From the NCBI GenBank assembly GCA_963833225.1, contig CAWHXD010000006.1, positions 224,001-288,000 of the forward strand: DNA of 64,000 nt, written 5' to 3'. The notes beneath the pieces were generated by a model. It did no database searches. It saw nothing but the letters and a program-made list of their open reading frames with translations, and was not told the origin of the DNA. Both the position numbers and the translations under genes were made by a program. This document shows positions 1 through 64,000 of this stretch, piece by piece (within the stretch, counting starts at the first letter, position 1; each line of letters opens with the position of its first letter). The stretch comes from an uncultured Chloroflexia bacterium. Its GTDB lineage: Bacteria; Chloroflexota; Limnocylindria; Limnocylindrales; CSP1-4.

Positions 1-745
1 TGGGATCGTGGACCTTCGCGCCCAGGCGCGTCTGGCAGACCGCGAACCCGCCCGTCAGCGCCGACGTGGTCATCCAGATGTCGATGCCGAACTTGCTGAT
101 GTCGTCGGTCCAGTCGTCGAGGGCGAGGTAGTGGCGCACGAGGTCCCCGGAGACGCCGAAGTCACCGCCGATCGGCTGTCGGATCCGATGGCCGTAGAGC
201 GCCCTGGTGAGCGGGTAGGTGACGGTGTTGGTGATCGTCCCGTCGTACTTGTAGCGCGCGTACAGCGGGGCCGTGTAGTCGTAGCCGCCCTTGAGGATCG
301 GCCCGGCCAGAAGCTCGATCCACTCGGGCAGGATGGATCGCAGGTCGCTGTCCACGACGACCAGAGCCTGGACCTCGAGGGCCGCCGCCATCTCGAAGAT
401 CGTCCGCAGGGCGGCGCCCTTGCCACCGATCCCGTCGATCTCGGGATAGGTCAGGGAGACACGGTCGAGCTTGTTGGTCGGCCGCACGAGCAGGATCGAC
501 TCGACGTAGTCGGGCGGCTCGGTCTCGATCACGACGCGCTGCGTCCCGTCGGGTGAGCCGGCATCGGCGTTCACCAGGACCGGCTTGAGATCCGGGAAGT
601 ACTGGACCAGGCCCGCGTGCGCCGCGCGGACGACGTAGCCGATGGTCGCGGCGTTCTTGAAGCTCGGGATTCCGACCATGATGTCGGCCCGCCCGAGGCG
701 TTCGATCTGGTCCCGGATGGCGGGCGTCAGGGTCGATTGGGGCAC
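1..745 (-). CDS. GT2-family glycosyltransferase, glucosylglycerate/mannosylglycerate synthase-like (5' part; runs off the window)
   Basis: Not in the ORF track. Manual translation from GTG at 745 gives MPQSTLTPAIRDQIERLGRADIMVGIPSFKNAATIGYVVRAAHAGLVQYFPDLKPVLVNADAGSPDGT, with the GT-A N-terminal IPxxN...D-GSxDGT motif. Confidence 0.75.
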   Translation of the reverse strand, partial: MPQSTLTPAIRDQIERLGRADIMVGIPSFKNAATIGYVVRAAHAGLVQYFPDLKPVLVNADAGSPDGTQRVVIETEPPDYVESILLVRPTNKLDRVSLTYPEIDGIGGKGAALRTIFEMAAALEVQALVVVDSDLRSILPEWIELLAGPILKGGYDYTAPLYARYKYDGTITNTVTYPLTRALYGHRIRQPIGGDFGVSGDLVRHYLALDDWTDDISKFGIDIWMTTSALTGGFAVCQTRLGAKVHDP

Positions 746-878
746 GTCCTCACCCTACCATCCCACACCGTCGTGGGGCACCGTCCGACGACCGGTTCGC
801 GGGATCGGGCCGTCGATCGACTCCTGCGCCCCTATGATCGCGCCGGGGAACGGAGACGACTTGGAGGGATCCCGCGTC

Positions 879-2309
879 ATGCAGGCGACAGCGCGCCCCG
901 ACGTTCCGGCGCCGGCGATCGATCCGCGGAACCAGCGCAAGGCCGCGCAGGGCGCGTGGACGGTGTACGACTTCGCGAACACGATCTTCTCGTACGCGAT
1001 CGTGTCCACCGCGATCGGCCTGTGGCTGACCTCGGACGACCGGTTCGGCCAGGGACTCGGCCAGCTGGTCCAGGGGATCACGATCGCGGTGAGCGTCGGG
1101 CTCAACGCGCTCGTGTCACCGATCCTGGGGGCGCTGTCCGACCGGGATGGGCGGCGGATGCCGTTCCTGCTCCTGTTCACCCTGCTGACCATCATCCCGT
1201 CGGCGATCATCGGGGTCACCCCCGCGGTCGTTGGCGCGATCCTGTTCACGATCGCGAACTTCGCGTACCAGGCCGCGCTGATCTACTACGACGCCACGCT
1301 CACGATGGTCAGCCGCCCCGAGAACCGCGGCCGGCTGTCGGGCATCGGCGTGGGCGTCGGGTACATGGGCACGATCTTTGCGGCCGTCACGCTGATCCTG
1401 CTCGGGATCACCGACAGCCCCGATCCGATCTTCTTCATCGCCGGGATCCTGTTCGCGATCTTCGCCATCCCGATGTTCCTGGTGGTGCGTGACCGGCCCC
1501 GCACAGGCTCGTCGCCGCTCACCGCCGGCGATGTCCTGGGTTCGCTTGGGCAGCTCCGCGAGACGATCAGCCATGCGCGCCTCGTGCCCGGGCTGCCGCG
1601 CTTCCTGCTCGGGCGGTTCTTCTATAGCGACGCCGTCAACACCCTGATCGTGGTCATGAGCGTGGTCGCCGTGAAGGCCGTGGGGCTGACCCAGGGCCAG
1701 TGGCTGATGACCTCGGTGCTGCTCACCGTGGTGGCCATCCTGGCCAGCTTTGGCTGGGGCTACCTCGTCGACCGCGCGGGGCCCAAGAAGACCCTGCTCA
1801 CCGTTCTTGGATCGTGGGTCGTGGGCCTCGTGCTCGGGACCCTGTCGCTGGGCCTGTCAGGATCGACCGCAGGGATGGCCCTGTTCGTGGTCGCCGGCGC
1901 GATCCTCGGCAGCGGCCTCGGGGGCGTCCAGGTCGCGGACCGCGTGTTCATGATCCGACTCTCGCCCCCCGGCCGGATCGGGGAGTTCTTCGGCCTGTAC
2001 GGGCTGGTCGGCAAGGGCTCGCAGGTGATCGGGCAGCTCCTGTACGGCGTGATCCTGTTCCTGCTGTTCGATTCGATGGGCAACGGTGCCTACCAGGTGG
2101 CCATCATGAGCCTGCTGGTCACGATGGTGATCGGCCTGTGGCTGGTGTGGCCGGTGAGCGACCATTGGGCCGGTTCGGGCGAGACCCCGGGCGAGGGCGG
2201 CGCGGGTTCGGACGGCGGCGCGACCGATCCCGGGGGACCGGGCAACCAGGTGGAGGCACCACCGGCACGGCTCGCACCGGACCGGGCGCCATTGGAGCCG
2301 CGCGGGTAG
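879..2309 (+). CDS. MFS transporter, UMF1/ATG22-like family
   Basis: About 12 hydrophobic segments; WxxYDFANT and SPILGALSDRxGRR motifs; GGAGGG RBS before ATG 879. Confidence 0.85.
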   Translation: MQATARPDVPAPAIDPRNQRKAAQGAWTVYDFANTIFSYAIVSTAIGLWLTSDDRFGQGLGQLVQGITIAVSVGLNALVSPILGALSDRDGRRMPFLLLFTLLTIIPSAIIGVTPAVVGAILFTIANFAYQAALIYYDATLTMVSRPENRGRLSGIGVGVGYMGTIFAAVTLILLGITDSPDPIFFIAGILFAIFAIPMFLVVRDRPRTGSSPLTAGDVLGSLGQLRETISHARLVPGLPRFLLGRFFYSDAVNTLIVVMSVVAVKAVGLTQGQWLMTSVLLTVVAILASFGWGYLVDRAGPKKTLLTVLGSWVVGLVLGTLSLGLSGSTAGMALFVVAGAILGSGLGGVQVADRVFMIRLSPPGRIGEFFGLYGLVGKGSQVIGQLLYGVILFLLFDSMGNGAYQVAIMSLLVTMVIGLWLVWPVSDHWAGSGETPGEGGAGSDGGATDPGGPGNQVEAPPARLAPDRAPLEPRG

Positions 2310-2338
2310 GGTCGCCGCCGACGCCGCTTGCCGCGGCC

Positions 2339-3322
2339 TCAGTCGCCGTAGCCGTCTGGGTGTGCCCTCCGCCAGGCCCAGGCCGACCCGATCATCTCCG
2401 GCAGGGTGGAGCGGCGCGGTGTCCAGTCAAGGATCGCAGCTGCCCGATCGTTCGACGCCACGAGCACCGGCGGATCGCCGGCCCGGCGCGGACCCACCGT
2501 GTGCGGGATGTCCGAGCCCACCACCGCCGAGGTCGCTGCGAGCACCTCGCGGACCGAGAAGCCGCTCGACGTCCCCAGGTTGCAGATCAGCGGCTCCTCG
2601 AGGTCCCGCTCGGTGTGCTCCAGCGCGGCGACGTGCGCGTCCGCAAGGTCCTCGACATGGAGGTAGTCGCGGACCGGGGTCCCGTCGGCGGTGGGGTAAT
2701 CCTCGCCAAACAGCGTGAGCGCGGGACCGCCCTCCACGGCAGCGAGGGCGTTCGGGATCAGGTGCGTCTCGGGGCGATGGACCTCGCCGATCCGGTCCGT
2801 GGCGCCGGCGACGTTGAAGTAGCGCAGGATCACGCTCCGCAGCCCGTACGCCGCCCCGTACCAGCGGAGCGCGCCCTCAAACGTCCGCTTGGTCTCGCCG
2901 TAGGGGTTGATCGGCGCCAGCGGCGCGTCTTCCGTGATCGGGGTCGTGGCCGGCACGCCGTAGACCGACGCGGTCGATGAGAACACGACCCGCCGCACGC
3001 CGGAGGCCCGGGCGGCGTCGAGGAGCGCGATCCCGCCAACGACGTTGTCGCCGTAGTATCTGGCCGGATTGGCGACGCTCTCGCCGACCAGTGACCGCGC
3101 GGCGCAGTGGAGGATCGCGTCAATCCCCTCGGCAACCAGCAGCTTGCTCACCAGGGCCCCATCGCCGAACGAGCCGCGCACAAGCTTCGCGGCGGCGGGG
3201 ACCGCGGCCTCGTGACCCGAGGACAGGTCGTCGAGGACCACCACGTCGTGACTCGCGGCAAGCAGCGCGTCCACCGACACCCCGCCGACGTACCCTGCGC
3301 CCCCGGTGACCAGGACCTTCAT
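2339..3322 (-). CDS. galE: UDP-glucose 4-epimerase
   Basis: MKVLVTGGAGYVG, FSSTASVYG, YGETK, LRYFNVAGA, RDYLHV motifs; ATG overlaps the stop of the upstream gene. Confidence 0.93.
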   Translation of the reverse strand: MKVLVTGGAGYVGGVSVDALLAASHDVVVLDDLSSGHEAAVPAAAKLVRGSFGDGALVSKLLVAEGIDAILHCAARSLVGESVANPARYYGDNVVGGIALLDAARASGVRRVVFSSTASVYGVPATTPITEDAPLAPINPYGETKRTFEGALRWYGAAYGLRSVILRYFNVAGATDRIGEVHRPETHLIPNALAAVEGGPALTLFGEDYPTADGTPVRDYLHVEDLADAHVAALEHTERDLEEPLICNLGTSSGFSVREVLAATSAVVGSDIPHTVGPRRAGDPPVLVASNDRAAAILDWTPRRSTLPEMIGSAWAWRRAHPDGYGD

Positions 3323-3756
3323 GGGCGCTTCCTCCTGAGCAGGCGGTCGACGACGCTCCGCCGGGAGGTCGTGCGAGCGGATGGCTGGCCGGGCTCCGTG
3401 GATGGTTCGATGGCGGGCTCCGTGGATGGCTGGTCGGCGGGCCCCGCGGCGGGCCCTGCAGCGGGTGCCCCGGCACTGGCCACGTCCGGCAGCAATTCGC
3501 CGCGGTAGGCCCAGATCTCCTCCAGCCTGCCGGCGAGCCGCTGGGCCGCGACGTTCTCGGGGTCGATGCCCAGCGCCCGCCGGGCCAGCCGCCACGCCTC
3601 GGGCTCGTCACCGCGCTCGAGGGCGACGCGAGCCAGCCCGACCACGGCGATCGAGTTCTGCGGGTCGCCGTCGGCGGCCTGGCGATACAGGCGCTCGGCC
3701 TGGTCCACCAGTCCCGCGGTCAGCGCTCGCTCGGCCCCCAGCAACAGCTCGATCAT
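3319..3756 (-). CDS. Tetratricopeptide-repeat protein
   Basis: TPR-like helices (AERLYRQAADGDPQN, ARRALGIDPEN); coupled by ATGA overlaps on both sides. Confidence 0.75.
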   Translation of the reverse strand: MIELLLGAERALTAGLVDQAERLYRQAADGDPQNSIAVVGLARVALERGDEPEAWRLARRALGIDPENVAAQRLAGRLEEIWAYRGELLPDVASAGAPAAGPAAGPADQPSTEPAIEPSTEPGQPSARTTSRRSVVDRLLRRKRP

Positions 3757-5138
3757 CGGTTCACTCCGGCCTCGTCCACATCTGCAAGCATGCCCTGTGC
3801 GAGCAGCAGCAGCGTGGCCCGCTCGTTGAGCGCCGGGTCGTTGATGACGCGCTCGACCAGTTCGTCGAGGATCCGCCCGAGCAGCGGACCGGGCGACAGG
3901 TCCAGCTCCCGAATGAGGTCCCCACCGTCGATGACCAGCGCGTAGCGGTCCAGGGCCGCCGCGGCCGCGAGCTCCGCGTCGAGGCGGGCCCGGAACGCGT
4001 CCCGGACCGGATCGTCGGGCCCTACCCCGGACCCGATGTCGTCCGCCCGCCGGAGCGCGAACAGGTTGTCCAGGTGACGCGCGCCGACGCGCTTGAGAAA
4101 CCGTCGGATCGCCGCGTCGGTGAGGTCCGGGTCCGCCCAGAACATGTGGTGGCGGACAAGGTGCGCCACGTCATCGATCGCCGCCCTCGGCAGGCGCAGC
4201 CGCCGGAGCCAGTTCGCGGCCAGCCGGGCGCCCACCACCTCGTGGTGGTGGAAGTGCCCGTCGGCGAGCGTCGATGGCTTGCCGATGTCGTGGACCAGCG
4301 CAGCCAGGCGGACGACCGGGCGAGACGCGGGGCTTGCATCGACCGTCCGCAGCGTGTGCTCCCAGAGGTCCTCGCCGGGCACCTTGTTCTGCGGGATGCC
4401 GCGTTGCGAGGCCAGCTCCGGGGCCAGGACGGCCAGCAGGCCCGTCTGCTCGGCGAGGCGCAGCCCGACCGAGGGCCTGGGCGTCGCGAGCAGCTTCTCC
4501 AGCTCCGCGCCGATCCGCTCGCCGGAGAGATGCGCGACGAGTCCCGCGTTGGCGCGGATCGCGTCCAGCGTCGCCGGCTCGATGGCGAAGTCGAGGGCAG
4601 CCGCCAGCCGCACGGCGCGGATCATCCGCAGCGCGTCCTCCTGGAAGCGCGCGTCCGGGTCGCCGACGGCCCGCAGCACCCGTCGGTCGATGTCGGTGCG
4701 GCCCTCGAACGGGTCGACCAGCGTTGCCGCGGCCCCGGCAGCCTCGCGGCCCCAGGCGAGGGCGTTGACGGTGAAGTCGCGACGGGCAAGGTCGGCCACC
4801 ACGTCCGTCCCGAACTCCACCCTGTGCGGCCGGCGGAAGTCGGCGTACTCGTGCTCGGTCCGGAAGGTCGTGACCTCGAACACGTCATCGGCACGGCGGA
4901 CCGCGACGGTTCCAAACCGGTTCTCGTAGACGGCACCGTGGAACAGGCTGACGAGCTGCTCGGGGAGCGCATCGGTCGCCAGGTCCCAGTCTGCCGGCTC
5001 GCGACCCAGGAGCGCGTCGCGCAGCGACCCGCCCACGATGTACCCGGCGTGCCCGGCCACGTGGAGGCCGTCGAGGAGCTCGATGACCGATGACGGGATG
5101 AGCGCTCGCAGGCGTGCGTCGTCGGCGCCGGCGGCCAC
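3753..5138 (-). CDS. cca: CCA tRNA nucleotidyltransferase with HD domain
   Basis: VGGSLRD, DWDLAT, DLARRDFTVNA, EDALRMIRAVR, HDIGK motifs; start approximate. Confidence 0.9.
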   Translation of the reverse strand: MAAGADDARLRALIPSSVIELLDGLHVAGHAGYIVGGSLRDALLGREPADWDLATDALPEQLVSLFHGAVYENRFGTVAVRRADDVFEVTTFRTEHEYADFRRPHRVEFGTDVVADLARRDFTVNALAWGREAAGAAATLVDPFEGRTDIDRRVLRAVGDPDARFQEDALRMIRAVRLAAALDFAIEPATLDAIRANAGLVAHLSGERIGAELEKLLATPRPSVGLRLAEQTGLLAVLAPELASQRGIPQNKVPGEDLWEHTLRTVDASPASRPVVRLAALVHDIGKPSTLADGHFHHHEVVGARLAANWLRRLRLPRAAIDDVAHLVRHHMFWADPDLTDAAIRRFLKRVGARHLDNLFALRRADDIGSGVGPDDPVRDAFRARLDAELAAAAALDRYALVIDGGDLIRELDLSPGPLLGRILDELVERVINDPALNERATLLLLAQGMLADVDEAGVNR

Positions 5139-5146
5139 GGGAGCGG

Positions 5147-5662
5147 TTAGTTCCGGCCGAGGAAGAGGTAGTTGCGCCAGGCCTCGTTGCGGTCGTCCTC
5201 GAGGTACGGCGTGAACAGCGAGTACAGGTCGCTGCGCGGCTCGAAGGGAGGGCGGGTGAGGCGGAGCCGTGCCTCTTCGGGCGTCCGGCCACCCTTGCGG
5301 TGGTTGCACGGCTTGCAGGCCGCGACAAGGTTCTCCCAAGTGTGGCCGCCACCGCGGTGGCGCGGCATCACGTGATCGAGCGTGAGGTCCCCGGCGGTCC
5401 GGCCGCAGTACTGGCAGGTGTGGCGATCCCGGGCGAAGATCTCGCGCCGCGTCAGCCTGACGCGCGGCCGCGGCCGACGGACATGGTGCTGGAGGCGGAT
5501 CACCGACGGCGCCCGATACGCATCGCGGGGCGTCCGGATGGTGGCGTGGTCGAACTCGATGACCTCCGCCTTGGAGCCGAACAGCAGCCGGAACGCCCGC
5601 CGGATGTTGCACACGTTGAGCGGCTCGTAGTTCTGGTTGAGGACGAGGACAACGCCGTCCAG
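5147..5662 (-). CDS. HNH endonuclease (McrA/HNH_5-like)
   Basis: VLVLNQNYEPL, RDRHTCQYCG, TLDHVMP, WENLVAACKPCNHRK; start approximate. Confidence 0.88.
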   Translation of the reverse strand: MDGVVLVLNQNYEPLNVCNIRRAFRLLFGSKAEVIEFDHATIRTPRDAYRAPSVIRLQHHVRRPRPRVRLTRREIFARDRHTCQYCGRTAGDLTLDHVMPRHRGGGHTWENLVAACKPCNHRKGGRTPEEARLRLTRPPFEPRSDLYSLFTPYLEDDRNEAWRNYLFLGRN

Positions 5663-5769
5663 GGGGCGCAGGGATACGGGACCCCCGTGCGGGCCAGGGC
5701 GGGCCCCGGTGGTCAGCGCTGACAGCGGAAACGCCTGGGTCTCGGTTTCGGGGCTCCTCTCAGCCGCGC

Positions 5770-5970
5770 CTAGACCCGCGGCGGGTCCATCGCCCGCTCG
5801 ACGCGGGCGATCTCGACTTCGATCCGGCCGACCTCGCGCGTTGCCTCCTCCCACGCGGGGCTGCCGAGTGGGACATCGTTCCGGTGGCGGCGCGCGGCTG
5901 CGTGCAGCGACAGGAGCTCCTCGCGGGTCAGGTCCTGGGCCGCGTTGCTGGCCCGGGCGGTGTCGGCCAT
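5770..5970 (-). CDS. Small hypothetical helical protein (66 aa)
   Basis: GGAGG RBS before ATG 5970; MADTARASNAAQDLTREELLSLHAAARR... Confidence 0.55.
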   Translation of the reverse strand: MADTARASNAAQDLTREELLSLHAAARRHRNDVPLGSPAWEEATREVGRIEVEIARVERAMDPPRV

Positions 5971-6150
5971 GGTTCCTCCGTGCAGTGAGGCGAAGGGTAG
6001 CGCGCCGCGGCGCAGGTCGTCTTCCGGGCGGGCCGCGAGGTCCTGCCAGCGAGCCTGCCGCTCGGCGGCCTGCTCGTCCTCGTCGCGGTCGCCCCCTGCT
6101 CGTGGTCGGCCGTTGAGCGAGCCGGCGCACCGCGGGCGCAGAATGTACCC

Positions 6151-6414
6151 GTGATCCGCCAGGTCTTCGCCGACCCGATGTTCGGCCCGACGGCAGCGGT
6201 CTTCGGCATCCGAATCGACCTGCTCCTGCTCGCGGTCGCTGCCGCCTGCTGGGTCGTCGGGATGCTCCTGCTGCGTCGCGTGCTGCGCATCGAGGGCGAC
6301 GCCCACTCGTTCCGGGCGACGAACCGCAGGGACCTGACGACCACGGTCACGATCGCCGGCGTGGTCGCGTTCGTCGCGCTGGGAGCGCTTGTGGTGGCGA
6401 TCAGCGCCACCTGA
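6151..6414 (+). CDS. Small two-TM membrane protein
   Basis: Two hydrophobic helices; leaderless-type CAGAAT-N6-GTG start. Confidence 0.55.
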   Translation: MIRQVFADPMFGPTAAVFGIRIDLLLLAVAAACWVVGMLLLRRVLRIEGDAHSFRATNRRDLTTTVTIAGVVAFVALGALVVAISAT

Positions 6415-6474
6415 CCGCCTGGCGTCGACGATCCGCCGCCGGTCCGTCCTCGACGGCGCTTCGCCTTGTCGCCG

Positions 6475-7740
6475 TCAGTTCCGCGGCAGCACTCGGACGG
6501 CCGCCCGGGGTGTCACGTCGCCCTCTCGCAGGACCCGCGCGTACCAGCGCGCGTCTTGCGGGTGAACCTTGTGGCTGATTCGTGAGATGCGGGCCTCGAG
6601 GAACCAGTGAGCCTGGGTCCGGCACGGGGTGGCGGGGTAGGTCAGCTCCAGCAACGGGCCGGTGTCCGGGTCGCCGAGGGCAAGGCGATCCCCAGGCCGC
6701 AGCGCCGCCCAGTCGATCCCGACCAGCGTGAGGTTCTCGCCATACGAACCCGGGAACGCCCGGTGGCCGTCGCTGCGGACGCGCTCGATGGCCTCCTGGG
6801 CGTACAGGCAGATTGCCTGGTCGACGCCACCGTGGACCGGCTCAGGATCGTGGTGGCGGTCACCCTCGAGTCCAAGGCGCCCGACGGATGCTCCATCGAT
6901 CGGCAGCTTGGGCACCCCACCGTCGTTGCGGTTCACCGACGCCACCAGGCCCTCGCGCCCGGGCGCGGGGGCCAGCCGGCGGGCAACCGACAGTCTCGTC
7001 GTATACGGCAGGTCGACCGCTTCCCGCCCGGCCGTTGCCGGGTCGGACTCGAGGAGCGCCCGGAGGTCCGCGAGCAGGGCCTCGCGTCTCGCCGGCTCCA
7101 GCGAGGCAACGGTGCTGATCGACGCCACCCGGTCCAGGACGCCGTCCACCGTCTGGCGATGGACGTGCTGGAACGTCCGGTCCTCGAGCGGCTCGAACAG
7201 GCCGCAGCGCTCCACGCGCTCGCGCCAGCCGTGGTGCTGGCTCGGAGCTTCGCCGCCGGTGGTGGTCTCCATGAGCTCGCCGAGGCGCCGCACCCACGGC
7301 ACCGACTCGTCGCGGATGTTGTAGGCCAGGACCAGGCGACCGCCGGGGCGCAGCACGCGGTGGATCTCTGACAGGGCACGAACCGTGTTGAACCAGTGGA
7401 AGGCCTGGGCGGCCACGACGCCGTCGACGGAGCCGTTGTCGAGCGGGAGCGCCTCCGCCGTCCCGTCGATCATCTCCGCTCCCGGTGCCGTCACGGCGAG
7501 CTTGGCCCGCATCTCGGCCACGGGTTCCACGGCGATCACCCGGGCCCCGGTCGGGACGAGCTCACGGGTCATCTTGCCGGTGCCGGCGGCGAGGTCGAGG
7601 ACCGTGCGCCCGGCCCGGAGGTCGAGCAGCTCGGCGAGAACCGCGGTGGCGTCGGCGGGATAGCCAGGACGGCCACGCTCGTAGGCATCGGCCGCCCCGC
7701 CAAAGCCGCTGGTGGCGAGCGGATGAACGTCATCGATCAT
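6475..7740 (-). CDS. Class I SAM-dependent methyltransferase fused to a C-terminal MOSC (YiiM-like) domain
   Basis: N-terminal YERGRPGYP, VLDLAAGTGK, AQAFHWF, RVLRPGG; C-terminal GGVPK, GLEGD, HGG, GENLT, TPC, WYARVLREG. Confidence 0.85.
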   Translation of the reverse strand: MIDDVHPLATSGFGGAADAYERGRPGYPADATAVLAELLDLRAGRTVLDLAAGTGKMTRELVPTGARVIAVEPVAEMRAKLAVTAPGAEMIDGTAEALPLDNGSVDGVVAAQAFHWFNTVRALSEIHRVLRPGGRLVLAYNIRDESVPWVRRLGELMETTTGGEAPSQHHGWRERVERCGLFEPLEDRTFQHVHRQTVDGVLDRVASISTVASLEPARREALLADLRALLESDPATAGREAVDLPYTTRLSVARRLAPAPGREGLVASVNRNDGGVPKLPIDGASVGRLGLEGDRHHDPEPVHGGVDQAICLYAQEAIERVRSDGHRAFPGSYGENLTLVGIDWAALRPGDRLALGDPDTGPLLELTYPATPCRTQAHWFLEARISRISHKVHPQDARWYARVLREGDVTPRAAVRVLPRN

Positions 7741-7788
7741 CTCGTGACGATACCGCCGAGGTCGCCGAACCCGCGGCTCACGGCTGCG

Positions 7789-8115
7789 TCAGGCGGGCCG
7801 GGATCGCCCGCGCCGCCTTGACGGCGTCGCCGTCGGCGTGACTGCGGCAGGCCCCTCGACCGCGTCCACGATCCCCACCACGACCGTCCGCAGCGGCCCG
7901 AACGGCGCCCCGACGATCTGGCGCGCGGACGTCCCCTCGTCGAGCACCAGCACCGTCTCTCCGGCTCCCGCCCCCACGGTGTCGAGCGCGATCAGGTACC
8001 CGCCCGTAGGGCGCCCATCGGGCTCCAGGAGGTCGACCAGCAGCAGGGCCCGATCATCGAAGATCGGGGACTTGATCGTGGACACGACCGTCCCCACGAC
8101 CTTCGCGAGCTTCAT
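7789..8115 (-). CDS. BMC vertex protein BMC-P (EutN/CcmL family)
   Basis: MKLAKVVGTVVSTIK, DTVGAGAGETVL, VVGIVD. Confidence 0.92.
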   Translation of the reverse strand: MKLAKVVGTVVSTIKSPIFDDRALLLVDLLEPDGRPTGGYLIALDTVGAGAGETVLVLDEGTSARQIVGAPFGPLRTVVVGIVDAVEGPAAVTPTATPSRRRGRSRPA

Positions 8116-8387
8116 GGCCGCAGCTCCTCGACCGCGTCAACGATCCCCACGATCGCGTGGTCCACGGGAGCGAACCGGTTGGCCATCGCCTCGGCCGCTT
8201 CACGGGCTCCGACGATGTACACGAGCTGACCCGGACCGGCCGTGTCGAGGGCGTCGGCGGCCACGACCGATTGCCCGACGGGCTCCAGCTTGCGGGTCAA
8301 CGGCTGCACGATCAGCAGCCGCACCCCCTCGAGGTTGGGCGCCTTGACCGTCGCCACCACCGTGCCGGTCACGCGCGCGAGCTGCAT
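8112..8387 (-). CDS. BMC vertex protein BMC-P (EutN/CcmL family)
   Basis: MQLARVTGTVVATVK, PVDHAIVGIVD. Confidence 0.92.
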   Translation of the reverse strand: MQLARVTGTVVATVKAPNLEGVRLLIVQPLTRKLEPVGQSVVAADALDTAGPGQLVYIVGAREAAEAMANRFAPVDHAIVGIVDAVEELRP

Positions 8388-8391
8388 GTCC

Positions 8392-9069
8392 CTACGCCTC
8401 CCCGCCGGCCACGTCGACCGCGTCGACGGCGTCGACGGCGCCGGCCAGGCGGCTCGCGAACCGGGGCGCCGCTTCGAGCTCCGCCCGCATCTCGCGGTGG
8501 AGCTGCGGGATCACCCGGGCGATCGGAGAGCGGGCCCCGGGCACGGACCCGGCATCGGACACGGGATCCCAGATCCGTGCCACGGCCGCCGCGACCGCGG
8601 CCTCCACGTCAGACACGGACCCGTCGAACAGCAGGTATCCCCTGCCGCCGAGCCCGTCGCCAAGGCGCAGCTCGAGCAGCTCGACCTGGGCGCCCTTCAC
8701 GCCGGCATCGGCGGCCTCGATCGTCGCTGCCACGGTGGCCGTCTCGACGACGCCCAGCGCGGCACCGGTCCCGGCGCGGCGGGAACCCCGGAGCGCGGCG
8801 ACGACCTGGTCGTGGACGTTGGGCAGGAAGACGGTGTCCACGAGGCTCGACGCCCCGACCTCGATGCCGGCGGCGAGCGCCTCCTCCACGTCGGCGACCG
8901 GTCCCGCGACGAGGACCAGGTATTTGCCGGGCTGGATCGTCCCGGCGCGGACGACGTCCACGGGCGCGCGCTTGACCATCGCGTCTCCCGCCTCGATGCC
9001 GATCGCGATCGAGGCCAACTCGATCAGCGCCAGCGCGGGCTGGAGGGGGTCGACGGCGGGGTCGGCCAT
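8392..9069 (-). CDS. BMC-T tandem-domain shell protein (single-layer, PduT-like, lacking the FeS Cys)
   Basis: ALALIELASIAIGIEAGDAMVK, QPGKY, ALGVVET...EAADAGVK, GLGGRG. Confidence 0.88.
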   Translation of the reverse strand: MADPAVDPLQPALALIELASIAIGIEAGDAMVKRAPVDVVRAGTIQPGKYLVLVAGPVADVEEALAAGIEVGASSLVDTVFLPNVHDQVVAALRGSRRAGTGAALGVVETATVAATIEAADAGVKGAQVELLELRLGDGLGGRGYLLFDGSVSDVEAAVAAAVARIWDPVSDAGSVPGARSPIARVIPQLHREMRAELEAAPRFASRLAGAVDAVDAVDVAGGEA

Positions 9070-10520
9070 CACACGATCCGCAGGGCGCCGACGACGGTCA
9101 CCCGTCGCTCGCGCGAGAACGTCCGGGGCCGGGTCATCCCGTCGCCGGACGGGCTGGCGATGGACACCGTCGCGAACCCTTCGCCGCCCTCGCCGAGCCC
9201 CGTGAAGTTGGGGCCGTTGGCGACGAAGATCGAGCAGTTCATCGCGCGGGCCATGCGCGTGATCGTGGCCACGTTGGTCGAGTGGATCGACGCCGTGTGC
9301 CGGAAGCCGTGCTCGGAGCGGACCGCGAGGTCGATCGCCGCGTCGACATCCGGGACGCGCACCACCGGCAGCACCGGCATCATCTGCTCGGTCCAGACGA
9401 GCGCGTGCTCGATCGAGACCTCGGCGACCAGGACCCGCGGCTCCACGGTCGGCCGGACGCCGATCTCCGCGAGCAGGCGCGCCGCGTCCCGGCCGACCCA
9501 CGCGGTGTTGATGTGGCCGGGCTTCCCCGGCGAGCCGAGGTCCGAGAAGATGACCCGCTCCAGCCGCCGCAGCTCGTGCTCGGCGAGGACGTACGCCCCG
9601 TGCTGGGCCATGGATCTGACGAGGCGGTCCGCGATCGAGGCGATCGCGATGACCGTCTTCTCGTCGGTGCACACGATGTTGTTGTCGAACGAGGCGCCCC
9701 GGACGATGTCGGCCCCTGCCCGCTCCACGTCGGCCGTGTCATCGACCACCACCGGCGGGTTGCCGGGACCCGCGGTGATGGCGCGCTTGTCCGACTTGAG
9801 GGCCTCGCGGACGACGCCCGGCCCGCCGGTGACGAGCAGGAGCCGGACATCGGGATGGCTCATCAGGCCGCGCGCGCTCTCGATCGTGGGCTCCGCGACC
9901 GAGGCGATCAGTCCTGGCGGCCCGCCGGCGTCGACGATCGCTCGATGAATGAGGCGCACGGCCGCGTTCGACACCTTGCGCGCCGACGGGTGCGCGTTGA
10001 ACACCACGGCGTTGCCGGCCGAGATGATCGAGATGGCGTTGTTGATGACCGTGGCGGCGGGGTTCGTCACCGGCGAGATCGAACCCACGACCCCAAATGG
10101 CGCGAACTCGGTGATCGTCATCCCGCCCGCGCCCGACACCGCCTCGACCTCGAGATCCTCGGGTCCCGGCGTCTTGCTGGCGCACAGGCGGTTCTTGACC
10201 GTCTTGTCGTCGACCCGGCCCAGGCCCGTCTCTTCCACGGCAAGCCGAGCGAGCGCCTCGGCCTGGTCGAGCGTCGCGCGGCGGACGGCGGCGATGACCA
10301 CCTTCCGTCGATCGAGGTCGAGGGGGCTGCGCGACGCCGCCTTGGCCGCGGCGACCGCCTCGTCGAGGGTGGGAAACACGCCGTCGCCCAGCCGGCTGGC
10401 GGCCGGCGCCTCCAGCTCCGCGCGCACCGCCGCCTGGCGGGCGAGCAGCGGCTGTCCGGGCTCGCCGACGCGCCGGCGGGTCCGGTCGATGATGCTCTGG
10501 ATCTCGCGCTCGTCCACCAC
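9069..10520 (-). CDS. CoA-acylating aldehyde dehydrogenase (EutE/PduP-like) with N-terminal encapsulation peptide
   Basis: ETGLGRVDDK, PVTNP, TGGPGVV, GPGNPP, FDNNIVCTDEK (catalytic Cys), EQMMP; amphipathic N-terminus EREIQSIIDRTRRRVG. Confidence 0.92.
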   Translation of the reverse strand: MVDEREIQSIIDRTRRRVGEPGQPLLARQAAVRAELEAPAASRLGDGVFPTLDEAVAAAKAASRSPLDLDRRKVVIAAVRRATLDQAEALARLAVEETGLGRVDDKTVKNRLCASKTPGPEDLEVEAVSGAGGMTITEFAPFGVVGSISPVTNPAATVINNAISIISAGNAVVFNAHPSARKVSNAAVRLIHRAIVDAGGPPGLIASVAEPTIESARGLMSHPDVRLLLVTGGPGVVREALKSDKRAITAGPGNPPVVVDDTADVERAGADIVRGASFDNNIVCTDEKTVIAIASIADRLVRSMAQHGAYVLAEHELRRLERVIFSDLGSPGKPGHINTAWVGRDAARLLAEIGVRPTVEPRVLVAEVSIEHALVWTEQMMPVLPVVRVPDVDAAIDLAVRSEHGFRHTASIHSTNVATITRMARAMNCSIFVANGPNFTGLGEGGEGFATVSIASPSGDGMTRPRTFSRERRVTVVGALRIV

Positions 10521-10521
10521 G

Positions 10522-10809
<288 letters not shown>

Positions 10810-10834
10810 TGATTCCTCCCGACCGCTCGGGTCC

Positions 10835-10871
10835 GGGGGCGGCGCGCCGGTTGCCCGGCGCCACCGCCCCC
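10835..10871. terminator. GC-rich intergenic stem-loop after the BMC-H gene (mRNA-stabilising or attenuating)
   Basis: GGGGGCGGCGCGCCGG-ttgc-CCGGCGCCACCGCCCCC imperfect inverted repeat; no U-tract. Confidence 0.5.
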
Positions 10872-10898
10872 CTCGAGGGTCCTGGTTGGCGCCGGCGG

Positions 10899-11204
10899 TC
10901 AGCCGCCGAGCTCGGCCTTGGCCTCGTCGCTGCGGCCCAGCGGCAGCACGGTGTCCACGTTGGCGTGCGGGCGCGCGATGACATGGGTCGCCACGACCTC
11001 GCCGACCTTGCCGGCGCTGCGCGTGCCTGCCTCCACGGCGGCCTTGACCGCGGCGACGTCGCCGCGCACGACGGCGGTCACGTACCCGCCGCCCGTCTTC
11101 TCGTAGCCAACCAGCTCAACCTTGGCGGCCTTGACCATCGCGTCGGCCGCCTCGACGACCGCCGCGAAGCCACGAGCCTCGATCATGCCCAGTGCGTCTG
11201 CCAT
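10899..11204 (-). CDS. BMC-H hexameric shell protein (EutM/PduA family)
   Basis: [40 protein letters not shown]. Confidence 0.95.
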
Positions 11205-11283
11205 TGCCAGGACCCTCTCCCGTTTCGATGCTTGCCCCGGCCGGCCAGGCGGCCGCCGGGTGGATGGAATGGTCTGCGTTGCG

Positions 11284-11913
11284 CTACGCCTTGGCGTCGC
11301 GGCCGTCGATGGCCTCGATCGCGGCCACGGCGGCTCGCCAGGCCACGTCGATGTCTGCCTCCTCGCCGCCCAGGTACACGCGGCCCATGGAGCCGAACGA
11401 CCGGACCTCGAGGATGTTGATCTTGGCGGCCTTCTCGGCCTCGTTGGCGGCCAGCGGGGCGTAGGCAGCGGGCTCCATCTCGAGGACGTAGAGCGTCTGC
11501 CCGCCGATGATCATCTGGCCATGCCGCGTGCGGTTGATCAGCTGCGCCTGGTGGTCGTCGATGCGGCGGATGATCTGGGACGAGAGGATCCGCGGCCTGA
11601 TTCGTGCGTTCTCCTCCACGCCGAGCTCAGCCAGGATGGCGGCGCCGGCGGCCCGGACCTCCGCCTGTGACGGCGAGTGGATCTCGAGCAGGCCGAAGTA
11701 CCGCTCGATGATCTGCATGCCCGGCTTGACCGACGTTGACTTGAGCGCGATGTCCGTCAGCCGGTTGATCTCGATGCCCGGCGAGACCTCGATGTACAGC
11801 GAGGCATCGCCCGGGAGCGGCAGGAATCCCTGCGCCACCGTGCCCAGGAACGCGGCGTACTGCGCCTGGAGACTGTCCAGGAACACGTACGCCCGAAGGT
11901 CAATACCGGCCAC
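11284..11913 (-). CDS. BMC-T double-stacking shell protein (CcmP/CsoS1D-like)
   Basis: [64 protein letters not shown]. Confidence 0.9.
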
Positions 11914-12787
11914 TGGAACCTCCCTCTCCGGTCACGATCCTGACACCCGCCGACGCCCCGATCCGGGTTGCGCCCGCGGCGATCATCTCTTCCACGTCGT
12001 CCTTGGTCCGGATCCCACCGCTGGCCTTGACGCCGATCTTGGGGCCCACGGCCTCGCGCATCAGCGCCACGTCGAACACGGTGGCCCCGCCCGAGGCATA
12101 CCCGGTGCTGGTCTTCACGAAGTCCGCCTTGGCCTGCTTCGCGAGCTGGCAGACGATCACCTTCTCGCGGTCGGTGAGGAGCGCGGTCTCGATGATCACC
12201 TTGTTGAGCGCCCCCGACTCGTGGCACGCGTCGCTGACCGCGGCGATATCCGCCCGGACCTGCTCGTGCAGCCCCGATTTGAGCGCCCCGATGTTGATGA
12301 CCATATCGATCTCGCGGGCACCGGCGCGGATCACGGAGCGCGCCTCGTGGGCCTTGATCTCGGGCATCGTGGCCCCGAACGGGAAGCCGATCACGCTGGC
12401 CACCGGCACACCCGTGCCCTTGAGGGTTGCGGCAGCCCTCGAGACCCAGACCGGGTTGATGCACACGCTCGCGAACCCGTGTCGCACCGCCTCGGCGCAC
12501 AGCCGGTCGATGTCCTCGGCCGTAGCGTCCGGCTTGAGCAGGGTGTGGTCGATGTACTTCGCGAGATCCGCCGGGATGTGGCCGCCGTCGCCCGTGTAGG
12601 TGATCCGCGACGCACCGCCGGCGACCACCTCGGCCACCTTGGGCGCGCACCGGGCGGCGCAGCTGCCCGAGCAGGTTGCGCACCCGTCGCAGGTGGCGGC
12701 CCCGTTGGTCCCGGCAAGGGTCGCCATCACCTGGCGGGTGATCGCGTCGATCAGTTGGGATCGGTCGTCAATGGGCGGGGCGGTCAT
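11900..12787 (-). CDS. deoC: Deoxyribose-phosphate aldolase with encapsulation peptide and Cys-rich N-terminal extension
   Basis: [47 protein letters not shown]. Confidence 0.93.
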
Positions 12788-13398
12788 CGGTGCGGTTCCT
12801 CTACGCTGGCGGTCCGGTACTGCTGCTCGATCTGGGCAATCTTGGCCACGCGCTTCCCGTGTCGTTCCGCGCCCCACGGAGTGGCGAGGAAGGTGTCGAC
12901 GATCTCGAGGGCGAGGCCCTCACCGATCATGCGAGCGCCCAGGGTCAGCACGTTGGCGTAGTTGTGCTCGCGCGCGTTGCGCGCCATCGAGGTGTCGTGG
13001 GCGTTCGCGGCGCGGATCCCCGGCACCTTGTTGGCGGCCATCGCGGAGCCGATGCCCGCACCGTCGATGACGATCCCTGCGGCGCACGCGCCGGAGGCGA
13101 CGAGGCGGGCCACCACGTGGGCGAAGTCCGGGTAGTCCACGGCGTCCGGCCCATTGGTGCCGCAATCCGTGACCCCCCACCCGTGCTCGGCGAGGTGCCT
13201 GGCGAGGACACCCTTGAGGGCGTAGCCGCCATGGTCCGCGCCGATGGCGACTGTCTTCGGATCGCCGCCGGTCGCGACGGGCGGCGGCGCAACGACGGAG
13301 GGAGCCGAAGCCGCCGGCGCGGTGGCCGCCGCGGCCTCGAGCGCGCGCTCGACCAGCTGGCGGACGACGAGCTCGTCGGGGAGGTGCAGCTCAGCCAT
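12784..13398 (-). CDS. rpiB: Ribose-5-phosphate isomerase B with N-terminal encapsulation peptide
   Basis: [45 protein letters not shown]; N-terminal [12 protein letters not shown] helix plus Ala/Pro linker. Confidence 0.9.
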
Positions 13399-14365
13399 GG
13401 GCCAGCACCCATTCGGCCGTCGAGTCGTCGCACGCGAGCACATTGACGACTCCGGCACGGAGCGCCGCCAGGGCGATCGGGCCGCGGCCTGCGCCGGCGG
13501 CGATCCCCATGCGCAGCGGTTTGCGGGCCAGGTCGGCGAGGGGCAGCCCCACGGTCCGCCGATTGAGCTTGGGCCAGGCGATGTCGCCATGAGCGTCCAG
13601 GAAGCGCCCGACCACGTCGCCCACGGCGCCCTTCGCCCGCAGCTTCGCCTGTTCGGCCTCGTTCACGAACCCCGAGGCCAGGTGCGGCGAATCCCGGGCG
13701 GGGATGCCGAGCCCGAACACGGCTGAGCGGGCGGCGCGGGCGGCGTCGATCGTGTCGCGGATGGCTGCGTCGTTGACCAGCGCATCCGCCAGGTCCGCGG
13801 ATCCCACGATGGCCGGCGCCGACAGGCCGCGGAACGTGGCGCCGGAGGTGGCCGCGAACCGTTCCAGGATCTCGGTGGCGCGGGTTGGCTGGATGGAGCG
13901 GCTGGCGGCGCCGTTGAGCTGCAGGATCTCGGTCGCCTTCGTCCAGCCCATCGGAAGACGCTGGGCCACGGCGAGCATCGTGCGTCCCCAGGAGACGGCG
14001 ATCGCGCCGCCGGGCCGCTGCTTGGTCAGCATGTCCACGGCCACCTCGGCCACGGCCTCCCGTGCCAGGTCGTCGGCGGCCTCGCCCGCGGCGGCGGCGG
14101 GCACGTCCGCGACCCCGGCAGCCCGCAGGTGGAAACGCTCGACCAGCCGGTCCTCGAGGTCCACCAGCCTGGCCGCCGGATGCACGACCTCGATCCGGAC
14201 GATCGACTCCGTGACCGCCCGATCCAGCAGTCGACCGACCTGGAACCTGCTGAGGCCAAGTCGCCCGCCGATCTCGGCCTGCGACAGGTGCATCCCGTAG
14301 TAGAGCTGGGCGATCCGCACCATGAGGCGGACGTCATTCGTGCCCCGGCGACGAACTGCGAGCAC
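13391..14365 (-). CDS. SorC/DeoR(B. subtilis)-family sugar-binding transcriptional regulator
   Basis: IAQLYY..HLSQAEIGGRLGLSRFQVGRLL HTH; VSWGRT; GAVGDV; GGAGG RBS before GTG 14365. Confidence 0.9.
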   Translation of the reverse strand: MLAVRRRGTNDVRLMVRIAQLYYGMHLSQAEIGGRLGLSRFQVGRLLDRAVTESIVRIEVVHPAARLVDLEDRLVERFHLRAAGVADVPAAAAGEAADDLAREAVAEVAVDMLTKQRPGGAIAVSWGRTMLAVAQRLPMGWTKATEILQLNGAASRSIQPTRATEILERFAATSGATFRGLSAPAIVGSADLADALVNDAAIRDTIDAARAARSAVFGLGIPARDSPHLASGFVNEAEQAKLRAKGAVGDVVGRFLDAHGDIAWPKLNRRTVGLPLADLARKPLRMGIAAGAGRGPIALAALRAGVVNVLACDDSTAEWVLAHG

Positions 14366-14380
14366 CGTGCCTCCGCGTAG

Positions 14381-14452
14381 TGCACATATGAGCAGGTCGT
14401 CGCTCATCTGTGCGCGTGATCCGCAGCGTACCATCGTGGAGGCTGATGTCAA
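14381..14452 (-). promoter_or_regulatory. Sigma70-type promoter and candidate SorC-family operator for the BMC operon
   Basis: Minus strand TTGACA (14452-14447), N16, TGgTACGCT (-10 at 14430-14425); downstream inverted pair TGCACATATGAGCA (14381-14394) and CGCTCATCTGTGCG (14401-14414). Confidence 0.7.
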
Positions 14453-14474
14453 GCGGGGATTCGCGGTGTGAGGC

Positions 14475-15537
14475 CTAGTCGAGCGACCCGTATGCGGCCA
14501 TCACCACGTCGTCGAGCGTCTCGGCCGCGCCACCCCATTTGCCGCTCAGGGCGATGAGGACGAGGTCGTACCCAGGGTCGACCAGCAGTCGCGTCCCGGA
14601 CATTCCGCCGTGCAGGAACGCGAGGGGTGACGCCGGGCTCGAGGCGCCGGGCTTGCCCCAGCCAAGGGCGTAGTGCTCGCGGGTCAGGCGGTCGCCGGTG
14701 TCGCCGAGGCCATTCACGGTGACCTCGCGCGTCATCAGCTCGAGCAGGGGTCGCCCGAGGATCCGGACGCCGTCCAGCTCCCCGCCCCGGAGCATCGCCC
14801 GCCCGAATCGGATGAGGTCCCTGGCCGTGGACCACAGGCCGCCACCGGCGAGGTGGAGCGACGAATACGCCGCGACCAGGTCCTCCGCGGAGACGTCCGG
14901 CGGGATAGGTTGGACCGCACCGTCCCAGCTTCCCACCTCGACCGGGGCGCGGCGGTCACCTGCCCGAACGTGATCGAACGTGGTGTCGGTCATGCCCAGC
15001 GGGTCGAGGACCTCCTCCTGGAGCAGCTCCTCCCAGGGCCGCTCGAGCGCTCGCTCGATCGCCTCGGCAAGCAGGTCGAACGTGAACGTCGCGTACAGGA
15101 ACCGGCTGCCCGGGGGCCAGCCCTGGCCGGCACCGATCGTCCGCCGCAGCAGCTCGGCCCGGTCGCCGCTCGCCGAGAAGGAGATCGGCCAGGTCGATGT
15201 CCGCGAACCCGGTGGTATGCGTGAGCACGTGCCAGGCGGTGAACGGCTCGACGCCGGCGACGTCCAGCTCAGGCAGCCACCGCGAGAGGGGCGCGGTGAG
15301 CGGGAATCGCCCGGTCTGGGCCAGCCGCATCACCAGCGTTCCGAAGATCGGCTTGGTGATCGACGCCAGCAGGCAGATCGCGTTGCTGCCGATGCGCGTT
15401 CCGCGGGCCGGCGCGAACGCCTCGACACGACCCGGGTGCTCGGCGTCCGCGACACCGAGGATCAGGAACGGGACATCGCCCGCCTCCACCTTGCTGGCGG
15501 CGGCGGCGAACGCGGGGTCGAACGCGTGCGCTGGCAT
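14475..15537 (-). CDS. Beta-lactamase-family serine hydrolase (frameshifted in this sequence)
   Basis: SxxK motif (ASITK), LTHTTG, PLGMTDT, AGGGLWST, HGG; split over frames around 15.0-15.2 kb. Confidence 0.75.
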
Positions 15538-15678
15538 CAGCGGCAACGATAGGTCATGGTGGAGCCAGGCGGGTGAGCTGCGCGGGGATCCGCGTCGGCC
15601 GGGCGGCTGAGCGCGGCGACGATGAAATCGGCTATCGCGAGGGGACAGGTTTCCACCCGGCGGAGTAGCATTCCCTCC

Positions 15679-16419
15679 GTGACCGACCTCGCTCGCCCGA
15701 TCGTCGCCCAGCGCCGTGCCTCACCCATCGCCGAGGAGATCCGCCTCACGCTCGCCGACGCCTGGGGTGAGATGGGTGCGGCCTGGGGCGTCGCGCCCGC
15801 GATCGCGCGTGTCCACGCCTACCTCATGGCGCGCGCGGAGCCGTTGACGGAACGCGAGGTCCGCGAGGCGTTGGGGCTCTCGCATCGCGCCGCGAGCCTT
15901 GCTCTCGCCGAGGCCGAGTCCTGGGGCCTGGTCGAGCGCGTCGCTGAACCGCGCCGTGTCGGCCGCCGGGGCCCCGCCGGCACCGCCTACATGGCCGTGG
16001 GTGACCACTGGCGGTGGTTCGGACGGGTGGTCGCGGAACGCAAGGTCCGCGAGGGCGACCCGATCATCGTCGTGCTCGAGCGGACGCTCGGCGATGCGCA
16101 GCTCGCCCTGGCGCAGCATCCAGCCGATGCTGACCTGCTCCGGCTCCGGGACTGGCTGTCCACGTTCCTGATCTTCGTCCGGCTGTTCGACCGGGCGGTT
16201 GGCCTCGTGTCCCGCCTCGAGCCGACGGAGCTGGAGCGTGCGGTGCGCCTCCTGGGCGAGGTCCCGGACGAGACGATCCTGCGATTGATCACGCTGCTCG
16301 ACGGGCTCCCGGACCAGGACGTGCTGGGGCTGGTCGAGGCCCTGTCGCGGTTGTCGCCCACGTCCGCGCGCCGCGCCACCACCCTCATGAGCGGGGTCGT
16401 GAAGACGCTGGTCCGCTAG
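15679..16419 (+). CDS. GbsR/MarR-like winged-helix regulator
   Basis: WGEMGAAWGV...ARVHAYL...LTEREVREALGLS, typical GbsR N-terminus; TAGCAT-N7-GTG leaderless start. Confidence 0.75.
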   Translation: MTDLARPIVAQRRASPIAEEIRLTLADAWGEMGAAWGVAPAIARVHAYLMARAEPLTEREVREALGLSHRAASLALAEAESWGLVERVAEPRRVGRRGPAGTAYMAVGDHWRWFGRVVAERKVREGDPIIVVLERTLGDAQLALAQHPADADLLRLRDWLSTFLIFVRLFDRAVGLVSRLEPTELERAVRLLGEVPDETILRLITLLDGLPDQDVLGLVEALSRLSPTSARRATTLMSGVVKTLVR

Positions 16420-16483
16420 GGGAGCGGTGCGGGTCAGACACATGGCGCGCGCTGGACGGGCGCCGGCCGGACGCCCTCGACCG

Positions 16484-17275
16484 CTAGCCCTCGCTTGCCC
16501 CTTGCGGCATGCGCAGTTGCGCGGCCGCCGCAATGAGCTCGCCTCCGATCCGTTGGAGGAGGTCGTCGTCGAGACGGGTCGATGGCCCGGTGACGCCGAT
16601 CGCCCCGATCAGCGAGTCGCCGAGCCGGAGCGGCACCGCGACGCAGCTCACCCCGATCGACGTCTCGTCGTGATCCACGGCATACCCTCGCGCCCGGGCG
16701 TCCATGACAGCCCTGTACAGTGCCGGCCGATCATGGGCAGCGTTCGGCGTCCCTCCGTCGAAGGTGAGCCGATGGAGCTCATCCTCCAGTTCGGCTTCGG
16801 TCAATCCGGATAGGTACGCCTTTCCAACCGCCGAACAGTGCATGGGCCGCAGCGCGCCAAGTTGTTCGCGAATGCCAAGCACCTGCCTGGACGGGAAGAA
16901 CGCCGCATAGACCATGGATCCGCGCGCTGGCACCGCGAGCATCGTCGCCTCGCCGTACTGCGCGCGGACCGCACGCAGGATCGGATCGACAAGCTCGCTC
17001 AAATTGGCGTGGTCCGGCGCGCGGGACACGAGCCGGAGAAGGCGCGCGCCCACGGTCGCATACGTTCGGGTAATCGGGTCCCTTGCCACGTAGCCCGAGG
17101 CGGTCAGCTGGCGGAGCAGGCGGAGCGCCGTGCTGCGATCGATATCGAGAGCGCGCGCGAGCTCGGAAGGCGTGCTTGGGCCTTCGGCCAGCAGCTCGAG
17201 CGTCCGGAAGATGCGGGCAACTGCGGACCGGTCAGATCCGTTCTCGTCGCCGGTATCTGGCTTTGCCTCAGTCAT
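16484..17275 (-). CDS. IclR-family transcriptional regulator
   Basis: AVARIFRTLELL, ELARALDIDRSTALRLL, PMHCSAVGKA, RARGYAVD, CVAVP. Confidence 0.9.
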   Translation of the reverse strand: MTEAKPDTGDENGSDRSAVARIFRTLELLAEGPSTPSELARALDIDRSTALRLLRQLTASGYVARDPITRTYATVGARLLRLVSRAPDHANLSELVDPILRAVRAQYGEATMLAVPARGSMVYAAFFPSRQVLGIREQLGALRPMHCSAVGKAYLSGLTEAELEDELHRLTFDGGTPNAAHDRPALYRAVMDARARGYAVDHDETSIGVSCVAVPLRLGDSLIGAIGVTGPSTRLDDDLLQRIGGELIAAAAQLRMPQGASEG

Positions 17276-17444
17276 CTGGGGACGCCCCACTCTTCTCAGC
17301 GCCATGGTCACGGCTTGGCGCTCGGCGACGGCAGCCGGGTCGCGGACGTCAGCAAGGTCCCGATCGAGCGCCTGCCGACCGTCCGCATTGTAGGTGCGAC
17401 ACGGCGCGCTGTCCGCGCTGTCCGCGCTGTCCGTCCCCTCCGTG

Positions 17445-18272
17445 TCATCCCTTGAGGGACCCTGACAGGACGTCGGTGCCATATCGTCGCTGGAGCACGT
17501 AGTAGACGACGAGGACCGGCAGGGCAACCAGAATCGCGGCAGCGGATGTCACTTGATAGTTGAGGCCGAACTGCCGACCGACGAAGTAGTTGAGCGCGGC
17601 CGGGGCCATCTGCAGCTCCGCGTTCGGGATCATCACGATCGCGAGCAGCAGGTTGTTCCAGGTCCAGATGAACAGGATCGTGGCAAGGGCGAACGTCGCG
17701 GCGCCCGCGGTGGGCACGATCACTCGCCAAGCGTCTGCCACGCGCTGCGCCGTCAGTGCGGGCCGCGTCGAGCAGCTCCGTGGGAATCCACGGAAGAAAG
17801 ACGCCATCCAGAAGGTGCCGAAGGCCAGCGACCCGCCGATATCGGGCAGGATCATCGCCCAGTAGGTATCGATGAGCCTGAGGGCCCGAAATTCGTAGTA
17901 GAGCGGGATGATCGTCGATTCGTAGGGCACGACCAACCCAACCAGGAACAGCCCGTACAGCAGCCTCGATCCACGGAACCGCATCGTCCCGAAAGCGAAG
18001 CCAGTGAGGATGGACAGGAAGACAGAAGCCGACACGACGGTCACAGCCAAGATGAAGCTGTTGCGAAGCGACCGGCCGATCCCCGCGTCGGGGTCCGTCC
18101 ATGCGGCGATGAAGCTGTCCAGTGAAGGCTGGGTCGGAATGGCCAGCCCGTGCACGGTTGCGCCCGGCGGGTTGAAGGCGACGAGCGTCGTCGACAGCAG
18201 GGGCCACAGCGCGAACACTGCGAATGCCAGCAGCACGGCGTATGACAGGGCCTGCTCGCGTCGAGAGATCAT
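17445..18272 (-). CDS. Carbohydrate ABC transporter permease (MalG-like)
   Basis: LRNS, GFAF, WNNLL; the EAA loop (IPTELLDAARTDGA) lies in an adjacent frame, indicating compensating indels. Confidence 0.85.
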   Translation of the reverse strand: MISRREQALSYAVLLAFAVFALWPLLSTTLVAFNPPGATVHGLAIPTQPSLDSFIAAWTDPDAGIGRSLRNSFILAVTVVSASVFLSILTGFAFGTMRFRGSRLLYGLFLVGLVVPYESTIIPLYYEFRALRLIDTYWAMILPDIGGSLAFGTFWMASFFRGFPRSCSTRPALTAQRVADAWRVIVPTAGAATFALATILFIWTWNNLLLAIVMIPNAELQMAPAALNYFVGRQFGLNYQVTSAAAILVALPVLVVYYVLQRRYGTDVLSGSLKG

Positions 18273-19219
18273 CAGCGGCGCTCCCGGAACAAGCGACCAA
18301 CAATGAGGACCGCAGCAAGGACGACGATCGTCAGCAGCACGGCGATCGCGGAGCCGACCCCAACCTGGCCGTCCTGGAAGACGCTCCGATACATGAACAG
18401 CGAAGGGGTTGTGGTCGCGTAGCCCGGTCCGCCGCGGGTCGTCATCAAGGGCAGATCGAAGAGGCGGAGTGCGAAGATCACCGTCATGGTGAGGCCCACT
18501 GACAACTCATAGCGGAGACCAGGAAGCGTCACCGCTCGGAACTCCCACCACACCCCCGCCCCGTCGACCTTGGCCTGGTCGTACAGGTCACGCGGGATCC
18601 GCTGGGCACCGGCAAGGAGCAGCACGAGGACGAAACCGAAGTTCACCCACGCGCCCATCACCCCGACGGCGGGCATCGCCCAGAAGAAGTCGCCCAGCCA
18701 GGCGGTCTTCGCATCGGCCCCAAAGATCGCGCCGACGAACTGGTTCGCCGAGCCGTCCAGGGCAAGCAGCCAGCGCCATGCGATCGCCACGACCGCGAGC
18801 GCCAGCGTGTACGGGATGAAGTAGATAAGCCGGAACAGGCTCATGCCTCGGACCCGGGCCCGCGTCATCGCCACGGTGAGCAGGAGGCCCATCAGGACGG
18901 GCAGGATTCCCTGCAGGAGAACGAACGCGAGCGCCACCACGAAGGTGCCTCGCACATTCGGGTCAGCAAGGACGGTGCTGAAGTTCTCGACACCGACGAA
19001 CACCGGCGTTGTGAGCCCGTCCCAGTTGAACGTCGACAGCGAGAGTGTCGCGATGATCGGTACCAGCACAAAGGCGGTGTAGAAGACCAGCCCTGGCAGG
19101 ATCAGGATGTACGGCAGGAACCTGGACTCGCCCAGCGGCCCCTGTCGCGCCGAGGGAGCAAGGTGACGCGGGAAGCGAGCGACCCTGGTGCTCGGGGCCG
19201 CCCGTCGGCCGTCGGTCAC
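18272..19219 (-). CDS. Carbohydrate ABC transporter permease (MalF-like)
   Basis: FVGVENF, YFIPY, IPRDLYDQAKVDGA, FRAVTLPGL, MTTRGGPG. Confidence 0.88.
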   Translation of the reverse strand: MTDGRRAAPSTRVARFPRHLAPSARQGPLGESRFLPYILILPGLVFYTAFVLVPIIATLSLSTFNWDGLTTPVFVGVENFSTVLADPNVRGTFVVALAFVLLQGILPVLMGLLLTVAMTRARVRGMSLFRLIYFIPYTLALAVVAIAWRWLLALDGSANQFVGAIFGADAKTAWLGDFFWAMPAVGVMGAWVNFGFVLVLLLAGAQRIPRDLYDQAKVDGAGVWWEFRAVTLPGLRYELSVGLTMTVIFALRLFDLPLMTTRGGPGYATTTPSLFMYRSVFQDGQVGVGSAIAVLLTIVVLAAVLIVGRLFRERR

Positions 19220-20030
19220 GGCCGGTCGCCGCGGACAGCTGGGCGTGCCACAAGCGCTGGAGTGACGAGGCCATCGCAATCAGGTCTCTCCCGACGCGGA
19301 TGAGCTGCAACCTCCGGCAGCCGGGAAGATGGACCCGTGACCCCGATCGCACCCATCAGCGTGGTCCCGATCCTGAGGGGAACGGCGACACAGCTCACAC
19401 CGGAGGACGTCTCGCCCCTGTCCACGGCATAGCCAGATCGACGAGCCTCAATCAGATGGCCATAGAGCGTCGCCCGATCTGCGGGCGCCTGCGACGTCCC
19501 GCCCTCGAACGTGAGCCGTCCGAGCTCTCGATCCAGGGCGTCATCGATCAAGAGCGGACAAGTACGCCTTGCCCACCGCGGAACAATGCATGGGTCGGAT
19601 CGCCCCCAGCTGCTCTCTGACACCCAGCATCTGGCGACTCGGGAAGAAGGCCGCGTAAACCATCGATCCCCTGGCCGGCACCGCGAGGAGGGCGGCCTCC
19701 TCATGGTGAGCACGGACGGCACGAAGAACCGGGTCGACGAGCTCGCTCAGGTCCGTGTGGTCGGGAGTGTAGGACACCAGGCGCAGTACCCGAGCGCCGT
19801 TGATCCCGTAGCGCTTTGACCGGAGGCCCTGCGCAACGTAGCCGGTGGTCACCAGCTGGCGCAGCAAGCGCAACGCGGAGCTGCTGTCGATGTCGATTGC
19901 CAGGGCGAGCTGGGACGGTGTGCGTGGCTTCTCGGCGAGGAACTCCAGCGTTTGAAACACCCGGGCGACCAGAGAGCGCTCGAAGCCGCGACCAGCCGCC
20001 GGCGAATCGATGCCCTCCGGACTCGACTGG
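19216..20030 (-). CDS. Second IclR-family regulator (frameshifted)
   Basis: SLVARVFQTLEFL...PMHCSAVGKAYLSAL, then in a shifted frame GYAVDRGET, CVAVP, GVTGP; start approximate. Confidence 0.75.
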
Positions 20031-20039
20031 TCGCTGCCC

Positions 20040-20905
20040 GGTGGGGGAGCCCAATGATCCCACGCGCCTCGTCAGGGCTCGCGGGCTCCCGCCCCATCAG
20101 GCGGGCCATGCGGGCGATGGTGTCAGCGAGCTCGGCGTTGGAGCGCGAGGGCGTGCCGTCGGGCAGGTAGGGGTTGTCCTCCGAGCCGACCCGCACGTGC
20201 CCACCCATGGACAGGGCAAGACCGAGCAGACCCCACTGGCGGACTGGGTCCATGACGCTCAGGTTCCAGTTGACCCGCGCCGGCAGGTGGTGGACGAGGT
20301 AGATCAGTGACTCTGGTGTCGGGGGCGTCCAGGCACCACCCTGCCATCCGATCAGGAGCGTCGCCCAGACCGGATCATCGAGCAGGCCCTTCCGCCGGAT
20401 GTACTCGAGATTCCAAAGGCGCCGGTGTAGAAGGCCTCGACCTCGGGTTTGACACCGTGCACCTGCGCCGCCGCAGAACTCGAGCTCAGGGCGGGTATGG
20501 ATCCCGTACTGCTCGTTCGCAGAGATCTCGGGATCGGGCTGGAAGAACTCATCATGCGCATTGAACGCGTAGGACATCATGTCTGGCGCGTGGTCGAACA
20601 GCGCAATCTTCTCCTGATTGGGCGCTGGCGATGCCGGACTGCGCGATCGCATCGCGCCTCGTCCGGATCTGGCGCGTGAGTTTCCCCCAGCCGTTGTAGT
20701 CGGTGCGGGACAGCCGCCGTCCGTCCGGCTGCATCGTCTCCTTGAGATAGTGAACGCCGTGGTGATGGACCGGACTGGCCCCGGCGTCGATGGCACGGAC
20801 ATACTCGTCCGCGACAGCCGAGATGTCGTCGATACGGGGCATCATGGCGAAGCCCGGGTAGGATGCGGAGCTGTCCACGGTGACGGTGATGATGACCTTG
20901 TCCAT
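20040..20905 (-). CDS. Beta-keto acid cleavage enzyme (BKACE/Kce, DUF849), frameshifted
   Basis: MDKVIITVTV, AIDAGAS.VHHH, GVKPEVEAF, ALSMGGHVRVGSEDN, SNAEL, GREPASPDEARGIIGL, spread over several frames. Confidence 0.8.
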
Positions 20906-20996
20906 CAGGGCCTGACATCCTTCAGATCGTTGGCGGAACAGATCGGGCGTTGATGGAGGAGACCCGGAGGTCTCCTCCATCGCGTGGGCGCGAGGG

Positions 20997-22411
20997 CTAC
21001 GGCTGGCTGGCCATGTACTCGTCCCAGTTGTCCTGAATCGCCTTGGCGTAGGCCTCGGAGGTGATCTGCCCGCCCAGCAGCAATTGGCTCTGAGCCTTCA
21101 TGAGGGTGCCCATCGTCGGGGTAGGCCAGTCCTCCCACGTGAACAGGCCGTTGTCGGCGTTGAGGCGCTGGTATTCGCTGGCCATCTGCTTGAGCAACGG
21201 GTTGTCGATCGTTGCCGTGGCTCCAGCGTTGGCAGCGGAGGGCCGGCCGGATGCGATCTGCGCGGCGATTGCCTCGGGCGAGGTCGTGATGAAGTTCACG
21301 AATGTCGCGGCGCAGTCGGGGTACTTGGTCTTGGACGAGACGACGAACGGCAGGCTGTAGCCGCCGACCGCTTCGTGCTTGCCCGTGTCGCCGACCGGGA
21401 ACAGCATGAAGCCAGCGTTGTCGCCCATGGCCTTGTAGATGTCGCCGAGTGCCCACGTGCCGCCGATATAGAACACGCCCTCGCCGCTACCGAAGCGCGC
21501 GACGGCGTCATTGAAGCTGGTGGCGAGGGCGTCCTTGTTGTAGTAGCCGTTCTCCATCCAGGCGCGGAAGTCATTGCCCGCCTGGACGTGACCGGCATCG
21601 TTGTAGGTGCTGCCGGCGACGTTGAACACCCAGTTGTTGATCGCGTCGACAGGCACGTACCAGCCGTTGAACAGGGAGAGGTTGTGCAGGGCCGGCCACT
21701 GATCCGAGTCGCCCAGCATGACCGGAAGCTCGCCGGCGGCCTTGGCCTGGTCGAGCAGCGCCATGTAGGCGGCCTTGGTATCGAGCGTCGCGATGTCCGA
21801 AACGCCCAGCGCGGCCAGCTTCTCCTTGTTGTAGAAGACACCGACATACTGGATCGCCTGGGTCATCGACCAGATCGAGCCTTCACCGAAGGTCTTGCCG
21901 TCGGTGGTGAACTTCTGGACTTTGAGCGCCGAGGCCGGGAACGCGTCGTTCCAGCCGAACGCCTGTGCGTACTTGTCGAGGTTCAGGATCAGCCCCGCCT
22001 TCATGAGGGCTCCATTGATCGTCCAGCCGTGGTTGCCCTGCATCACGTCGGGCGGGCTGTCGCCAGCCATCACGAGCTTGATCGTGTCCCACGCCGACGC
22101 CCAGTCCTTTGCGTTGATCTGGATCTTGACGTTGGGATTCTGTGACTCGAATTCGGCGGCAAGTTTCTTGAACTCATCCTGGATGACCTCGCCGGCCTCG
22201 GAGAAGCCGACCGTGAGCGTGATGTCACCGGCGTCGGCGCAACTGGGCAGGCCCGCGGAGGCGCCTCTGACGGCGCCTCGGTGACCGTGGCGGGGGGAGC
22301 GGTCGGCGTCCCGGCCGATGGCGCCGGCGATGCCGCGCTGGAGCAACCGGCAACGAGGCCGATTGAAAGCAGGATCGCAGTGGAGCGCCTCCACTGAGCG
22401 AGATGGGTCAA
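20997..22411 (-). CDS. Sugar ABC transporter substrate-binding lipoprotein (frameshift in the N-terminal linker)
   Basis: Lipobox LVAGC; FESQNPNVKI, PPDV, VFYNKE, FGSGEG motifs; GAGGAG RBS before TTG 22411. Confidence 0.85.
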
Positions 22412-22766
22412 AGCCTGTTCCTCCTCAGACGAAACGTGCATCACGATGGCGGGCCGTCTCCGGCCTGCTCGCCCTGGTCCAAACCCCGGCGCGGGAGCCC
22501 CGACCGGGCTCAGAGACTGTGACCGCGCGCGGCCGGCTCGGCCCGGTTCCTACGTTCCGAGTACCGGTCGGTGTTCACCTCTCCTGGTGGCTCGCCTCCT
22601 TGTCGTGACCATGACGTTGATTACCAAATGGTAGATGGTGCGTCAAGCACAGCACATGTGATTCTATGTTGCAAAGACCGCACTATGTGGTGCCAGATGC
22701 CCGCTCAGGCCAGGCTGGAGCGGGTTGGCCCGCCCCAGTCGTGGGTGGCCGTGCTGGTGCCGCCCA

Positions 22767-23533
22767 TCAGCGAGCGCTGTAGCCGCCGTCCACGAAAGCG
22801 TCGCGCCGTGGGAAAAGGATGAGCGATCGGATGCCAGGAACAGGATCGCGTCAACGATTTCGGCTTCAGTCCCGAGTCTGCCGATGATCTGACGTGCCGC
22901 CATCAGGCGCCGAAGCTCGTCCGCGTCAGGTGCTCCAGCGACGATCCGATCCACCCATGGTGTCTCCGTGGTCCCAGGCGCCACGCAGTTCGCTCGGACG
23001 CCCCGTTCGGCATAGTCCACGGCCAGGCTGCGCGTGAGCGAGATCAGGGCCGCCTTGGATGCCCCGTATGCCGCGCGGTTGGGGATCCCGATGATGCCCC
23101 CGACCGATGCGACGTTCACAAAGACGCCGTGGCCCTGCCCGAGCATGGCTGGAAGCGTCTCTCGACACACCACAAACGGCGCCCGCACGTTGACCGCGAA
23201 GGTGTCATCCCACTGGTCGAGCGTCGTCTCGTGGACGGCCGCTCGGTAGCCGACGCCGGCGTTGTTGATGACGAGGTCAACGCCTCCCAGCAAGCGGATC
23301 GCCGCGGCCACGGAGGAGACGGTGGCCGCGGCATCCGCGAGATCGACGACGACGGGGTGGCATCGCTCCCGGCCCTCGGTCTTGGCAAGTTCCTCAAGCG
23401 CCGACCTGTTCCGACCCAGCGCCGCCACTTGACAGCCGGCCTCGATGAGGGCGACGGCCGCTGACCGGCCGATCCCGGACGAGGCGCCGGTGACGATCGC
23501 TCGCTGTCCAACGAGACCCCAGGGATCCTTCAC
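22767..23533 (-). CDS. SDR-family oxidoreductase
   Basis: TGASSGIG, NNAG, NVAS, YGASK, NCVAPG; the C-terminal VDGGYSAR* is in a shifted frame ending at 22767. Confidence 0.88.
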
Positions 23534-23734
23534 TGGCGAAGACCTCGCTCCAGACTGGGGGATGCTGATGGTGCACCATGGTGCGCTATACGCACGTCCG
23601 AGTATTCACCGTTCTTGGGCAATGTCAAGGGTGATTTCACTGCGCGGTGTCGGCGAGTTGGTGTGTTGCCAACAGCCTGGATCGCATGGCATGATGGCTG
23701 CGTTCAGTGCAATCGGCTGCGTGGTGTGCATCAG

Positions 23735-24803
23735 ATGAACAGCCAATCCTCGGTCGATGCGGAAGGCGATCCGGTGGGGTTCGATCGGTTCGTGCCACCC
23801 TCGATGCAAGCCGCCGTGGTGCGAGCGCTGCCGACTCGACGGATGGCGGTTGAGGTCACCGCGACGCCGCGCGTCGAGGCTCCCGACCACCTCCTGCTGC
23901 GCGTCGAGGCGTGCGGGATCTGCGGCACGGACTTGCACATTCTTGATGGAGCGTCGTACCGGCCGACGCTCCCGTTCGTCCTCGGCCACGAAGCCGTGGG
24001 GACGGTCGTCGAGACGGGATCGGACGCCGCGCGGTGGGTTGGCCGCCGGGTGACGATGACCAACTTCACGGGCTGTGGCAGGTGCGATCTGTGCCGCGAC
24101 GGGGATGAGCGATTGTGCCCCGAACTCGTGTCGATCACCGGGGTCCTTGGGTCGTGGGGCGGGTTTGCGGGCTACACGCGCATTCACGCCGCGCAGGCGA
24201 TTGAGGTTCCACCGACGCTGGACGCCATCGGCGCGGCTTCGCTCGTGGACGCCGGAGCGACCGCGGCGAACAGCGTCAGGGTGGCCATCGAGCGATCGCC
24301 CGAGCGCGTGTTGCTGATCGGAGCGGGACCGATCGGATTCCTGTGCGCGGAGCTGCTGAAGATGGCTGGGGTCCAGCTGGATGTCGTGCACCCGAGCCCC
24401 CTGCGGCGTCAGGCCCTCGCGGCCATCGGCCACAACGTGGTCGCGTCGTTCGATGAGCTCAGATCGGCCTATGACGTGGTGATCGACTGCGCCGGGGTGC
24501 CGGAGGTGATTGCACCCGGCTTGGCGCGCCTCGGGCCGAAGGGAGCGTATCTGCTGGCCGGGTATGCCAAGGCCCCGAACTTGGACCTCGCGGTCGTCGC
24601 CCGCAGGGAGGGCGTGGTGCGAGGGATACGCTCCGGTCGCCGCTCGGATCTCGAGTCGGTGATCAGCGCGGCGGCCGGTGGGTCGATACGGATCCTGGGC
24701 GTCACGACGTGGCCACTTGCGGCAGTCAACGATGCTCTCGACGCGCTCAGGTCGCGAGCCGTTCCCGGCAAGGCCGTCGTGATTCCCCACCGGCCAGCGA
24801 TGA
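23735..24803 (+). CDS. Zn-dependent alcohol/polyol dehydrogenase (MDR family)
   Basis: CGICGTD, LGHE, CGRCDLC..C, GAGPIG, GKAVV; end approximate. Confidence 0.88.
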
Positions 24804-25689
24804 GCTCCTCGATCAGGATCGCCCTTGATCCGGCAATGCTTGTCGCTCGACCCGCCGACGACGCCTTGCGGGCGGCCGCACGCGCGGGGTACGCGCGTGT
24901 GGGGCTGGGCAACCGCCCGGACCTCGTGCCTTGGTTCGGGCCGCCGGTCACGCCTGCCTCGGAGCTGCGACGGATCGCGGCGACAGCATCCGGGTTGGGC
25001 ATCGAGATCGCCTCGGTCGCGGTGATCCAGGCCTGGCTGACCTGGACGAGGCGATTTGGCAGCGTGCCGTGGGCTGGTGGCGTGCCGGTATCGATGCGGC
25101 CGTCAACCTGGGTGCCAACCACATCAACACCGAGTTCTCAGGAGACCCCGGGCGGGTGGCGGCGAGCCGAGATGCGTTCCTGCGCTCGTTCGGCGATCTG
25201 AGCCCGGACCTTGCCGACGCCGGACTCTCGGTCGCCGTGGAGCCGCACCCCAACGACTTCGTCGAAACGACGGCAGGGGCACTTGAGGTCATCGACGCGG
25301 CCGGCGATGCGAGCCTCAGCTACCTCCACTGTGTCCCGCATGCCTTCCACCTGCAGGGGACAACGAGTGAACAGCTGGCGTTGGCAGATGGCCGGTTCGA
25401 CCACGTCCACCTGGCAGACGCGTTCCGTCCGGATCGCACCATCCTCAATCCTCCATCGCCGCATGTGCGAGTCCACCAGCACCTGGATCCCGGTCAGGGT
25501 GAGATTGACCTTGGCGAACTTGCGGGAGCGCTCGGTCAATCCCAGTTCCGCGGTGTGCTGACGGTGCAGGTGTTCGCGTGGCCCGACCGCGCGGAGACCT
25601 CATTCGCCGCCTCCAGACTGGCCGCTGAAGCCCTCGTGGCCGAGATCGAGGCCGCCAGGAGCGGTCGCCGCGAAGCGGCACCGAGATAG
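24800..25689 (+). CDS. Sugar phosphate isomerase/epimerase (IolH/AP-endonuclease-2 TIM barrel), frameshifted
   Basis: IALDP, INTEFSG, VEPHPNDFVE, HVHLAD, RVHQHL, VFAW; frame change near 25040. Confidence 0.75.
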
Positions 25690-25697
25690 GGTCTCAC

Positions 25698-26372
25698 GTG
25701 GTGTTGCTTGAGGATCGTCTGCACGCAGCCGGCGTCGTCGCCGTGACAAGGCCGCCGGCACCGCCCTTGGCAGAGGCTCTCGCCCGGGCTCTGCTCGCGG
25801 CGGGCATCGACGTCATCGAAATCACGTTCCGCACGGCCGGTGCGCCGGCCGCGATCGACCGCATCCGGACAACCGTCCCGGAGATGCTGGTCGGCGCGGG
25901 ACCGTGCTCACGGGCCCGGCCCGGCAGGCGACAGACGCCGGCGCCGAGTTTGTGGTCGCGCCGGGCAGCAGCGCGGGCGTCATCGAGGCTGGCTGAGACG
26001 GCACCGCGATGATCCCGGTGGTCGCGACCCGAGTGAGATCGAGGCGAACCTCGCCCGCGGGCTCACCCTCCTGAAGCTGTTCCCCGCGGAGTCATCGGCG
26101 GTGTCTCGATGGTCAGGGCCATGCATGGCCCATATCCCGATGTGCGCTTCGTGCCAACGGGCGGGATCGGGCCGGCCAATCTGGCCGCCTATCTCGCCCA
26201 ACCCAACGTCGTCGCATGCGGCGGGTCGTGGCTGACGGAGGGTGTTCAAACCGAGGATGACCTTGTCCAAATGGGGTTCCGCGCGCGAGCGGCCGCCGCC
26301 CTGGTGCGCGAGGCGCGTGGCGCAGTGCCCGCAATGTCGGGGAATTCGACCGGAAGGGAGGTCCCGCGGTGA
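25698..26372 (+). CDS. eda: KDPG/KHG aldolase (frameshifted)
   Basis: IEITFRT, LVGAG(T), KLFPAE, FVPTGGI, CGGSW across three frames. Confidence 0.8.
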
Positions 26373-27474
26373 CCCCGCTCGTGATCCGGCATGAACATGA
26401 CGTGACATGGGATCTCGTGGCCCTGGGCGAGGTGATGCTCCGGTTCGATCCTGGCGAGGATCGGATCACCACCGCGCGGACGTTCCGGGTGTGGGAAGGC
26501 GGCGGCGAGTACAACGTCGCTCGGGGCCTGCGGCACTGCTTCGGCCTGCGCAGCGCGATCGTGACGGCGCTGGCCGACAATCCGGTCGGACACCTTGTCG
26601 AGGGACCTGATGCGCGAGGGCGGCGTCGACCTGCGCTACCTGCGATGGGTGCCCTACGACGGGGTCGGACGCGCGGCGCGCATCGGGCTCAACTTCACGG
26701 AACGCGGGTTCGGGGCCCGGGCGGCCATCGGGATGTCGGACCGGGGGCACTCGGCCACCTCACGGCTGCGGCCCGGCGATATCGACTGGGACGCCGTGTT
26801 CGGCACGGATGGCGCCCGCTGGTTCCATTGCGGCGGGATCTTCGCGGCGCTGTCCGAGAGCACACCACTCGGGTCGCCCGCGAGGCAATGGAGGCCGCCC
26901 GCCACCACGGGGTGGTCGTGAGCTACGACCTCAACTACCGTGCCAGCCTGTGGCAGTCGATCGGTGGGCAGGCGCGCGCGCGCGCCGTCAACCGGGAGCT
27001 CGCGCCGCTCGTCGACGTCATGCTGGGGAACGAAGAGGACTTCACCGCCGCGTTGGGGTTCGAGGTGCGCCGGTCTTGACCCGAACCTGGCAGCCCTCGA
27101 CGGGGCCAACTTCGCCCGGATGATCGACGAGGCCACCCGGACATTCCCGAACCTTCGCGTCGTTGCCACCACCTTGCGGAATGCCCGGACGGCGACGCGG
27201 AACGACTGGGGTGCGATCTGCTGGGCCGATGGACGGTTGTATCGGGCCACGTCCGCGACCGGACCTCGAGATCCTGGACCGGGTGGGCGGCGGCGACTCG
27301 TTTGCCTCTGGGCTCATCTACGGGTTCCTCACCGACCGCGGCGCCCAGGCTGCGGTCGAGTACGGGGCAGCCCACGGCGCGCTGGCGATGACGACGCCGG
27401 GGGACGCTTCCACGGCAACCCTGTCCGAGGTCGAAGCCGTGATGGCAGGCTCATCCGCCCGGATCTCCCGGTAG
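26369..27474 (+). CDS. kdgK: PfkB-family 2-keto-3-deoxygluconate kinase (frameshifted)
   Basis: LGEVMLRFDPG, EGGGEYNVA, SYDLNYR, GNEED, DRVGGGDSFASG across frames. Confidence 0.82.
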
Positions 27475-27526
27475 CGGCATTGACTCTTCGACCGATCTGT
27501 CCCGCATCTCGACCCGGAGGAAACCC

Positions 27527-28570
27527 ATGGGCACAGGCAAGCCAGGCGTCGCCATCGTGGGCCTCGGGCTCATCGCCCGCACGCATGCGTCGGCCTATCG
27601 GCAACTGAGCAACCTCGTCGATCTGGTGGCGGTCTGCGACACCGATCACGCTCGGGCGAGATCGTTCGGAATCGAGTTCGGCGCGCGCCCGATATTCGAT
27701 CTGGCCGAGGTCGTCGCGGACCCGTCCATCGATGTCGTCGATCTGATCCTGCCCCACAAGATCCATGAGCAGGCCGCTCTGGCCGTGCTGGACGCGGGGA
27801 AGCACCTGCTGATGGAGAAGCCGGTCGCTGGCAGCTACGCGGAGTCGGCGAGGATCCTCGGACGGGCAGAGGAATTGGGCGTCCACTTCATGGTGGCCGA
27901 GAACACCCGCTACGCACCCGCGTACCTGGCCGTCGAGAGGCTGCTTGGTGATGGCGCCATTGGCGACGTCGTGCACGCTCGGACGTTCCTCCGCTCAAAC
28001 GAGAAGCAGCACCTTTCGATGCCGGGCTACTGGCGGACCCGATTTGAGACTGGCGGCGGACTGATTCTGGACACGGGCGCCCACTCCTTCTTTCTGCTGA
28101 AGTGGCTGCTCGGTGACATCGCCGAGCTGACCGCGTTCTCGACCAAGGTGTTCGCCCTCCCGAACGAGATCGAGGACACGGCTTACGTTCGCGGCCAACT
28201 CGCCTCAGGCGCCCTGTTCTCGGCGGGCTTCACGTCCGTGTCGGAGGTACCACACAGCGAGCGCCTCGAACTCTACGGAACCACGGGCGGCCTCCTCGTG
28301 GACCAGATGGCGGATCCCGTGGTCAAGCTGTTCCGTGGCGACCAGGACTTCCAGGGCCAAGCCGTCGACGGCGTACGCTTTGGCCCGGACGCCTGGCACC
28401 CGGGTGGCTGGCACTGGGAATCCGTCATTGCCGAGGTGACCGACTACGTGACCTCGCTGGTCAAAGGGCGGCGCCCGCTCATCAACTCCTGGGACGCGGC
28501 CTATGCGATCAAGGTGGTTGACGCCGCGTATGCCTCGATTTGCCAAGGGAGCCCGGTCGCGGTCTCGTGA
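27527..28570 (+). CDS. Gfo/Idh/MocA-family oxidoreductase
   Basis: VGLGLIA, AGKHLLMEKP, GGGLILDTGAH, IED. Confidence 0.9.
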   Translation: MGTGKPGVAIVGLGLIARTHASAYRQLSNLVDLVAVCDTDHARARSFGIEFGARPIFDLAEVVADPSIDVVDLILPHKIHEQAALAVLDAGKHLLMEKPVAGSYAESARILGRAEELGVHFMVAENTRYAPAYLAVERLLGDGAIGDVVHARTFLRSNEKQHLSMPGYWRTRFETGGGLILDTGAHSFFLLKWLLGDIAELTAFSTKVFALPNEIEDTAYVRGQLASGALFSAGFTSVSEVPHSERLELYGTTGGLLVDQMADPVVKLFRGDQDFQGQAVDGVRFGPDAWHPGGWHWESVIAEVTDYVTSLVKGRRPLINSWDAAYAIKVVDAAYASICQGSPVAVS

Positions 28571-28739
28571 GGCCGGCGGCCGCAACTTCCAGTGGCGTGC
28601 CACCGCTGACGGGGTCCGTCCGGGCTCCGTGCGATAATCCGGCGGTGACGTCGGACCGAACCGGTTCGATCGGGCGACGACCCCGGGGCCAAACGGCCGG
28701 CCGACCACTCACAGCGTCCTCCCGGAGAGCCCAACCACC

Positions 28740-29624
28740 ATGACCGAAATCTCCACCTGGGCCACCAAGAAAGGCCTCGCCCAGATGCTCAAGGGCGGCG
28801 TCATCATGGACGTCGTCACCCCCGAGCAGGCCACGATCGCCGAACAGGCGGGCGCCGTCGCCGTCATGGCCCTCGAGCGCGTCCCGGCCGACATCCGCGC
28901 CGCCGGCGGCGTCGCGCGCATGTCCGACCCCGAGATGATCGTCGGGATCATGAAGGCGGTCTCGATCCCGGTCATGGCCAAGGCCCGGATCGGCCACTTC
29001 GTCGAGGCACAGGTGCTCGAGGCCCTGGGCGTGGACTACGTCGACGAGTCCGAGGTCCTCACCCCCGCGGACGAGCGGAACCACATCGACAAGCACGCGT
29101 TCAAGATCCCGTTCGTGTGCGGCTGCCGAAACCTCGGCGAGGCCCTGCGCCGGATCAACGAGGGCGCGGCGATGATGCGCACCAAGGGCGAGGCCGGCAC
29201 CGGCAACGTGGTGGAGGCCGTCCACCAGCTGCGCGACGTGCTGGCCGACATCCGGAAGCTCCAGGGCATGCGCGAGGACGAGCTGTTCGTGGCGGCCAAG
29301 GAGCTCCAGGCCCCCTACGAGCTGGTGAGGCAGGTCGCAGCCGATGGGAAGCTGCCGGTCGTCAACTTCGTCGCCGGCGGGATCAGCACCCCGGCGGACG
29401 CCGCCCTCGTGATGCAGCTGGGCGCTGAGGGCGTGTTCGTGGGCTCGGGCATCTTCAAGAGCGAGGACCCGGCGCGAATGGCCAATGCCATCGTCCAGGC
29501 GACCACGCATTTCGGTGATCCCAAGATCATCGCCGAGGTCTCGAAGGGCCTGGGTGCTCCGATGCGAGGCATCGAGATCGCCGCGATCCCCGAGGGTGAG
29601 CGCCTGGCGGTCCGCGGCTGGTAG
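28740..29624 (+). CDS. pdxS: Pyridoxal 5'-phosphate synthase lyase subunit
   Basis: [43 protein letters not shown]. Confidence 0.97.
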
Positions 29625-29648
29625 GGCGCCTCGGCTGAGGCCGGCCCG

Positions 29649-30287
29649 ATGAAGATCGGCGTGCTGGCGCTGCAAGGCGCCTTTGCTGAGCACATCGCCA
29701 CCCTGCGCACCATCGGCGTGGAGGCCGTCGAGGTGCGCCTGCCGCAGGACCTCGACGACATCGATGGCCTCATCCTGCCGGGTGGCGAGAGCACCACGAT
29801 GCGGCGCCTCATCGCCCGCTGGGGGCTGCAGCAGCCCATCCTCGACCTGGCCGCCCGGGGAGCACCGCTGTTCGGAACGTGCGCCGGGATGATCATCCTC
29901 TCCCGTGAGATCGCGGGTGACGAGGAGCCGGTCCTGCCGCTCCTGGACGTGAGCGTCGAGCGGAATGCGTTCGGGCGCCAGCTGGATTCGTTCGAGACGG
30001 AGCTGTCGGTGCCGCTGCTGGGCGACACGCCGGTGCACGCGGTGTTCATCCGGGCGCCGGTCATCGAGCGGGTTGGCGCCGCCGTGGACGTGCTGGCGAG
30101 GCTCGACGATGGGCGGATCGTCGCGGTCCGCGAGCGCAACGTGATCGCCACCTCGTTCCACCCGGAGCTGGCGGGCGAGACCCGCTTCCACCGGCTGCTG
30201 GCCGCGATGGCGTCGGAGCATGCCGATCCGGGTGAGGGCATCGGCCGCCGACCCCATCCCACGCGCCGCAGCGGGCAGGGGGGCTGA
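29649..30287 (+). CDS. pdxT: PLP synthase glutaminase subunit
   Basis: GVLALQG, PGGEST, GTCAG, RNAFGRQ, FIRAP, FHPE. Confidence 0.96.
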   Translation: MKIGVLALQGAFAEHIATLRTIGVEAVEVRLPQDLDDIDGLILPGGESTTMRRLIARWGLQQPILDLAARGAPLFGTCAGMIILSREIAGDEEPVLPLLDVSVERNAFGRQLDSFETELSVPLLGDTPVHAVFIRAPVIERVGAAVDVLARLDDGRIVAVRERNVIATSFHPELAGETRFHRLLAAMASEHADPGEGIGRRPHPTRRSGQGG

Positions 30288-30291
30288 CGCC

Positions 30292-31339
30292 GTGGCACGG
30301 ATCTCAGGCAAGGTGCGTGCAGCCCGGCTGACCGACCTGGCTGCGCTGGGCGAGCTGTCACGCCTGGCCCAGGCCGACACGGACGGTACCCGGTCGCTCG
30401 GACTGCCGGTGGCCGGGCCGCGGATCGGCATGTTCGCCCTGTTCCGGCTCCCGCTGGGGGCCTTCACCCCGCACGACGTGATGTATGTCTTTGACCGCGG
30501 TGGCCATGTCGCGGGCCTGCTCCGGGTGGAACGGGAGCGCTCGCGCGACGACTGGACCGTGGTGGAGCTCGACGCGGTTGGCGACATGGACGCGGGCGAC
30601 GTGCGGTTCCGGCTCGTCCAGCATCTGCTGCGCGATGGGGTCCGTCGCGGAGCCGTGCGCTTCCACGTGGCCTGCGCCGATGCCGACGACAACATCGAGC
30701 TGTTCATGCAGGCGGGCTTCGTCCGGTACGGCGACGAGCACCTCCTGTTCCGCACGCCGCAGACGCCGCTCCCGGCAGCGATGAGCGACGACGAGGCAAC
30801 CACGCTCGGGATCCGCGAGGCCCGGCCCCCCGATGCGCTCGCGTTGTCGAAGCTGTATGCGAGCGTGACGCCAGCCCCGGTCCAGCGGCTGGAGGACGTG
30901 CGCCTTCCCGACTGGGAGCGCCAGGGGCGCGACTGGCGGGTTCCGCGCAGCTCCCTGGCGCCGATCCTGCGCTTTGCCGATGTCGAGGCGTACGTCCTGC
31001 CCTCAGCCGGGTGGGGGTCGCGATGGCACGGAGCTCGACGCGTTCCTCCAGGTCGGTGTCGCGAAGGAGGACCAGCCGCACTATCTCAAGGTGCTCGCCC
31101 GGCCGGGCTCGGAGATCGCGGCCCTGATCCGGTTCGGACTGGGCGTGATCGCCGCGCGCGCTGAGCCGTCGGGGGCGCACCATCAGGGGGTGCTCGCCCC
31201 GGTTCGAACCTACGAGTCGCCGGTGGACCGGCGGCTGGAGGAGGAGGGCTTCGCGTCGATCGCCGCCGTCACGCTCCTGATGAAGGAAACCCTCGTCCGG
31301 GTTGCTGAGCCGCGCCTCGTGCCGGCCGGCGTCCGCTGA
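30292..31339 (+). CDS. Tandem GNAT-like hypothetical protein (frameshift near 31010)
   Basis: Two VR/IR-x-A-xxxDL GNAT-like starts; LFMQAGF and LEEEGF motifs. Confidence 0.55.
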
Positions 31340-31362
31340 CGGGCGAACGGAGGTCAGCCAGC

Positions 31363-33500
31363 TTGACATCCCAGGATCAGCGCCAGGCCACCGCCGACGA
31401 TCTCGACGTCCTGCTCGCGGCACTGCCGCCCGAGATCGTCGAGGCGATCCATGCGCTGCCCGACCGGGAATCGCTGATCGAGGTGGTCCTGGACCTCGGG
31501 CGACCGCCCGAGGCGCGCTACCCGTCGTCCGAGGTGATGCTCCTCGAGCGCGAGATCACCGAGCGCGATATCGCCCACGTCGTGGAGCACATCGGCAGCT
31601 TCGGGGACGACAACCGCGCCGGCATCGAGCGCACGCTCCACCGCATCTCCGCGATCCGCAACCGGAACGGGAAGATCGTCGGCCTGACCTGCCGGATCGG
31701 GCGTGCCGTCTACGGGACGATCGAGATCATCGCGGACTTCATCCAGACCGGGAAGTCGATCCTGATCATGGGCCGCCCCGGCATCGGCAAGACGACGATG
31801 CTCCGCGAGGCCGCCCGGGTCCTGGCCGACGAGCAGGGCAAGCGCGTGGTGGTGGTCGATACCTCGAACGAGATCGCGGGTGATGGCGACATCCCGCACC
31901 CGGCTATCGGCAAGGCCCGCCGGATGCAGGTCCGCACGCCGTCGCTCCAGCACGAGGTGATGATCGAGGCCGTCGAGAACCACATGCCCCAGGTCATCGT
32001 GATCGACGAGATCGGGACGGAGCTGGAGGCCCATGCCGCCCGGACGATCGCCGAGCGGGGCGTCCAGCTGATCGGCACCGCGCATGGCAACAATCTCGAC
32101 AACCTCATGCTCAACCCGACGCTCTCCGATCTCATCGGTGGCATCCAGAGCGTGACCCTGGGCGACGAGGAGGCCCGACGCCGTCGCTCGCAGAAGAGCG
32201 TCCTGGAGCGGAAGGCCCCCCCGACCTTCGACGTGATCGTGGAGATCCAGGACCGGGAGCGGGTGCTGGTCCACAGCGATGTCGCCCAGACAGTGGACGC
32301 CATGCTGCTCGGCGAACCCGTGGCGCCCGAGCTGCGCTGGCGCGACGAGGAAGGGGTGCATCGCTCCCAGTCGCGCCCCAAGCCGTCCGCTCGCGCGGTG
32401 GGCGTGGCTGGGGGCGGCGACCGCTTCAGCGGGCTCACGGGAGCGGGTTCCGGCGCCTGGGGACGCGAGCCCGGCTGGCGTGGCGCATCGACGAACCGGA
32501 CGGGTGGCTATGCGGGCGAGGACCGCCTGCCGCCGCGAACCCCGTTTCGTCCTGGGCAATCGGGTGGCTGGCGGGCTCCGGGCGCGGGGCGACTTCCGAG
32601 CGCGGCTCCGAGCGGAGTGCGCGCAGCCCGGAGGGCGACCGACCGGCGCCACTGAGCGTGCTGCCCGGCGAGCGGTTCGCCGTTCAGCCCGGGGGCGCGT
32701 TCGTCGCGGGTGACATCGCCGATCGCGGCCCGGTCGAGCGAGCGGAGGCTGTTGCGGCCGCCGCGGCCGAGGTCAGGGCCCGCGACGCCCGCGAGCTCGC
32801 CCGCCAGCAGGCGTGGCGAGCCGAGGCGGCCCGGGCGCTCAACGCGCTGCACGAGGACGAGGGCACCCGCCCTGTCAATGCCGAGGCGCTCGCTGCGGCG
32901 GAGGAGGAGCGGATCGCCCGCATGGTCCCGGGCGAGACGGGCTCAGGCGAGCTCACCACCGACCAGGGTCCCGACGACGACGGGGCGCCGTTTGGCGAAG
33001 GGTCGCTCACGGTGGACGGCGGGACCCTGCCGACGCTGCGGATCTTTCCCCACGGGATCAGCCGCAAGCGCCTGGAGCAGGCAATCCGCGACGTCGGGCT
33101 GCCGGTGATCGTCGCCCGCGAGCCGGACGAGGCCGACGTGGCGATGACGCTGCGCTCCGAGTATCGCCAGAAGCCGCCCGCGATCCGCGAGGCGGAGGAC
33201 CGGGGTCTTCCCGTATACGTGCTCAAGGCCAACACGATCGCGCAGATGCAGGCGTCGCTGGCGTCGGTGTTCGCGCTCGAGGTTGACCCGCGCGAGGCCG
33301 CTCTCCACGAGACGGAGCAGGCGATCGGCCTGGTGATCAAGCAGCAGGAGCCCGTGGAGCTGGCGCCCCAGAACGCCTACATCCGGCGGCTCCAGCACCA
33401 GATGGCGGAGCGCGCGAACCTGGTCTCGCGGTCGCGGGGACGCGAGCCGTACCGCCGGGTGCGCCTGTACCCGGACGCGGCGCGGCCAGCCTGGCGGTAG
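31363..33500 (+). CDS. SpoIIIAA/ycf45-like AAA ATPase with C-terminal R3H domain (split near 32.6 kb)
   Basis: [39 protein letters not shown]; C-terminal RRLQH...[12 protein letters not shown]. Confidence 0.88.
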
Positions 33501-33570
33501 CGGGCTCGGGCGCGGACCTGACCTCGGCGCCCGGCTCGGGCTCCGCCGGACCTCGGTATCGCGCTCCGCT

Positions 33571-33720
33571 CGGGCGCCGGACGCCCCAACAGTTGCGGCG
33601 CGCGCCGTAACGGGCGCCGGGCGCCCTGTTCGTTGCGCTGCCAGGGGTTGACGCGTGACGGGCCGGGCGCTGGACGCCCGCTCCGTCCGATGACGCGCCC
33701 GTAGAGGCGCCTGACGCCCG
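33571..33720. repeat. 150-bp four-box intergenic element, copy 1
   Basis: CGGGCG-type boxes start at 33571 and 33611; inverted boxes end at 33680 and 33720; same geometry as 48679-48828. Confidence 0.75.
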
Positions 33721-33786
33721 GCGCCGCAACGCCCGGCCCTGACGCGGCACGTGCCAAGTCTCGGGGAGCCGCCCTACACTCGAGGC

Positions 33787-34365
33787 ATGTCCGCCCTCGA
33801 CGACGCGCCGTTCGTCCACGCCGATGATCGCGAGACCTGGCGCGCGTGGCTCGAAGCGCACCATGCCACGGTTCGAAGAGCGTGGCTGGTGATGTGGAGG
33901 CCGAGGTCGGGTCGGCAGGGTCTCGACTATGAGGCCGCGATCGAGGAGGCCCTGTGCTTCGGCTGGGTGGACAGCACGGCGGGCGCATACGACGAGGAGC
34001 GCGGCAAGCTCTACTTTGCGCAGCGCAAGCCGCACAGCGGTTGGGCCGCGTCCAACAAGGCACGGGTGGACCGGCTGATCGCGGGCGGGCGGATGGCGCC
34101 GGCTGGGCTGGCGGCCATCGAGCGCGCCAAGGCGAACGGCTGGTGGGAGATCCTGGACTCGTCCGAGCGGCTCGAGGTACCGGCGGATCTTGCCGCGGCG
34201 CTGGCGGCGACCCCACCTGCGGAGGCCAACTTCGGGGCCTTCGCGCCCTCTGCGCGGAAGCAGTTGCTCGGGTGGGTGGCCATTGCGCGGCGACCGGAGA
34301 CGCGGGCGAGCCGGATCACCAGGATCGCCGAGGCGGCCGCCCGCAACGCGCGCGCGCTCGGCTGA
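33787..34365 (+). CDS. YdeI/OmpD-associated family protein
   Basis: WRAWLEAHH, EALCFGWVDS, WAASNK, VPADL, RPETRASRI. Confidence 0.9.
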   Translation: MSALDDAPFVHADDRETWRAWLEAHHATVRRAWLVMWRPRSGRQGLDYEAAIEEALCFGWVDSTAGAYDEERGKLYFAQRKPHSGWAASNKARVDRLIAGGRMAPAGLAAIERAKANGWWEILDSSERLEVPADLAAALAATPPAEANFGAFAPSARKQLLGWVAIARRPETRASRITRIAEAAARNARALG

Positions 34366-34433
34366 GCGGGTGCTCCGTGCTCACGCGTTCGCCCTAGAGT
34401 GATCGGGACCTGCCCGCGCACGAGGAGATCCCA

Positions 34434-34795
34434 GTGGCCCTGCAGGTGATCGAGATCGTCATCGACTGCTCCTCCCACGACCTCGTGGTGGACTTCTGGC
34501 TCGCGGCGCTGGACGGCTACCAGCGCACCGACGTCAACGAGCAGTACGTGGCGATCAACCCGGACCAGCCGGCCATCGGGCGCCCATCGATCCTGTTCCA
34601 GAAGGTGCCGGAGCCCAAGGCGGTCAAGAATCGCGTGCACCTGGACCTGCGCGGGGAGTCGATGCGCGACGATGTACAGCGACTCGCGGACCTCGGTGCG
34701 ACGGTGATCGCGGAGCGCTCGCTGGGCGAGCCATCCGGTGGACCGTCCTGGCGGATCCGGAGGGCAACGAGTTCTGCGTGTCCGGAGCGCGCTGA
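34434..34795 (+). CDS. VOC/glyoxalase-family protein (frameshift near 34730)
   Basis: IVIDC, FQKVPEPKAVKNRVHLDL, then WTVLADPEGNEFCV* in a shifted frame. Confidence 0.85.
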
Positions 34796-34892
34796 GCTCC
34801 GGATCGCCGCATCCGCGCCAACCGCGGACTCGGCCCTGCGGACCCGGCCCGGCGGTCGTGAGCTCGCCCGCGGTGCCCGGGCCTGCCCGCGA

Positions 34893-35555
34893 TCAGAGCG
34901 CCCGGACGATCGTCTCCAGGCGGGCCGTGAACGCTCGCGCGTCCTCGTCCGGAAGCGCGCGGATCGGTGCGCCGATGCGGACCTCGACGGGATGGCGACG
35001 TGGCCGCCGCCCGCCCTTGGGCAGGACCTGGCGGATGCCGACGATCCGGATGGGCAGGACCTGGCGACCGGTGTGGCGCGCGAGGAGCCCGATTCCCGGC
35101 TGGAACGGGTTGATGTCACCCGTCATCGTGCGGGTGCCCTCGGGGAACATCACCACGTGCCAGCCCGCAGCGAGCAGGCCCTCTGCCGCCGCGATCGAGT
35201 CGGCGCCGCGGCCCGTCCGGTTGAAGGCGAACGCCCCGAGCCACGCGGCCACGAACCAGCGCGTCCGTTTGGTGGTGAAGTAGTCGGCTGCTGCTGCGGC
35301 GGTCATCCGGCGGCGGTGGCCGGGACCCAGCGCCAGCCGGATCGCGGAGAAGTCGAAATGGCTCGCGTGCGTCGGCGCGATGAGCGACGGACCCTCGAGC
35401 GCAGCCAGGTGCTCGTGGCCGACCACCCGAGGACCCACGAGGAACCAGCCGATGATCGGCCCGAAGAGCCGGGCCGTGACCTCCCGCAGCACGATCGCAG
35501 GTATCGAGAACTGCCGGCCGGTGGGCGGCGTGACCCGGCGGGCACGCTTGATCAT
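34893..35555 (-). CDS. Lysophospholipid acyltransferase (PlsC family)
   Basis: HASHFD (HxxxxD), AAADYF, FPEGTR. Confidence 0.88.
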   Translation of the reverse strand: MIKRARRVTPPTGRQFSIPAIVLREVTARLFGPIIGWFLVGPRVVGHEHLAALEGPSLIAPTHASHFDFSAIRLALGPGHRRRMTAAAAADYFTTKRTRWFVAAWLGAFAFNRTGRGADSIAAAEGLLAAGWHVVMFPEGTRTMTGDINPFQPGIGLLARHTGRQVLPIRIVGIRQVLPKGGRRPRRHPVEVRIGAPIRALPDEDARAFTARLETIVRAL

Positions 35556-36997
35556 CGCCGCTGGCTGGACCCGCCGCGCCGGAGCACCTCGCGGGCGGCC
35601 AGCCGGCCGCTCATGCCGTGCACCCCACCGCCAGGCGGCGTGGATGAAGAGCACAGGAACAGCGACGGGTTGGGAGTCGTGTACGGGTTCCAGCGCGGAA
35701 CCGGCCGGAACAGCAGCTGGCGCCAGTCGCCGATGCCGCCGTTGATGTCACCACCCACGTAGTTGGCGTCATAGGCCTCCATCCCGATCGCATCCTTCGT
35801 GGCGCGAGCCAGGACCAGATCGCCGAACCCTGGGGCGAACCGCTCGAGCTGGGCTTCGATCGCGGCCGTCATGTCGACCGTCGAGCCGTTCGGAACGTGG
35901 CAGTACGCCCAGGCGACATGCTTGCCCTGGGGCGCGCGCGACGGGTCCGCGATCGTGGGCTGGACGAGGAGGACGAACGGCCGATCGGTGATCCGCCCCC
36001 GTCCGACGGCGTCCTCGGATGCCGCGATCTCTCGGTACGTGCCTCCCAGGTGGACGGTGCCAGCGCGGGCAGTCCCGGGGTCTCGCCAGGGGATCGGCCC
36101 GTCGAGCGCCCAATCGATCTTGAACACGCCGGGGCCATAGCGGAAGCCCTCCAGCTGGCGCCGATATCCCGATGGCAGCCGGCCCGCGGCGATGTCAAGC
36201 ACCTGCCTCGGGGTCAGGTCAAGGAGCACGGCGCGCGACGGCGGCAGATCGCCCAGCGCCGTCACGCGGTGGCCGGTGACCACCTCCACGCCCAGCGACC
36301 GGGCCTCGGCCTCGAGCGCTGCCGCGATCGCCCCGCTCCCGCCGCGGGCCACGGGCCAGCCGACGGCATGCGCGAGCATGCCGAGCACGAGCCCGAACGA
36401 GGCGCTGAGCGGCTGGCCAAGCCGGAGCATCGAGTGTGCCGCCAACCCCGCGAACAGCGCACGAGCGGCGGGCTCACGGAAGGCAAGCCGCACGAGCGCC
36501 GTCGCGGGCAGCACGGCCGGCAGTCCAAACCGGGCCATGAGCAACGGGTGCCGCGGCGGCCGCACCACCGGGCCGAGGATCGCCGGGACCAGCCGTTCCC
36601 ACTCGCGCACCAGGGGGCCGAACAGCCGACGCCACGGATCCGCATCCCGGCCCAGGGCCCCCGCGAGGTCGGTGAGGTCACGCTCAAGCACGATGCTCCG
36701 GTCGGGAGCCAGGGCGTGGGCGACCGGAGCGTCCGGCTGCACCCATTCCAGGCCGTGCCGGGCAAGGTCAACCGACGCGAGGAACGGGGACGCGATTCCC
36801 AGCGGGTGAACGGAGGCGCACGGGTCATGGATGAACCCCGGGAGGGTCAGCTCGGCGGACCGGGAGCCACCGCCCACGCGGTCGGCAGCCTCGTAGATCC
36901 TGACCGTCCGACCGGCGCGAGCGAGTTCGATCGCGGCGGCCAGCCCGTTCGGTCCGGCACCGACGACGAGGGCGTCAAGGGCGCTGGCTCAATTCAT
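35552..36997 (-). CDS. Phytoene dehydrogenase-like FAD oxidoreductase (in-frame TGA at codon 3)
   Basis: VVGAGPNGLAAA, HDPCASVHP, GTVHLGG, WAYCHVP, CSSSTPPGGGVHGM. Confidence 0.85.
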
Positions 36998-37031
36998 GGC
37001 CCGAGGCTAGCGCGTGGACGGATCCGCCGCC

Positions 37032-37790
37032 TCAACTTCCCGTTGCACGGCCACCCGCTGCCCGCCGCCGGATCCAGCGCACCGGCGCCGTGATGGTGCC
37101 TAGCGCGGTGGACACGAGGATGCTGCCTCGGACGTTGCGCACGTAGCGCCACTGGCGCCGCTTGTCGACGCAGACCTTGATGGCGGTGACGCTGGGCTCG
37201 GCGACCCCAACCGATCGAGCGAGATTCTCCAGCGTCCGCTCCCAGAACTTGTCGTTCTGGCGGTTCGCGCCGAACACGTAGCTCAGCTCGACAAACGGGT
37301 CGCTGGCCCGTTCGAGCGCCTGGACTTGGGCAACCGTGGTGTCTCCATCCGTGTGCGAGGAGAACGTGATCCAGGCCGAGAACATGTGGCCCTCGGGCGT
37401 CATGAACGTGAACGACTCGGAATCCGCGTAGATGACCATCACGCCCGTCGACATGGTGAGCGGGGCGCCGGGCACCGCCTGGACCTCGAGCAGCGCAACC
37501 TCTCCGGGGCTGATGCCCGACAGGGGGGCGTAGAACGTGGCGCCCTTGGGCCAGAAGGTCGGGAAGTTGGCCTTCCAGTGGGCGACGAGCTCCTGGGGCG
37601 TCAGTTCGCAGCCCTCCAGGCGGACGGAGAAGGTCTTCTGCCACATCTGGCCGAAGCCCTGGACGGGCCCGGTGACGCGCTTGCCGGTGACCCGGTCGGT
37701 ACCGGCACCGCGGGCGGTGGTGCTGAGCTTGTCGACGGGACGGGCCCACGACTCCTGGTCGCGGGGCGCGCGGGGATCGGGGGTGGTCAT
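37032..37790 (-). CDS. Conserved hypothetical protein, last gene of the STAS operon
   Basis: Clean ORF with AAGGAG RBS; GPVQGFGQMWQKT and FTFMTPEGH motifs; family not securely recognised (DUF1990-like fold suspected). Confidence 0.65.
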   Translation of the reverse strand: MTTPDPRAPRDQESWARPVDKLSTTARGAGTDRVTGKRVTGPVQGFGQMWQKTFSVRLEGCELTPQELVAHWKANFPTFWPKGATFYAPLSGISPGEVALLEVQAVPGAPLTMSTGVMVIYADSESFTFMTPEGHMFSAWITFSSHTDGDTTVAQVQALERASDPFVELSYVFGANRQNDKFWERTLENLARSVGVAEPSVTAIKVCVDKRRQWRYVRNVRGSILVSTALGTITAPVRWIRRRAAGGRATGS

Positions 37791-37847
37791 GGGGGTATCT
37801 CCTTGCTCGGGGCGAAGCGGCGCGCGGGTCTCGCCCGCCGCGACGGG

Positions 37848-38186
37848 TCAGCGGGCGGCAGCCAGCGCGGCGGTCTCGTCGTCGTGGATCGCGATCGCCT
37901 CGTCGAGGCGGGTCAGCTCGAGGATCTGCTTGTAGTGGTCAGACAGTCCGACGGCGAGCAGCTTCTGACCGGCGCGCTGGGCCCGGACGAGGAGCGTCAC
38001 CAGGAGGCCGATCCCGCCCGAGTTCATGTACTCGAGCTGGCCGAAGTCGAGGACGATCGAACGGGCGTCGCCGGCCTCTGCGTAGGCCGCCATGATCGGC
38101 GGCTCGCTGCCGCCCGTGATCTCGCCGTGGATTCGGAGGATCGCGGTCGACCCATCGCGGGTCACGTCGACGGTTGTGTCGGTCAT
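37848..38186 (-). CDS. STAS anti-sigma-factor antagonist (RsbV/SpoIIAA-like)
   Basis: IHGEI, VLDFGQLEYMNSGGI (phospho-Ser), ILELTRL. Confidence 0.9.
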   Translation of the reverse strand: MTDTTVDVTRDGSTAILRIHGEITGGSEPPIMAAYAEAGDARSIVLDFGQLEYMNSGGIGLLVTLLVRAQRAGQKLLAVGLSDHYKQILELTRLDEAIAIHDDETAALAAAR

Positions 38187-38545
38187 CGTGCTGCCTCCTC
38201 TGGGACGCTGGATGCCGACGCGCCGTCGGCGATCGTGAGGTAGTCGGACAGGCGCGTGATCCGGAAGATCTCGCGGTAGTGGTCGGACAGACCGAGCGCG
38301 ATCACGTCACGGTGGTCGCGGCGGGCCTCCGCCAGGAGCCGGACGATGAGCGCGATGCCCGTCGAGTTGATGTAGTCCACGTCGCCGAAGTCGAGGATGA
38401 CGCGTGTCGCGCCGGTGCCGGCGGCCTGGGCGTATGCCGCGGCGAGGGCCTCGTCCGCGGCGATGTCCACGTCTCCCCGCATCTCCAGACGGGCCTCGCC
38501 GGGGGTCGTGGCAACAACCTCGACCGTCAACCGCTCCTTGCTCAT
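38183..38545 (-). CDS. STAS anti-sigma-factor antagonist (RsbV/SpoIIAA-like)
   Basis: MRGDVD, ILDFGDVDYINSTGI, IFRITRL; AAAGGAGG RBS. Confidence 0.9.
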   Translation of the reverse strand: MSKERLTVEVVATTPGEARLEMRGDVDIAADEALAAAYAQAAGTGATRVILDFGDVDYINSTGIALIVRLLAEARRDHRDVIALGLSDHYREIFRITRLSDYLTIADGASASSVPEEAAR

Positions 38546-38561
38546 GACGACCTCCTTTGGG

Positions 38562-40220
38562 TCAGCGCCCATCACGGGCGACGGTGAGCGTCACGGTCTG
38601 CATGCCGTCCGCGGCGTGCACGTCCATGCCGTCCACCATGTGGCGGATCAGGAACAAGCCCCAGCCGCGCGGCTTCTGACGGCCCTCAAGCTTCGCGTCG
38701 AGGTCGGGCATCTCGGCGTCGGGGACTGGTCCGGACAGCGCCCGGTCGGTCACGCGGACGCGGATCGTCTCGTGGTCCGCGTCCACGCGGACGTCAACGG
38801 GCACCTCTGGATTGCCCTGGGACCCGTACTCGATGGCATTCATCACGGTCTCGGCGACCGCGGTCTTGAGGCGCTCGAGGCGCGCCGGCCCGAGGTGGAG
38901 CGGCTCGACGGCCGCGGCCACCCGCTGCATGGCGGCGCGCTCGTTGCCGATGGCGCCTTCGATGGTGAAGGCGAGCAGCGGCTTGGCGTGGTCGACCCCC
39001 TCCGACGCGGCAGCGACCGGCTCCTGGTCACGGGTCACCGGGACCTCGGGACGGTTCTCAGCCCAGGCGTCAGAGGTGCCGATCGAGCGGCGCAGGGTCA
39101 CCAGCGTGATGTCGTCCTCCTGCTCCATGCCGGGTCCCGTGAAGGCGTGGAGCTCCTCGAGCAGGCGGTCGAGCAGCGCGCTTCCGGCGTCGTCAGTCGC
39201 CATTGCCTCGCGCAGGCGCGGGAAGCCGTACATCTCGCGGCCCGGTCCGTGCTGTTCCACGAGGCCGTCCGAGTAGAGCAGCATCGCCTCGCCCTGGCCG
39301 ACGAAGCCCTCCGTCTCCTCGTACGCGATGCCCGGCATGAGGCCGAGCGGGAGGCCGGTCGCCCGCAGCTCGATCACCCCGTCTGTCGTGCGCACGTACG
39401 GGAGGTTGTGACCGGCATTCGCGAACACGAAGCGGCCGGTCGCCGGTTCCAGGACGCCGTACAGGCAGGTCACGAACATGCGGGCGGGCATCTCCGGGGC
39501 AAGCAGTTCGTTCGCGCGGGCGAGGACCTTGCCGGGCTCGACGAGCCGTGGCGCCTCGGCCCGGAGGATCGAGTGTGTGCGGGCCATGACGAGGGCCGCC
39601 GGGACGCCCTTGTCGGTGACGTCGCCGACGACGACACCGATGCGGCCCTCGCCAAGGTCGATGAAGTCGTAGAAGTCGCCACCGACCACGCGTGCTGGTC
39701 CGTAGTAGGCGGCGATCTGCCACTCGGGCAGGTTTGGCAGCTCGTGCGGGAGGAACTGCTGCTGGATCAGCTGCGCGACCTTGAGCTCCTGCTCGAAGCG
39801 TTCGCGCTCGGCGGCCTCGGCGGCCTGCTCGCGAACCAGCTGGGCGACGCGGATGGCGGGCGCGGCCTGCGCGGCGAGCGTTGCCAGGAGCCGGCGGTCG
39901 TCCGAGGAGTAATCCTGCTCGGACAGGCGGGGACCGAGATTGAGCGTGCCGATCAGCTCGCCCTGGGTGACGAGCGGCACCACGAGCGCCACGCCGGCCT
40001 CGCGCAGCTCCGTCAGGGCCGTCGATGCCAGCTCGAGACGGGACAGGTCGACCGGCCCGGGCGCCGACTGGAGGTACGCGAACAGCGGATCCGTCTCCGG
40101 GATCTCGATCGCCACACCTGGCTGCTCGGCGGGCGCGGCGGGCATCGTGAGGGCGATGTCGGTCGCGTCCGGGGCGGGCCGGCGGCGGAAGCGGCGGAAG
40201 GGGCGGGTCAGAGCGGTCAT
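38562..40220 (-). CDS. Partial GAF + SpoIIE/PP2C phosphatase + RsbW-like HATPase kinase
   Basis: LVVPL..QGELIGTLNLG...DRRLLATLAAQAA; VGGDFYD, GDVTDKG, NAGH, YSDGLVE, DDITL; ETVMNAIEYG, RGWGLFLI. Alternative start at 40253. Confidence 0.9.
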   Translation of the reverse strand: MTALTRPFRRFRRRPAPDATDIALTMPAAPAEQPGVAIEIPETDPLFAYLQSAPGPVDLSRLELASTALTELREAGVALVVPLVTQGELIGTLNLGPRLSEQDYSSDDRRLLATLAAQAAPAIRVAQLVREQAAEAAERERFEQELKVAQLIQQQFLPHELPNLPEWQIAAYYGPARVVGGDFYDFIDLGEGRIGVVVGDVTDKGVPAALVMARTHSILRAEAPRLVEPGKVLARANELLAPEMPARMFVTCLYGVLEPATGRFVFANAGHNLPYVRTTDGVIELRATGLPLGLMPGIAYEETEGFVGQGEAMLLYSDGLVEQHGPGREMYGFPRLREAMATDDAGSALLDRLLEELHAFTGPGMEQEDDITLVTLRRSIGTSDAWAENRPEVPVTRDQEPVAAASEGVDHAKPLLAFTIEGAIGNERAAMQRVAAAVEPLHLGPARLERLKTAVAETVMNAIEYGSQGNPEVPVDVRVDADHETIRVRVTDRALSGPVPDAEMPDLDAKLEGRQKPRGWGLFLIRHMVDGMDVHAADGMQTVTLTVARDGR

Positions 40221-40289
40221 CGGCGCCATCCTCGTGGTTGAGCGTTCGCGCATCGTTACGAAGTTGGTCCTGGTTGGCTGATCGTTGCG
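40221..40289 (-). promoter_or_regulatory. Three-box motif plus -10-like hexamer upstream of the PP2C gene
   Basis: Plus strand CGTTCGC(40243)-N4-CGTTACG(40254)-N22-CGTTGCG(40283); GAGGAT 9 nt beyond the boxes; ATG 7 nt later. Confidence 0.6.
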
Positions 40290-41446
40290 TTACGCAGCCA
40301 GACCGACACTCCGGCAGGGCGGACGGCCTCGTCGGCCGAGGCGGCCAGCGTGCCGCGCAGGGTCACGAGGTCCAGCTCGTCGCGGAGGCGCTCGGCGAAA
40401 TCGTCGATCGTCTGCTGCGCGTCGACGCGGCTCCGGTCGAAGCGCCGGTCGACGGCCGCCTGGACGCGCCGCCGGAGGGGCTGGAACAGGGCGAACGCGG
40501 CGAGCGTTGAGGCCGCCACCGCCAGGGTTCCCCCCTGTGTGACACCCGACAGCAGCGCCTGCAGCGCGACCACCAGGCCACCGAACACGACGGCCAGGAG
40601 CGCGGTGACCGCGACGTACGAGACGGACCGGCTGACGATCCGGTCGATGTCGTACAGGTGGTAGCGACGGATCGCGACCCCGATGGCAGCTGGGATCATG
40701 GGGTACGCGATCACGGCCGGGAGCCACATCCAGGTGCCGTTGGCATCAACAAGGAAGATCATGGTGAACGCGAAGACCACGGCCGACAGGGTCGCCGCGA
40801 GCGCGGCGAGCAGCCACTTGTACTGGGCCCGCGCGGTGCCCCGGGCCCGGCGGAATCGGACGACGAGGGCTCCGATCGCGACCGCGAGGGCCGCGAGAAC
40901 GCCGATGTAGACGAGGTTGTCCAGCATCGGCCAGCCGGGCCAGTCGGGCATGACCGCGAGCGGCAGGAGAACCCGCGCCGTCGACCCGTCGGTGAAGGTG
41001 ACCTGCCAACTCGGCGCGAACGCCAGAACGGCGCTGAAGCCGAGCGGGATGGCCACCGCGATCCGCCCCGCCACGCCGACCCGCCCCGCCGAGAACCGCC
41101 CGGTCGGGAACAGCGTCGCGAGCGCGACGAACAGGCCGAAAAAGAGGCTCGCGCTCCACGCGCTCAACCAGGCGTAGAAGGTGACTCCCGCGTCAGCGTG
41201 GCCGTCGACAACCTGGGACGCGGAGCCCGGGAGCGTGTTCCCGAGCGCGGAGAAGGCGAAGGCGATGCCCAGCAGGAGCCAGCCGACCACCTCTCGTGGC
41301 CGCCGCCAGAGCAGGACCAGGCCCACGGCGGCGAACGAGCCGACGATCAGCCAGCCAGACCAGTCCTGATGGGCCCAGGCCGAGGGCGCGAGGACGAGCA
41401 CTGCGAGGATGCAATACGGGATGACCCGCCATCGTTCGAGCTTCAT
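40256..41446 (-). CDS. Multi-TM sensor-like protein with C-terminal GAF fragment (paralogue 4)
   Basis: VGWLLL, FPTGR, RAQYKW, RYHLYDIDRI, FQPLRRRVQAAVDRRFDR; ends LRDELDL...VSVWLR. Confidence 0.8.
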   Translation of the reverse strand: MKLERWRVIPYCILAVLVLAPSAWAHQDWSGWLIVGSFAAVGLVLLWRRPREVVGWLLLGIAFAFSALGNTLPGSASQVVDGHADAGVTFYAWLSAWSASLFFGLFVALATLFPTGRFSAGRVGVAGRIAVAIPLGFSAVLAFAPSWQVTFTDGSTARVLLPLAVMPDWPGWPMLDNLVYIGVLAALAVAIGALVVRFRRARGTARAQYKWLLAALAATLSAVVFAFTMIFLVDANGTWMWLPAVIAYPMIPAAIGVAIRRYHLYDIDRIVSRSVSYVAVTALLAVVFGGLVVALQALLSGVTQGGTLAVAASTLAAFALFQPLRRRVQAAVDRRFDRSRVDAQQTIDDFAERLRDELDLVTLRGTLAASADEAVRPAGVSVWLRNATISQPGPTS

Positions 41447-42696
41447 GCCGTGCCTCCCCGGGTTGGCCGGATCCAGACGCCGGCTCCGCTCGGTCCGAGC
41501 GCCCGTGCGACCGTGTCAACGGCGCCGGCTTGGATCTCGTCGAGGTCGGTGACACCCCGGAGGTGCTCCGCGTACGCCTCGACGGTCCGCGCGGCGTCGT
41601 AGCGACGGCGGTTGAACCGCTGGTCGACGGCCGCCTGGATGCGTCGTCGAACGGGCTGGAAGACGGCCGCGGCCCCCAGGGTTGAGGCCGCGACGGCCAG
41701 GCTGCTCTCGCTGGCCAGCGGGGCGAGCAACGCCTGGAGGGCGACGATGAGTCCGGCGAACAGCGCCGCGATCAGACCGGTGGTGAGGGCCCACGAGATG
41801 GTCCGGCTGATGATCCGGTCGATCTCGTACAGGCGATAGCGGAGCACGGCGATCCCGATCGCGATCGGGACGCACGGGATGGCGACGATCGGGCCGATCC
41901 AGGCCAGGCCCGACTCGCTCGCGCCCGGGACGAGCGCGCTGACGACGAACCCCGCCAGCACGCCGGCGATGACGAGGCCGAGCGCCGCCGAGATCCAGCG
42001 GAGCTGCTGGCGCTCGAGGCCGGTGGTCCGGCGATAGCGGACGAAGAGCGAAGCGACCGAGCCGGCGAGGAGGACGACGAACGGGAGGACCGCCGTATCC
42101 GGCGTGACCAGTTGCCACACTGGCAGCTGGGGGAGGACCGCCAACGGGTTGCGCACACCCACGCTGGTCGACGCCCCGTTCAAGCTGACGGGAATCTTCG
42201 GCATGAACATGGCCGTCACTGCAACGGCGAGGCAGAGCCCGAGGGCAAGCCGGGCGACGATCCCCCACCGGCCGGTGGGCGGGCGCCCGGACGGAAAGAC
42301 CATCGACAGCACCGCCAGCAGGAAGAACAGCATGAGCCCGGACTGCGCCTGCACGACGGCAATGCCGGCGGCGGTCGGGCTCACGCTGCCGTCGTCGAAC
42401 TGCGCCGCGGTCGCAGGGACCGTCGACAGGATCAGCACGAAGCCCCAGCTCAGCGCGACCAGGATCCAGCCGATCGAGGTGCCCGGGCGCCGGACGGCGA
42501 GGAGCGTCCCCACGCCCGCGTAGGGCACGAACCAGATCAGGCCGATCCCACTCGGCGCGGCGGCGATCGCCCCGAGACCGAACAGGGCAACCAGCAGGAC
42601 ACGCGCGGGCGGCCCCAGCGGCGCTACGGCTTCGATGGCGCCTGCCGCGCTCGCCGGTCCCGGGACGACACGCCAGCGGCGCGCGGCCCCGGTCAC
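41443..42696 (-). CDS. Multi-TM sensor-like protein with C-terminal GAF fragment (paralogue 3)
   Basis: IGWIL, FPSGR, RQQLRW, RYRLYEIDRI, VDQRFNR; ends LRGVTDL...AGVWIR; GTG 42696 preceded by GAGGGG. Confidence 0.8.
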   Translation of the reverse strand: MTGAARRWRVVPGPASAAGAIEAVAPLGPPARVLLVALFGLGAIAAAPSGIGLIWFVPYAGVGTLLAVRRPGTSIGWILVALSWGFVLILSTVPATAAQFDDGSVSPTAAGIAVVQAQSGLMLFFLLAVLSMVFPSGRPPTGRWGIVARLALGLCLAVAVTAMFMPKIPVSLNGASTSVGVRNPLAVLPQLPVWQLVTPDTAVLPFVVLLAGSVASLFVRYRRTTGLERQQLRWISAALGLVIAGVLAGFVVSALVPGASESGLAWIGPIVAIPCVPIAIGIAVLRYRLYEIDRIISRTISWALTTGLIAALFAGLIVALQALLAPLASESSLAVAASTLGAAAVFQPVRRRIQAAVDQRFNRRRYDAARTVEAYAEHLRGVTDLDEIQAGAVDTVARALGPSGAGVWIRPTRGGTA

Positions 42697-42776
42697 GACC
42701 GGTCCCCTCGAACCAATGCGAGGCTGAAGCCGATTGAGCGTGAGCTGGGCGGTATCGGCGGACGTGACGCCATCAT
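42693..42776 (-). CDS. 27-aa spacer ORF coupling two sensor genes
   Basis: MMASRPPIPPSSRSIGFSLALVRGDRS; ATGA overlap at its start and GTGA overlap at its end. Confidence 0.35.
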   Translation of the reverse strand: MMASRPPIPPSSRSIGFSLALVRGDRS

Positions 42777-43999
42777 CGCGTGGTTCCTTGCTGGCGGGTC
42801 CAGACGGCCACCGACCGGGGCTGCATCGAGCGCCCGACCACCGTCTCGAGGTGTGCGTTGAGGGTGTCGAGGGCCGTATCGTCGCGCAGCCCGGCGGCGA
42901 ACCCGTCGAGGACGCGCTGGGCATCGATGTGCGCCCGATTGAACCTGCGGTCGACCGCTGTCTGGACGCGCCGACGCAATGGCTGGAACAGGGTGAAGGC
43001 GACCAGCGTCGCCGCGGCGACCGAGACCGTGCTCTGGCCGGTCAGCGGGCTCAACAGCTCCTGCAGCCCGACGACGGTCACGGCGAACATGACCGCGAGC
43101 ATGGCGCTGATGATCAGATAGCTGATGCTGCGGCTGACAATCCGGTCGATATCCCACAGCCGGTAGCGGAGGACCGCGACACCGGCCGAGATCGGGATGC
43201 CCAGGATGGCTGCGGTGACCACGATCTCGGTGAGCTTGGCGGCGCCCGGTGGCATGGCGCCGAGCTTGGCCAACGGGATGACCCAGAACACGAGACCACA
43301 GACCGCGACGCTGAACGCGAGCCACTTGAGCTGCTGACGGCTCTCCCCGGTGGCGCGGCGGAACCGGAGCGCGAGGGCGCTCGCGCCGATGAAGATGGCG
43401 ACGATGAGCGGCAGGTAGGCGATCCATCGCAGCTCGGGCCGGATCGCGATCTCGATGGCGAACGGATTGGACAGGTAGGAGGCGTTGTCGAGGGGCCCCG
43501 GCAGCACGGCGGCACCCAGTGCCGCGAGCGCCACCACACCGACATCGAGCCGAACGATCGGGCGCCAACGCGAGCTCAGCAGGCGTCCATCCGGGAACAC
43601 GAGCGGCAGGAACACGGTCACGAGCGCGATGGCCGGGATCCAGATCCAGCCGGCAAGCCAGGCTGCGACGTCTCCTCCCGCATGGGCGCCCGGCTCGGCG
43701 ATGAGGGCCAGTGCCGCGTACTGATCACACGCGCCCTCGACAGCCGACAGGATCGCGGCGGCCAGGAACAGCCACCCGATCGGATTCCCACGGACGCGGA
43801 CCACCACGATGGCTCCGATCGCCACGCAGGTGCCCGCGATCACGATCGGAAATCCGCGGACCGACCAGGTGCCCGGGACCTCCACCGACCAGGTCGCCGC
43901 GAGCAGGCCGATGCCAATGGTGCACAGCATGCCCGTGAACACGATGCTGGCTGCAGCGGCCAGCCTGGGCAGGAAGGAGCGCACCGCAATCGGGTTCAC
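42773..43999 (-). CDS. Multi-TM sensor-like protein with C-terminal GAF fragment (paralogue 2)
   Basis: NPIGWLF, FPDGR, RQQLKW, RYRLWDIDRI, VDRRFNR; ends LRDDTAL...VAVWTR. Confidence 0.82.
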   Translation of the reverse strand: MNPIAVRSFLPRLAAAASIVFTGMLCTIGIGLLAATWSVEVPGTWSVRGFPIVIAGTCVAIGAIVVVRVRGNPIGWLFLAAAILSAVEGACDQYAALALIAEPGAHAGGDVAAWLAGWIWIPAIALVTVFLPLVFPDGRLLSSRWRPIVRLDVGVVALAALGAAVLPGPLDNASYLSNPFAIEIAIRPELRWIAYLPLIVAIFIGASALALRFRRATGESRQQLKWLAFSVAVCGLVFWVIPLAKLGAMPPGAAKLTEIVVTAAILGIPISAGVAVLRYRLWDIDRIVSRSISYLIISAMLAVMFAVTVVGLQELLSPLTGQSTVSVAAATLVAFTLFQPLRRRVQTAVDRRFNRAHIDAQRVLDGFAAGLRDDTALDTLNAHLETVVGRSMQPRSVAVWTRQQGTTR

Positions 44000-44301
44000 G
44001 GCGTTCCCCGTCGGGCTCGAAGCCACAGCGCGACACCCGAGGGCTCGATCACCTGTCCGACCGTCGCAGCGGTGTTCTGTGATTCGGCGACCAGATCGAC
44101 GACGGTCTCGAAGAACAGCACAAACGCAACGAGCAGCCAGCCGACGATCTCTCGGGGTCGCGGACAGGTGAGGAACAGGCCGACTCCAGCGAACGACCCG
44201 GTGACCAAGACGTCACTGACTTCGACGCTTGACAACAGCGCGGGCGCGACGATGAGCACCGCGATCGCCGGGTAGGGCACCGCCCGCACCGCGACCCTCA
44301 T
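43996..44301 (-). CDS. Internally shortened paralogue: N-terminal TMs joined in frame to the C-terminal GAF fragment
   Basis: GSFAGVGLFL..PRPREIVGWLL matches paralogue 4 (GSFAAVGLVL..RRPREVVGWLL); ends VDL...TVGQVIEPSGVALWLR. Confidence 0.65.
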   Translation of the reverse strand: MRVAVRAVPYPAIAVLIVAPALLSSVEVSDVLVTGSFAGVGLFLTCPRPREIVGWLLVAFVLFFETVVDLVAESQNTAATVGQVIEPSGVALWLRARRGTP

Positions 44302-45533
44302 CCCTCCGCCGCCGGGCGCACCCAGACCGCAACCGATCCCGGGTGGAGAGCCTCGTGCACCGTGGTTGCGATGTCAGCCTCCACCGAGGCGAGATCCACC
44401 CGGTCGCGCAGCCGCTCGCCGAACGCGGTCACCACACGCTCCCCGTCGTACCGGGCCCGGTCGAACCGCCTGTCCACCGCTCGCTGGACCCGCCGGCGCA
44501 GCGGGGCGAAGAGCGCGAACGCCACCAGCGTGGAGGCCGCCACCGCGAGCGTCTGCCCCTGCGTGAACCCGGCGAGGACCCCCTGGAGCCCGACGACGAG
44601 CCCGGCGAACACCGCGACGAGCAGGCCCGTCACCAGTGCCCAGCCGATCGTGCGGCTGATGATCCGGTCGATCTCGTACAGCCGGTACCGGAGGATCGCG
44701 GCGCCGATCGCCATCGGAAACAGGGTCCACGAGATCCCGACGGCCAGGTCACCGACCTCCGAGTAGCCGTTCGGTCCGGCCTCCGCACCGTAGGTGACCA
44801 TGGCTGCCGTGACAAGCGAGGCGGCTGCGGCGACCCACTTGAGCTGCGCCCGCTCGAGTGCTCCGGAACGCCGCCAGCGTCCGACGAGCGACAGCGCGGC
44901 GAGCCCGATGCACAGCACGGTCAGCCCATAGACGCCCTCCCAGATCGCCCAGAGCGGAGTCGGTGGCGGCGCCAGCGGATTCTCCAGCCACGTGTAGTAC
45001 GGGAAGGCGCCGGGCCGCAGGGCCGCCCCGCAGAACACCAGCGTGGCGAAGAGCGCAGTCGATCCAACCAGCCACCGCCACCGTGGTGAGGGCAGGTGCC
45101 CGTCGGGGAACACCAGGAACAGCAGTGCGATGGCGAGGAAGAGCGGACCGTCCATGAGGCTGATCAAGAGCGCCGCCAGGGCGATGCCGGGCATGGGTTC
45201 GGGGTGGCGGATGTACGCGTCGAGGACGACGTACCCTGCGAGCGGGAACCCGATGGCGAGCACGAGCGGCCCGACGACGTTGCCGGGCCGGCGGACCGCG
45301 ATCAGCCACCCGACGACGAGGAACGTGATCGTCGCGACGAGGAAGACGAGACCGAGGACTGTTGGCGTCGTGTCGTCCAGCAGCCGGGCCAACGTCGCAA
45401 TCGAGGCCACGAGGACGGTCAGGCCGACGATCAAGGCCTGCAGCTGGCGGGCGACGTGGCGCTTGGGCGGAGCCTGACCCGCCTGTGACCTGAAGTCCGC
45501 TCCCGAACCCCGTGCCACGGCACGCTCGCTCAT
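44298..45533 (-). CDS. Multi-TM sensor-like protein with C-terminal GAF fragment (paralogue 1)
   Basis: RRPGNVVG, FPDGH, RAQLKW, RYRLYEIDRI, VDRRFDR; ends FGERLRDRVDL...VAVWVR. Confidence 0.82.
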   Translation of the reverse strand: MSERAVARGSGADFRSQAGQAPPKRHVARQLQALIVGLTVLVASIATLARLLDDTTPTVLGLVFLVATITFLVVGWLIAVRRPGNVVGPLVLAIGFPLAGYVVLDAYIRHPEPMPGIALAALLISLMDGPLFLAIALLFLVFPDGHLPSPRWRWLVGSTALFATLVFCGAALRPGAFPYYTWLENPLAPPPTPLWAIWEGVYGLTVLCIGLAALSLVGRWRRSGALERAQLKWVAAAASLVTAAMVTYGAEAGPNGYSEVGDLAVGISWTLFPMAIGAAILRYRLYEIDRIISRTIGWALVTGLLVAVFAGLVVGLQGVLAGFTQGQTLAVAASTLVAFALFAPLRRRVQRAVDRRFDRARYDGERVVTAFGERLRDRVDLASVEADIATTVHEALHPGSVAVWVRPAAEG

Positions 45534-45697
45534 GTCGTCTCCCCGGACCCGCGACACAGCCACACGCCGATCCTGGTCGGCAGCACCGCCGCTTCGACCG
45601 TCGCCCGAGCATCGCGGCCGATGGTCGGCAGATCCACCTCGCCACGGAGGCGTTCGCCCGGGAAGAGCAGCGCCAGTGCGATGCGGGACGCGGTCAT
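45530..45697 (-). CDS. 55-aa micro-protein consisting essentially of the shared C-terminal GAF fragment
   Basis: Manual translation MTASRIALALLFPGERLRGEVDLPTIGRDARATVEAAVLPTRIGVWLCRGSGETT; its stop overlaps the ATG of the next gene. Confidence 0.65.
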   Translation of the reverse strand: MTASRIALALLFPGERLRGEVDLPTIGRDARATVEAAVLPTRIGVWLCRGSGETT

Positions 45698-45771
45698 GGC
45701 ACCCGATGGTGAGGGCGGGTCGTTCCCAAAACGTTACGGGATTCGGCGCCGAAGTTGTACCGTTGCGCGAC
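45698..45771. promoter_or_regulatory. Divergent promoter region with three-box motif (candidate BTAD/SARP site)
   Basis: CGTTCCC(45721)-N4-CGTTACG(45732)-N22-CGTTGCG(45761); leftward CACCAT 9 nt beyond the boxes; rightward TACCGT-N8-ATG. Confidence 0.62.
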
Positions 45772-48603
45772 ATGTCACTTGACATCCGCGTTCTCGGCCC
45801 CCTCGAGGTCCACGTGGACGGCGAGCCGATCCGCGTGGACACGCGGAAGGCCCAGGCGATCGTCGCCGTGCTCGCGGTTGAACGGCGTCCCTATGCGCGC
45901 GATGAGCTGGCGGCACTGTTCTGGCCCGAGTCGGGCGACGAGTCGGCACGGAACGCGCTGCGACGGACCCTGTCCGTGCTTCGCGCGGCGCTCGGCGGAC
46001 GGTGGCTGCGCGTCGATCGTGCGACGGTGGCGCTCGCCGATCACGGTGACGGCGTGTGGCTGGACCTGGCCGTGCTCGAGGGAGCGGCGGAAGCGGGCGG
46101 GCATTCCGCGCTCACCGACGCGGCGGCGCTTGCCCGGGGGCCCTTTCTCGCCGGCTTCTCACTCCGCGACAGCCCGGATTTCGATGACTGGCACGCGACC
46201 CGGGCGGTTACCGTTGAACGGCGGATCGTGGACGTCCTCGAGCGGCTTGTCTCAGCAGCGGAGTCCGCCGGCGACACCGCGGCCGCCATCACGGCGGCTA
46301 CCCGGCTCGTGGAGCTGAACCCGCTCGACGAGCCGGCGCGCCGACGCCTCATGACCGCTCTTGCCCGCAGCGGTGACCGGGCCGCGGCGATCCGCCAATA
46401 CCGTGCGACCGTCGCGATGCTCGAGCGCGAGCTCGGCGTGAGCCCGCTCGCCGAGACCACGGCGGCCTACGAGGCGATCCGTGACGAACGGCTCGGTCCC
46501 GTCGTGACCGCTGCGGCGGCAGTTGCTGCCACGGGCCCAGAGCCGCCACCGGCTGCGGCCGCGTCACCGCCCCGGCTGCCATTGACGGGTCGCCGCCTGG
46601 AGTTTAAATCACTCCGCGCTGCGCGCCGCTCATCGTCGCCGGACGGGCGAGTCGCCGTCCTCACCGGCGAGGCCGGGATCGGCAAGTCCCGCCTCGCGGA
46701 GGCGCTTCTCGCGGAGGCGGTCGCCGACGAAGGTGTGGTGCTCACCGCACGCGCCTTCCCGGCCGAGGGATCGATCGCCTACGCCCCAATCGTGGAGCTG
46801 CTCCGTTCGGGCTTCGCCCACCAGGATGCGGCTCGCCGCCTGGCCGATGTCCCACCGGGGATCCTCGCAGAGGTGGGGCGGCTCGTGCCCATGCCCGATC
46901 ACGTGACCGCGGGCACCGCGACGGCGGGATCTCCCAATTCACCCGCGGCGCGCGCCCGGCTGCTCGATGCCGTTGCCACGGTCCTCGCCGCGATCGTCCA
47001 CGCCCCCGCTCCGGGCATCGTCGCCGTCGAGGACCTGCAATGGGCGGACAGTGCGTCGAGGGAGGCGATCCTGTACCTGGCCCGGCGGCTGGCCGGGCGA
47101 CCGATGCTCCTCCTCGTCACGTGGCGACCCGAGGACCTGGAGGCCGCCGCCACGACGTTTGCGGATTCCCTCGAGAGCCTTCCGGGCGTGACGTCGATTC
47201 GGCTGGAGCGGCTGGATGACGTTGTCGTCGGTGCGCTCGTCGAGTCAGCGGTCGCCGCGGGCCTGCCACGCTGGGACGCGGCGGCGCTGGCCGCGGAGTC
47301 GGAGGGGCTTCCGCTGTACGTCGTCGAAGCGCTCATGGCGGGTCCCGGAGCGGTTGGGCACAATCCCCCGCGAGGCGTTCGTGCGCTCCTGCACGAGCGT
47401 CTGTCGACCGCTTCCGGGACCGCGAGCCAGGTTCTCGCCGCGGCGGCGGTGATCGGACGCTCGTTCGACTTCGGGACCGTCCGGGCAGCCAGCGGTCGCG
47501 CCGAGGACGAGACCGTCACCGCGCTCGAGGAGCTTGTCCAGCGGGGGATCGTCCGCGAGCTCGCCGGAACCGGCGAGCCGGCGTTCGACTTCGCCCACGC
47601 GCGGCTGCGTGACGCCGCGTACGAGGCCATCGGGACGGCACGGCGCCGGCTGCTCCACCGGCGAGTGGCCGATGCGCTGGGCGCCGATGCGGCCGGTCGC
47701 GACAACCCGGGCCGCCTCGCCAAGATCGCAGGTCATGAGCGGGCCGCAGGTCGCGACGCGGCCGCCGCGGAGGCATACCGGGAGGCAGGACGCGGATCGC
47801 GGCGGGTCTACGCGAACCGGGAGGCGCTGGCGCATCTCGAGATGGCCCTCGCCCTCGGGCACCCGGACGTCGCGGGACTGCAGGTGGCGATCGGCGAGAC
47901 GCGGACCGCGCTCGGCAACTACGCGGGAGCGATTGCGGCATTCGAAGCGGCCGCGGGTCTCGTGTCGGACGCGGCCCTGCCGGAGATCGAGCTGCGACTG
48001 GGCCAGGTCCACGCGCGACGCGGCGATGTGGCAACCGCCGCGAGCCACCTGGATGCGGCGCTGGAGGGCGCCGACGACCGGCTTCGGCCAGCCGTGCTGG
48101 TGGAGCAGGGCGCAGTCGCATTCAGGGCGGACGAGCTGGACGCGGCCGTCTCGTTCGCGAGCACTGCCCTGGGTGCCATCACCGGCACGGAGGACGCGAG
48201 GACGACGGGTGCCGCCAGTCGTCTCCTGGGCCTCGTGGCCCTCCGGCGCGGAGACCTCGACGCGGCGCGGGAGGCCCTTCGGTCGGCCGTCGCTGCGGCG
48301 GACCAGAGCGCGGAACCCAGCGCATCGATCGCAGCCCGCAACGGGCTCGCGCTCGTGGAGGCTGCCGCGGGCCACCGGGACGCGGCGATCACCTTGCTCG
48401 AGGAGGCCCTGGCCGAGTGCCGGCGGACGGGCGAGACGCACCTCGAGGCGGCGGTCGAGAACAACCTCGCCGACCAGCTGCACGCCGTCGGCCGCACGGA
48501 GGAGGCGATGGATCACCTCAAACGTGCCGTGGCCCTGTTCGCCGAGGTCGGCGGGCGGCCGGGCGAGCTTGAGCCCGAGATCTGGAAGCTTGTCTCCTGG
48601 TAG
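45772..48603 (+). CDS. SARP/BTAD-AAA(STAND)-TPR transcriptional regulator
   Basis: IRVLGPLEV, RDELAALFWP, ARGPFLAG, PLDE, LGVSP; Walker A GEAGIGKS; Walker B VEDLQWAD; FAH; TPR tail. Confidence 0.92.
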   Translation: MSLDIRVLGPLEVHVDGEPIRVDTRKAQAIVAVLAVERRPYARDELAALFWPESGDESARNALRRTLSVLRAALGGRWLRVDRATVALADHGDGVWLDLAVLEGAAEAGGHSALTDAAALARGPFLAGFSLRDSPDFDDWHATRAVTVERRIVDVLERLVSAAESAGDTAAAITAATRLVELNPLDEPARRRLMTALARSGDRAAAIRQYRATVAMLERELGVSPLAETTAAYEAIRDERLGPVVTAAAAVAATGPEPPPAAAASPPRLPLTGRRLEFKSLRAARRSSSPDGRVAVLTGEAGIGKSRLAEALLAEAVADEGVVLTARAFPAEGSIAYAPIVELLRSGFAHQDAARRLADVPPGILAEVGRLVPMPDHVTAGTATAGSPNSPAARARLLDAVATVLAAIVHAPAPGIVAVEDLQWADSASREAILYLARRLAGRPMLLLVTWRPEDLEAAATTFADSLESLPGVTSIRLERLDDVVVGALVESAVAAGLPRWDAAALAAESEGLPLYVVEALMAGPGAVGHNPPRGVRALLHERLSTASGTASQVLAAAAVIGRSFDFGTVRAASGRAEDETVTALEELVQRGIVRELAGTGEPAFDFAHARLRDAAYEAIGTARRRLLHRRVADALGADAAGRDNPGRLAKIAGHERAAGRDAAAAEAYREAGRGSRRVYANREALAHLEMALALGHPDVAGLQVAIGETRTALGNYAGAIAAFEAAAGLVSDAALPEIELRLGQVHARRGDVATAASHLDAALEGADDRLRPAVLVEQGAVAFRADELDAAVSFASTALGAITGTEDARTTGAASRLLGLVALRRGDLDAAREALRSAVAAADQSAEPSASIAARNGLALVEAAAGHRDAAITLLEEALAECRRTGETHLEAAVENNLADQLHAVGRTEEAMDHLKRAVALFAEVGGRPGELEPEIWKLVSW

Positions 48604-48678
48604 GGGCGGGCGATCGGGTGGATGAGACCCGCCCAACGACTCGCGGACCCCCGACATTCTTCGGGCGCGGTTCCTGCC

Positions 48679-48828
48679 CGGGCGCGGGGCGCCCCAACGG
48701 ATCGGTGGCGTGAGGATCCGGGCGCCGGCGGTGGGGTCGGTTGCGCGAGCTGGGGCTCTGGTGTGACAGGCGCCACGCCGGGCGCCCGATCCGTCCCCCG
48801 ATGCGCCCTTTGGGGCGCCGGGCGCCCG
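48679..48828. repeat. 150-bp four-box intergenic element, copy 2
   Basis: Boxes start at 48679 and 48719; inverted boxes end at 48788 and 48828; shares GTTGCGC at +61 and GTGAC at +84 with copy 1. Confidence 0.75.
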
Positions 48829-48850
48829 AAGCGGGAACGAGCCGGCGCCT

Positions 48851-49144
48851 TCAGGATTGGTCGCGGACCACCGTCAGCCCCCGCGCATGCGCCAGGCCCA
48901 GCACCCAGCCCGCCGCCCCCATCGCGGGGTCGCTCTCGAGCTCCGGGGCCTCGTCACCGTCATCCGCCCGACCCGTGCCGCCGAGCAGGCGCAGCGTCCC
49001 GCCATCGGCGGCCAGGCGATCAAGGATCCGCTCCAGGTCTTCGGCCCCCACGGCGACGAAGCGCTGGCCGACGTCGACCGAAACGGAGCCATCCTCCTCC
49101 GCGTAGACCGTCAGGTCCGCCTCGAGCCGATCGGAGATCCCCAT
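48851..49144 (-). CDS. Hypothetical protein (97 aa)
   Basis: Protein-like acidic composition; immediately downstream of tldE in the same direction. Confidence 0.55.
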   Translation of the reverse strand: MGISDRLEADLTVYAEEDGSVSVDVGQRFVAVGAEDLERILDRLAADGGTLRLLGGTGRADDGDEAPELESDPAMGAAGWVLGLAHARGLTVVRDQS

Positions 49145-49157
49145 CGCCGGCGCCGCC

Positions 49158-50528
49158 CTACTCGGCGGCCGTCGCGCCGGTGAACGTGAACGAGGACAGG
49201 CGCAGCGACGGCACGACGGACGCGCCCATCATCCCCCGGATGCACCGGCGTTCCCGGCTGACGGCCTCGACGTTCGACAGGGCGTCCAGGTAGGACATCG
49301 TGAACCGGAGGTTCCGGACGGGGCCGACGACCCGGCCACCCTCGACCAGGAACGTCCCGTCACGCGTCATCCCGGTGATGACCACCCGCTTGGAGTGGAC
49401 CGGGTTGGTGTAGTGGAACCGGGTGACGAGCAACCCGCGATCCAGGCCTCCGAGCAGCTCCTCCATCGACGCCTCGCCGGCCGCCATCACCATATTGGTG
49501 GGGAACGGGCCCCACGGATTCGGTGCCGGCAGGCCATGCCCGGTCGAAGCGCGTCCGGCCCGGGCGGCGGTCTGGGCGTCGAAGGCGAGGTCGCGGCAGA
49601 CACCGGCGTCGAGCAGTGTCAGCCGCTGCTTGGGCACGCCCTCGGCGTCGAAGCCCATCGGCAGCCCGGCCGGATCGGCCCCGTCGTCGAACAGGCTCAC
49701 CAGGGGCGAGGCGACACGACGGCCGGCCTCCCAGAACGAGCGGTCCTCCTGCACGGCGAGGGCGGAGAAGCCCAGGTACCCGAGCATGTCCGCCAGGTCC
49801 ACCACCGCGTAGTGGTGGAGCACCACCGGGTATTCGCCCGGGGCGAGGTCCACGGGGTTGACCGAGGCACGGGCGCGATCGGCCGCCTCGTGTCCCACGG
49901 CGTGGGCGTCGATGGTGGTGGCATCGACGGCATTCTGCTCCGCGTAGCCGGTCCCGCTGTCGGGGCCCATGGTCACGGTCAGCAGCTGCGAGCTGCTCCG
50001 ACGCTCGGCAACCCGGATGCCGGTGGAGCTGGCGACGGCGACGGCCTCGCTGTCGGTCGAGAACGAGCCGAACGCCGTGACCCCCGCCTCATCGGCAGCC
50101 GAGATCACGGCTCGAGCCCCCTCGGCGCGGAGCTCAGGGCTGGCCTCCGCGGTGCCGATCGACCAGGCGTCGGTGAGGGCCTCCACGGGGGCCGCTGCCG
50201 GGAGCCCCGGCCAGTCCTCCAGCTCCGCCACGTTGGCGGTGATCGCGGCAGCCCGCTCCACGAGGGCGCGGATTCCCTCGGCGTCCGCCCGACCGCTGCT
50301 CGCGACCCCAACGCGCCGTCCGGTGACGAAGCGCAGGTTGACCAGGACCTCGCTGCTGGCCACGTTCTGGTGGATCTCGCTGTTCGCGAAGCGGGTCAGG
50401 GCGGACTCGCCGGCGACGACGAACACCTCTGCCTCGCCTGCGCCGGCCGTCTCAGCTCTCGAGAGGACGTTCTCGGCGAGGTGCAGCGCTGCCTCCGGAT
50501 CTGCCGCAACACCGTGCCCGCCGCTCAC
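49158..50528 (-). CDS. TldE/PmbA-family protein
   Basis: TRFANSEIHQN, PGEYPVVL, FDAEG, STGH, TGMTRDG, NLRF. Confidence 0.88.
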   Translation of the reverse strand: MSGGHGVAADPEAALHLAENVLSRAETAGAGEAEVFVVAGESALTRFANSEIHQNVASSEVLVNLRFVTGRRVGVASSGRADAEGIRALVERAAAITANVAELEDWPGLPAAAPVEALTDAWSIGTAEASPELRAEGARAVISAADEAGVTAFGSFSTDSEAVAVASSTGIRVAERRSSSQLLTVTMGPDSGTGYAEQNAVDATTIDAHAVGHEAADRARASVNPVDLAPGEYPVVLHHYAVVDLADMLGYLGFSALAVQEDRSFWEAGRRVASPLVSLFDDGADPAGLPMGFDAEGVPKQRLTLLDAGVCRDLAFDAQTAARAGRASTGHGLPAPNPWGPFPTNMVMAAGEASMEELLGGLDRGLLVTRFHYTNPVHSKRVVITGMTRDGTFLVEGGRVVGPVRNLRFTMSYLDALSNVEAVSRERRCIRGMMGASVVPSLRLSSFTFTGATAAE

Positions 50529-51967
50529 GACGCCACCCCGACCCGGACGTTCCGGAACCTGGCCCCGGACACGCCGTGGCCCACATGCCCCTCCTGGCCG
50601 GGTTCGCCCTTGCCGCAGTTCGGCGTCCCCCACATCGACCACGACGAGGCATCTCCGACGGCGTCCATCGACCGCCACAGCTCGTACGTGATGCCGGTGT
50701 AGGTCGCGTTCCGGTACAGGCGGCCCACCTTGCCACCCTTGACCTCACGGCAGACCTCGGTGGAGAACTGGAAGTTGAGACGCCGGTCGTCGATGGACCA
50801 GGAGCGGTTGGTCTCGAGCAGGAGGCCGTCGTCCGTGTCCGCGATGATCTGGTCGAAGCTCATCCCGGGCTTGGGCAGCAGGTTCACGTTGGTCATCCGG
50901 ATCAGCGGGATCCGGTTCCAGCCGTCCGCGCGCATCGCCCCGCCGCTCTCGCGACCGATGCGGGGAGCCGTCTCGCGCGAGCTGAGGTAGCCCGTGAAGA
51001 TCCCGTCCTTGACGAGATGGACCCGCTGCGCCGCGACCCCCTCGTCGTCCCAGCCAAAGGTGCCGAGCCCGCCGGGGACCGTGGCATCGGCGACGATGTC
51101 GCACAGGTCGGAGCCGTAGCGGAAGTGGCCCAGCATGTCCGGCAGGAGGAAGCTGGTGCCGGCGTACGAGGCCTCGGTCCCGAACGCGCGATCCAGCTCG
51201 GTGGGGTGACCGCAGCTCTCGTGCACCTGCATGTAGAGCTGTGACGGATGCAGGAGGATCGTGCGCATGCCCGCAGGCAGCGGCGGCGCGGACAGGAGCT
51301 CCACGGCCTCCGACGCGATCCGTTCGGCGGTGCCCGCCAGGTCCATCGCCCGCACGTACTCGTAGCCGGCCGACGCCCACCCGCCGCCGTTGTCGGGATA
51401 GCTGCGACGCTGGTGCTCGTCGCCCTCGACGGCGTTGGCCTCGACGCCGGACCCGACATGCGTGATCACCTGCTCGGTGTAGCTGCCGTCGCTGGCCGCA
51501 AACGTCTTCCACTCACGCTGCGCCCCGTAGACGCTCTCGGTCCACGCGATCCCCTTGACCGCGTTCATCGCCCGATCGGCGGCGAGGAGGTCGTCGATCT
51601 TGCGGTCGAGGGGAACGGCGAACGGATCCTCGCCGACGGGGCTTTCGAACCGGCCATGGGCAGGAGGCCGGCCGTCGAGCACCACCGGGTTGCGGATCGT
51701 CGTCGCGCTGGCCCTTGCGATCCGGACCGCATCCGCCGCGACTCGATCCGCCTCGGCGGTCGTCAGCACGTGGCTGGCGGCGAACCCCCACGCGCCACCC
51801 ACGAGCACCCGGACCCCAAACCCCTCGCTCTCCCCGCTGGACACGCCCTCCACGCGGGTCGTCTTGATGGTGATGGATTCCTCGAGGCGTCGGACCACGC
51901 GCACATCGGCATACGTCGCGCCCAGCGCGGTGGCCGTGTCGAGGGCACGGCTCGTCAGATCACGCAT
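50525..51967 (-). CDS. tldD: TldD metalloprotease
   Basis: YADVR, GFGVR, HESCGHPTELD, WDDEG, RMTN, CGKGEP. Confidence 0.92.
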   Translation of the reverse strand: MRDLTSRALDTATALGATYADVRVVRRLEESITIKTTRVEGVSSGESEGFGVRVLVGGAWGFAASHVLTTAEADRVAADAVRIARASATTIRNPVVLDGRPPAHGRFESPVGEDPFAVPLDRKIDDLLAADRAMNAVKGIAWTESVYGAQREWKTFAASDGSYTEQVITHVGSGVEANAVEGDEHQRRSYPDNGGGWASAGYEYVRAMDLAGTAERIASEAVELLSAPPLPAGMRTILLHPSQLYMQVHESCGHPTELDRAFGTEASYAGTSFLLPDMLGHFRYGSDLCDIVADATVPGGLGTFGWDDEGVAAQRVHLVKDGIFTGYLSSRETAPRIGRESGGAMRADGWNRIPLIRMTNVNLLPKPGMSFDQIIADTDDGLLLETNRSWSIDDRRLNFQFSTEVCREVKGGKVGRLYRNATYTGITYELWRSMDAVGDASSWSMWGTPNCGKGEPGQEGHVGHGVSGARFRNVRVGVAS

Positions 51968-52197
51968 TGCCGTCGAGGGTATCGCGGTCGACGGCTCGTT
52001 GTCGTTGGGGGACGTTCGGCCCCCCATCGGCCCCCCATCGGCCCTGTAGGGGAGGGACAGGTGGACGTGAGACTCGGCAGATCCGACGACCTCCTGGCGC
52101 GCGCGGCAAGAGCGATTGTGAGCGCCGCACGGGCCGCCGGGCGCACTGGGCGCGGCCACGCGGGGCGCGCCGACGCGACGGGTGGAGGAGAGACACG

Positions 52198-53418
52198 ATG
52201 GGCGACGCCGTCGGGCTCGGAACGAGCCCCTACCTCGAACCTGGCTCGACACCGCCGCCGGGCGAGGACCCCGGAGCGGGCTGGCTGATGACCGCGCTGG
52301 CAAGTCGCGGGGTGAGCCGCCGCCGGTTCCTGGGGTTCGCTTCGGCCATGACGGCGCTGCTGGCGCTGCCGCAGGCGATGGCGCCGCAGATCGTCAAGGC
52401 GCTCGAGGATCCCAAGCGCAAGCCAGTCGTGGTCTGGCTGGAGTTCCAGGACTGTGCCGGCAACAGCGAATCGATGCTCCGCAGCAGCCACCCGACCGTG
52501 GCTGACGTCGTGCTCGACGTGGTCTCCTGGGAGTACCACGAGACCATCATGGCGGGCGCCGGCCACCAGGCGGAGGCGGTGCTGGAGCGCGTCAGGACAG
52601 GTTCGGATCCCTACGTGCTGATCGTCGAGGGGTCCATCCCCACGGCGGACGGTGGCGTCTACTGCACCATCGGCGGCAAGACCGCGGTCCAGCACCTGCA
52701 GGAGATGGCCGCCAACGCCGCGCTCGTCGTGGCCGTCGGCGCCTGCGCCTGGGACGGCGGGTTCCCACGTCTTGGGCCCACGGGGGCCGTCGGCGTCGGG
52801 GACATCATCGGCAACAAGCCGCTGGTCAATCTCGGCGGCTGTCCGCACAACCCGGCCAACACCGCTGCGACGCTCGTCCACTACCTGACGTTCGGCAAGG
52901 CACCCGCTCTCGACAGCTACAACCGTCCGCTCTTCGCGTACGGCCACCTGATCCACGACCAGTGTGAGCGCCGCGCGCACTTCGACGCCGGTCGGTTCGT
53001 CGAGGCGTGGGGTGACGCTGGGCACCGCGAGGGCTGGTGCCTGTACAAGATGGGCTGCAAGGGCCCGCAGGCGACCTTCAACTGCCCGATCGTTCGCTGG
53101 AATGACAGCACCAACTGGCCGATCGGCGCCGGGCATGGCTGCATCGCCTGTGCGTCTCCCAGGTTCTGGGAGCGGATGAGCCCGTTCTACGACCGGCTGC
53201 CGGACGTCAAGATGTTCAGCGTCGACGTCGACGCGCAGACGATCGGCCTGGGAGCGGTGGGGTTCGTGGCCGTCGGCACGGCGATCCACGCGGGCGGCGT
53301 CGTCGCCCGGCGCGCGAGAGAGCGCAGAAAGCGCGCGATGGTGGCGGCGGATGGCACCGTTGTGCCCGGCCCGGCGTCCGAGCCCGCTTCGTCGGCCGAC
53401 GCCGACGAGCAGAACTAG
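52198..53418 (+). CDS. Membrane-bound [NiFe] hydrogenase small subunit (Tat-exported)
   Basis: SRRRFLG Tat motif; QDCAGNSES; GCP; IHDQCERR; CLYKMGCKGP; WPIGAGHGCIAC; C-terminal TM anchor. Confidence 0.95.
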   Translation: MGDAVGLGTSPYLEPGSTPPPGEDPGAGWLMTALASRGVSRRRFLGFASAMTALLALPQAMAPQIVKALEDPKRKPVVVWLEFQDCAGNSESMLRSSHPTVADVVLDVVSWEYHETIMAGAGHQAEAVLERVRTGSDPYVLIVEGSIPTADGGVYCTIGGKTAVQHLQEMAANAALVVAVGACAWDGGFPRLGPTGAVGVGDIIGNKPLVNLGGCPHNPANTAATLVHYLTFGKAPALDSYNRPLFAYGHLIHDQCERRAHFDAGRFVEAWGDAGHREGWCLYKMGCKGPQATFNCPIVRWNDSTNWPIGAGHGCIACASPRFWERMSPFYDRLPDVKMFSVDVDAQTIGLGAVGFVAVGTAIHAGGVVARRARERRKRAMVAADGTVVPGPASEPASSADADEQN

Positions 53419-53427
53419 GAGCGGACG

Positions 53428-55140
53428 ATGGTTGACCGAATCGTCATCGATCCCGTCACGCGGATCGAGGGTCATCTCCGGATCGAAGCCCAGGTCGAGA
53501 ACGGCAAGGTCGCCGCGGCCTACTCGTCCGGAACCATGTTCCGCGGCATGGAGCTCATCCTCAAGGGCCGCGACCCGCGCGAGGCGTGGATCTGGGCCCA
53601 GCGGATCTGCGGCGTCTGCACCACCGTGCACGCGCACGCTTCGGTGTACGCAGTGGAGGACGCGCTGGGCATCGAGATCCCGCCCAACGCGCGCCTGATC
53701 CGCAACCTGATCGCCGGCGCCCAGCACATCCAGGACCACGTCATCCACTTCTATCACCTGCACGCGCTCGACTGGGTCGACGTGACGGGTGCCCTCGTGG
53801 CGGATCCGGCCAAGACCTCCGAGCTCGCCCAGTCCATCTCGGACTGGGACAAGAGCTCGACCGACTACTTCGCCGCCGTCCAGGCCCGGGTCAAGAAGCT
53901 CGTGGACTCAGGCCAGCTCAGCCTGTTCGCCAGCGGCTACTGGGGCCACCCGGCCTACCGGCTGCCGCCCGAGGCCAACCTCATGGCGGTCGCGCACTAC
54001 CTCGAGGCGCTCGAGTGGCAGCGCGACGTCATCCGCGTCCATGCCGTCCTGGGCGGCAAGAACCCGCATCCGCAGACGTACCTCGTCGGCGGGATGGCCT
54101 CAGCCGTGGACGGCAGCTCGCCCAACGTCGTCAACTGGGAGCGGGTCGGCTTCATCCAGGAGCGCATCAAGACGATGCGCGCCTTCGTGGAGAAGGTCTA
54201 CGTCCCGGACGTCAAGGCCGTCGCCGCCTTCTACCCGGAGTGGTGGGGCCTTGGGGCCGGGCACAAGAACTACCTCTCGTACGGCGGCCTGCAGGACGGT
54301 GCCCGCGCCGACGAGGCGCTGTTCGGGTTCAACCGCGGGATCATCGTCGGGGGCGACATCTCCAAGGTCGTCCCGCTGGACCAGCAGAAGATCACCGAGG
54401 CCATCGCCCACAGCTACTACGAGTACGGGGCCGGCGACCAGGCCGCGCTTCACCCGTGGTCGGGCGAGACCAACCCGAAGTACACGGGTCCGACGCCGCC
54501 CTACGAGCAGCTCGACGTCGAGGCCAAGTACAGCTGGCTCAAGTCGCCGCGCTACGACGGCATGCCGATGGAGGTCGGCCCGCTGTCGCGGATGCTGGTC
54601 GCCTATGCCTCCGGCAACAAGCGGGTCCAGGACCTGGTCAACGGCGCGCTCACGGAGCTCAACCTCCAGCCGGCCGCGCTGTTCTCCACCCTGGGCAGGG
54701 TCGCGGCCCGGGCGCTGGAGTCGGTGTACCTGCTGGACCTCATGGACACCTGGATCGGCCAGCTCGCCGCGAACATGGAGTCCGGAGATCTCCGGATCCA
54801 CGAGGGCGCGAAGTGGGATCCCTCCACCTGGCCTGCCGAGACCGAGGGTTGGGGCTTCCACGAGGCGCCGCGCGGTGCCCTGGGGCACTGGGTGAAGATC
54901 AAGGACCGCAAGATCGAGAACTACCAGGCCGTCGTCCCGTCGACCTGGAATGCCGGTCCGCGTGACCAGCAGGGCCAGCCGGGTCCGTACGAGGCGTCGC
55001 TCGAGGGCACGCCGGTCGCGGACCCGGAGAAGCCGCTCGAGCTCCTCCGCACGATCCACTCGTTCGACCCGTGCCTCGCGTGCGCGGTCCACGTCGTGGA
55101 TGCAACCGGTCGGGAGCGGGTGCGCGTGGAGGTGCGGTGA
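53428..55140 (+). CDS. [NiFe] hydrogenase large subunit, group 1 (1f-like)
   Basis: DPVTRIEGH, L1 QRICGVCTTVH, L2 SFDPCLACAVH plus cleavable C-terminal tail. Confidence 0.96.
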   Translation: MVDRIVIDPVTRIEGHLRIEAQVENGKVAAAYSSGTMFRGMELILKGRDPREAWIWAQRICGVCTTVHAHASVYAVEDALGIEIPPNARLIRNLIAGAQHIQDHVIHFYHLHALDWVDVTGALVADPAKTSELAQSISDWDKSSTDYFAAVQARVKKLVDSGQLSLFASGYWGHPAYRLPPEANLMAVAHYLEALEWQRDVIRVHAVLGGKNPHPQTYLVGGMASAVDGSSPNVVNWERVGFIQERIKTMRAFVEKVYVPDVKAVAAFYPEWWGLGAGHKNYLSYGGLQDGARADEALFGFNRGIIVGGDISKVVPLDQQKITEAIAHSYYEYGAGDQAALHPWSGETNPKYTGPTPPYEQLDVEAKYSWLKSPRYDGMPMEVGPLSRMLVAYASGNKRVQDLVNGALTELNLQPAALFSTLGRVAARALESVYLLDLMDTWIGQLAANMESGDLRIHEGAKWDPSTWPAETEGWGFHEAPRGALGHWVKIKDRKIENYQAVVPSTWNAGPRDQQGQPGPYEASLEGTPVADPEKPLELLRTIHSFDPCLACAVHVVDATGRERVRVEVR

Positions 55141-55934
55141 TGGCCGCCACCCCGATCATCAAGCCGGCCGCCGAGCAGGAGGACGACACCGTCCTCGGCT
55201 GCAGCCCGATCTACGTCTGGGAGGTCCCGGTCCGCGTGACCCACTGGGCGATCGTCACCTCGATCGTCGCGCTTGGGCTCACCGGCCTGTACATGCACGG
55301 GCCGTTCATCGTGCCCAGCCAGCCCGTTGAGGCGTCCGCGGTGATGGCCTCGGTCCGCTTCTGGCACGAGATGTTCGCGATCGTGTTCACGATCTCGATC
55401 GCGGTTCGCTTCTACTGGGGGTTCGTGGGCAACAGCTTCGCGAGCTGGCGCCAGATCATCCCGCACCGCCGGGATCAGCTCTACTGGCTGGGCCAGATGG
55501 CGAAGTACTACTCGTTCCGTCGCCGGCACCCGGCGCCGTACGCGGGCCACAACCATCTGGCGGGCCTGGCCTACACGGTCGTCTCGATCGGCCTGTTCGC
55601 CCAGGTCCTGTCTGGCCTGCTGCTGTTCGGCTGGATCATGCAGTCCGGTCCGATCCACACCTTCTTCGGGTGGGGCAACGCCTTCCCGCTCGGTGGCATC
55701 CAGGGCGTCCGGACCCTCCACTACATCCTGACCTTCCTGTTTGCCGCCTTCGCGATGCATCACGTCTACTCCGCGATCCTCGTGGATATCGAGGAGAAGA
55801 CGGGCGTGATGTCATCGATCTTCTCGGGGTACAAGAACATCCGGCCCAGCTCGTCCCTCGAGGCCCTGGGCCTCGTGGGCGACTCGCCGGAGGAGCGTGC
55901 TCGCAGCGAGTTCTGGGAGAACGAGGATGCATGA
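55140..55934 (+). CDS. Hydrogenase b-type cytochrome subunit
   Basis: YVWEVPVRVTHW, RFWH, GHN, RTLHY, HHVY, SSIFSGYK. Confidence 0.93.
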   Translation: MAATPIIKPAAEQEDDTVLGCSPIYVWEVPVRVTHWAIVTSIVALGLTGLYMHGPFIVPSQPVEASAVMASVRFWHEMFAIVFTISIAVRFYWGFVGNSFASWRQIIPHRRDQLYWLGQMAKYYSFRRRHPAPYAGHNHLAGLAYTVVSIGLFAQVLSGLLLFGWIMQSGPIHTFFGWGNAFPLGGIQGVRTLHYILTFLFAAFAMHHVYSAILVDIEEKTGVMSSIFSGYKNIRPSSSLEALGLVGDSPEERARSEFWENEDA

Positions 55935-56301
55935 AGCGGGCCTGCTGGCCGCCGCGGTCGCTGAGGCGCTCGCGGCGGCCGCACCCGCCGACACGAAATC
56001 GATGGGCCCCGGCTCCACCGGGGCCCATCGTTCGATGATCCTCGAGGTCCGGGTCCACGACCCGATCCACGTCGCGCCAGAGTCCGCACGCCTCCACGCG
56101 GAGCTGGCCCTTCGTGCCCGGGGGCTGGTGGACGTCGAGATCCTGGTCACCGCCGACCCGGTCACCTGCGTCCTGTGTGACGTCGAGAACACGGTGATCG
56201 CGTCCCACCCGTTCTGCGCCGAGTGCGGCTGGCCGCTGCCCGACCAGGGCGGTCATGCCGTCGAGGCGGTCGTGCGCTGGGCCGGTGAGGTCCCTGCTTG
56301 A
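55927..56301 (+). CDS. Divergent HypA/HybF-like nickel metallochaperone
   Basis: N-terminal MHE plus CVLC...CAEC zinc-finger pairs. Confidence 0.7.
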   Translation: MHEAGLLAAAVAEALAAAAPADTKSMGPGSTGAHRSMILEVRVHDPIHVAPESARLHAELALRARGLVDVEILVTADPVTCVLCDVENTVIASHPFCAECGWPLPDQGGHAVEAVVRWAGEVPA

Positions 56302-56786
56302 GCTCGTATGTCGTCCTCGGGCTGGGCAACCGGCTCGAGACGGACGAGGCGCTGGGCGCGCTGGTCATCGAGGAGCTGCAGCGGGACCCGGAGCACCTCG
56401 CGGGGCTGCCCGACCCGGCCGCGGTGGGGTTGATCGACGGCGGCACCGTGGGTCTTGCGTTGCTGCCCTACCTGATGAGCCTCGACGGGCTGGTGGTCGT
56501 CGACGCCATCACCGCGAAGACCGAGCCCGGCACGCTGATCGACCTCGACGGCGCGTCGCTCATCGCGCACGAGCAGGTGATGAGCGTCCACGACCTTGGC
56601 GCGGGCGAGCTGCTCGGGGCGCTGCACGTGCTGGAGGCGTGGCCGCGGCGCGTGCGGGTGATCGGGCTGGAGCCCAAGGCGATCGAGCTCGGCCTGGAGT
56701 TGAGCGAACCGGTGGCGGCCGGGGTGCCCGGATTGCTCAAGGCGATCACCGGCCACCTCGAAGCGTGGCAGCGCGCGGACGGGTAG
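56298..56786 (+). CDS. Hydrogenase maturation protease (HyaD/HybD family)
   Basis: VLGLGN...DEALG, IDGGT, VVDA, SVHD, LELSEPV. Confidence 0.92.
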   Translation: MSSYVVLGLGNRLETDEALGALVIEELQRDPEHLAGLPDPAAVGLIDGGTVGLALLPYLMSLDGLVVVDAITAKTEPGTLIDLDGASLIAHEQVMSVHDLGAGELLGALHVLEAWPRRVRVIGLEPKAIELGLELSEPVAAGVPGLLKAITGHLEAWQRADG

Positions 56787-56838
56787 CCTCGGCCGGGTAG
56801 CCTCGGCCGGCGGCGGCTGATCGCCTACACTCGCCCAC

Positions 56839-57528
56839 GTGGCTGCCCCCGTTCCGCGCCCGCATCCGGGCCTGTTCATCACCCTCGAGGGGCCCGACGG
56901 CTCGGGCAAGTCGAGCCTGATGCCGCGTCTGGCGGCAGTCCTGGCGGCTGGCGGCTGCGAGGTCGTCACCACCCGCGAGCCGGGGTCCACGCCGCTCGGC
57001 GATCAGATGCGGCGGCTGGTCCTGGACACCGACCCTCCGATCGACCGGGGTGGCCGTGCCGATGCGCTCCTGTTCGCCGCCTCCCGGGCGCAGCATGTGG
57101 AGGAGGTCATCCGGCCGGCGATCGCTCGTGGGGCGATCGTCATCTGCGACCGGTACGCGGACTCCTCGCTCGCCTACCAGGGCGCGGGCTCCGGCGTGCC
57201 GATGGGCGAGCTCCGTCAGGTCCAGCGTTTCGCGACGGGCGGACTTGCGCCGGATCTGACCGTCCTGCTCGATCTGCCGGTCGAGGTGGGGCTGCGGCGC
57301 AAGTCGGCCGAGATCACGAGGTTCGAGGCGTTCCAGGACGTCGCCTACCACGAGCGGGTGCGGGCGGCGTTCCTGGGGTTCGCCGCCGATGAGCCGGGGC
57401 GCTACGCGGTGGTGGACGCGAACGCGCCCGCTGAGCAGGTGCTGGCGAGTGCGCTGGCGGCTGTGACCCGGGTGGCCCACCGACTGCCGTGTCTTGCCGC
57501 CGTCCTGCCCCCGGTCGCCCGCGTCTGA
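56839..57528 (+). CDS. tmk: Thymidylate kinase
   Basis: FITLEGPDGSGKS, TREPG, LLFAASRAQH, CDRYADSSLAYQG, PDLT. Confidence 0.96.
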   Translation: MAAPVPRPHPGLFITLEGPDGSGKSSLMPRLAAVLAAGGCEVVTTREPGSTPLGDQMRRLVLDTDPPIDRGGRADALLFAASRAQHVEEVIRPAIARGAIVICDRYADSSLAYQGAGSGVPMGELRQVQRFATGGLAPDLTVLLDLPVEVGLRRKSAEITRFEAFQDVAYHERVRAAFLGFAADEPGRYAVVDANAPAEQVLASALAAVTRVAHRLPCLAAVLPPVARV

Positions 57529-57579
57529 AGCGAACCCTAGGTCGCCTGGGGAGAGTCAGGCGCGCCGGACCGCGGTCCG

Positions 57580-58599
57580 TCAGCCCGCAGACGCCTCGAC
57601 GATCGACGCCCGGTCGGCGGCCCCGCCCAGTGCCGTGCGCGCCGTTGCCAGGAGCGACTCGGCGTCGGCCCCGTCCTGCGGGAAGCGGGCAATCCCGGCC
57701 GACACGGAGATGGAGTGATCGCCGACCGCGTCGAGCTTGGCGATCCCGTCCATGACTCGCCTGGCGACCGTCACTCCGGCTGACCCCGGAGCGACCAGCA
57801 CGAACTCGTCGCCACCGGTGCGGGCAATCGTATCCACGAGGCGGACACTCTCGGCGAGCACCGTCGCGACCTGGCGCAGGACGTGGTCCCCGGCCAGTGA
57901 CCCGGAGGCCAGGTTGAGCTCGCGGAACGCGTCAACGTCGAACAGCGCGACCGACACCTCGGTGTTCTGCCGTTGCGCCCTCGCGACCTCGAGGTCGAGG
58001 ACCCGGGTCAGGGTGCGCGCATTGGCCAGGCCCGTGAGCGGATCGGTGAGCGCCACCCGCTCCAGCCACTCGACCCGCTCATCGGCCATGGACGACGTCC
58101 GGAAGGTGGCCACGGCCGCCGCGGCGAGGTCCGCGACCGCGACCAGGAGCGCCTCCTGGTCGGTGTCGATCTCGTGCTCGCCTTCCCACCCGAAGGTGAG
58201 GACGCCGACGCACGCCTCGACGCTGCCGCTGGCGGCCACGACGAGCGGCAGGTCCGCGCCGGTCATGGTCGATCCGCCGGCCGTCTGGCCGACGCGTCCC
58301 ACGGACCCCGAGCGGTCCAGGGCCGCGTGGTGGATCGGATGTTCAGGGTTGGTCGCCACCTCCGCCTCGAAAGCCTCGACGGCATCGTCGGCGATCCCGA
58401 GCGTCAGCAGCAGCTCGAGGGCGTTGCGATCCGGATCCTGCGCGAAGACCGCCGCCATGGTCGCCCCCGTCGCGGCTGCGCCCGCCTCGACGATGACGGC
58501 AAGTGCCGTGTCCAGGTCCTGGGCACGCGCGAGCGCGGCCGCACCGGCTGCCAGCACGCCCAGCGTGCCGCTGCCGGCGCCGACCTTGGTGTCCGCCAC
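57580..58599 (-). CDS. GAF-GGDEF domain protein
   Basis: TDPLTGLAN, FDVD, RLVD I-site, RTGGDEF, SVSAGIA. Confidence 0.88.
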   Translation of the reverse strand: MADTKVGAGSGTLGVLAAGAAALARAQDLDTALAVIVEAGAAATGATMAAVFAQDPDRNALELLLTLGIADDAVEAFEAEVATNPEHPIHHAALDRSGSVGRVGQTAGGSTMTGADLPLVVAASGSVEACVGVLTFGWEGEHEIDTDQEALLVAVADLAAAAVATFRTSSMADERVEWLERVALTDPLTGLANARTLTRVLDLEVARAQRQNTEVSVALFDVDAFRELNLASGSLAGDHVLRQVATVLAESVRLVDTIARTGGDEFVLVAPGSAGVTVARRVMDGIAKLDAVGDHSISVSAGIARFPQDGADAESLLATARTALGGAADRASIVEASAG

Positions 58600-58760
58600 G
58601 AGTCCCTCCGCGATCTTGGGATGGCAGGCCCGTCCAGACCTCCAGACGACGTTGGACCATGAGCCCCAAGCGACTTCGCATGCTACACCGCCCCTGCGGA
58701 CGGAGCGCCACCTGTGCGTGGACCGCGCCCCGGACGCGGCCGTGGGCTATGCTCCGCGAC

Positions 58761-59090
58761 GTGAAGCTCGTCGTAGCCATCGTGCACAACGAAGACGCGG
58801 GTGCGCTCGTCGACGCGCTGCTGGAGCGCGACTTCCGGGCCACGCGTCTCCATTCCTCGGGTGGGTTCCTCAAGCAGTCCAACGCCACGGTCATGCTGGG
58901 CGTGGAGGACGACGAGGTCGTCGAGGTGATGGGGATCGTCCGCGAGAGCTGCCACTCCAGGACCCAGATCGTGAACCCCATGCCCCCGATCATGGAGCCC
59001 GGCGAGTTCTTCATGCCCTATCCCCTCGAGGTCGAGGTGGGCGGGGCAACCGTGTTCGTGGTCCCCGTGGAGCGCTTCGAACGGCTGTGA
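58761..59090 (+). CDS. darA: PII-like cyclic-di-AMP receptor (DarA/PstA/YaaQ)
   Basis: MKLVVAIV..ED, ATRLHSSGGFLK, NAT, EVEVGGATVFV. Confidence 0.9.
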   Translation: MKLVVAIVHNEDAGALVDALLERDFRATRLHSSGGFLKQSNATVMLGVEDDEVVEVMGIVRESCHSRTQIVNPMPPIMEPGEFFMPYPLEVEVGGATVFVVPVERFERL

Positions 59091-60025
59091 TCAACCGGTT
59101 GCTCCGGCGGGCGCTGCTGTGGGCTGCGCGCAACCCGTGGCTCGGCGAACGCCTGCCGAGCCTCCCGTTCATGCGCCGGGCCGTCCACCGCTTCATGCCC
59201 GGCGAGGAGATCGCGGACGCGCTTGCCGCCGCCGGCGACCTGCAGCAGCGGGGCATCGGCACCCTCTACACCAAGCTGGGCGAGGCGATCACGGAGCCGT
59301 CCGGCGCCCAGGCCGTCGCCGACCACTACGTCGAGCTCCTCGCCCGGATCAGCGACGCGGGGATCGACGGCGAGATCAGCGTGAAGCCCACCCAGCTGGG
59401 CCTCGATATCGACGAGGACCTGTGCCTCGGCCACCTGCGCGCGCTGGCCGCGGCCGCCGAGGCCCGGGGCTCATTCCTGTGGATCGACATGGAGGACAGC
59501 GGCTACGTCGACCGGACGCTCGATCTCTACCAGCGGCTCCGGGCATCGCATGCGAACACCGGGATCTGCCTCCAGGCATACCTCCGGCGGACGGCGAAGG
59601 ACGTCGAGCGGCTGCTGCCCATCGCCCCGGCCGTGCGCCTCGTCAAGGGCGCCTATGAGGAGCCGAGGGCGATCGCGTTCAAGTCCCGCAGGGAGATCGA
59701 CGCCAACTTCCTGGGGCTGTCGGTCACCATGCTCCGCGAACGCCGCAACCGGCCCGGCATGCGCGTCGGGCTGGGCACGCACGACGTGGAGCTGATCGAG
59801 CAGATCGCCGCCCATGCGTCGGCCGCCGGGATCTCGAAGGGCGACTTCGAGGTCCAGATGCTGTTCGGGATCCGGGCCCGGGAGCAGCACCGGCTCGCCG
59901 GCTCCGGGTACCGGGTCCAGACGCTGATCGCCTATGGGGCCGCGTGGTACCGCTGGTACATGCGCCGGCTCGCCGAGCGGCCCGCGAACGTCCTGTTCGC
60001 GATGCGCCAGCTGCTGCCCTGGTAG
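59087..60025 (+). CDS. Monofunctional proline dehydrogenase
   Basis: RF.PGE, LGE, SVKPTQLG, IDMED, LQAYLRR, RLVKGAY, THD, FEVQMLFG, YMRRLAERP. Confidence 0.93.
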   Translation: MINRLLRRALLWAARNPWLGERLPSLPFMRRAVHRFMPGEEIADALAAAGDLQQRGIGTLYTKLGEAITEPSGAQAVADHYVELLARISDAGIDGEISVKPTQLGLDIDEDLCLGHLRALAAAAEARGSFLWIDMEDSGYVDRTLDLYQRLRASHANTGICLQAYLRRTAKDVERLLPIAPAVRLVKGAYEEPRAIAFKSRREIDANFLGLSVTMLRERRNRPGMRVGLGTHDVELIEQIAAHASAAGISKGDFEVQMLFGIRAREQHRLAGSGYRVQTLIAYGAAWYRWYMRRLAERPANVLFAMRQLLPW

Positions 60026-60603
60026 GTGTCCACCCGGATCGAGGGTCTCGAGCCGCTGGCGCCGGACGTCGTCCTCGCCTGGCGTGGGATCGACGACGGG
60101 GCCTTCATCTCCGTCCGGCGCGAGGTGCGTCGGCGGTCTGGGGCCGGCTCATCGGAGCGTCTCGCGGCGCAGCTGGCCGCGGTCGCCGGGGCCTTGGGCG
60201 CGCTCATCGAAGCGCTGCCGGCACCGGCCTTTGCGTTGCCCGGCGGCGAGGAGGATTGGAACGTGGCCCAGGCCGTCGGCCACACGGCCGACTCGCGGGC
60301 CGGGCTCGCGATGGCAGGCGCGCTCGCTGCCACGAGTCGCTGGCCGTCCGACGCGCCCGAGGTGGCCCCGGGCATCCCGGGCCCGCGGGTGCCACCCGTG
60401 ACCAGCTGCTGCGCAGGATCGCGGCCAGCCAGCGGGTTGTGGCCCGGGCCGCGCGGTCGATCGCCGGTCACGAGCTGGATCCGTGTCCGCTGGTCCACCC
60501 GCTGGTGGGGCGCCTCCGCTGCGGCGAGTGGCTCCTGTTCGCCGGCGTCCACGACCTGATGCACCTCGACCAGTTGGAGCGACTGGAGGCGACCCTGCGA
60601 TGA
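60026..60603 (+). CDS. DinB-family protein (frameshift near 60390)
   Basis: WNVAQAVGH...HPLVGRL...WLLFAGVHDLMHLDQL. Confidence 0.7.
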
Positions 60604-61139
60604 GCCTGCGCCCCGACCTCATCGAGTGCTGGGTGTTCCGGGTCGCGCCGCCGGCCTCACCCGAGGATCGCCGTAGCGATGCGGAGCGCCTCGAGATCCT
60701 CCTCATCCGGCGGGCCGCCCATCGCATCTTTCCCGGCCTGTGGCAGTGCGTCACCGGCGGCGTGGAACCGGGCGAGGCGGTGCCCGCGGCGGCGATGCGC
60801 GAGGTGCTCGAGGAGACGGGCCTCGGCCCGGCCGAGATCGAGGCGTTCTACGACCTGGACCAGGTCGCCCCGTTCTACGACGAGGGTGCCGACGCGGTGG
60901 TCGTGTCGGCGATCTTCGCGGCGCGCATCCGCCCCGCCGCGGAGGCCAGGGCGTCATGGGAGCACGATGGCCTGCGCTGGGTTCCGGCCACCGACGCACC
61001 CCGCCTCGCCATCTGGCCGTCGTACGTGGAGTCGGTGCGGCGCGTGCGGGAGCAGCTCCTGGACCCCGTCTTCGAGCCGTGGTTCCGGCTGGACGAGCAG
61101 GGCGGGCGGATCGCGCGCCGGCCGATCGTCGATCAGTAG
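60600..61139 (+). CDS. NUDIX hydrolase
   Basis: GGVEPGE...AAMREVLEETGL Nudix box; EHDGLRW. Confidence 0.9.
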   Translation: MSLRPDLIECWVFRVAPPASPEDRRSDAERLEILLIRRAAHRIFPGLWQCVTGGVEPGEAVPAAAMREVLEETGLGPAEIEAFYDLDQVAPFYDEGADAVVVSAIFAARIRPAAEARASWEHDGLRWVPATDAPRLAIWPSYVESVRRVREQLLDPVFEPWFRLDEQGGRIARRPIVDQ

Positions 61140-61975
61140 CGCTCGGGCACGAACGTCTGCTCTTCCATCGGCGGGCGGACGTAGCCCCGGTCTGGCTCGC
61201 GCGGTGGCAGGACGATGGGCTCCGGCGTCAGGTCCTCGTACGGGATGAGCGACAGCAGGTGGCCGATCACGTTGAGGCGGGCTCGCCGCTTGTCGTCCCC
61301 CTGCACCACGTGCCACGGCGCCTGCTTGATGTCCGTATGGCGAAACATCTCGTCCTTGGCGACGGAGTAGTCGACCCAGCGGGTCCGGCTCATGAGGTCC
61401 ATCGGCGACAGCTTCCAGCGCTTCGTCGGGTTCTCGATCCGGGCCTGGAACCGGCGCTCCTGCTCCGCGTCGCTGACGCTGAACCAGTACTTCACGAGGA
61501 TGATCCCCGACCGCACGAGCATCCGCTCGAACTCCGGGCACGATCGGTAGAACTCCTCGACCTCGGCGGGCGTCGCGAAGCCCATGACCCGTTCGACACC
61601 GGCCCGGTTGTACCAGCTGCGATCGAGCAGCACCATCTCGCCGGCCGCGGGGAGGTGGGCGGCATACCGCTGGAAGTACCACTGCGTTCGCTCGCGCTCC
61701 GTCGGGGCGGGCAGCGCCACCACCCGGGCGATGCGCGGATTGAGGCCGAGGGTGATGGTCTTGATCGCGCCACCCTTCCCGGCGGCGTCGCGACCCTCGA
61801 AGATGACCACGACCTTGAGCCCGCGAGCGCGTACCCACTCCTGGAGCTTCGACAGCTCGATCTGCAGCTTCGCCAGCTCCGCCAGGTACACCTTGTTGCT
61901 GAGCTTGCCGGGCGTGGCCACGGACTTGCCAGTACCAGCGCTGTCGCCGGCGAGCTTGCCCTTGTCCTTGCTCAT
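61133..61975 (-). CDS. ppk2: Polyphosphate kinase 2
   Basis: EGRDAAGKGG, WYFQRY, DRSWYNRAG, WKLSPMD, DDKRRARLN. Confidence 0.95.
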   Translation of the reverse strand: MSKDKGKLAGDSAGTGKSVATPGKLSNKVYLAELAKLQIELSKLQEWVRARGLKVVVIFEGRDAAGKGGAIKTITLGLNPRIARVVALPAPTERERTQWYFQRYAAHLPAAGEMVLLDRSWYNRAGVERVMGFATPAEVEEFYRSCPEFERMLVRSGIILVKYWFSVSDAEQERRFQARIENPTKRWKLSPMDLMSRTRWVDYSVAKDEMFRHTDIKQAPWHVVQGDDKRRARLNVIGHLLSLIPYEDLTPEPIVLPPREPDRGYVRPPMEEQTFVPERY

Positions 61976-62114
61976 GCTGGGCACCTCGCTCCTTGGCGTC
62001 GTGTGCGAGACCGATCCTCACCCGGCGCGCATGACCAGTATGGCCCTGTCGTCCACGCGGGTAGACTGTCCGGCACCACCCGGAGGAACGACGATTGCGC
62101 GAGAGGACGACGGC

Positions 62115-63281
62115 ATGACCGAGACGCTGGCGAACCGGCGGGTCTTCCGCTCCAAGGTGGACTCGATCCGCCCGACGTACGGCTTCGAGGACGTCTCGCT
62201 CGCGCCCGGCACGGACACGGTGGATCCGGCCGACGTCGTCCTGGCACAGGAGTTCTGCGGCCTGTCCCTCGAGATCCCCGTGCTCGCCGCCGCGATGGAC
62301 GCCGTCGCCGACGTTCGCCTCTCCGGCGAGCTCGGCCGGCTGGGCGGGATCTCGTTCCTCAACCTCGAGGGCGTCCAGTTCCGCTATGAGGATCCGACCG
62401 AGGTCCTCGACCGGATCATCGCTGCCCCCGACGACCGGGTCCAGGACGTCCTCGCCGAGGCGTACCGGGCGCCTATCCGGGAAGGGCTGATCGCGCGCCG
62501 CATCACGGAGCTGCACGCCGCAGGGTCGATGGTCGCGTTCTCGGCAACCCCGGGCGTGGCCCGGACGTACGGTGGTGCCTGCGCGGACCATGGAGCGGAC
62601 CTGTTCCTCGTCCAGTCACAGGTCTCGTCCGCCCGACACCTCGCGACCGGCTATGAGCCGCTGGCGCTGGAGGAGTTCACGCGGTCCATGCCGATCCCCG
62701 TTGCCGTTGGCAACACGACCAACGCCGAGGCCGCATTCCTGCTTATGGAGCAGGGCGCGGCCGCGATCTTCGTGGGTGTCGGACCGGGCGCCGCCTGCAC
62801 GACGCGGGAGGTGCTGGGCATCGGGATCCCGCAGGTCACCGCGATCGCCGACGTCACGGCGGCTCGGGATGCGTACCTCGCTGAGACGGGGCGGTACGTG
62901 CCGGTCGTCGCGGACGGCGGGATGAAGCGCGGCGGCGACATCGCCAAGGCGATCGCCGCGGGCGCGGACGTGGTGATGCTGGGGTCGCCCCTGGCGCGCG
63001 CCGCTGAGGCCCCCGGCCGCGGGACCAACTGGGGCATGGCGGCGCCGTCGCCCGTCCTGCCGCGCGGGACGCGGATCAAGGTCGGGACGGTCGGGACGCT
63101 GGACCAGATCCTCAACGGGCCGTCGCACGTCACGGACGGCACCCAGAACCTGATGGGCGCGCTGCGCCAGTCGATGGCCGCCCTGGGCGCCCGGACCATC
63201 GCCGACATGCACGACGTGGAGATCGTCTACGCGCCCTCGGTTGTCACCGAGGGCAAGTCCTGGCAGCTGCGCGGGAAGTAG
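62115..63281 (+). CDS. GuaB3-family IMP dehydrogenase-related protein
   Basis: AAMDAV, LNLEG, GPGAACTTR, VADGG, WGMA, LPRGTRI; no CBS domains. Confidence 0.88.
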   Translation: MTETLANRRVFRSKVDSIRPTYGFEDVSLAPGTDTVDPADVVLAQEFCGLSLEIPVLAAAMDAVADVRLSGELGRLGGISFLNLEGVQFRYEDPTEVLDRIIAAPDDRVQDVLAEAYRAPIREGLIARRITELHAAGSMVAFSATPGVARTYGGACADHGADLFLVQSQVSSARHLATGYEPLALEEFTRSMPIPVAVGNTTNAEAAFLLMEQGAAAIFVGVGPGAACTTREVLGIGIPQVTAIADVTAARDAYLAETGRYVPVVADGGMKRGGDIAKAIAAGADVVMLGSPLARAAEAPGRGTNWGMAAPSPVLPRGTRIKVGTVGTLDQILNGPSHVTDGTQNLMGALRQSMAALGARTIADMHDVEIVYAPSVVTEGKSWQLRGK

Positions 63282-63604
63282 CGCCGGCCTGATCCTGCCT
63301 CGCCCGCGGGTCGAGACGCCATCCCCCGGCGCCACATCGGAACGTGGCTGTGCGAGCGTACGGAGACGCCAGATGAGTGACGGGAGCCGCATCGCGGGGA
63401 TCTTCATGGTGGCCGGGCCGCTGGTGGGGGCGATTTGCCTGATGAACCCGCAGTTCTGGCGGGTCTGGATCGTTGGACGCGAAGAGCACCTCGCCCTGGT
63501 CGCGACGCATCGCCGGAGCTGGACCATGGCGAACGTCGGGTTCGGGATTGCGGCATCGCGTCCGCTGATGCTACACGTCGTACGACCCGGCGTCGATCCC
63601 CCGC

Positions 63605-63925
63605 GGGTTCGACATCGTGTTCATCGACCAGCGCGGCGTCGGTGACTCGCACCCCATCACCTGTCCGACCGCCAGGCGGTCTACTACGGCAGTCAGGCGG
63701 ATCCCGCCGATCCGGCGCAGGCGCAGGCGGCCAGTGACGCCGCGCGGACGTATGTGGAAGCTGCCTTGCCGAGGCGGGCGCAGACCCCGCCGACCTTCCC
63801 TTCTACTCGACTCGTCAGGCCGTCGAGGATCTCGAGGCGATCCGCGCGTACCTGGGCGTCGAGAAGCTCCAACTGTACGGCGAGAGCTACGGGACGCAGT
63901 ACGTCCAAGTGTACGCTGCTGACTA
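63605..63925 (+). pseudogene. Fragment of a TAP-like alpha/beta hydrolase
   Basis: FDIVFIDQRGVG, then in a shifted frame YSTRQAVEDLEAIR..LG....LYGESYGT, followed by TAG; no N-terminus. Confidence 0.65.
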
Positions 63926-64000
63926 GCCGCATGGACTCCTCAATCTCGACGGGCTCGCTGGATATCGCGGCGTCGTTCACCCGGGCGCTGCACGTTGCGA

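What the first reader, a model, noticed from the sequence alone, without database searches (positions are those of the whole stretch)
38562..45697. Candidate 'split-GAF switchboard': an array of output-less membrane sensors feeding one PP2C/kinase
Seen: six consecutive ORFs end in the same ~40-aa tag. The tags are FGERLRDRVDL..TVHEALHPGSVAVWVR, LRDDTAL..VVGRSMQPRSVAVWTR, LRGVTDL..TVARALGPSGAGVWIR, LRDELDL..ADEAVRPAGVSVWLR, and two short versions, and each stops a few residues after the WxR. The next gene begins with only the later part of a GAF domain (DPLFAYL..LVVPL..QGELIGTLNLG..YSSDDRRLLATLAAQAA), followed by SpoIIE and RsbW domains. Established: GAF domains open with helices plus strand beta-1 and close with the VPL..G..IG.L strands and an LLxxLAxQ helix. 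Inference: the tag supplies the missing helices and beta-1 in trans, so diverged sensors could dock interchangeably on one enzyme by fold complementation. I know of no description of such a system.
Basis: partly seen in the sequence, partly recalled or inferred. Interest (0 to 1): 0.88.

Follow-up and report, generated by a model that had tools for sequence, protein, structure and literature searches.

The report
GAF domain split across sensor genes
A row of membrane sensor genes each ends in the first piece of a small signalling domain whose remaining piece opens the one phosphatase-kinase gene next door, so several sensors may plug into a single enzyme by completing its fold.

Summary
They are four full multi-pass membrane proteins and one internally deleted 101-aa copy. 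Next comes a PP2C(SpoIIE)-RsbW enzyme whose GAF match covers only profile positions 42-133 of 133, then two STAS genes.

The tag is the missing start of that GAF. Seven full-length single-chain relatives carry membrane module, tag, half-GAF and PP2C in one polypeptide. Pfam GAF spans tag to end in 6 of those 7. AlphaFold2 models the tag of one fusion as a helix plus a strand. The enzyme alone is modelled with a disordered N-terminus and one beta hairpin, so not a complete GAF.

The split is conserved. In 12 of 12 related arrays and 80 loci from several phyla, 284 of 287 full membrane-tag frames stop within 30 residues of the tag and none is fused. The two parts co-occur: 14 of 15 genomes in the genus sample, and 14 of 15 genomes whose tag gene had no enzyme neighbour. 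Fused and split forms interleave on a tree (AU p 0.00013).

Complex prediction gave only weak support: 0.56, best control 0.00. Docking in trans is therefore well-founded inference, not shown. I found no description in print.

The parts
44298..45842 (-). Membrane sensor paralogue 1 (ORF as listed, 514 aa). The true start is probably further in, near the ATG at 45533, because relatives are ~390-410 aa. It ends in the tag ...LRDRVDL...PGSVAVWVR plus 5 aa.
43996..44301 (-). 101-aa internally deleted copy. It keeps the first transmembrane stretch (46% identical to paralogue 4, residues 7-67) joined in frame to a tag (...PSGVALWLR plus 6 aa).
42773..44026 (-). Membrane sensor paralogue 2 (417 aa). 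Tag ...PRSVAVWTR plus 6 aa.
41443..42924 (-). Membrane sensor paralogue 3 (ORF 493 aa; the start is probably further in). Tag ...PSGAGVWIR plus 7 aa. Its stop overlaps the ATG of paralogue 4 (ATGA).
40256..41446 (-). Membrane sensor paralogue 4 (396 aa, = P0192). No Pfam or NCBIfam family.
40292..40384 (-). Tag of paralogue 4 (residues 355-385). It is homologous to helix alpha1 and strand beta1 of the GAF domain in single-chain relatives. The equivalent tags, taken as 31 codons ending at W-x-R, lie at 44316-44408, 44017-44109, 42794-42886 and 41467-41559.
40244..40260 (-). Conserved nucleotide element CGTAACGATG(T/C)(C/G)CG(A/G)AC, ~45 nt before the enzyme's conserved start. It overlaps the stop of paralogue 4 and occurs once in the window. 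Role unknown (promoter, operator or leader).
38562..40220 (-). The enzyme: half-GAF, PP2C (SpoIIE) phosphatase and RsbW-type kinase (HATPase_c_2), 552 aa from the conserved start MTALTRPFRR. An in-frame ATG at 40253 would add 11 aa.
40179..40220 (-). N-terminal basic motif (M-T-x-L-x-R-x-F-R-R-L-x-G-R type). It is shared by split-type enzymes across phyla and absent from single-chain fusions. It is modelled as disordered.
39816..40124 (-). Half-GAF (residues 33-135 of the 552-aa protein): helix DPLFAYLQ, a second helix, a beta hairpin (VALVVPL / ELIGTLNL) and the start of the long exit helix. It corresponds to GAF profile positions ~42-133.
39087..39650 (-). PP2C / SpoIIE phosphatase domain.
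38583..38939 (-). RsbW / SpoIIAB-type anti-sigma kinase domain (HATPase_c_2).
38183..38575 (-). STAS anti-sigma-factor antagonist 1 (130 aa).
37848..38186 (-). STAS anti-sigma-factor antagonist 2 (112 aa).
37032..37790 (-). 252-aa protein of no known family. It follows the STAS genes in related clusters, including in Actinomycetota.
35552..36877 (-). CrtI/CrtO-like FAD oxidoreductase. It is conserved at the end of the cluster in many related loci.
45532..48603 (+). Divergently transcribed SARP/AfsR-like regulator (BTAD, AAA_16, TPR). It lies beside the array in many related loci, again including Actinomycetota. The true start is probably further in.

Best explanation
One GAF-type signalling domain is encoded in two pieces on separate genes. 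Piece 1 is helix alpha1 plus strand beta1, about 30 residues. It forms the extreme C-terminus of each of several paralogous multi-pass membrane proteins that have no other output domain. Piece 2 is the rest of the domain. It opens a single cytoplasmic enzyme that joins a PP2C phosphatase to an RsbW-type kinase and is followed by two STAS substrates, a partner-switching module.

Proposed mechanism. The tag of a membrane protein docks onto the enzyme's half-GAF and completes its sheet and helix bundle. This tethers the enzyme to that sensor. The sensor's state then passes through the juxtamembrane helix and alpha1 into the long exit helix that controls the PP2C domain, as it would in the single-chain relatives. 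Because all paralogues carry the same plug, several sensors with diverged membrane parts share, and probably compete for, one enzyme.

Shown: the tag is homologous to the missing GAF start; the split is conserved; the two parts co-occur; fused and split forms have interchanged repeatedly.

Inferred: physical docking in trans, its reversibility, and its effect on phosphatase or kinase activity.
For: (a) Anatomy. Five tag-ended ORFs precede an enzyme whose GAF match covers profile positions 42-133 of 133 only.

(b) Rosetta-stone relatives. Among the 150 best of 5938 hits to the half-GAF, nine proteins have the match starting at residue 356-570. Their sequences read membrane module, tag, a 10-45-residue linker, half-GAF (54-62% identical to the window's), then SpoIIE, with HATPase_c_2 in two of them. 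Pfam GAF spans tag to end in 6 of the 7 scanned, for example P0435 residues 371-491 = profile 3-133.

(c) Structure models. AlphaFold2 of fusion P0435 gives helix 370-385 and strand 390-394 for the tag (block pLDDT 71-83). These are followed by the same two helices, hairpin and long helix that the window's enzyme shows. The enzyme alone has residues 1-30 below pLDDT 50 and only one hairpin.

(d) Conservation of the split. In 12 of 12 fetched arrays of the genus, 1-8 full tag genes lie beside one enzyme gene and two STAS genes; the enzyme directly follows the main run of tag genes, and in L038 a further tag gene and tag-bearing fragments lie beyond the STAS genes. All 57 full tag ORFs there stop within 26 residues of the tag. 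In 80 loci from Chloroflexota, Actinomycetota and other labelled phyla, 227 of 230 stop within 30 residues and 0 are fused. Twenty-seven of those loci hold a half-GAF-PP2C ORF, and none of these hits the tag model.

(e) Co-occurrence; 14 genomes have both, 1 has the tag gene only, 0 have the enzyme only, 26 have neither; 14 of 15 further genomes have one strong half-GAF match. The window's own genome has one.

(f) Tree of 53 half-GAF-PP2C sequences. Fused and split forms interleave, and starred branches force at least 3 changes. The AU test rejects the fused forms as one clade, p 0.00013.

(g) Complex prediction, tail 330-396 with enzyme 1-135. Weak support: ipSAE 0.56 (runs 0.57, 0.50, 0.56), best of 3 controls 0.00. 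Partner pLDDT is at least 61 and the runs agree in at least 81% of contacts. The mark was reached by 58 of 80 solved complexes and 2 of 110 mismatched pairs, but scores of 0.60 or under came from only 7 of those 80 solved complexes and from both mismatches that passed. My own alignments were used, so these counts hold only roughly. Halves of a split domain can also pass through likeness to solved GAF structures.

(h) The same membrane module is the input part of many sensor kinases: by my count of the listing, 51 of 71 longer relatives carry HisKA_3. It is also joined to a cyclase-like gene in the window's own genome.
Against: No experiment and no interface are available. The complex score is in the weak band, and the tool gave no contacts.

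AlphaFold2 models the half-GAF alone with high confidence (block pLDDT 87-94 for residues 41-130). The model therefore does not demand a partner.

The tag is only 37% identical among the window's four paralogues, about as variable as the membrane body (30%). The juxtamembrane helix (62%) and the last membrane helices (59%) are better conserved. The conserved interface could lie there instead.

Co-occurrence is partly trivial, because most tag genes and the enzyme sit in one cluster that is gained or lost as a block, and related genomes are not independent.

Lone tag genes far from the enzyme are common (L005, L048-L055 and several loci). One genome had a tag gene but no enzyme ortholog found (G011, 86% complete). 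One had no half-GAF match (G045).

The tree is a quick search with SH-aLRT support only, rooted on a long branch, and I saw it before running the AU test. Some rows labelled split are database proteins whose neighbours I did not see.
Confidence: 0.6

Rival explanations
1. The fission is real but the halves no longer meet. The membrane proteins act on their own or through another partner, their C-terminal helix and strand serve another purpose such as self-association, and the enzyme's reduced domain is stable and regulated alone.
For: The half-GAF alone is modelled confidently. Tag identity among the paralogues is modest at 37%. Lone tag genes sit far from the enzyme, for example between two 2-oxoacid dehydrogenase genes in the window's own genome. 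The complex score is only weak.
Against: The tag is kept at the very C-terminus in 284 of 287 full ORFs examined and in 117 of 120 listed database relatives. W383 is invariant in 83 of 83 rows. The cluster order is kept across phyla. There is one enzyme per genome in 14 of 15 genomes with lone tag loci. Repeated change between fused and split states is hard to reconcile with halves that do not work together.
Confidence: 0.2
2. The sensors do bind the enzyme, but mainly through other surfaces. An example would be the well-conserved juxtamembrane helix contacting the enzyme's conserved N-terminal basic motif. In this reading the tag does not insert as a strand into the half-GAF.
For: The juxtamembrane segment is the best conserved part, 62% among the paralogues with column conservation 0.74. 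Split-type enzymes from distant taxa share an N-terminal M-T-x-L-x-R-x-F-R-R-L motif that the fusions lack, which suggests an adaptation to life as a separate chain.
Against: In fusions the tag is contiguous with the half-GAF, is covered by the GAF profile, and is modelled as helix plus strand. The juxtamembrane helix is equally conserved in relatives fused to histidine kinases, so it is not specific to this enzyme. The N-terminal motif is modelled as disordered.
Confidence: 0.12
3. The last membrane gene and the enzyme are joined during translation by frameshift or read-through, so that a single-chain protein is made. The upstream copies would then be spare or silent cassettes.
For: Only 2 nt separate the stop of paralogue 4 from the ATG at 40253. 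A conserved element overlaps the junction. In one relative (L043) a decayed tag lies in frame with the enzyme ORF.
Against: The frame offset between the last tag gene and the enzyme differs among the genomes. Spacer length varies, and in four of the ten related genomes aligned the sequence just upstream of the enzyme carries no in-frame tag; in three of them it encodes a different small ORF. A Shine-Dalgarno-like GAGGA and the start MTALTRPF are conserved. In several genomes the enzyme lies upstream of, or kilobases away from, the tag genes. The element occurs once in the window, not after each cassette.
Confidence: 0.03
4. Artefact: a single gene broken by assembly or sequencing error, or a decaying pseudogene array.
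For: Some database 'fusions' such as P0004 look like read-through of a related operon with frameshifted stretches. Truncated copies do occur in the arrays.
Against: The same stop position recurs in 284 of 287 full ORFs from more than 90 loci of independent assemblies, including a cultured Kribbella isolate. The paralogues are 34-38% identical to the first and intact.
Confidence: 0.01

Closest known systems
Single-chain membrane-module-GAF-SpoIIE(-HATPase_c_2) proteins
   Same: They have the same membrane module, the same juxtamembrane helix and the same tag. Their half-GAF is 54-62% identical, and the PP2C domain is the same. Two of them also carry the RsbW-type domain.
   Different: They are one polypeptide with one sensor per enzyme. 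The window has the domain cut after beta1. The N-terminal piece is multiplied into 4-5 genes, and up to 8 full tag genes in a fetched genus array and 9 in a locus of another taxon. The enzyme carries a new N-terminal motif.
Rv1364c of Mycobacterium tuberculosis (PAS-PP2C-RsbW-RsbV in one chain; PDB 3ke6)
   Same: It is the best structural match of the enzyme model (Foldseek E 2.4e-22). It has the same PP2C plus RsbW-type kinase pairing and a STAS partner. Its architecture is as described in passages of PMC12143880.
   Different: Its input domain is a complete PAS in cis and its STAS is fused. No membrane sensors and no split domain are reported.
Bacillus subtilis stressosome / RsbT / RsbU pathway (recalled; RsbT-RsbU activation read in passages of PMC12143880)
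   Same: It works alike in outline. Several paralogous sensors feed one PP2C phosphatase that controls a STAS-based partner switch. The partner acts on the phosphatase's N-terminal domain and a helical linker.
   Different: There the sensors are soluble STAS-domain proteins in a large complex, and the signal is carried by a released kinase, RsbT. Here the sensors are membrane proteins and the proposed contact is completion of a fold. No RsbT, RsbR or RsbS was looked for or seen in the cluster.
Sensor histidine kinases with the same membrane module (membrane module-GAF-HisKA_3-HATPase_c, NarL type)
   Same: They share the membrane module, the juxtamembrane helix and a GAF start that aligns with the tag.
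   Different: The output is a histidine kinase in cis. The GAF is complete and often has the second strand, which this subfamily lacks.
Fold completion in trans elsewhere: donor-strand complementation of chaperone-usher pilus subunits, and split inteins (recalled, not searched)
   Same: A missing strand or segment of one protein's fold is supplied by another polypeptide.
   Different: Those systems serve assembly or splicing, not signalling. No many-to-one sensor arrangement is known there.

Membership tests
GAF domain (Pfam PF01590 / PF13185 / PF13492) | A match to the whole profile: N-terminal helix and first strand through to the C-terminal helix. | tested here: not met
   The enzyme alone matches profile positions 42-133 of 133, 49-127 of 129 and 91-135 of 136. 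The membrane proteins alone give no GAF hit at E <= 0.1. In single-chain relatives the profile is covered end to end from the tag in 6 of 7. Each gene therefore holds part of a GAF and neither holds a whole one.
GAF domain (fold) | A central antiparallel sheet of five to six strands flanked by N- and C-terminal helices (recalled definition). | tested here: inconclusive
   The AlphaFold2 models show helix-strand (tag), two short helices, a two-residue bridge, one hairpin and a long helix. This is a reduced version without the second strand. I could not read coordinates, so I did not see strand pairing directly.
PP2C / SpoIIE phosphatase (PF07228) | A full-length profile match above the curated cut-off. 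| tested here: met
   E 1.5e-48, 165.7 bits against a cut-off of 25, profile 2-191 of 192. Foldseek matches PP2C structures. Catalytic metal-binding residues were not checked.
RsbW / SpoIIAB-type anti-sigma kinase (PF13581 HATPase_c_2) | A profile match above the cut-off. | tested here: met
   E 2.5e-20, 73.2 bits against a cut-off of 27.4. NCBIfam gives weak matches to spIIAB, RsbA and RsbW, all below their cut-offs. 3ke6 and 1tid are among the fold matches.
Partner-switching system | PP2C phosphatase, anti-sigma kinase, STAS antagonist and a target such as a sigma factor. | tested here: inconclusive
   The phosphatase, the kinase domain and two STAS genes are present. No sigma factor gene was seen between 35552 and 48603. 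The target was not searched for elsewhere.
HisKA_7TM (PF16927), N-terminal 7TM region of histidine kinases | A profile match above the cut-off. | tested here: not met
   There is no hit at E <= 0.1 for any of the five window proteins. The family is precomputed on three relatives (P0025, P0053, P0264). The atlas gives its nearest named cluster at 0.84, which is a lead only.
Stressosome (RsbR/RsbS/RsbT) | A STAS-domain scaffold of RsbR and RsbS with a releasable RsbT kinase. | not tested
   No search for RsbT, RsbR or RsbS was made. The two STAS proteins here are short single-domain proteins of 112 and 130 aa.

The most novel reading that the evidence does not exclude
This would be a plug-in wiring principle for bacterial signalling. 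One regulatory fold is deliberately kept in two genes, so that any number of membrane sensors (1-8 full tag genes in the genus arrays fetched, up to 9 in the other loci seen) can time-share or compete for one bifunctional phosphatase-kinase by supplying its first helix and strand. Sensors are added, lost and truncated by birth-and-death in the array. The system flips between fused and split forms over evolutionary time. The enzyme has acquired a dedicated N-terminal motif for life as a free chain.
Probability: 0.5. Interest if true: 0.9.

Novelty: new variant of a known kind. Interest (0 to 1): 0.8.

Why it matters
Sensor and output parts of bacterial signalling proteins are normally joined in cis, or they talk through phosphotransfer or dedicated adaptor proteins. 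A signalling domain cut inside its fold would be a different way to connect many inputs to one output. Here the small piece is multiplied on diverged membrane sensors and the large piece is kept on a single enzyme.

It would also give a natural, evolution-tested split site for GAF domains that protein engineers could copy. It would explain a large family of unannotated ~400-residue membrane proteins: 2657 database hits at E <= 0.001 among the 8000 candidates scored. Those proteins currently look output-less.

The system is directly testable, because the cluster occurs in a cultured soil actinomycete (Kribbella sp. VKM Ac-2569, locus L139).

Tried and rejected
Repeated recombination site. I asked whether the conserved element at the gene junction follows every cassette, which might indicate cassette switching. 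It occurs once in the window, with 0.08 expected by chance. Rejected.

Long 'fusions' from the first search. P0004 (1410 aa) and the Pfam-less 707-1005-aa hits looked like fusions. P0004 contains two membrane modules and arginine/proline-rich stretches where a related operon would change frame. I treat it as read-through and did not count it as a fusion.

Pfam and NCBIfam gave no family for the membrane proteins or for the 252-aa protein. The protein atlas returned only unnamed clusters of ~400-aa proteins.

The Foldseek search of the whole enzyme model was dominated by the PP2C and kinase domains and says nothing about the half-GAF.

Literature. Searches for GAF with fold complementation, split GAF or gene fission, truncated/incomplete/partial/half GAF, naturally split domains with strand complementation, HisKA_7TM/PF16927, and domain fission terms returned nothing describing such a system. 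For those searches I saw only listings and the starts of abstracts. Of PMC12143880 I read four passages. Subscription journals are not covered.

I did not test covariation between tags and enzyme, expression, the sigma-factor target, or the catalytic residues.

The script stopped with an error after printing the tag counts. The unfinished part, linker lengths in the fusions, was read by eye and instead.

Full report
WHAT IS THERE

The window is about 70% G+C. Between 37848 and 45842 the minus strand carries a gene row. It starts with four paralogous multi-pass membrane proteins: ORFs 44298-45842, 42773-44026, 41443-42924 and 40256-41446. They are 34-38% identical to the first. A 101-aa internally deleted copy sits at 43996-44301. 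Next comes an enzyme with a partial GAF, a SpoIIE-type PP2C domain and an RsbW-type HATPase_c_2 domain. Two STAS genes follow.

All five membrane ORFs end with the same pattern...L-R-x-x-x-D-L... P-x(5)-x-x-W-x-R, then 5-11 residues and a stop.

The membrane proteins have no Pfam or NCBIfam family. The enzyme's GAF match covers profile positions 42-133 of 133 only. Judged from ten related genomes and the database copy P0072, the enzyme starts at the ATG at 40220, MTALTRPFRR.

WHAT THE TAG IS

Longer relatives of the membrane protein are mostly sensor kinases in which the same membrane module and juxtamembrane helix lead into a GAF and a HisKA_3 kinase. By my count of the listing, 51 of 71 carry HisKA_3. 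In the distant fusions scanned, the GAF profile begins exactly where the tag lies: P0071, P0063, P0020, P0017 and P0026 start at profile positions 1-7.

The decisive relatives came from an exhaustive search with the half-GAF, residues 1-140 of the enzyme. It gave 5938 hits at E <= 0.001, with 150 listed. In nine of those the match starts at residue 356-570 of proteins 493-1008 aa long. Their sequences read membrane module, juxtamembrane helix, tag, a linker of about 10-45 residues, half-GAF (54-62% identical to the window's), then SpoIIE. Two of them (P0434, P0432) also have the RsbW-type domain. P0434 is 947 aa, close to the sum of the window's two genes (396 + 552).

Pfam GAF covers tag to end in 6 of the 7 full-length ones. 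AlphaFold2 of P0435 models the tag as helix 370-385 plus strand 390-394. After a loop it shows the same helix, helix, hairpin and long helix seen in the window's enzyme. DSSP assigns a strand only where there is a pairing partner, and the only strands nearby are that hairpin. I therefore infer that the tag strand joins the hairpin's sheet, but I did not see the coordinates.

The enzyme alone is modelled with residues 1-30 disordered and no equivalent of the first helix and strand. This GAF subfamily lacks the usual second strand, so it is a reduced GAF.

IS THE SPLIT REAL AND CONSERVED?

Yes. In a sample of 41 related genomes the membrane-tag protein was found in 15 and the enzyme's ortholog in 14. 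Fourteen genomes have both, one has the tag protein only (G011, 86% complete), none has the enzyme only, and 26 have neither.

All 12 fetched arrays of the genus hold 1-8 full tag genes plus fragments beside one enzyme gene and two STAS genes, with the enzyme directly after the main run of tag genes (in L038 more tag-bearing ORFs lie beyond the STAS genes). All 57 full tag ORFs there stop within 26 residues of the tag.

A scan of one genome per species returned 557 relatives. I analysed the best 80 loci. They come from records labelled Chloroflexota (Limnocylindria and others), Actinomycetota (Rubrobacter, Gaiellaceae, Thermoleophilia, Nocardioides, Kribbella and others), Thermomicrobiales and Acidobacteriota. 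These loci hold 230 membrane-plus-tag frames. Of these, 227 stop within 30 residues of the tag and none is fused. Twenty-seven loci also hold a half-GAF-PP2C frame, and none of those frames hits the tag model. Because the 80 were chosen by likeness to a 396-aa query, fusions are under-sampled there.

I then took fifteen genomes whose tag-gene locus showed no neighbouring enzyme. Fourteen have one strong half-GAF match elsewhere (E 1e-32 to 1e-63); one of them, G047, also has a second, weak match at 4e-9. In at least two cases the match lies just upstream of the fetched stretch. One genome has none. The window's own genome has one strong match and nothing else below 1e-4. It also has a lone tag gene on another contig, between two 2-oxoacid dehydrogenase genes.

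A tree of 53 half-GAF-PP2C sequences interleaves fused and split forms, and starred branches force at least three changes. An AU test rejects the fused forms as one clade, p 0.00013. I do not claim a direction. The variable linkers of the fusions would fit repeated re-fusion of adjacent genes.

HOW IT MOST LIKELY WORKS

In the single-chain relatives the signal path must run from the membrane module through the juxtamembrane helix, alpha1 and beta1, the GAF core and the long exit helix to PP2C. PPM phosphatases with N-terminal sensor domains, GAF among them, are proposed to be controlled through such a helical linker; I read this in passages of PMC12143880.

The simplest reading of a conserved cut after beta1 is that the two pieces reassemble. 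The tag docks onto the half-GAF, tethers the enzyme to the membrane sensor and restores the path. With 4-5 tag genes here, and up to 8 full tag genes in a fetched genus array and 9 in a locus of another taxon, sensors with diverged membrane parts would share one enzyme. Among the window's paralogues the membrane body is 30% identical, against 59-62% for the last helices and the juxtamembrane segment.

The complex prediction gives weak support. The score is 0.56 (runs 0.57, 0.50, 0.56) against a best control of 0.00. Partner pLDDT is at least 61, and the runs agree in at least 81% of contacts. The mark was reached by 58 of 80 solved complexes and 2 of 110 mismatches, but scores at or under 0.60 came from only 7 of the 80 and from both mismatches that passed. 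My own alignments were used, so those counts hold only roughly. A split domain can also pass by likeness to solved GAFs.

AGAINST THE MECHANISM

The half-GAF alone is modelled confidently. The tag is only 37% identical among the paralogues. Co-occurrence is partly a consequence of one gene cluster being gained or lost as a block. Nothing has been measured. I put trans-completion at 0.6.

The main rivals are as follows.
- The halves no longer meet: 0.2.
- Binding is through the juxtamembrane helix and the enzyme's conserved N-terminal motif, which split enzymes share and fusions lack: 0.12.
- The genes are fused during translation: 0.03. This is contradicted by varying frames and spacers, the lack of an in-frame tag just upstream of the enzyme in four of the ten aligned relatives (a different small ORF in three of them), and a conserved ribosome-binding site and start.
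- Artefact: 0.01.

COMPARISON WITH THE KNOWN

The enzyme is an Rv1364c-like PP2C plus RsbW pairing; the best fold match is 3ke6. Together with the STAS genes it forms a partner-switching module. No sigma factor gene lies in the cluster. In outline it works like the stressosome-RsbT-RsbU pathway, with many paralogous sensors feeding one PP2C. The sensors, the carrier of the signal and the proposed contact are all different, and I did not test membership of that system. Fold completion in trans is known from pilus donor-strand complementation and from split inteins (recalled), not from signalling. My seven literature searches found no description of a split GAF or of this gene family (listings and starts of abstracts only).

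SURROUNDINGS

The cluster is wider than the finding. A divergent SARP/AfsR-like regulator (45532-48603), a 252-aa protein of no family (37032-37790) and a CrtI-like oxidoreductase (35552-36877) accompany the array. They do so in related genomes and in distant ones, including the Kribbella and Gaiellaceae loci.

VERDICT

The interpretation passed the tests that could be run.

Noticed in passing
window 40244-40260 (-), and the same place in L037-L047: A nucleotide element CGTAACGATG(T/C)(C/G)CG(A/G)AC is conserved in 11 of 11 aligned genomes, ~45 nt before the enzyme's start. In 8 of the 11, the ATG inside it opens an 11-codon upstream ORF whose TGA overlaps the enzyme's ATG. In the window, L042 and L043, one extra base puts that ORF in frame with the enzyme. 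A GAGGA lies 7-9 nt before the start. It may be a promoter, operator or leader.
   Followed up: partly
window 40179-40220 (-); enzyme ORFs of L063-L139: Split-type enzymes from distant taxa share an N-terminal basic motif (M-T-x-L-x-R-x-F-R-R-L-x-G-R) followed by a variable Pro/Ala-rich stretch. Single-chain fusions lack it. It resembles the A-L-F-Q-P-L-R-R-R segment at the membrane exit of the sensor proteins.
   Followed up: partly
L007 (own genome, contig C7:33170-36928), ORFs 1471-2421 and 899-1471 (-): A more distant copy of the membrane module stops inside its last helix. It is followed at once by a 190-aa ORF that begins with the rest of that helix and continues into a class III cyclase-like sequence (my reading of the motif, not tested). 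This may be another split, or a frameshift, of a membrane-module-cyclase gene.
   Followed up: no
L005 (own genome, contig C17:345928-349962), ORF 1354-2733 (-): A lone tag-ended paralogue lies between genes that look like the E1-beta and E2 subunits of a 2-oxoacid dehydrogenase (my reading of the translations, not tested). It is far from the enzyme. Its open frame runs ~60 residues past the tag.
   Followed up: no
L043 (G020:C4), frame 4856-6796 (+): In this close relative, the ortholog of the last sensor gene has decayed to fragments. Its tag (..RPAGVSVWLR) now lies in the same open frame as the enzyme, ~40 residues before its start. If translated from an upstream start, this would make a soluble self-completed enzyme.
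   Followed up: no
L037, L038, L047 between array and enzyme: A different small ORF (..IHHAITVSGPLERGYSLLAGPYTKLLARETRAL.. in L037 and L047, a related sequence in L038) sits between the last tag-bearing sequence and the enzyme in these three relatives. It is absent from the window.
   Followed up: no
window 35552-37790 (-) and 45532-48603 (+): A 252-aa protein of no known family, a CrtI/CrtO-like FAD oxidoreductase and a divergent SARP/AfsR-like BTAD-AAA-TPR regulator accompany the array and enzyme in most related loci, including Actinomycetota. The functional unit may therefore be larger than the finding.
   Followed up: partly
proteins P0315, P0323, P0328, P0346 and others: Giant proteins of 1100-3950 aa match the second half of the half-GAF (query ~72-140) in 6-17 separate stretches. 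They appear to be long runs of GAF-like repeats.
   Followed up: no
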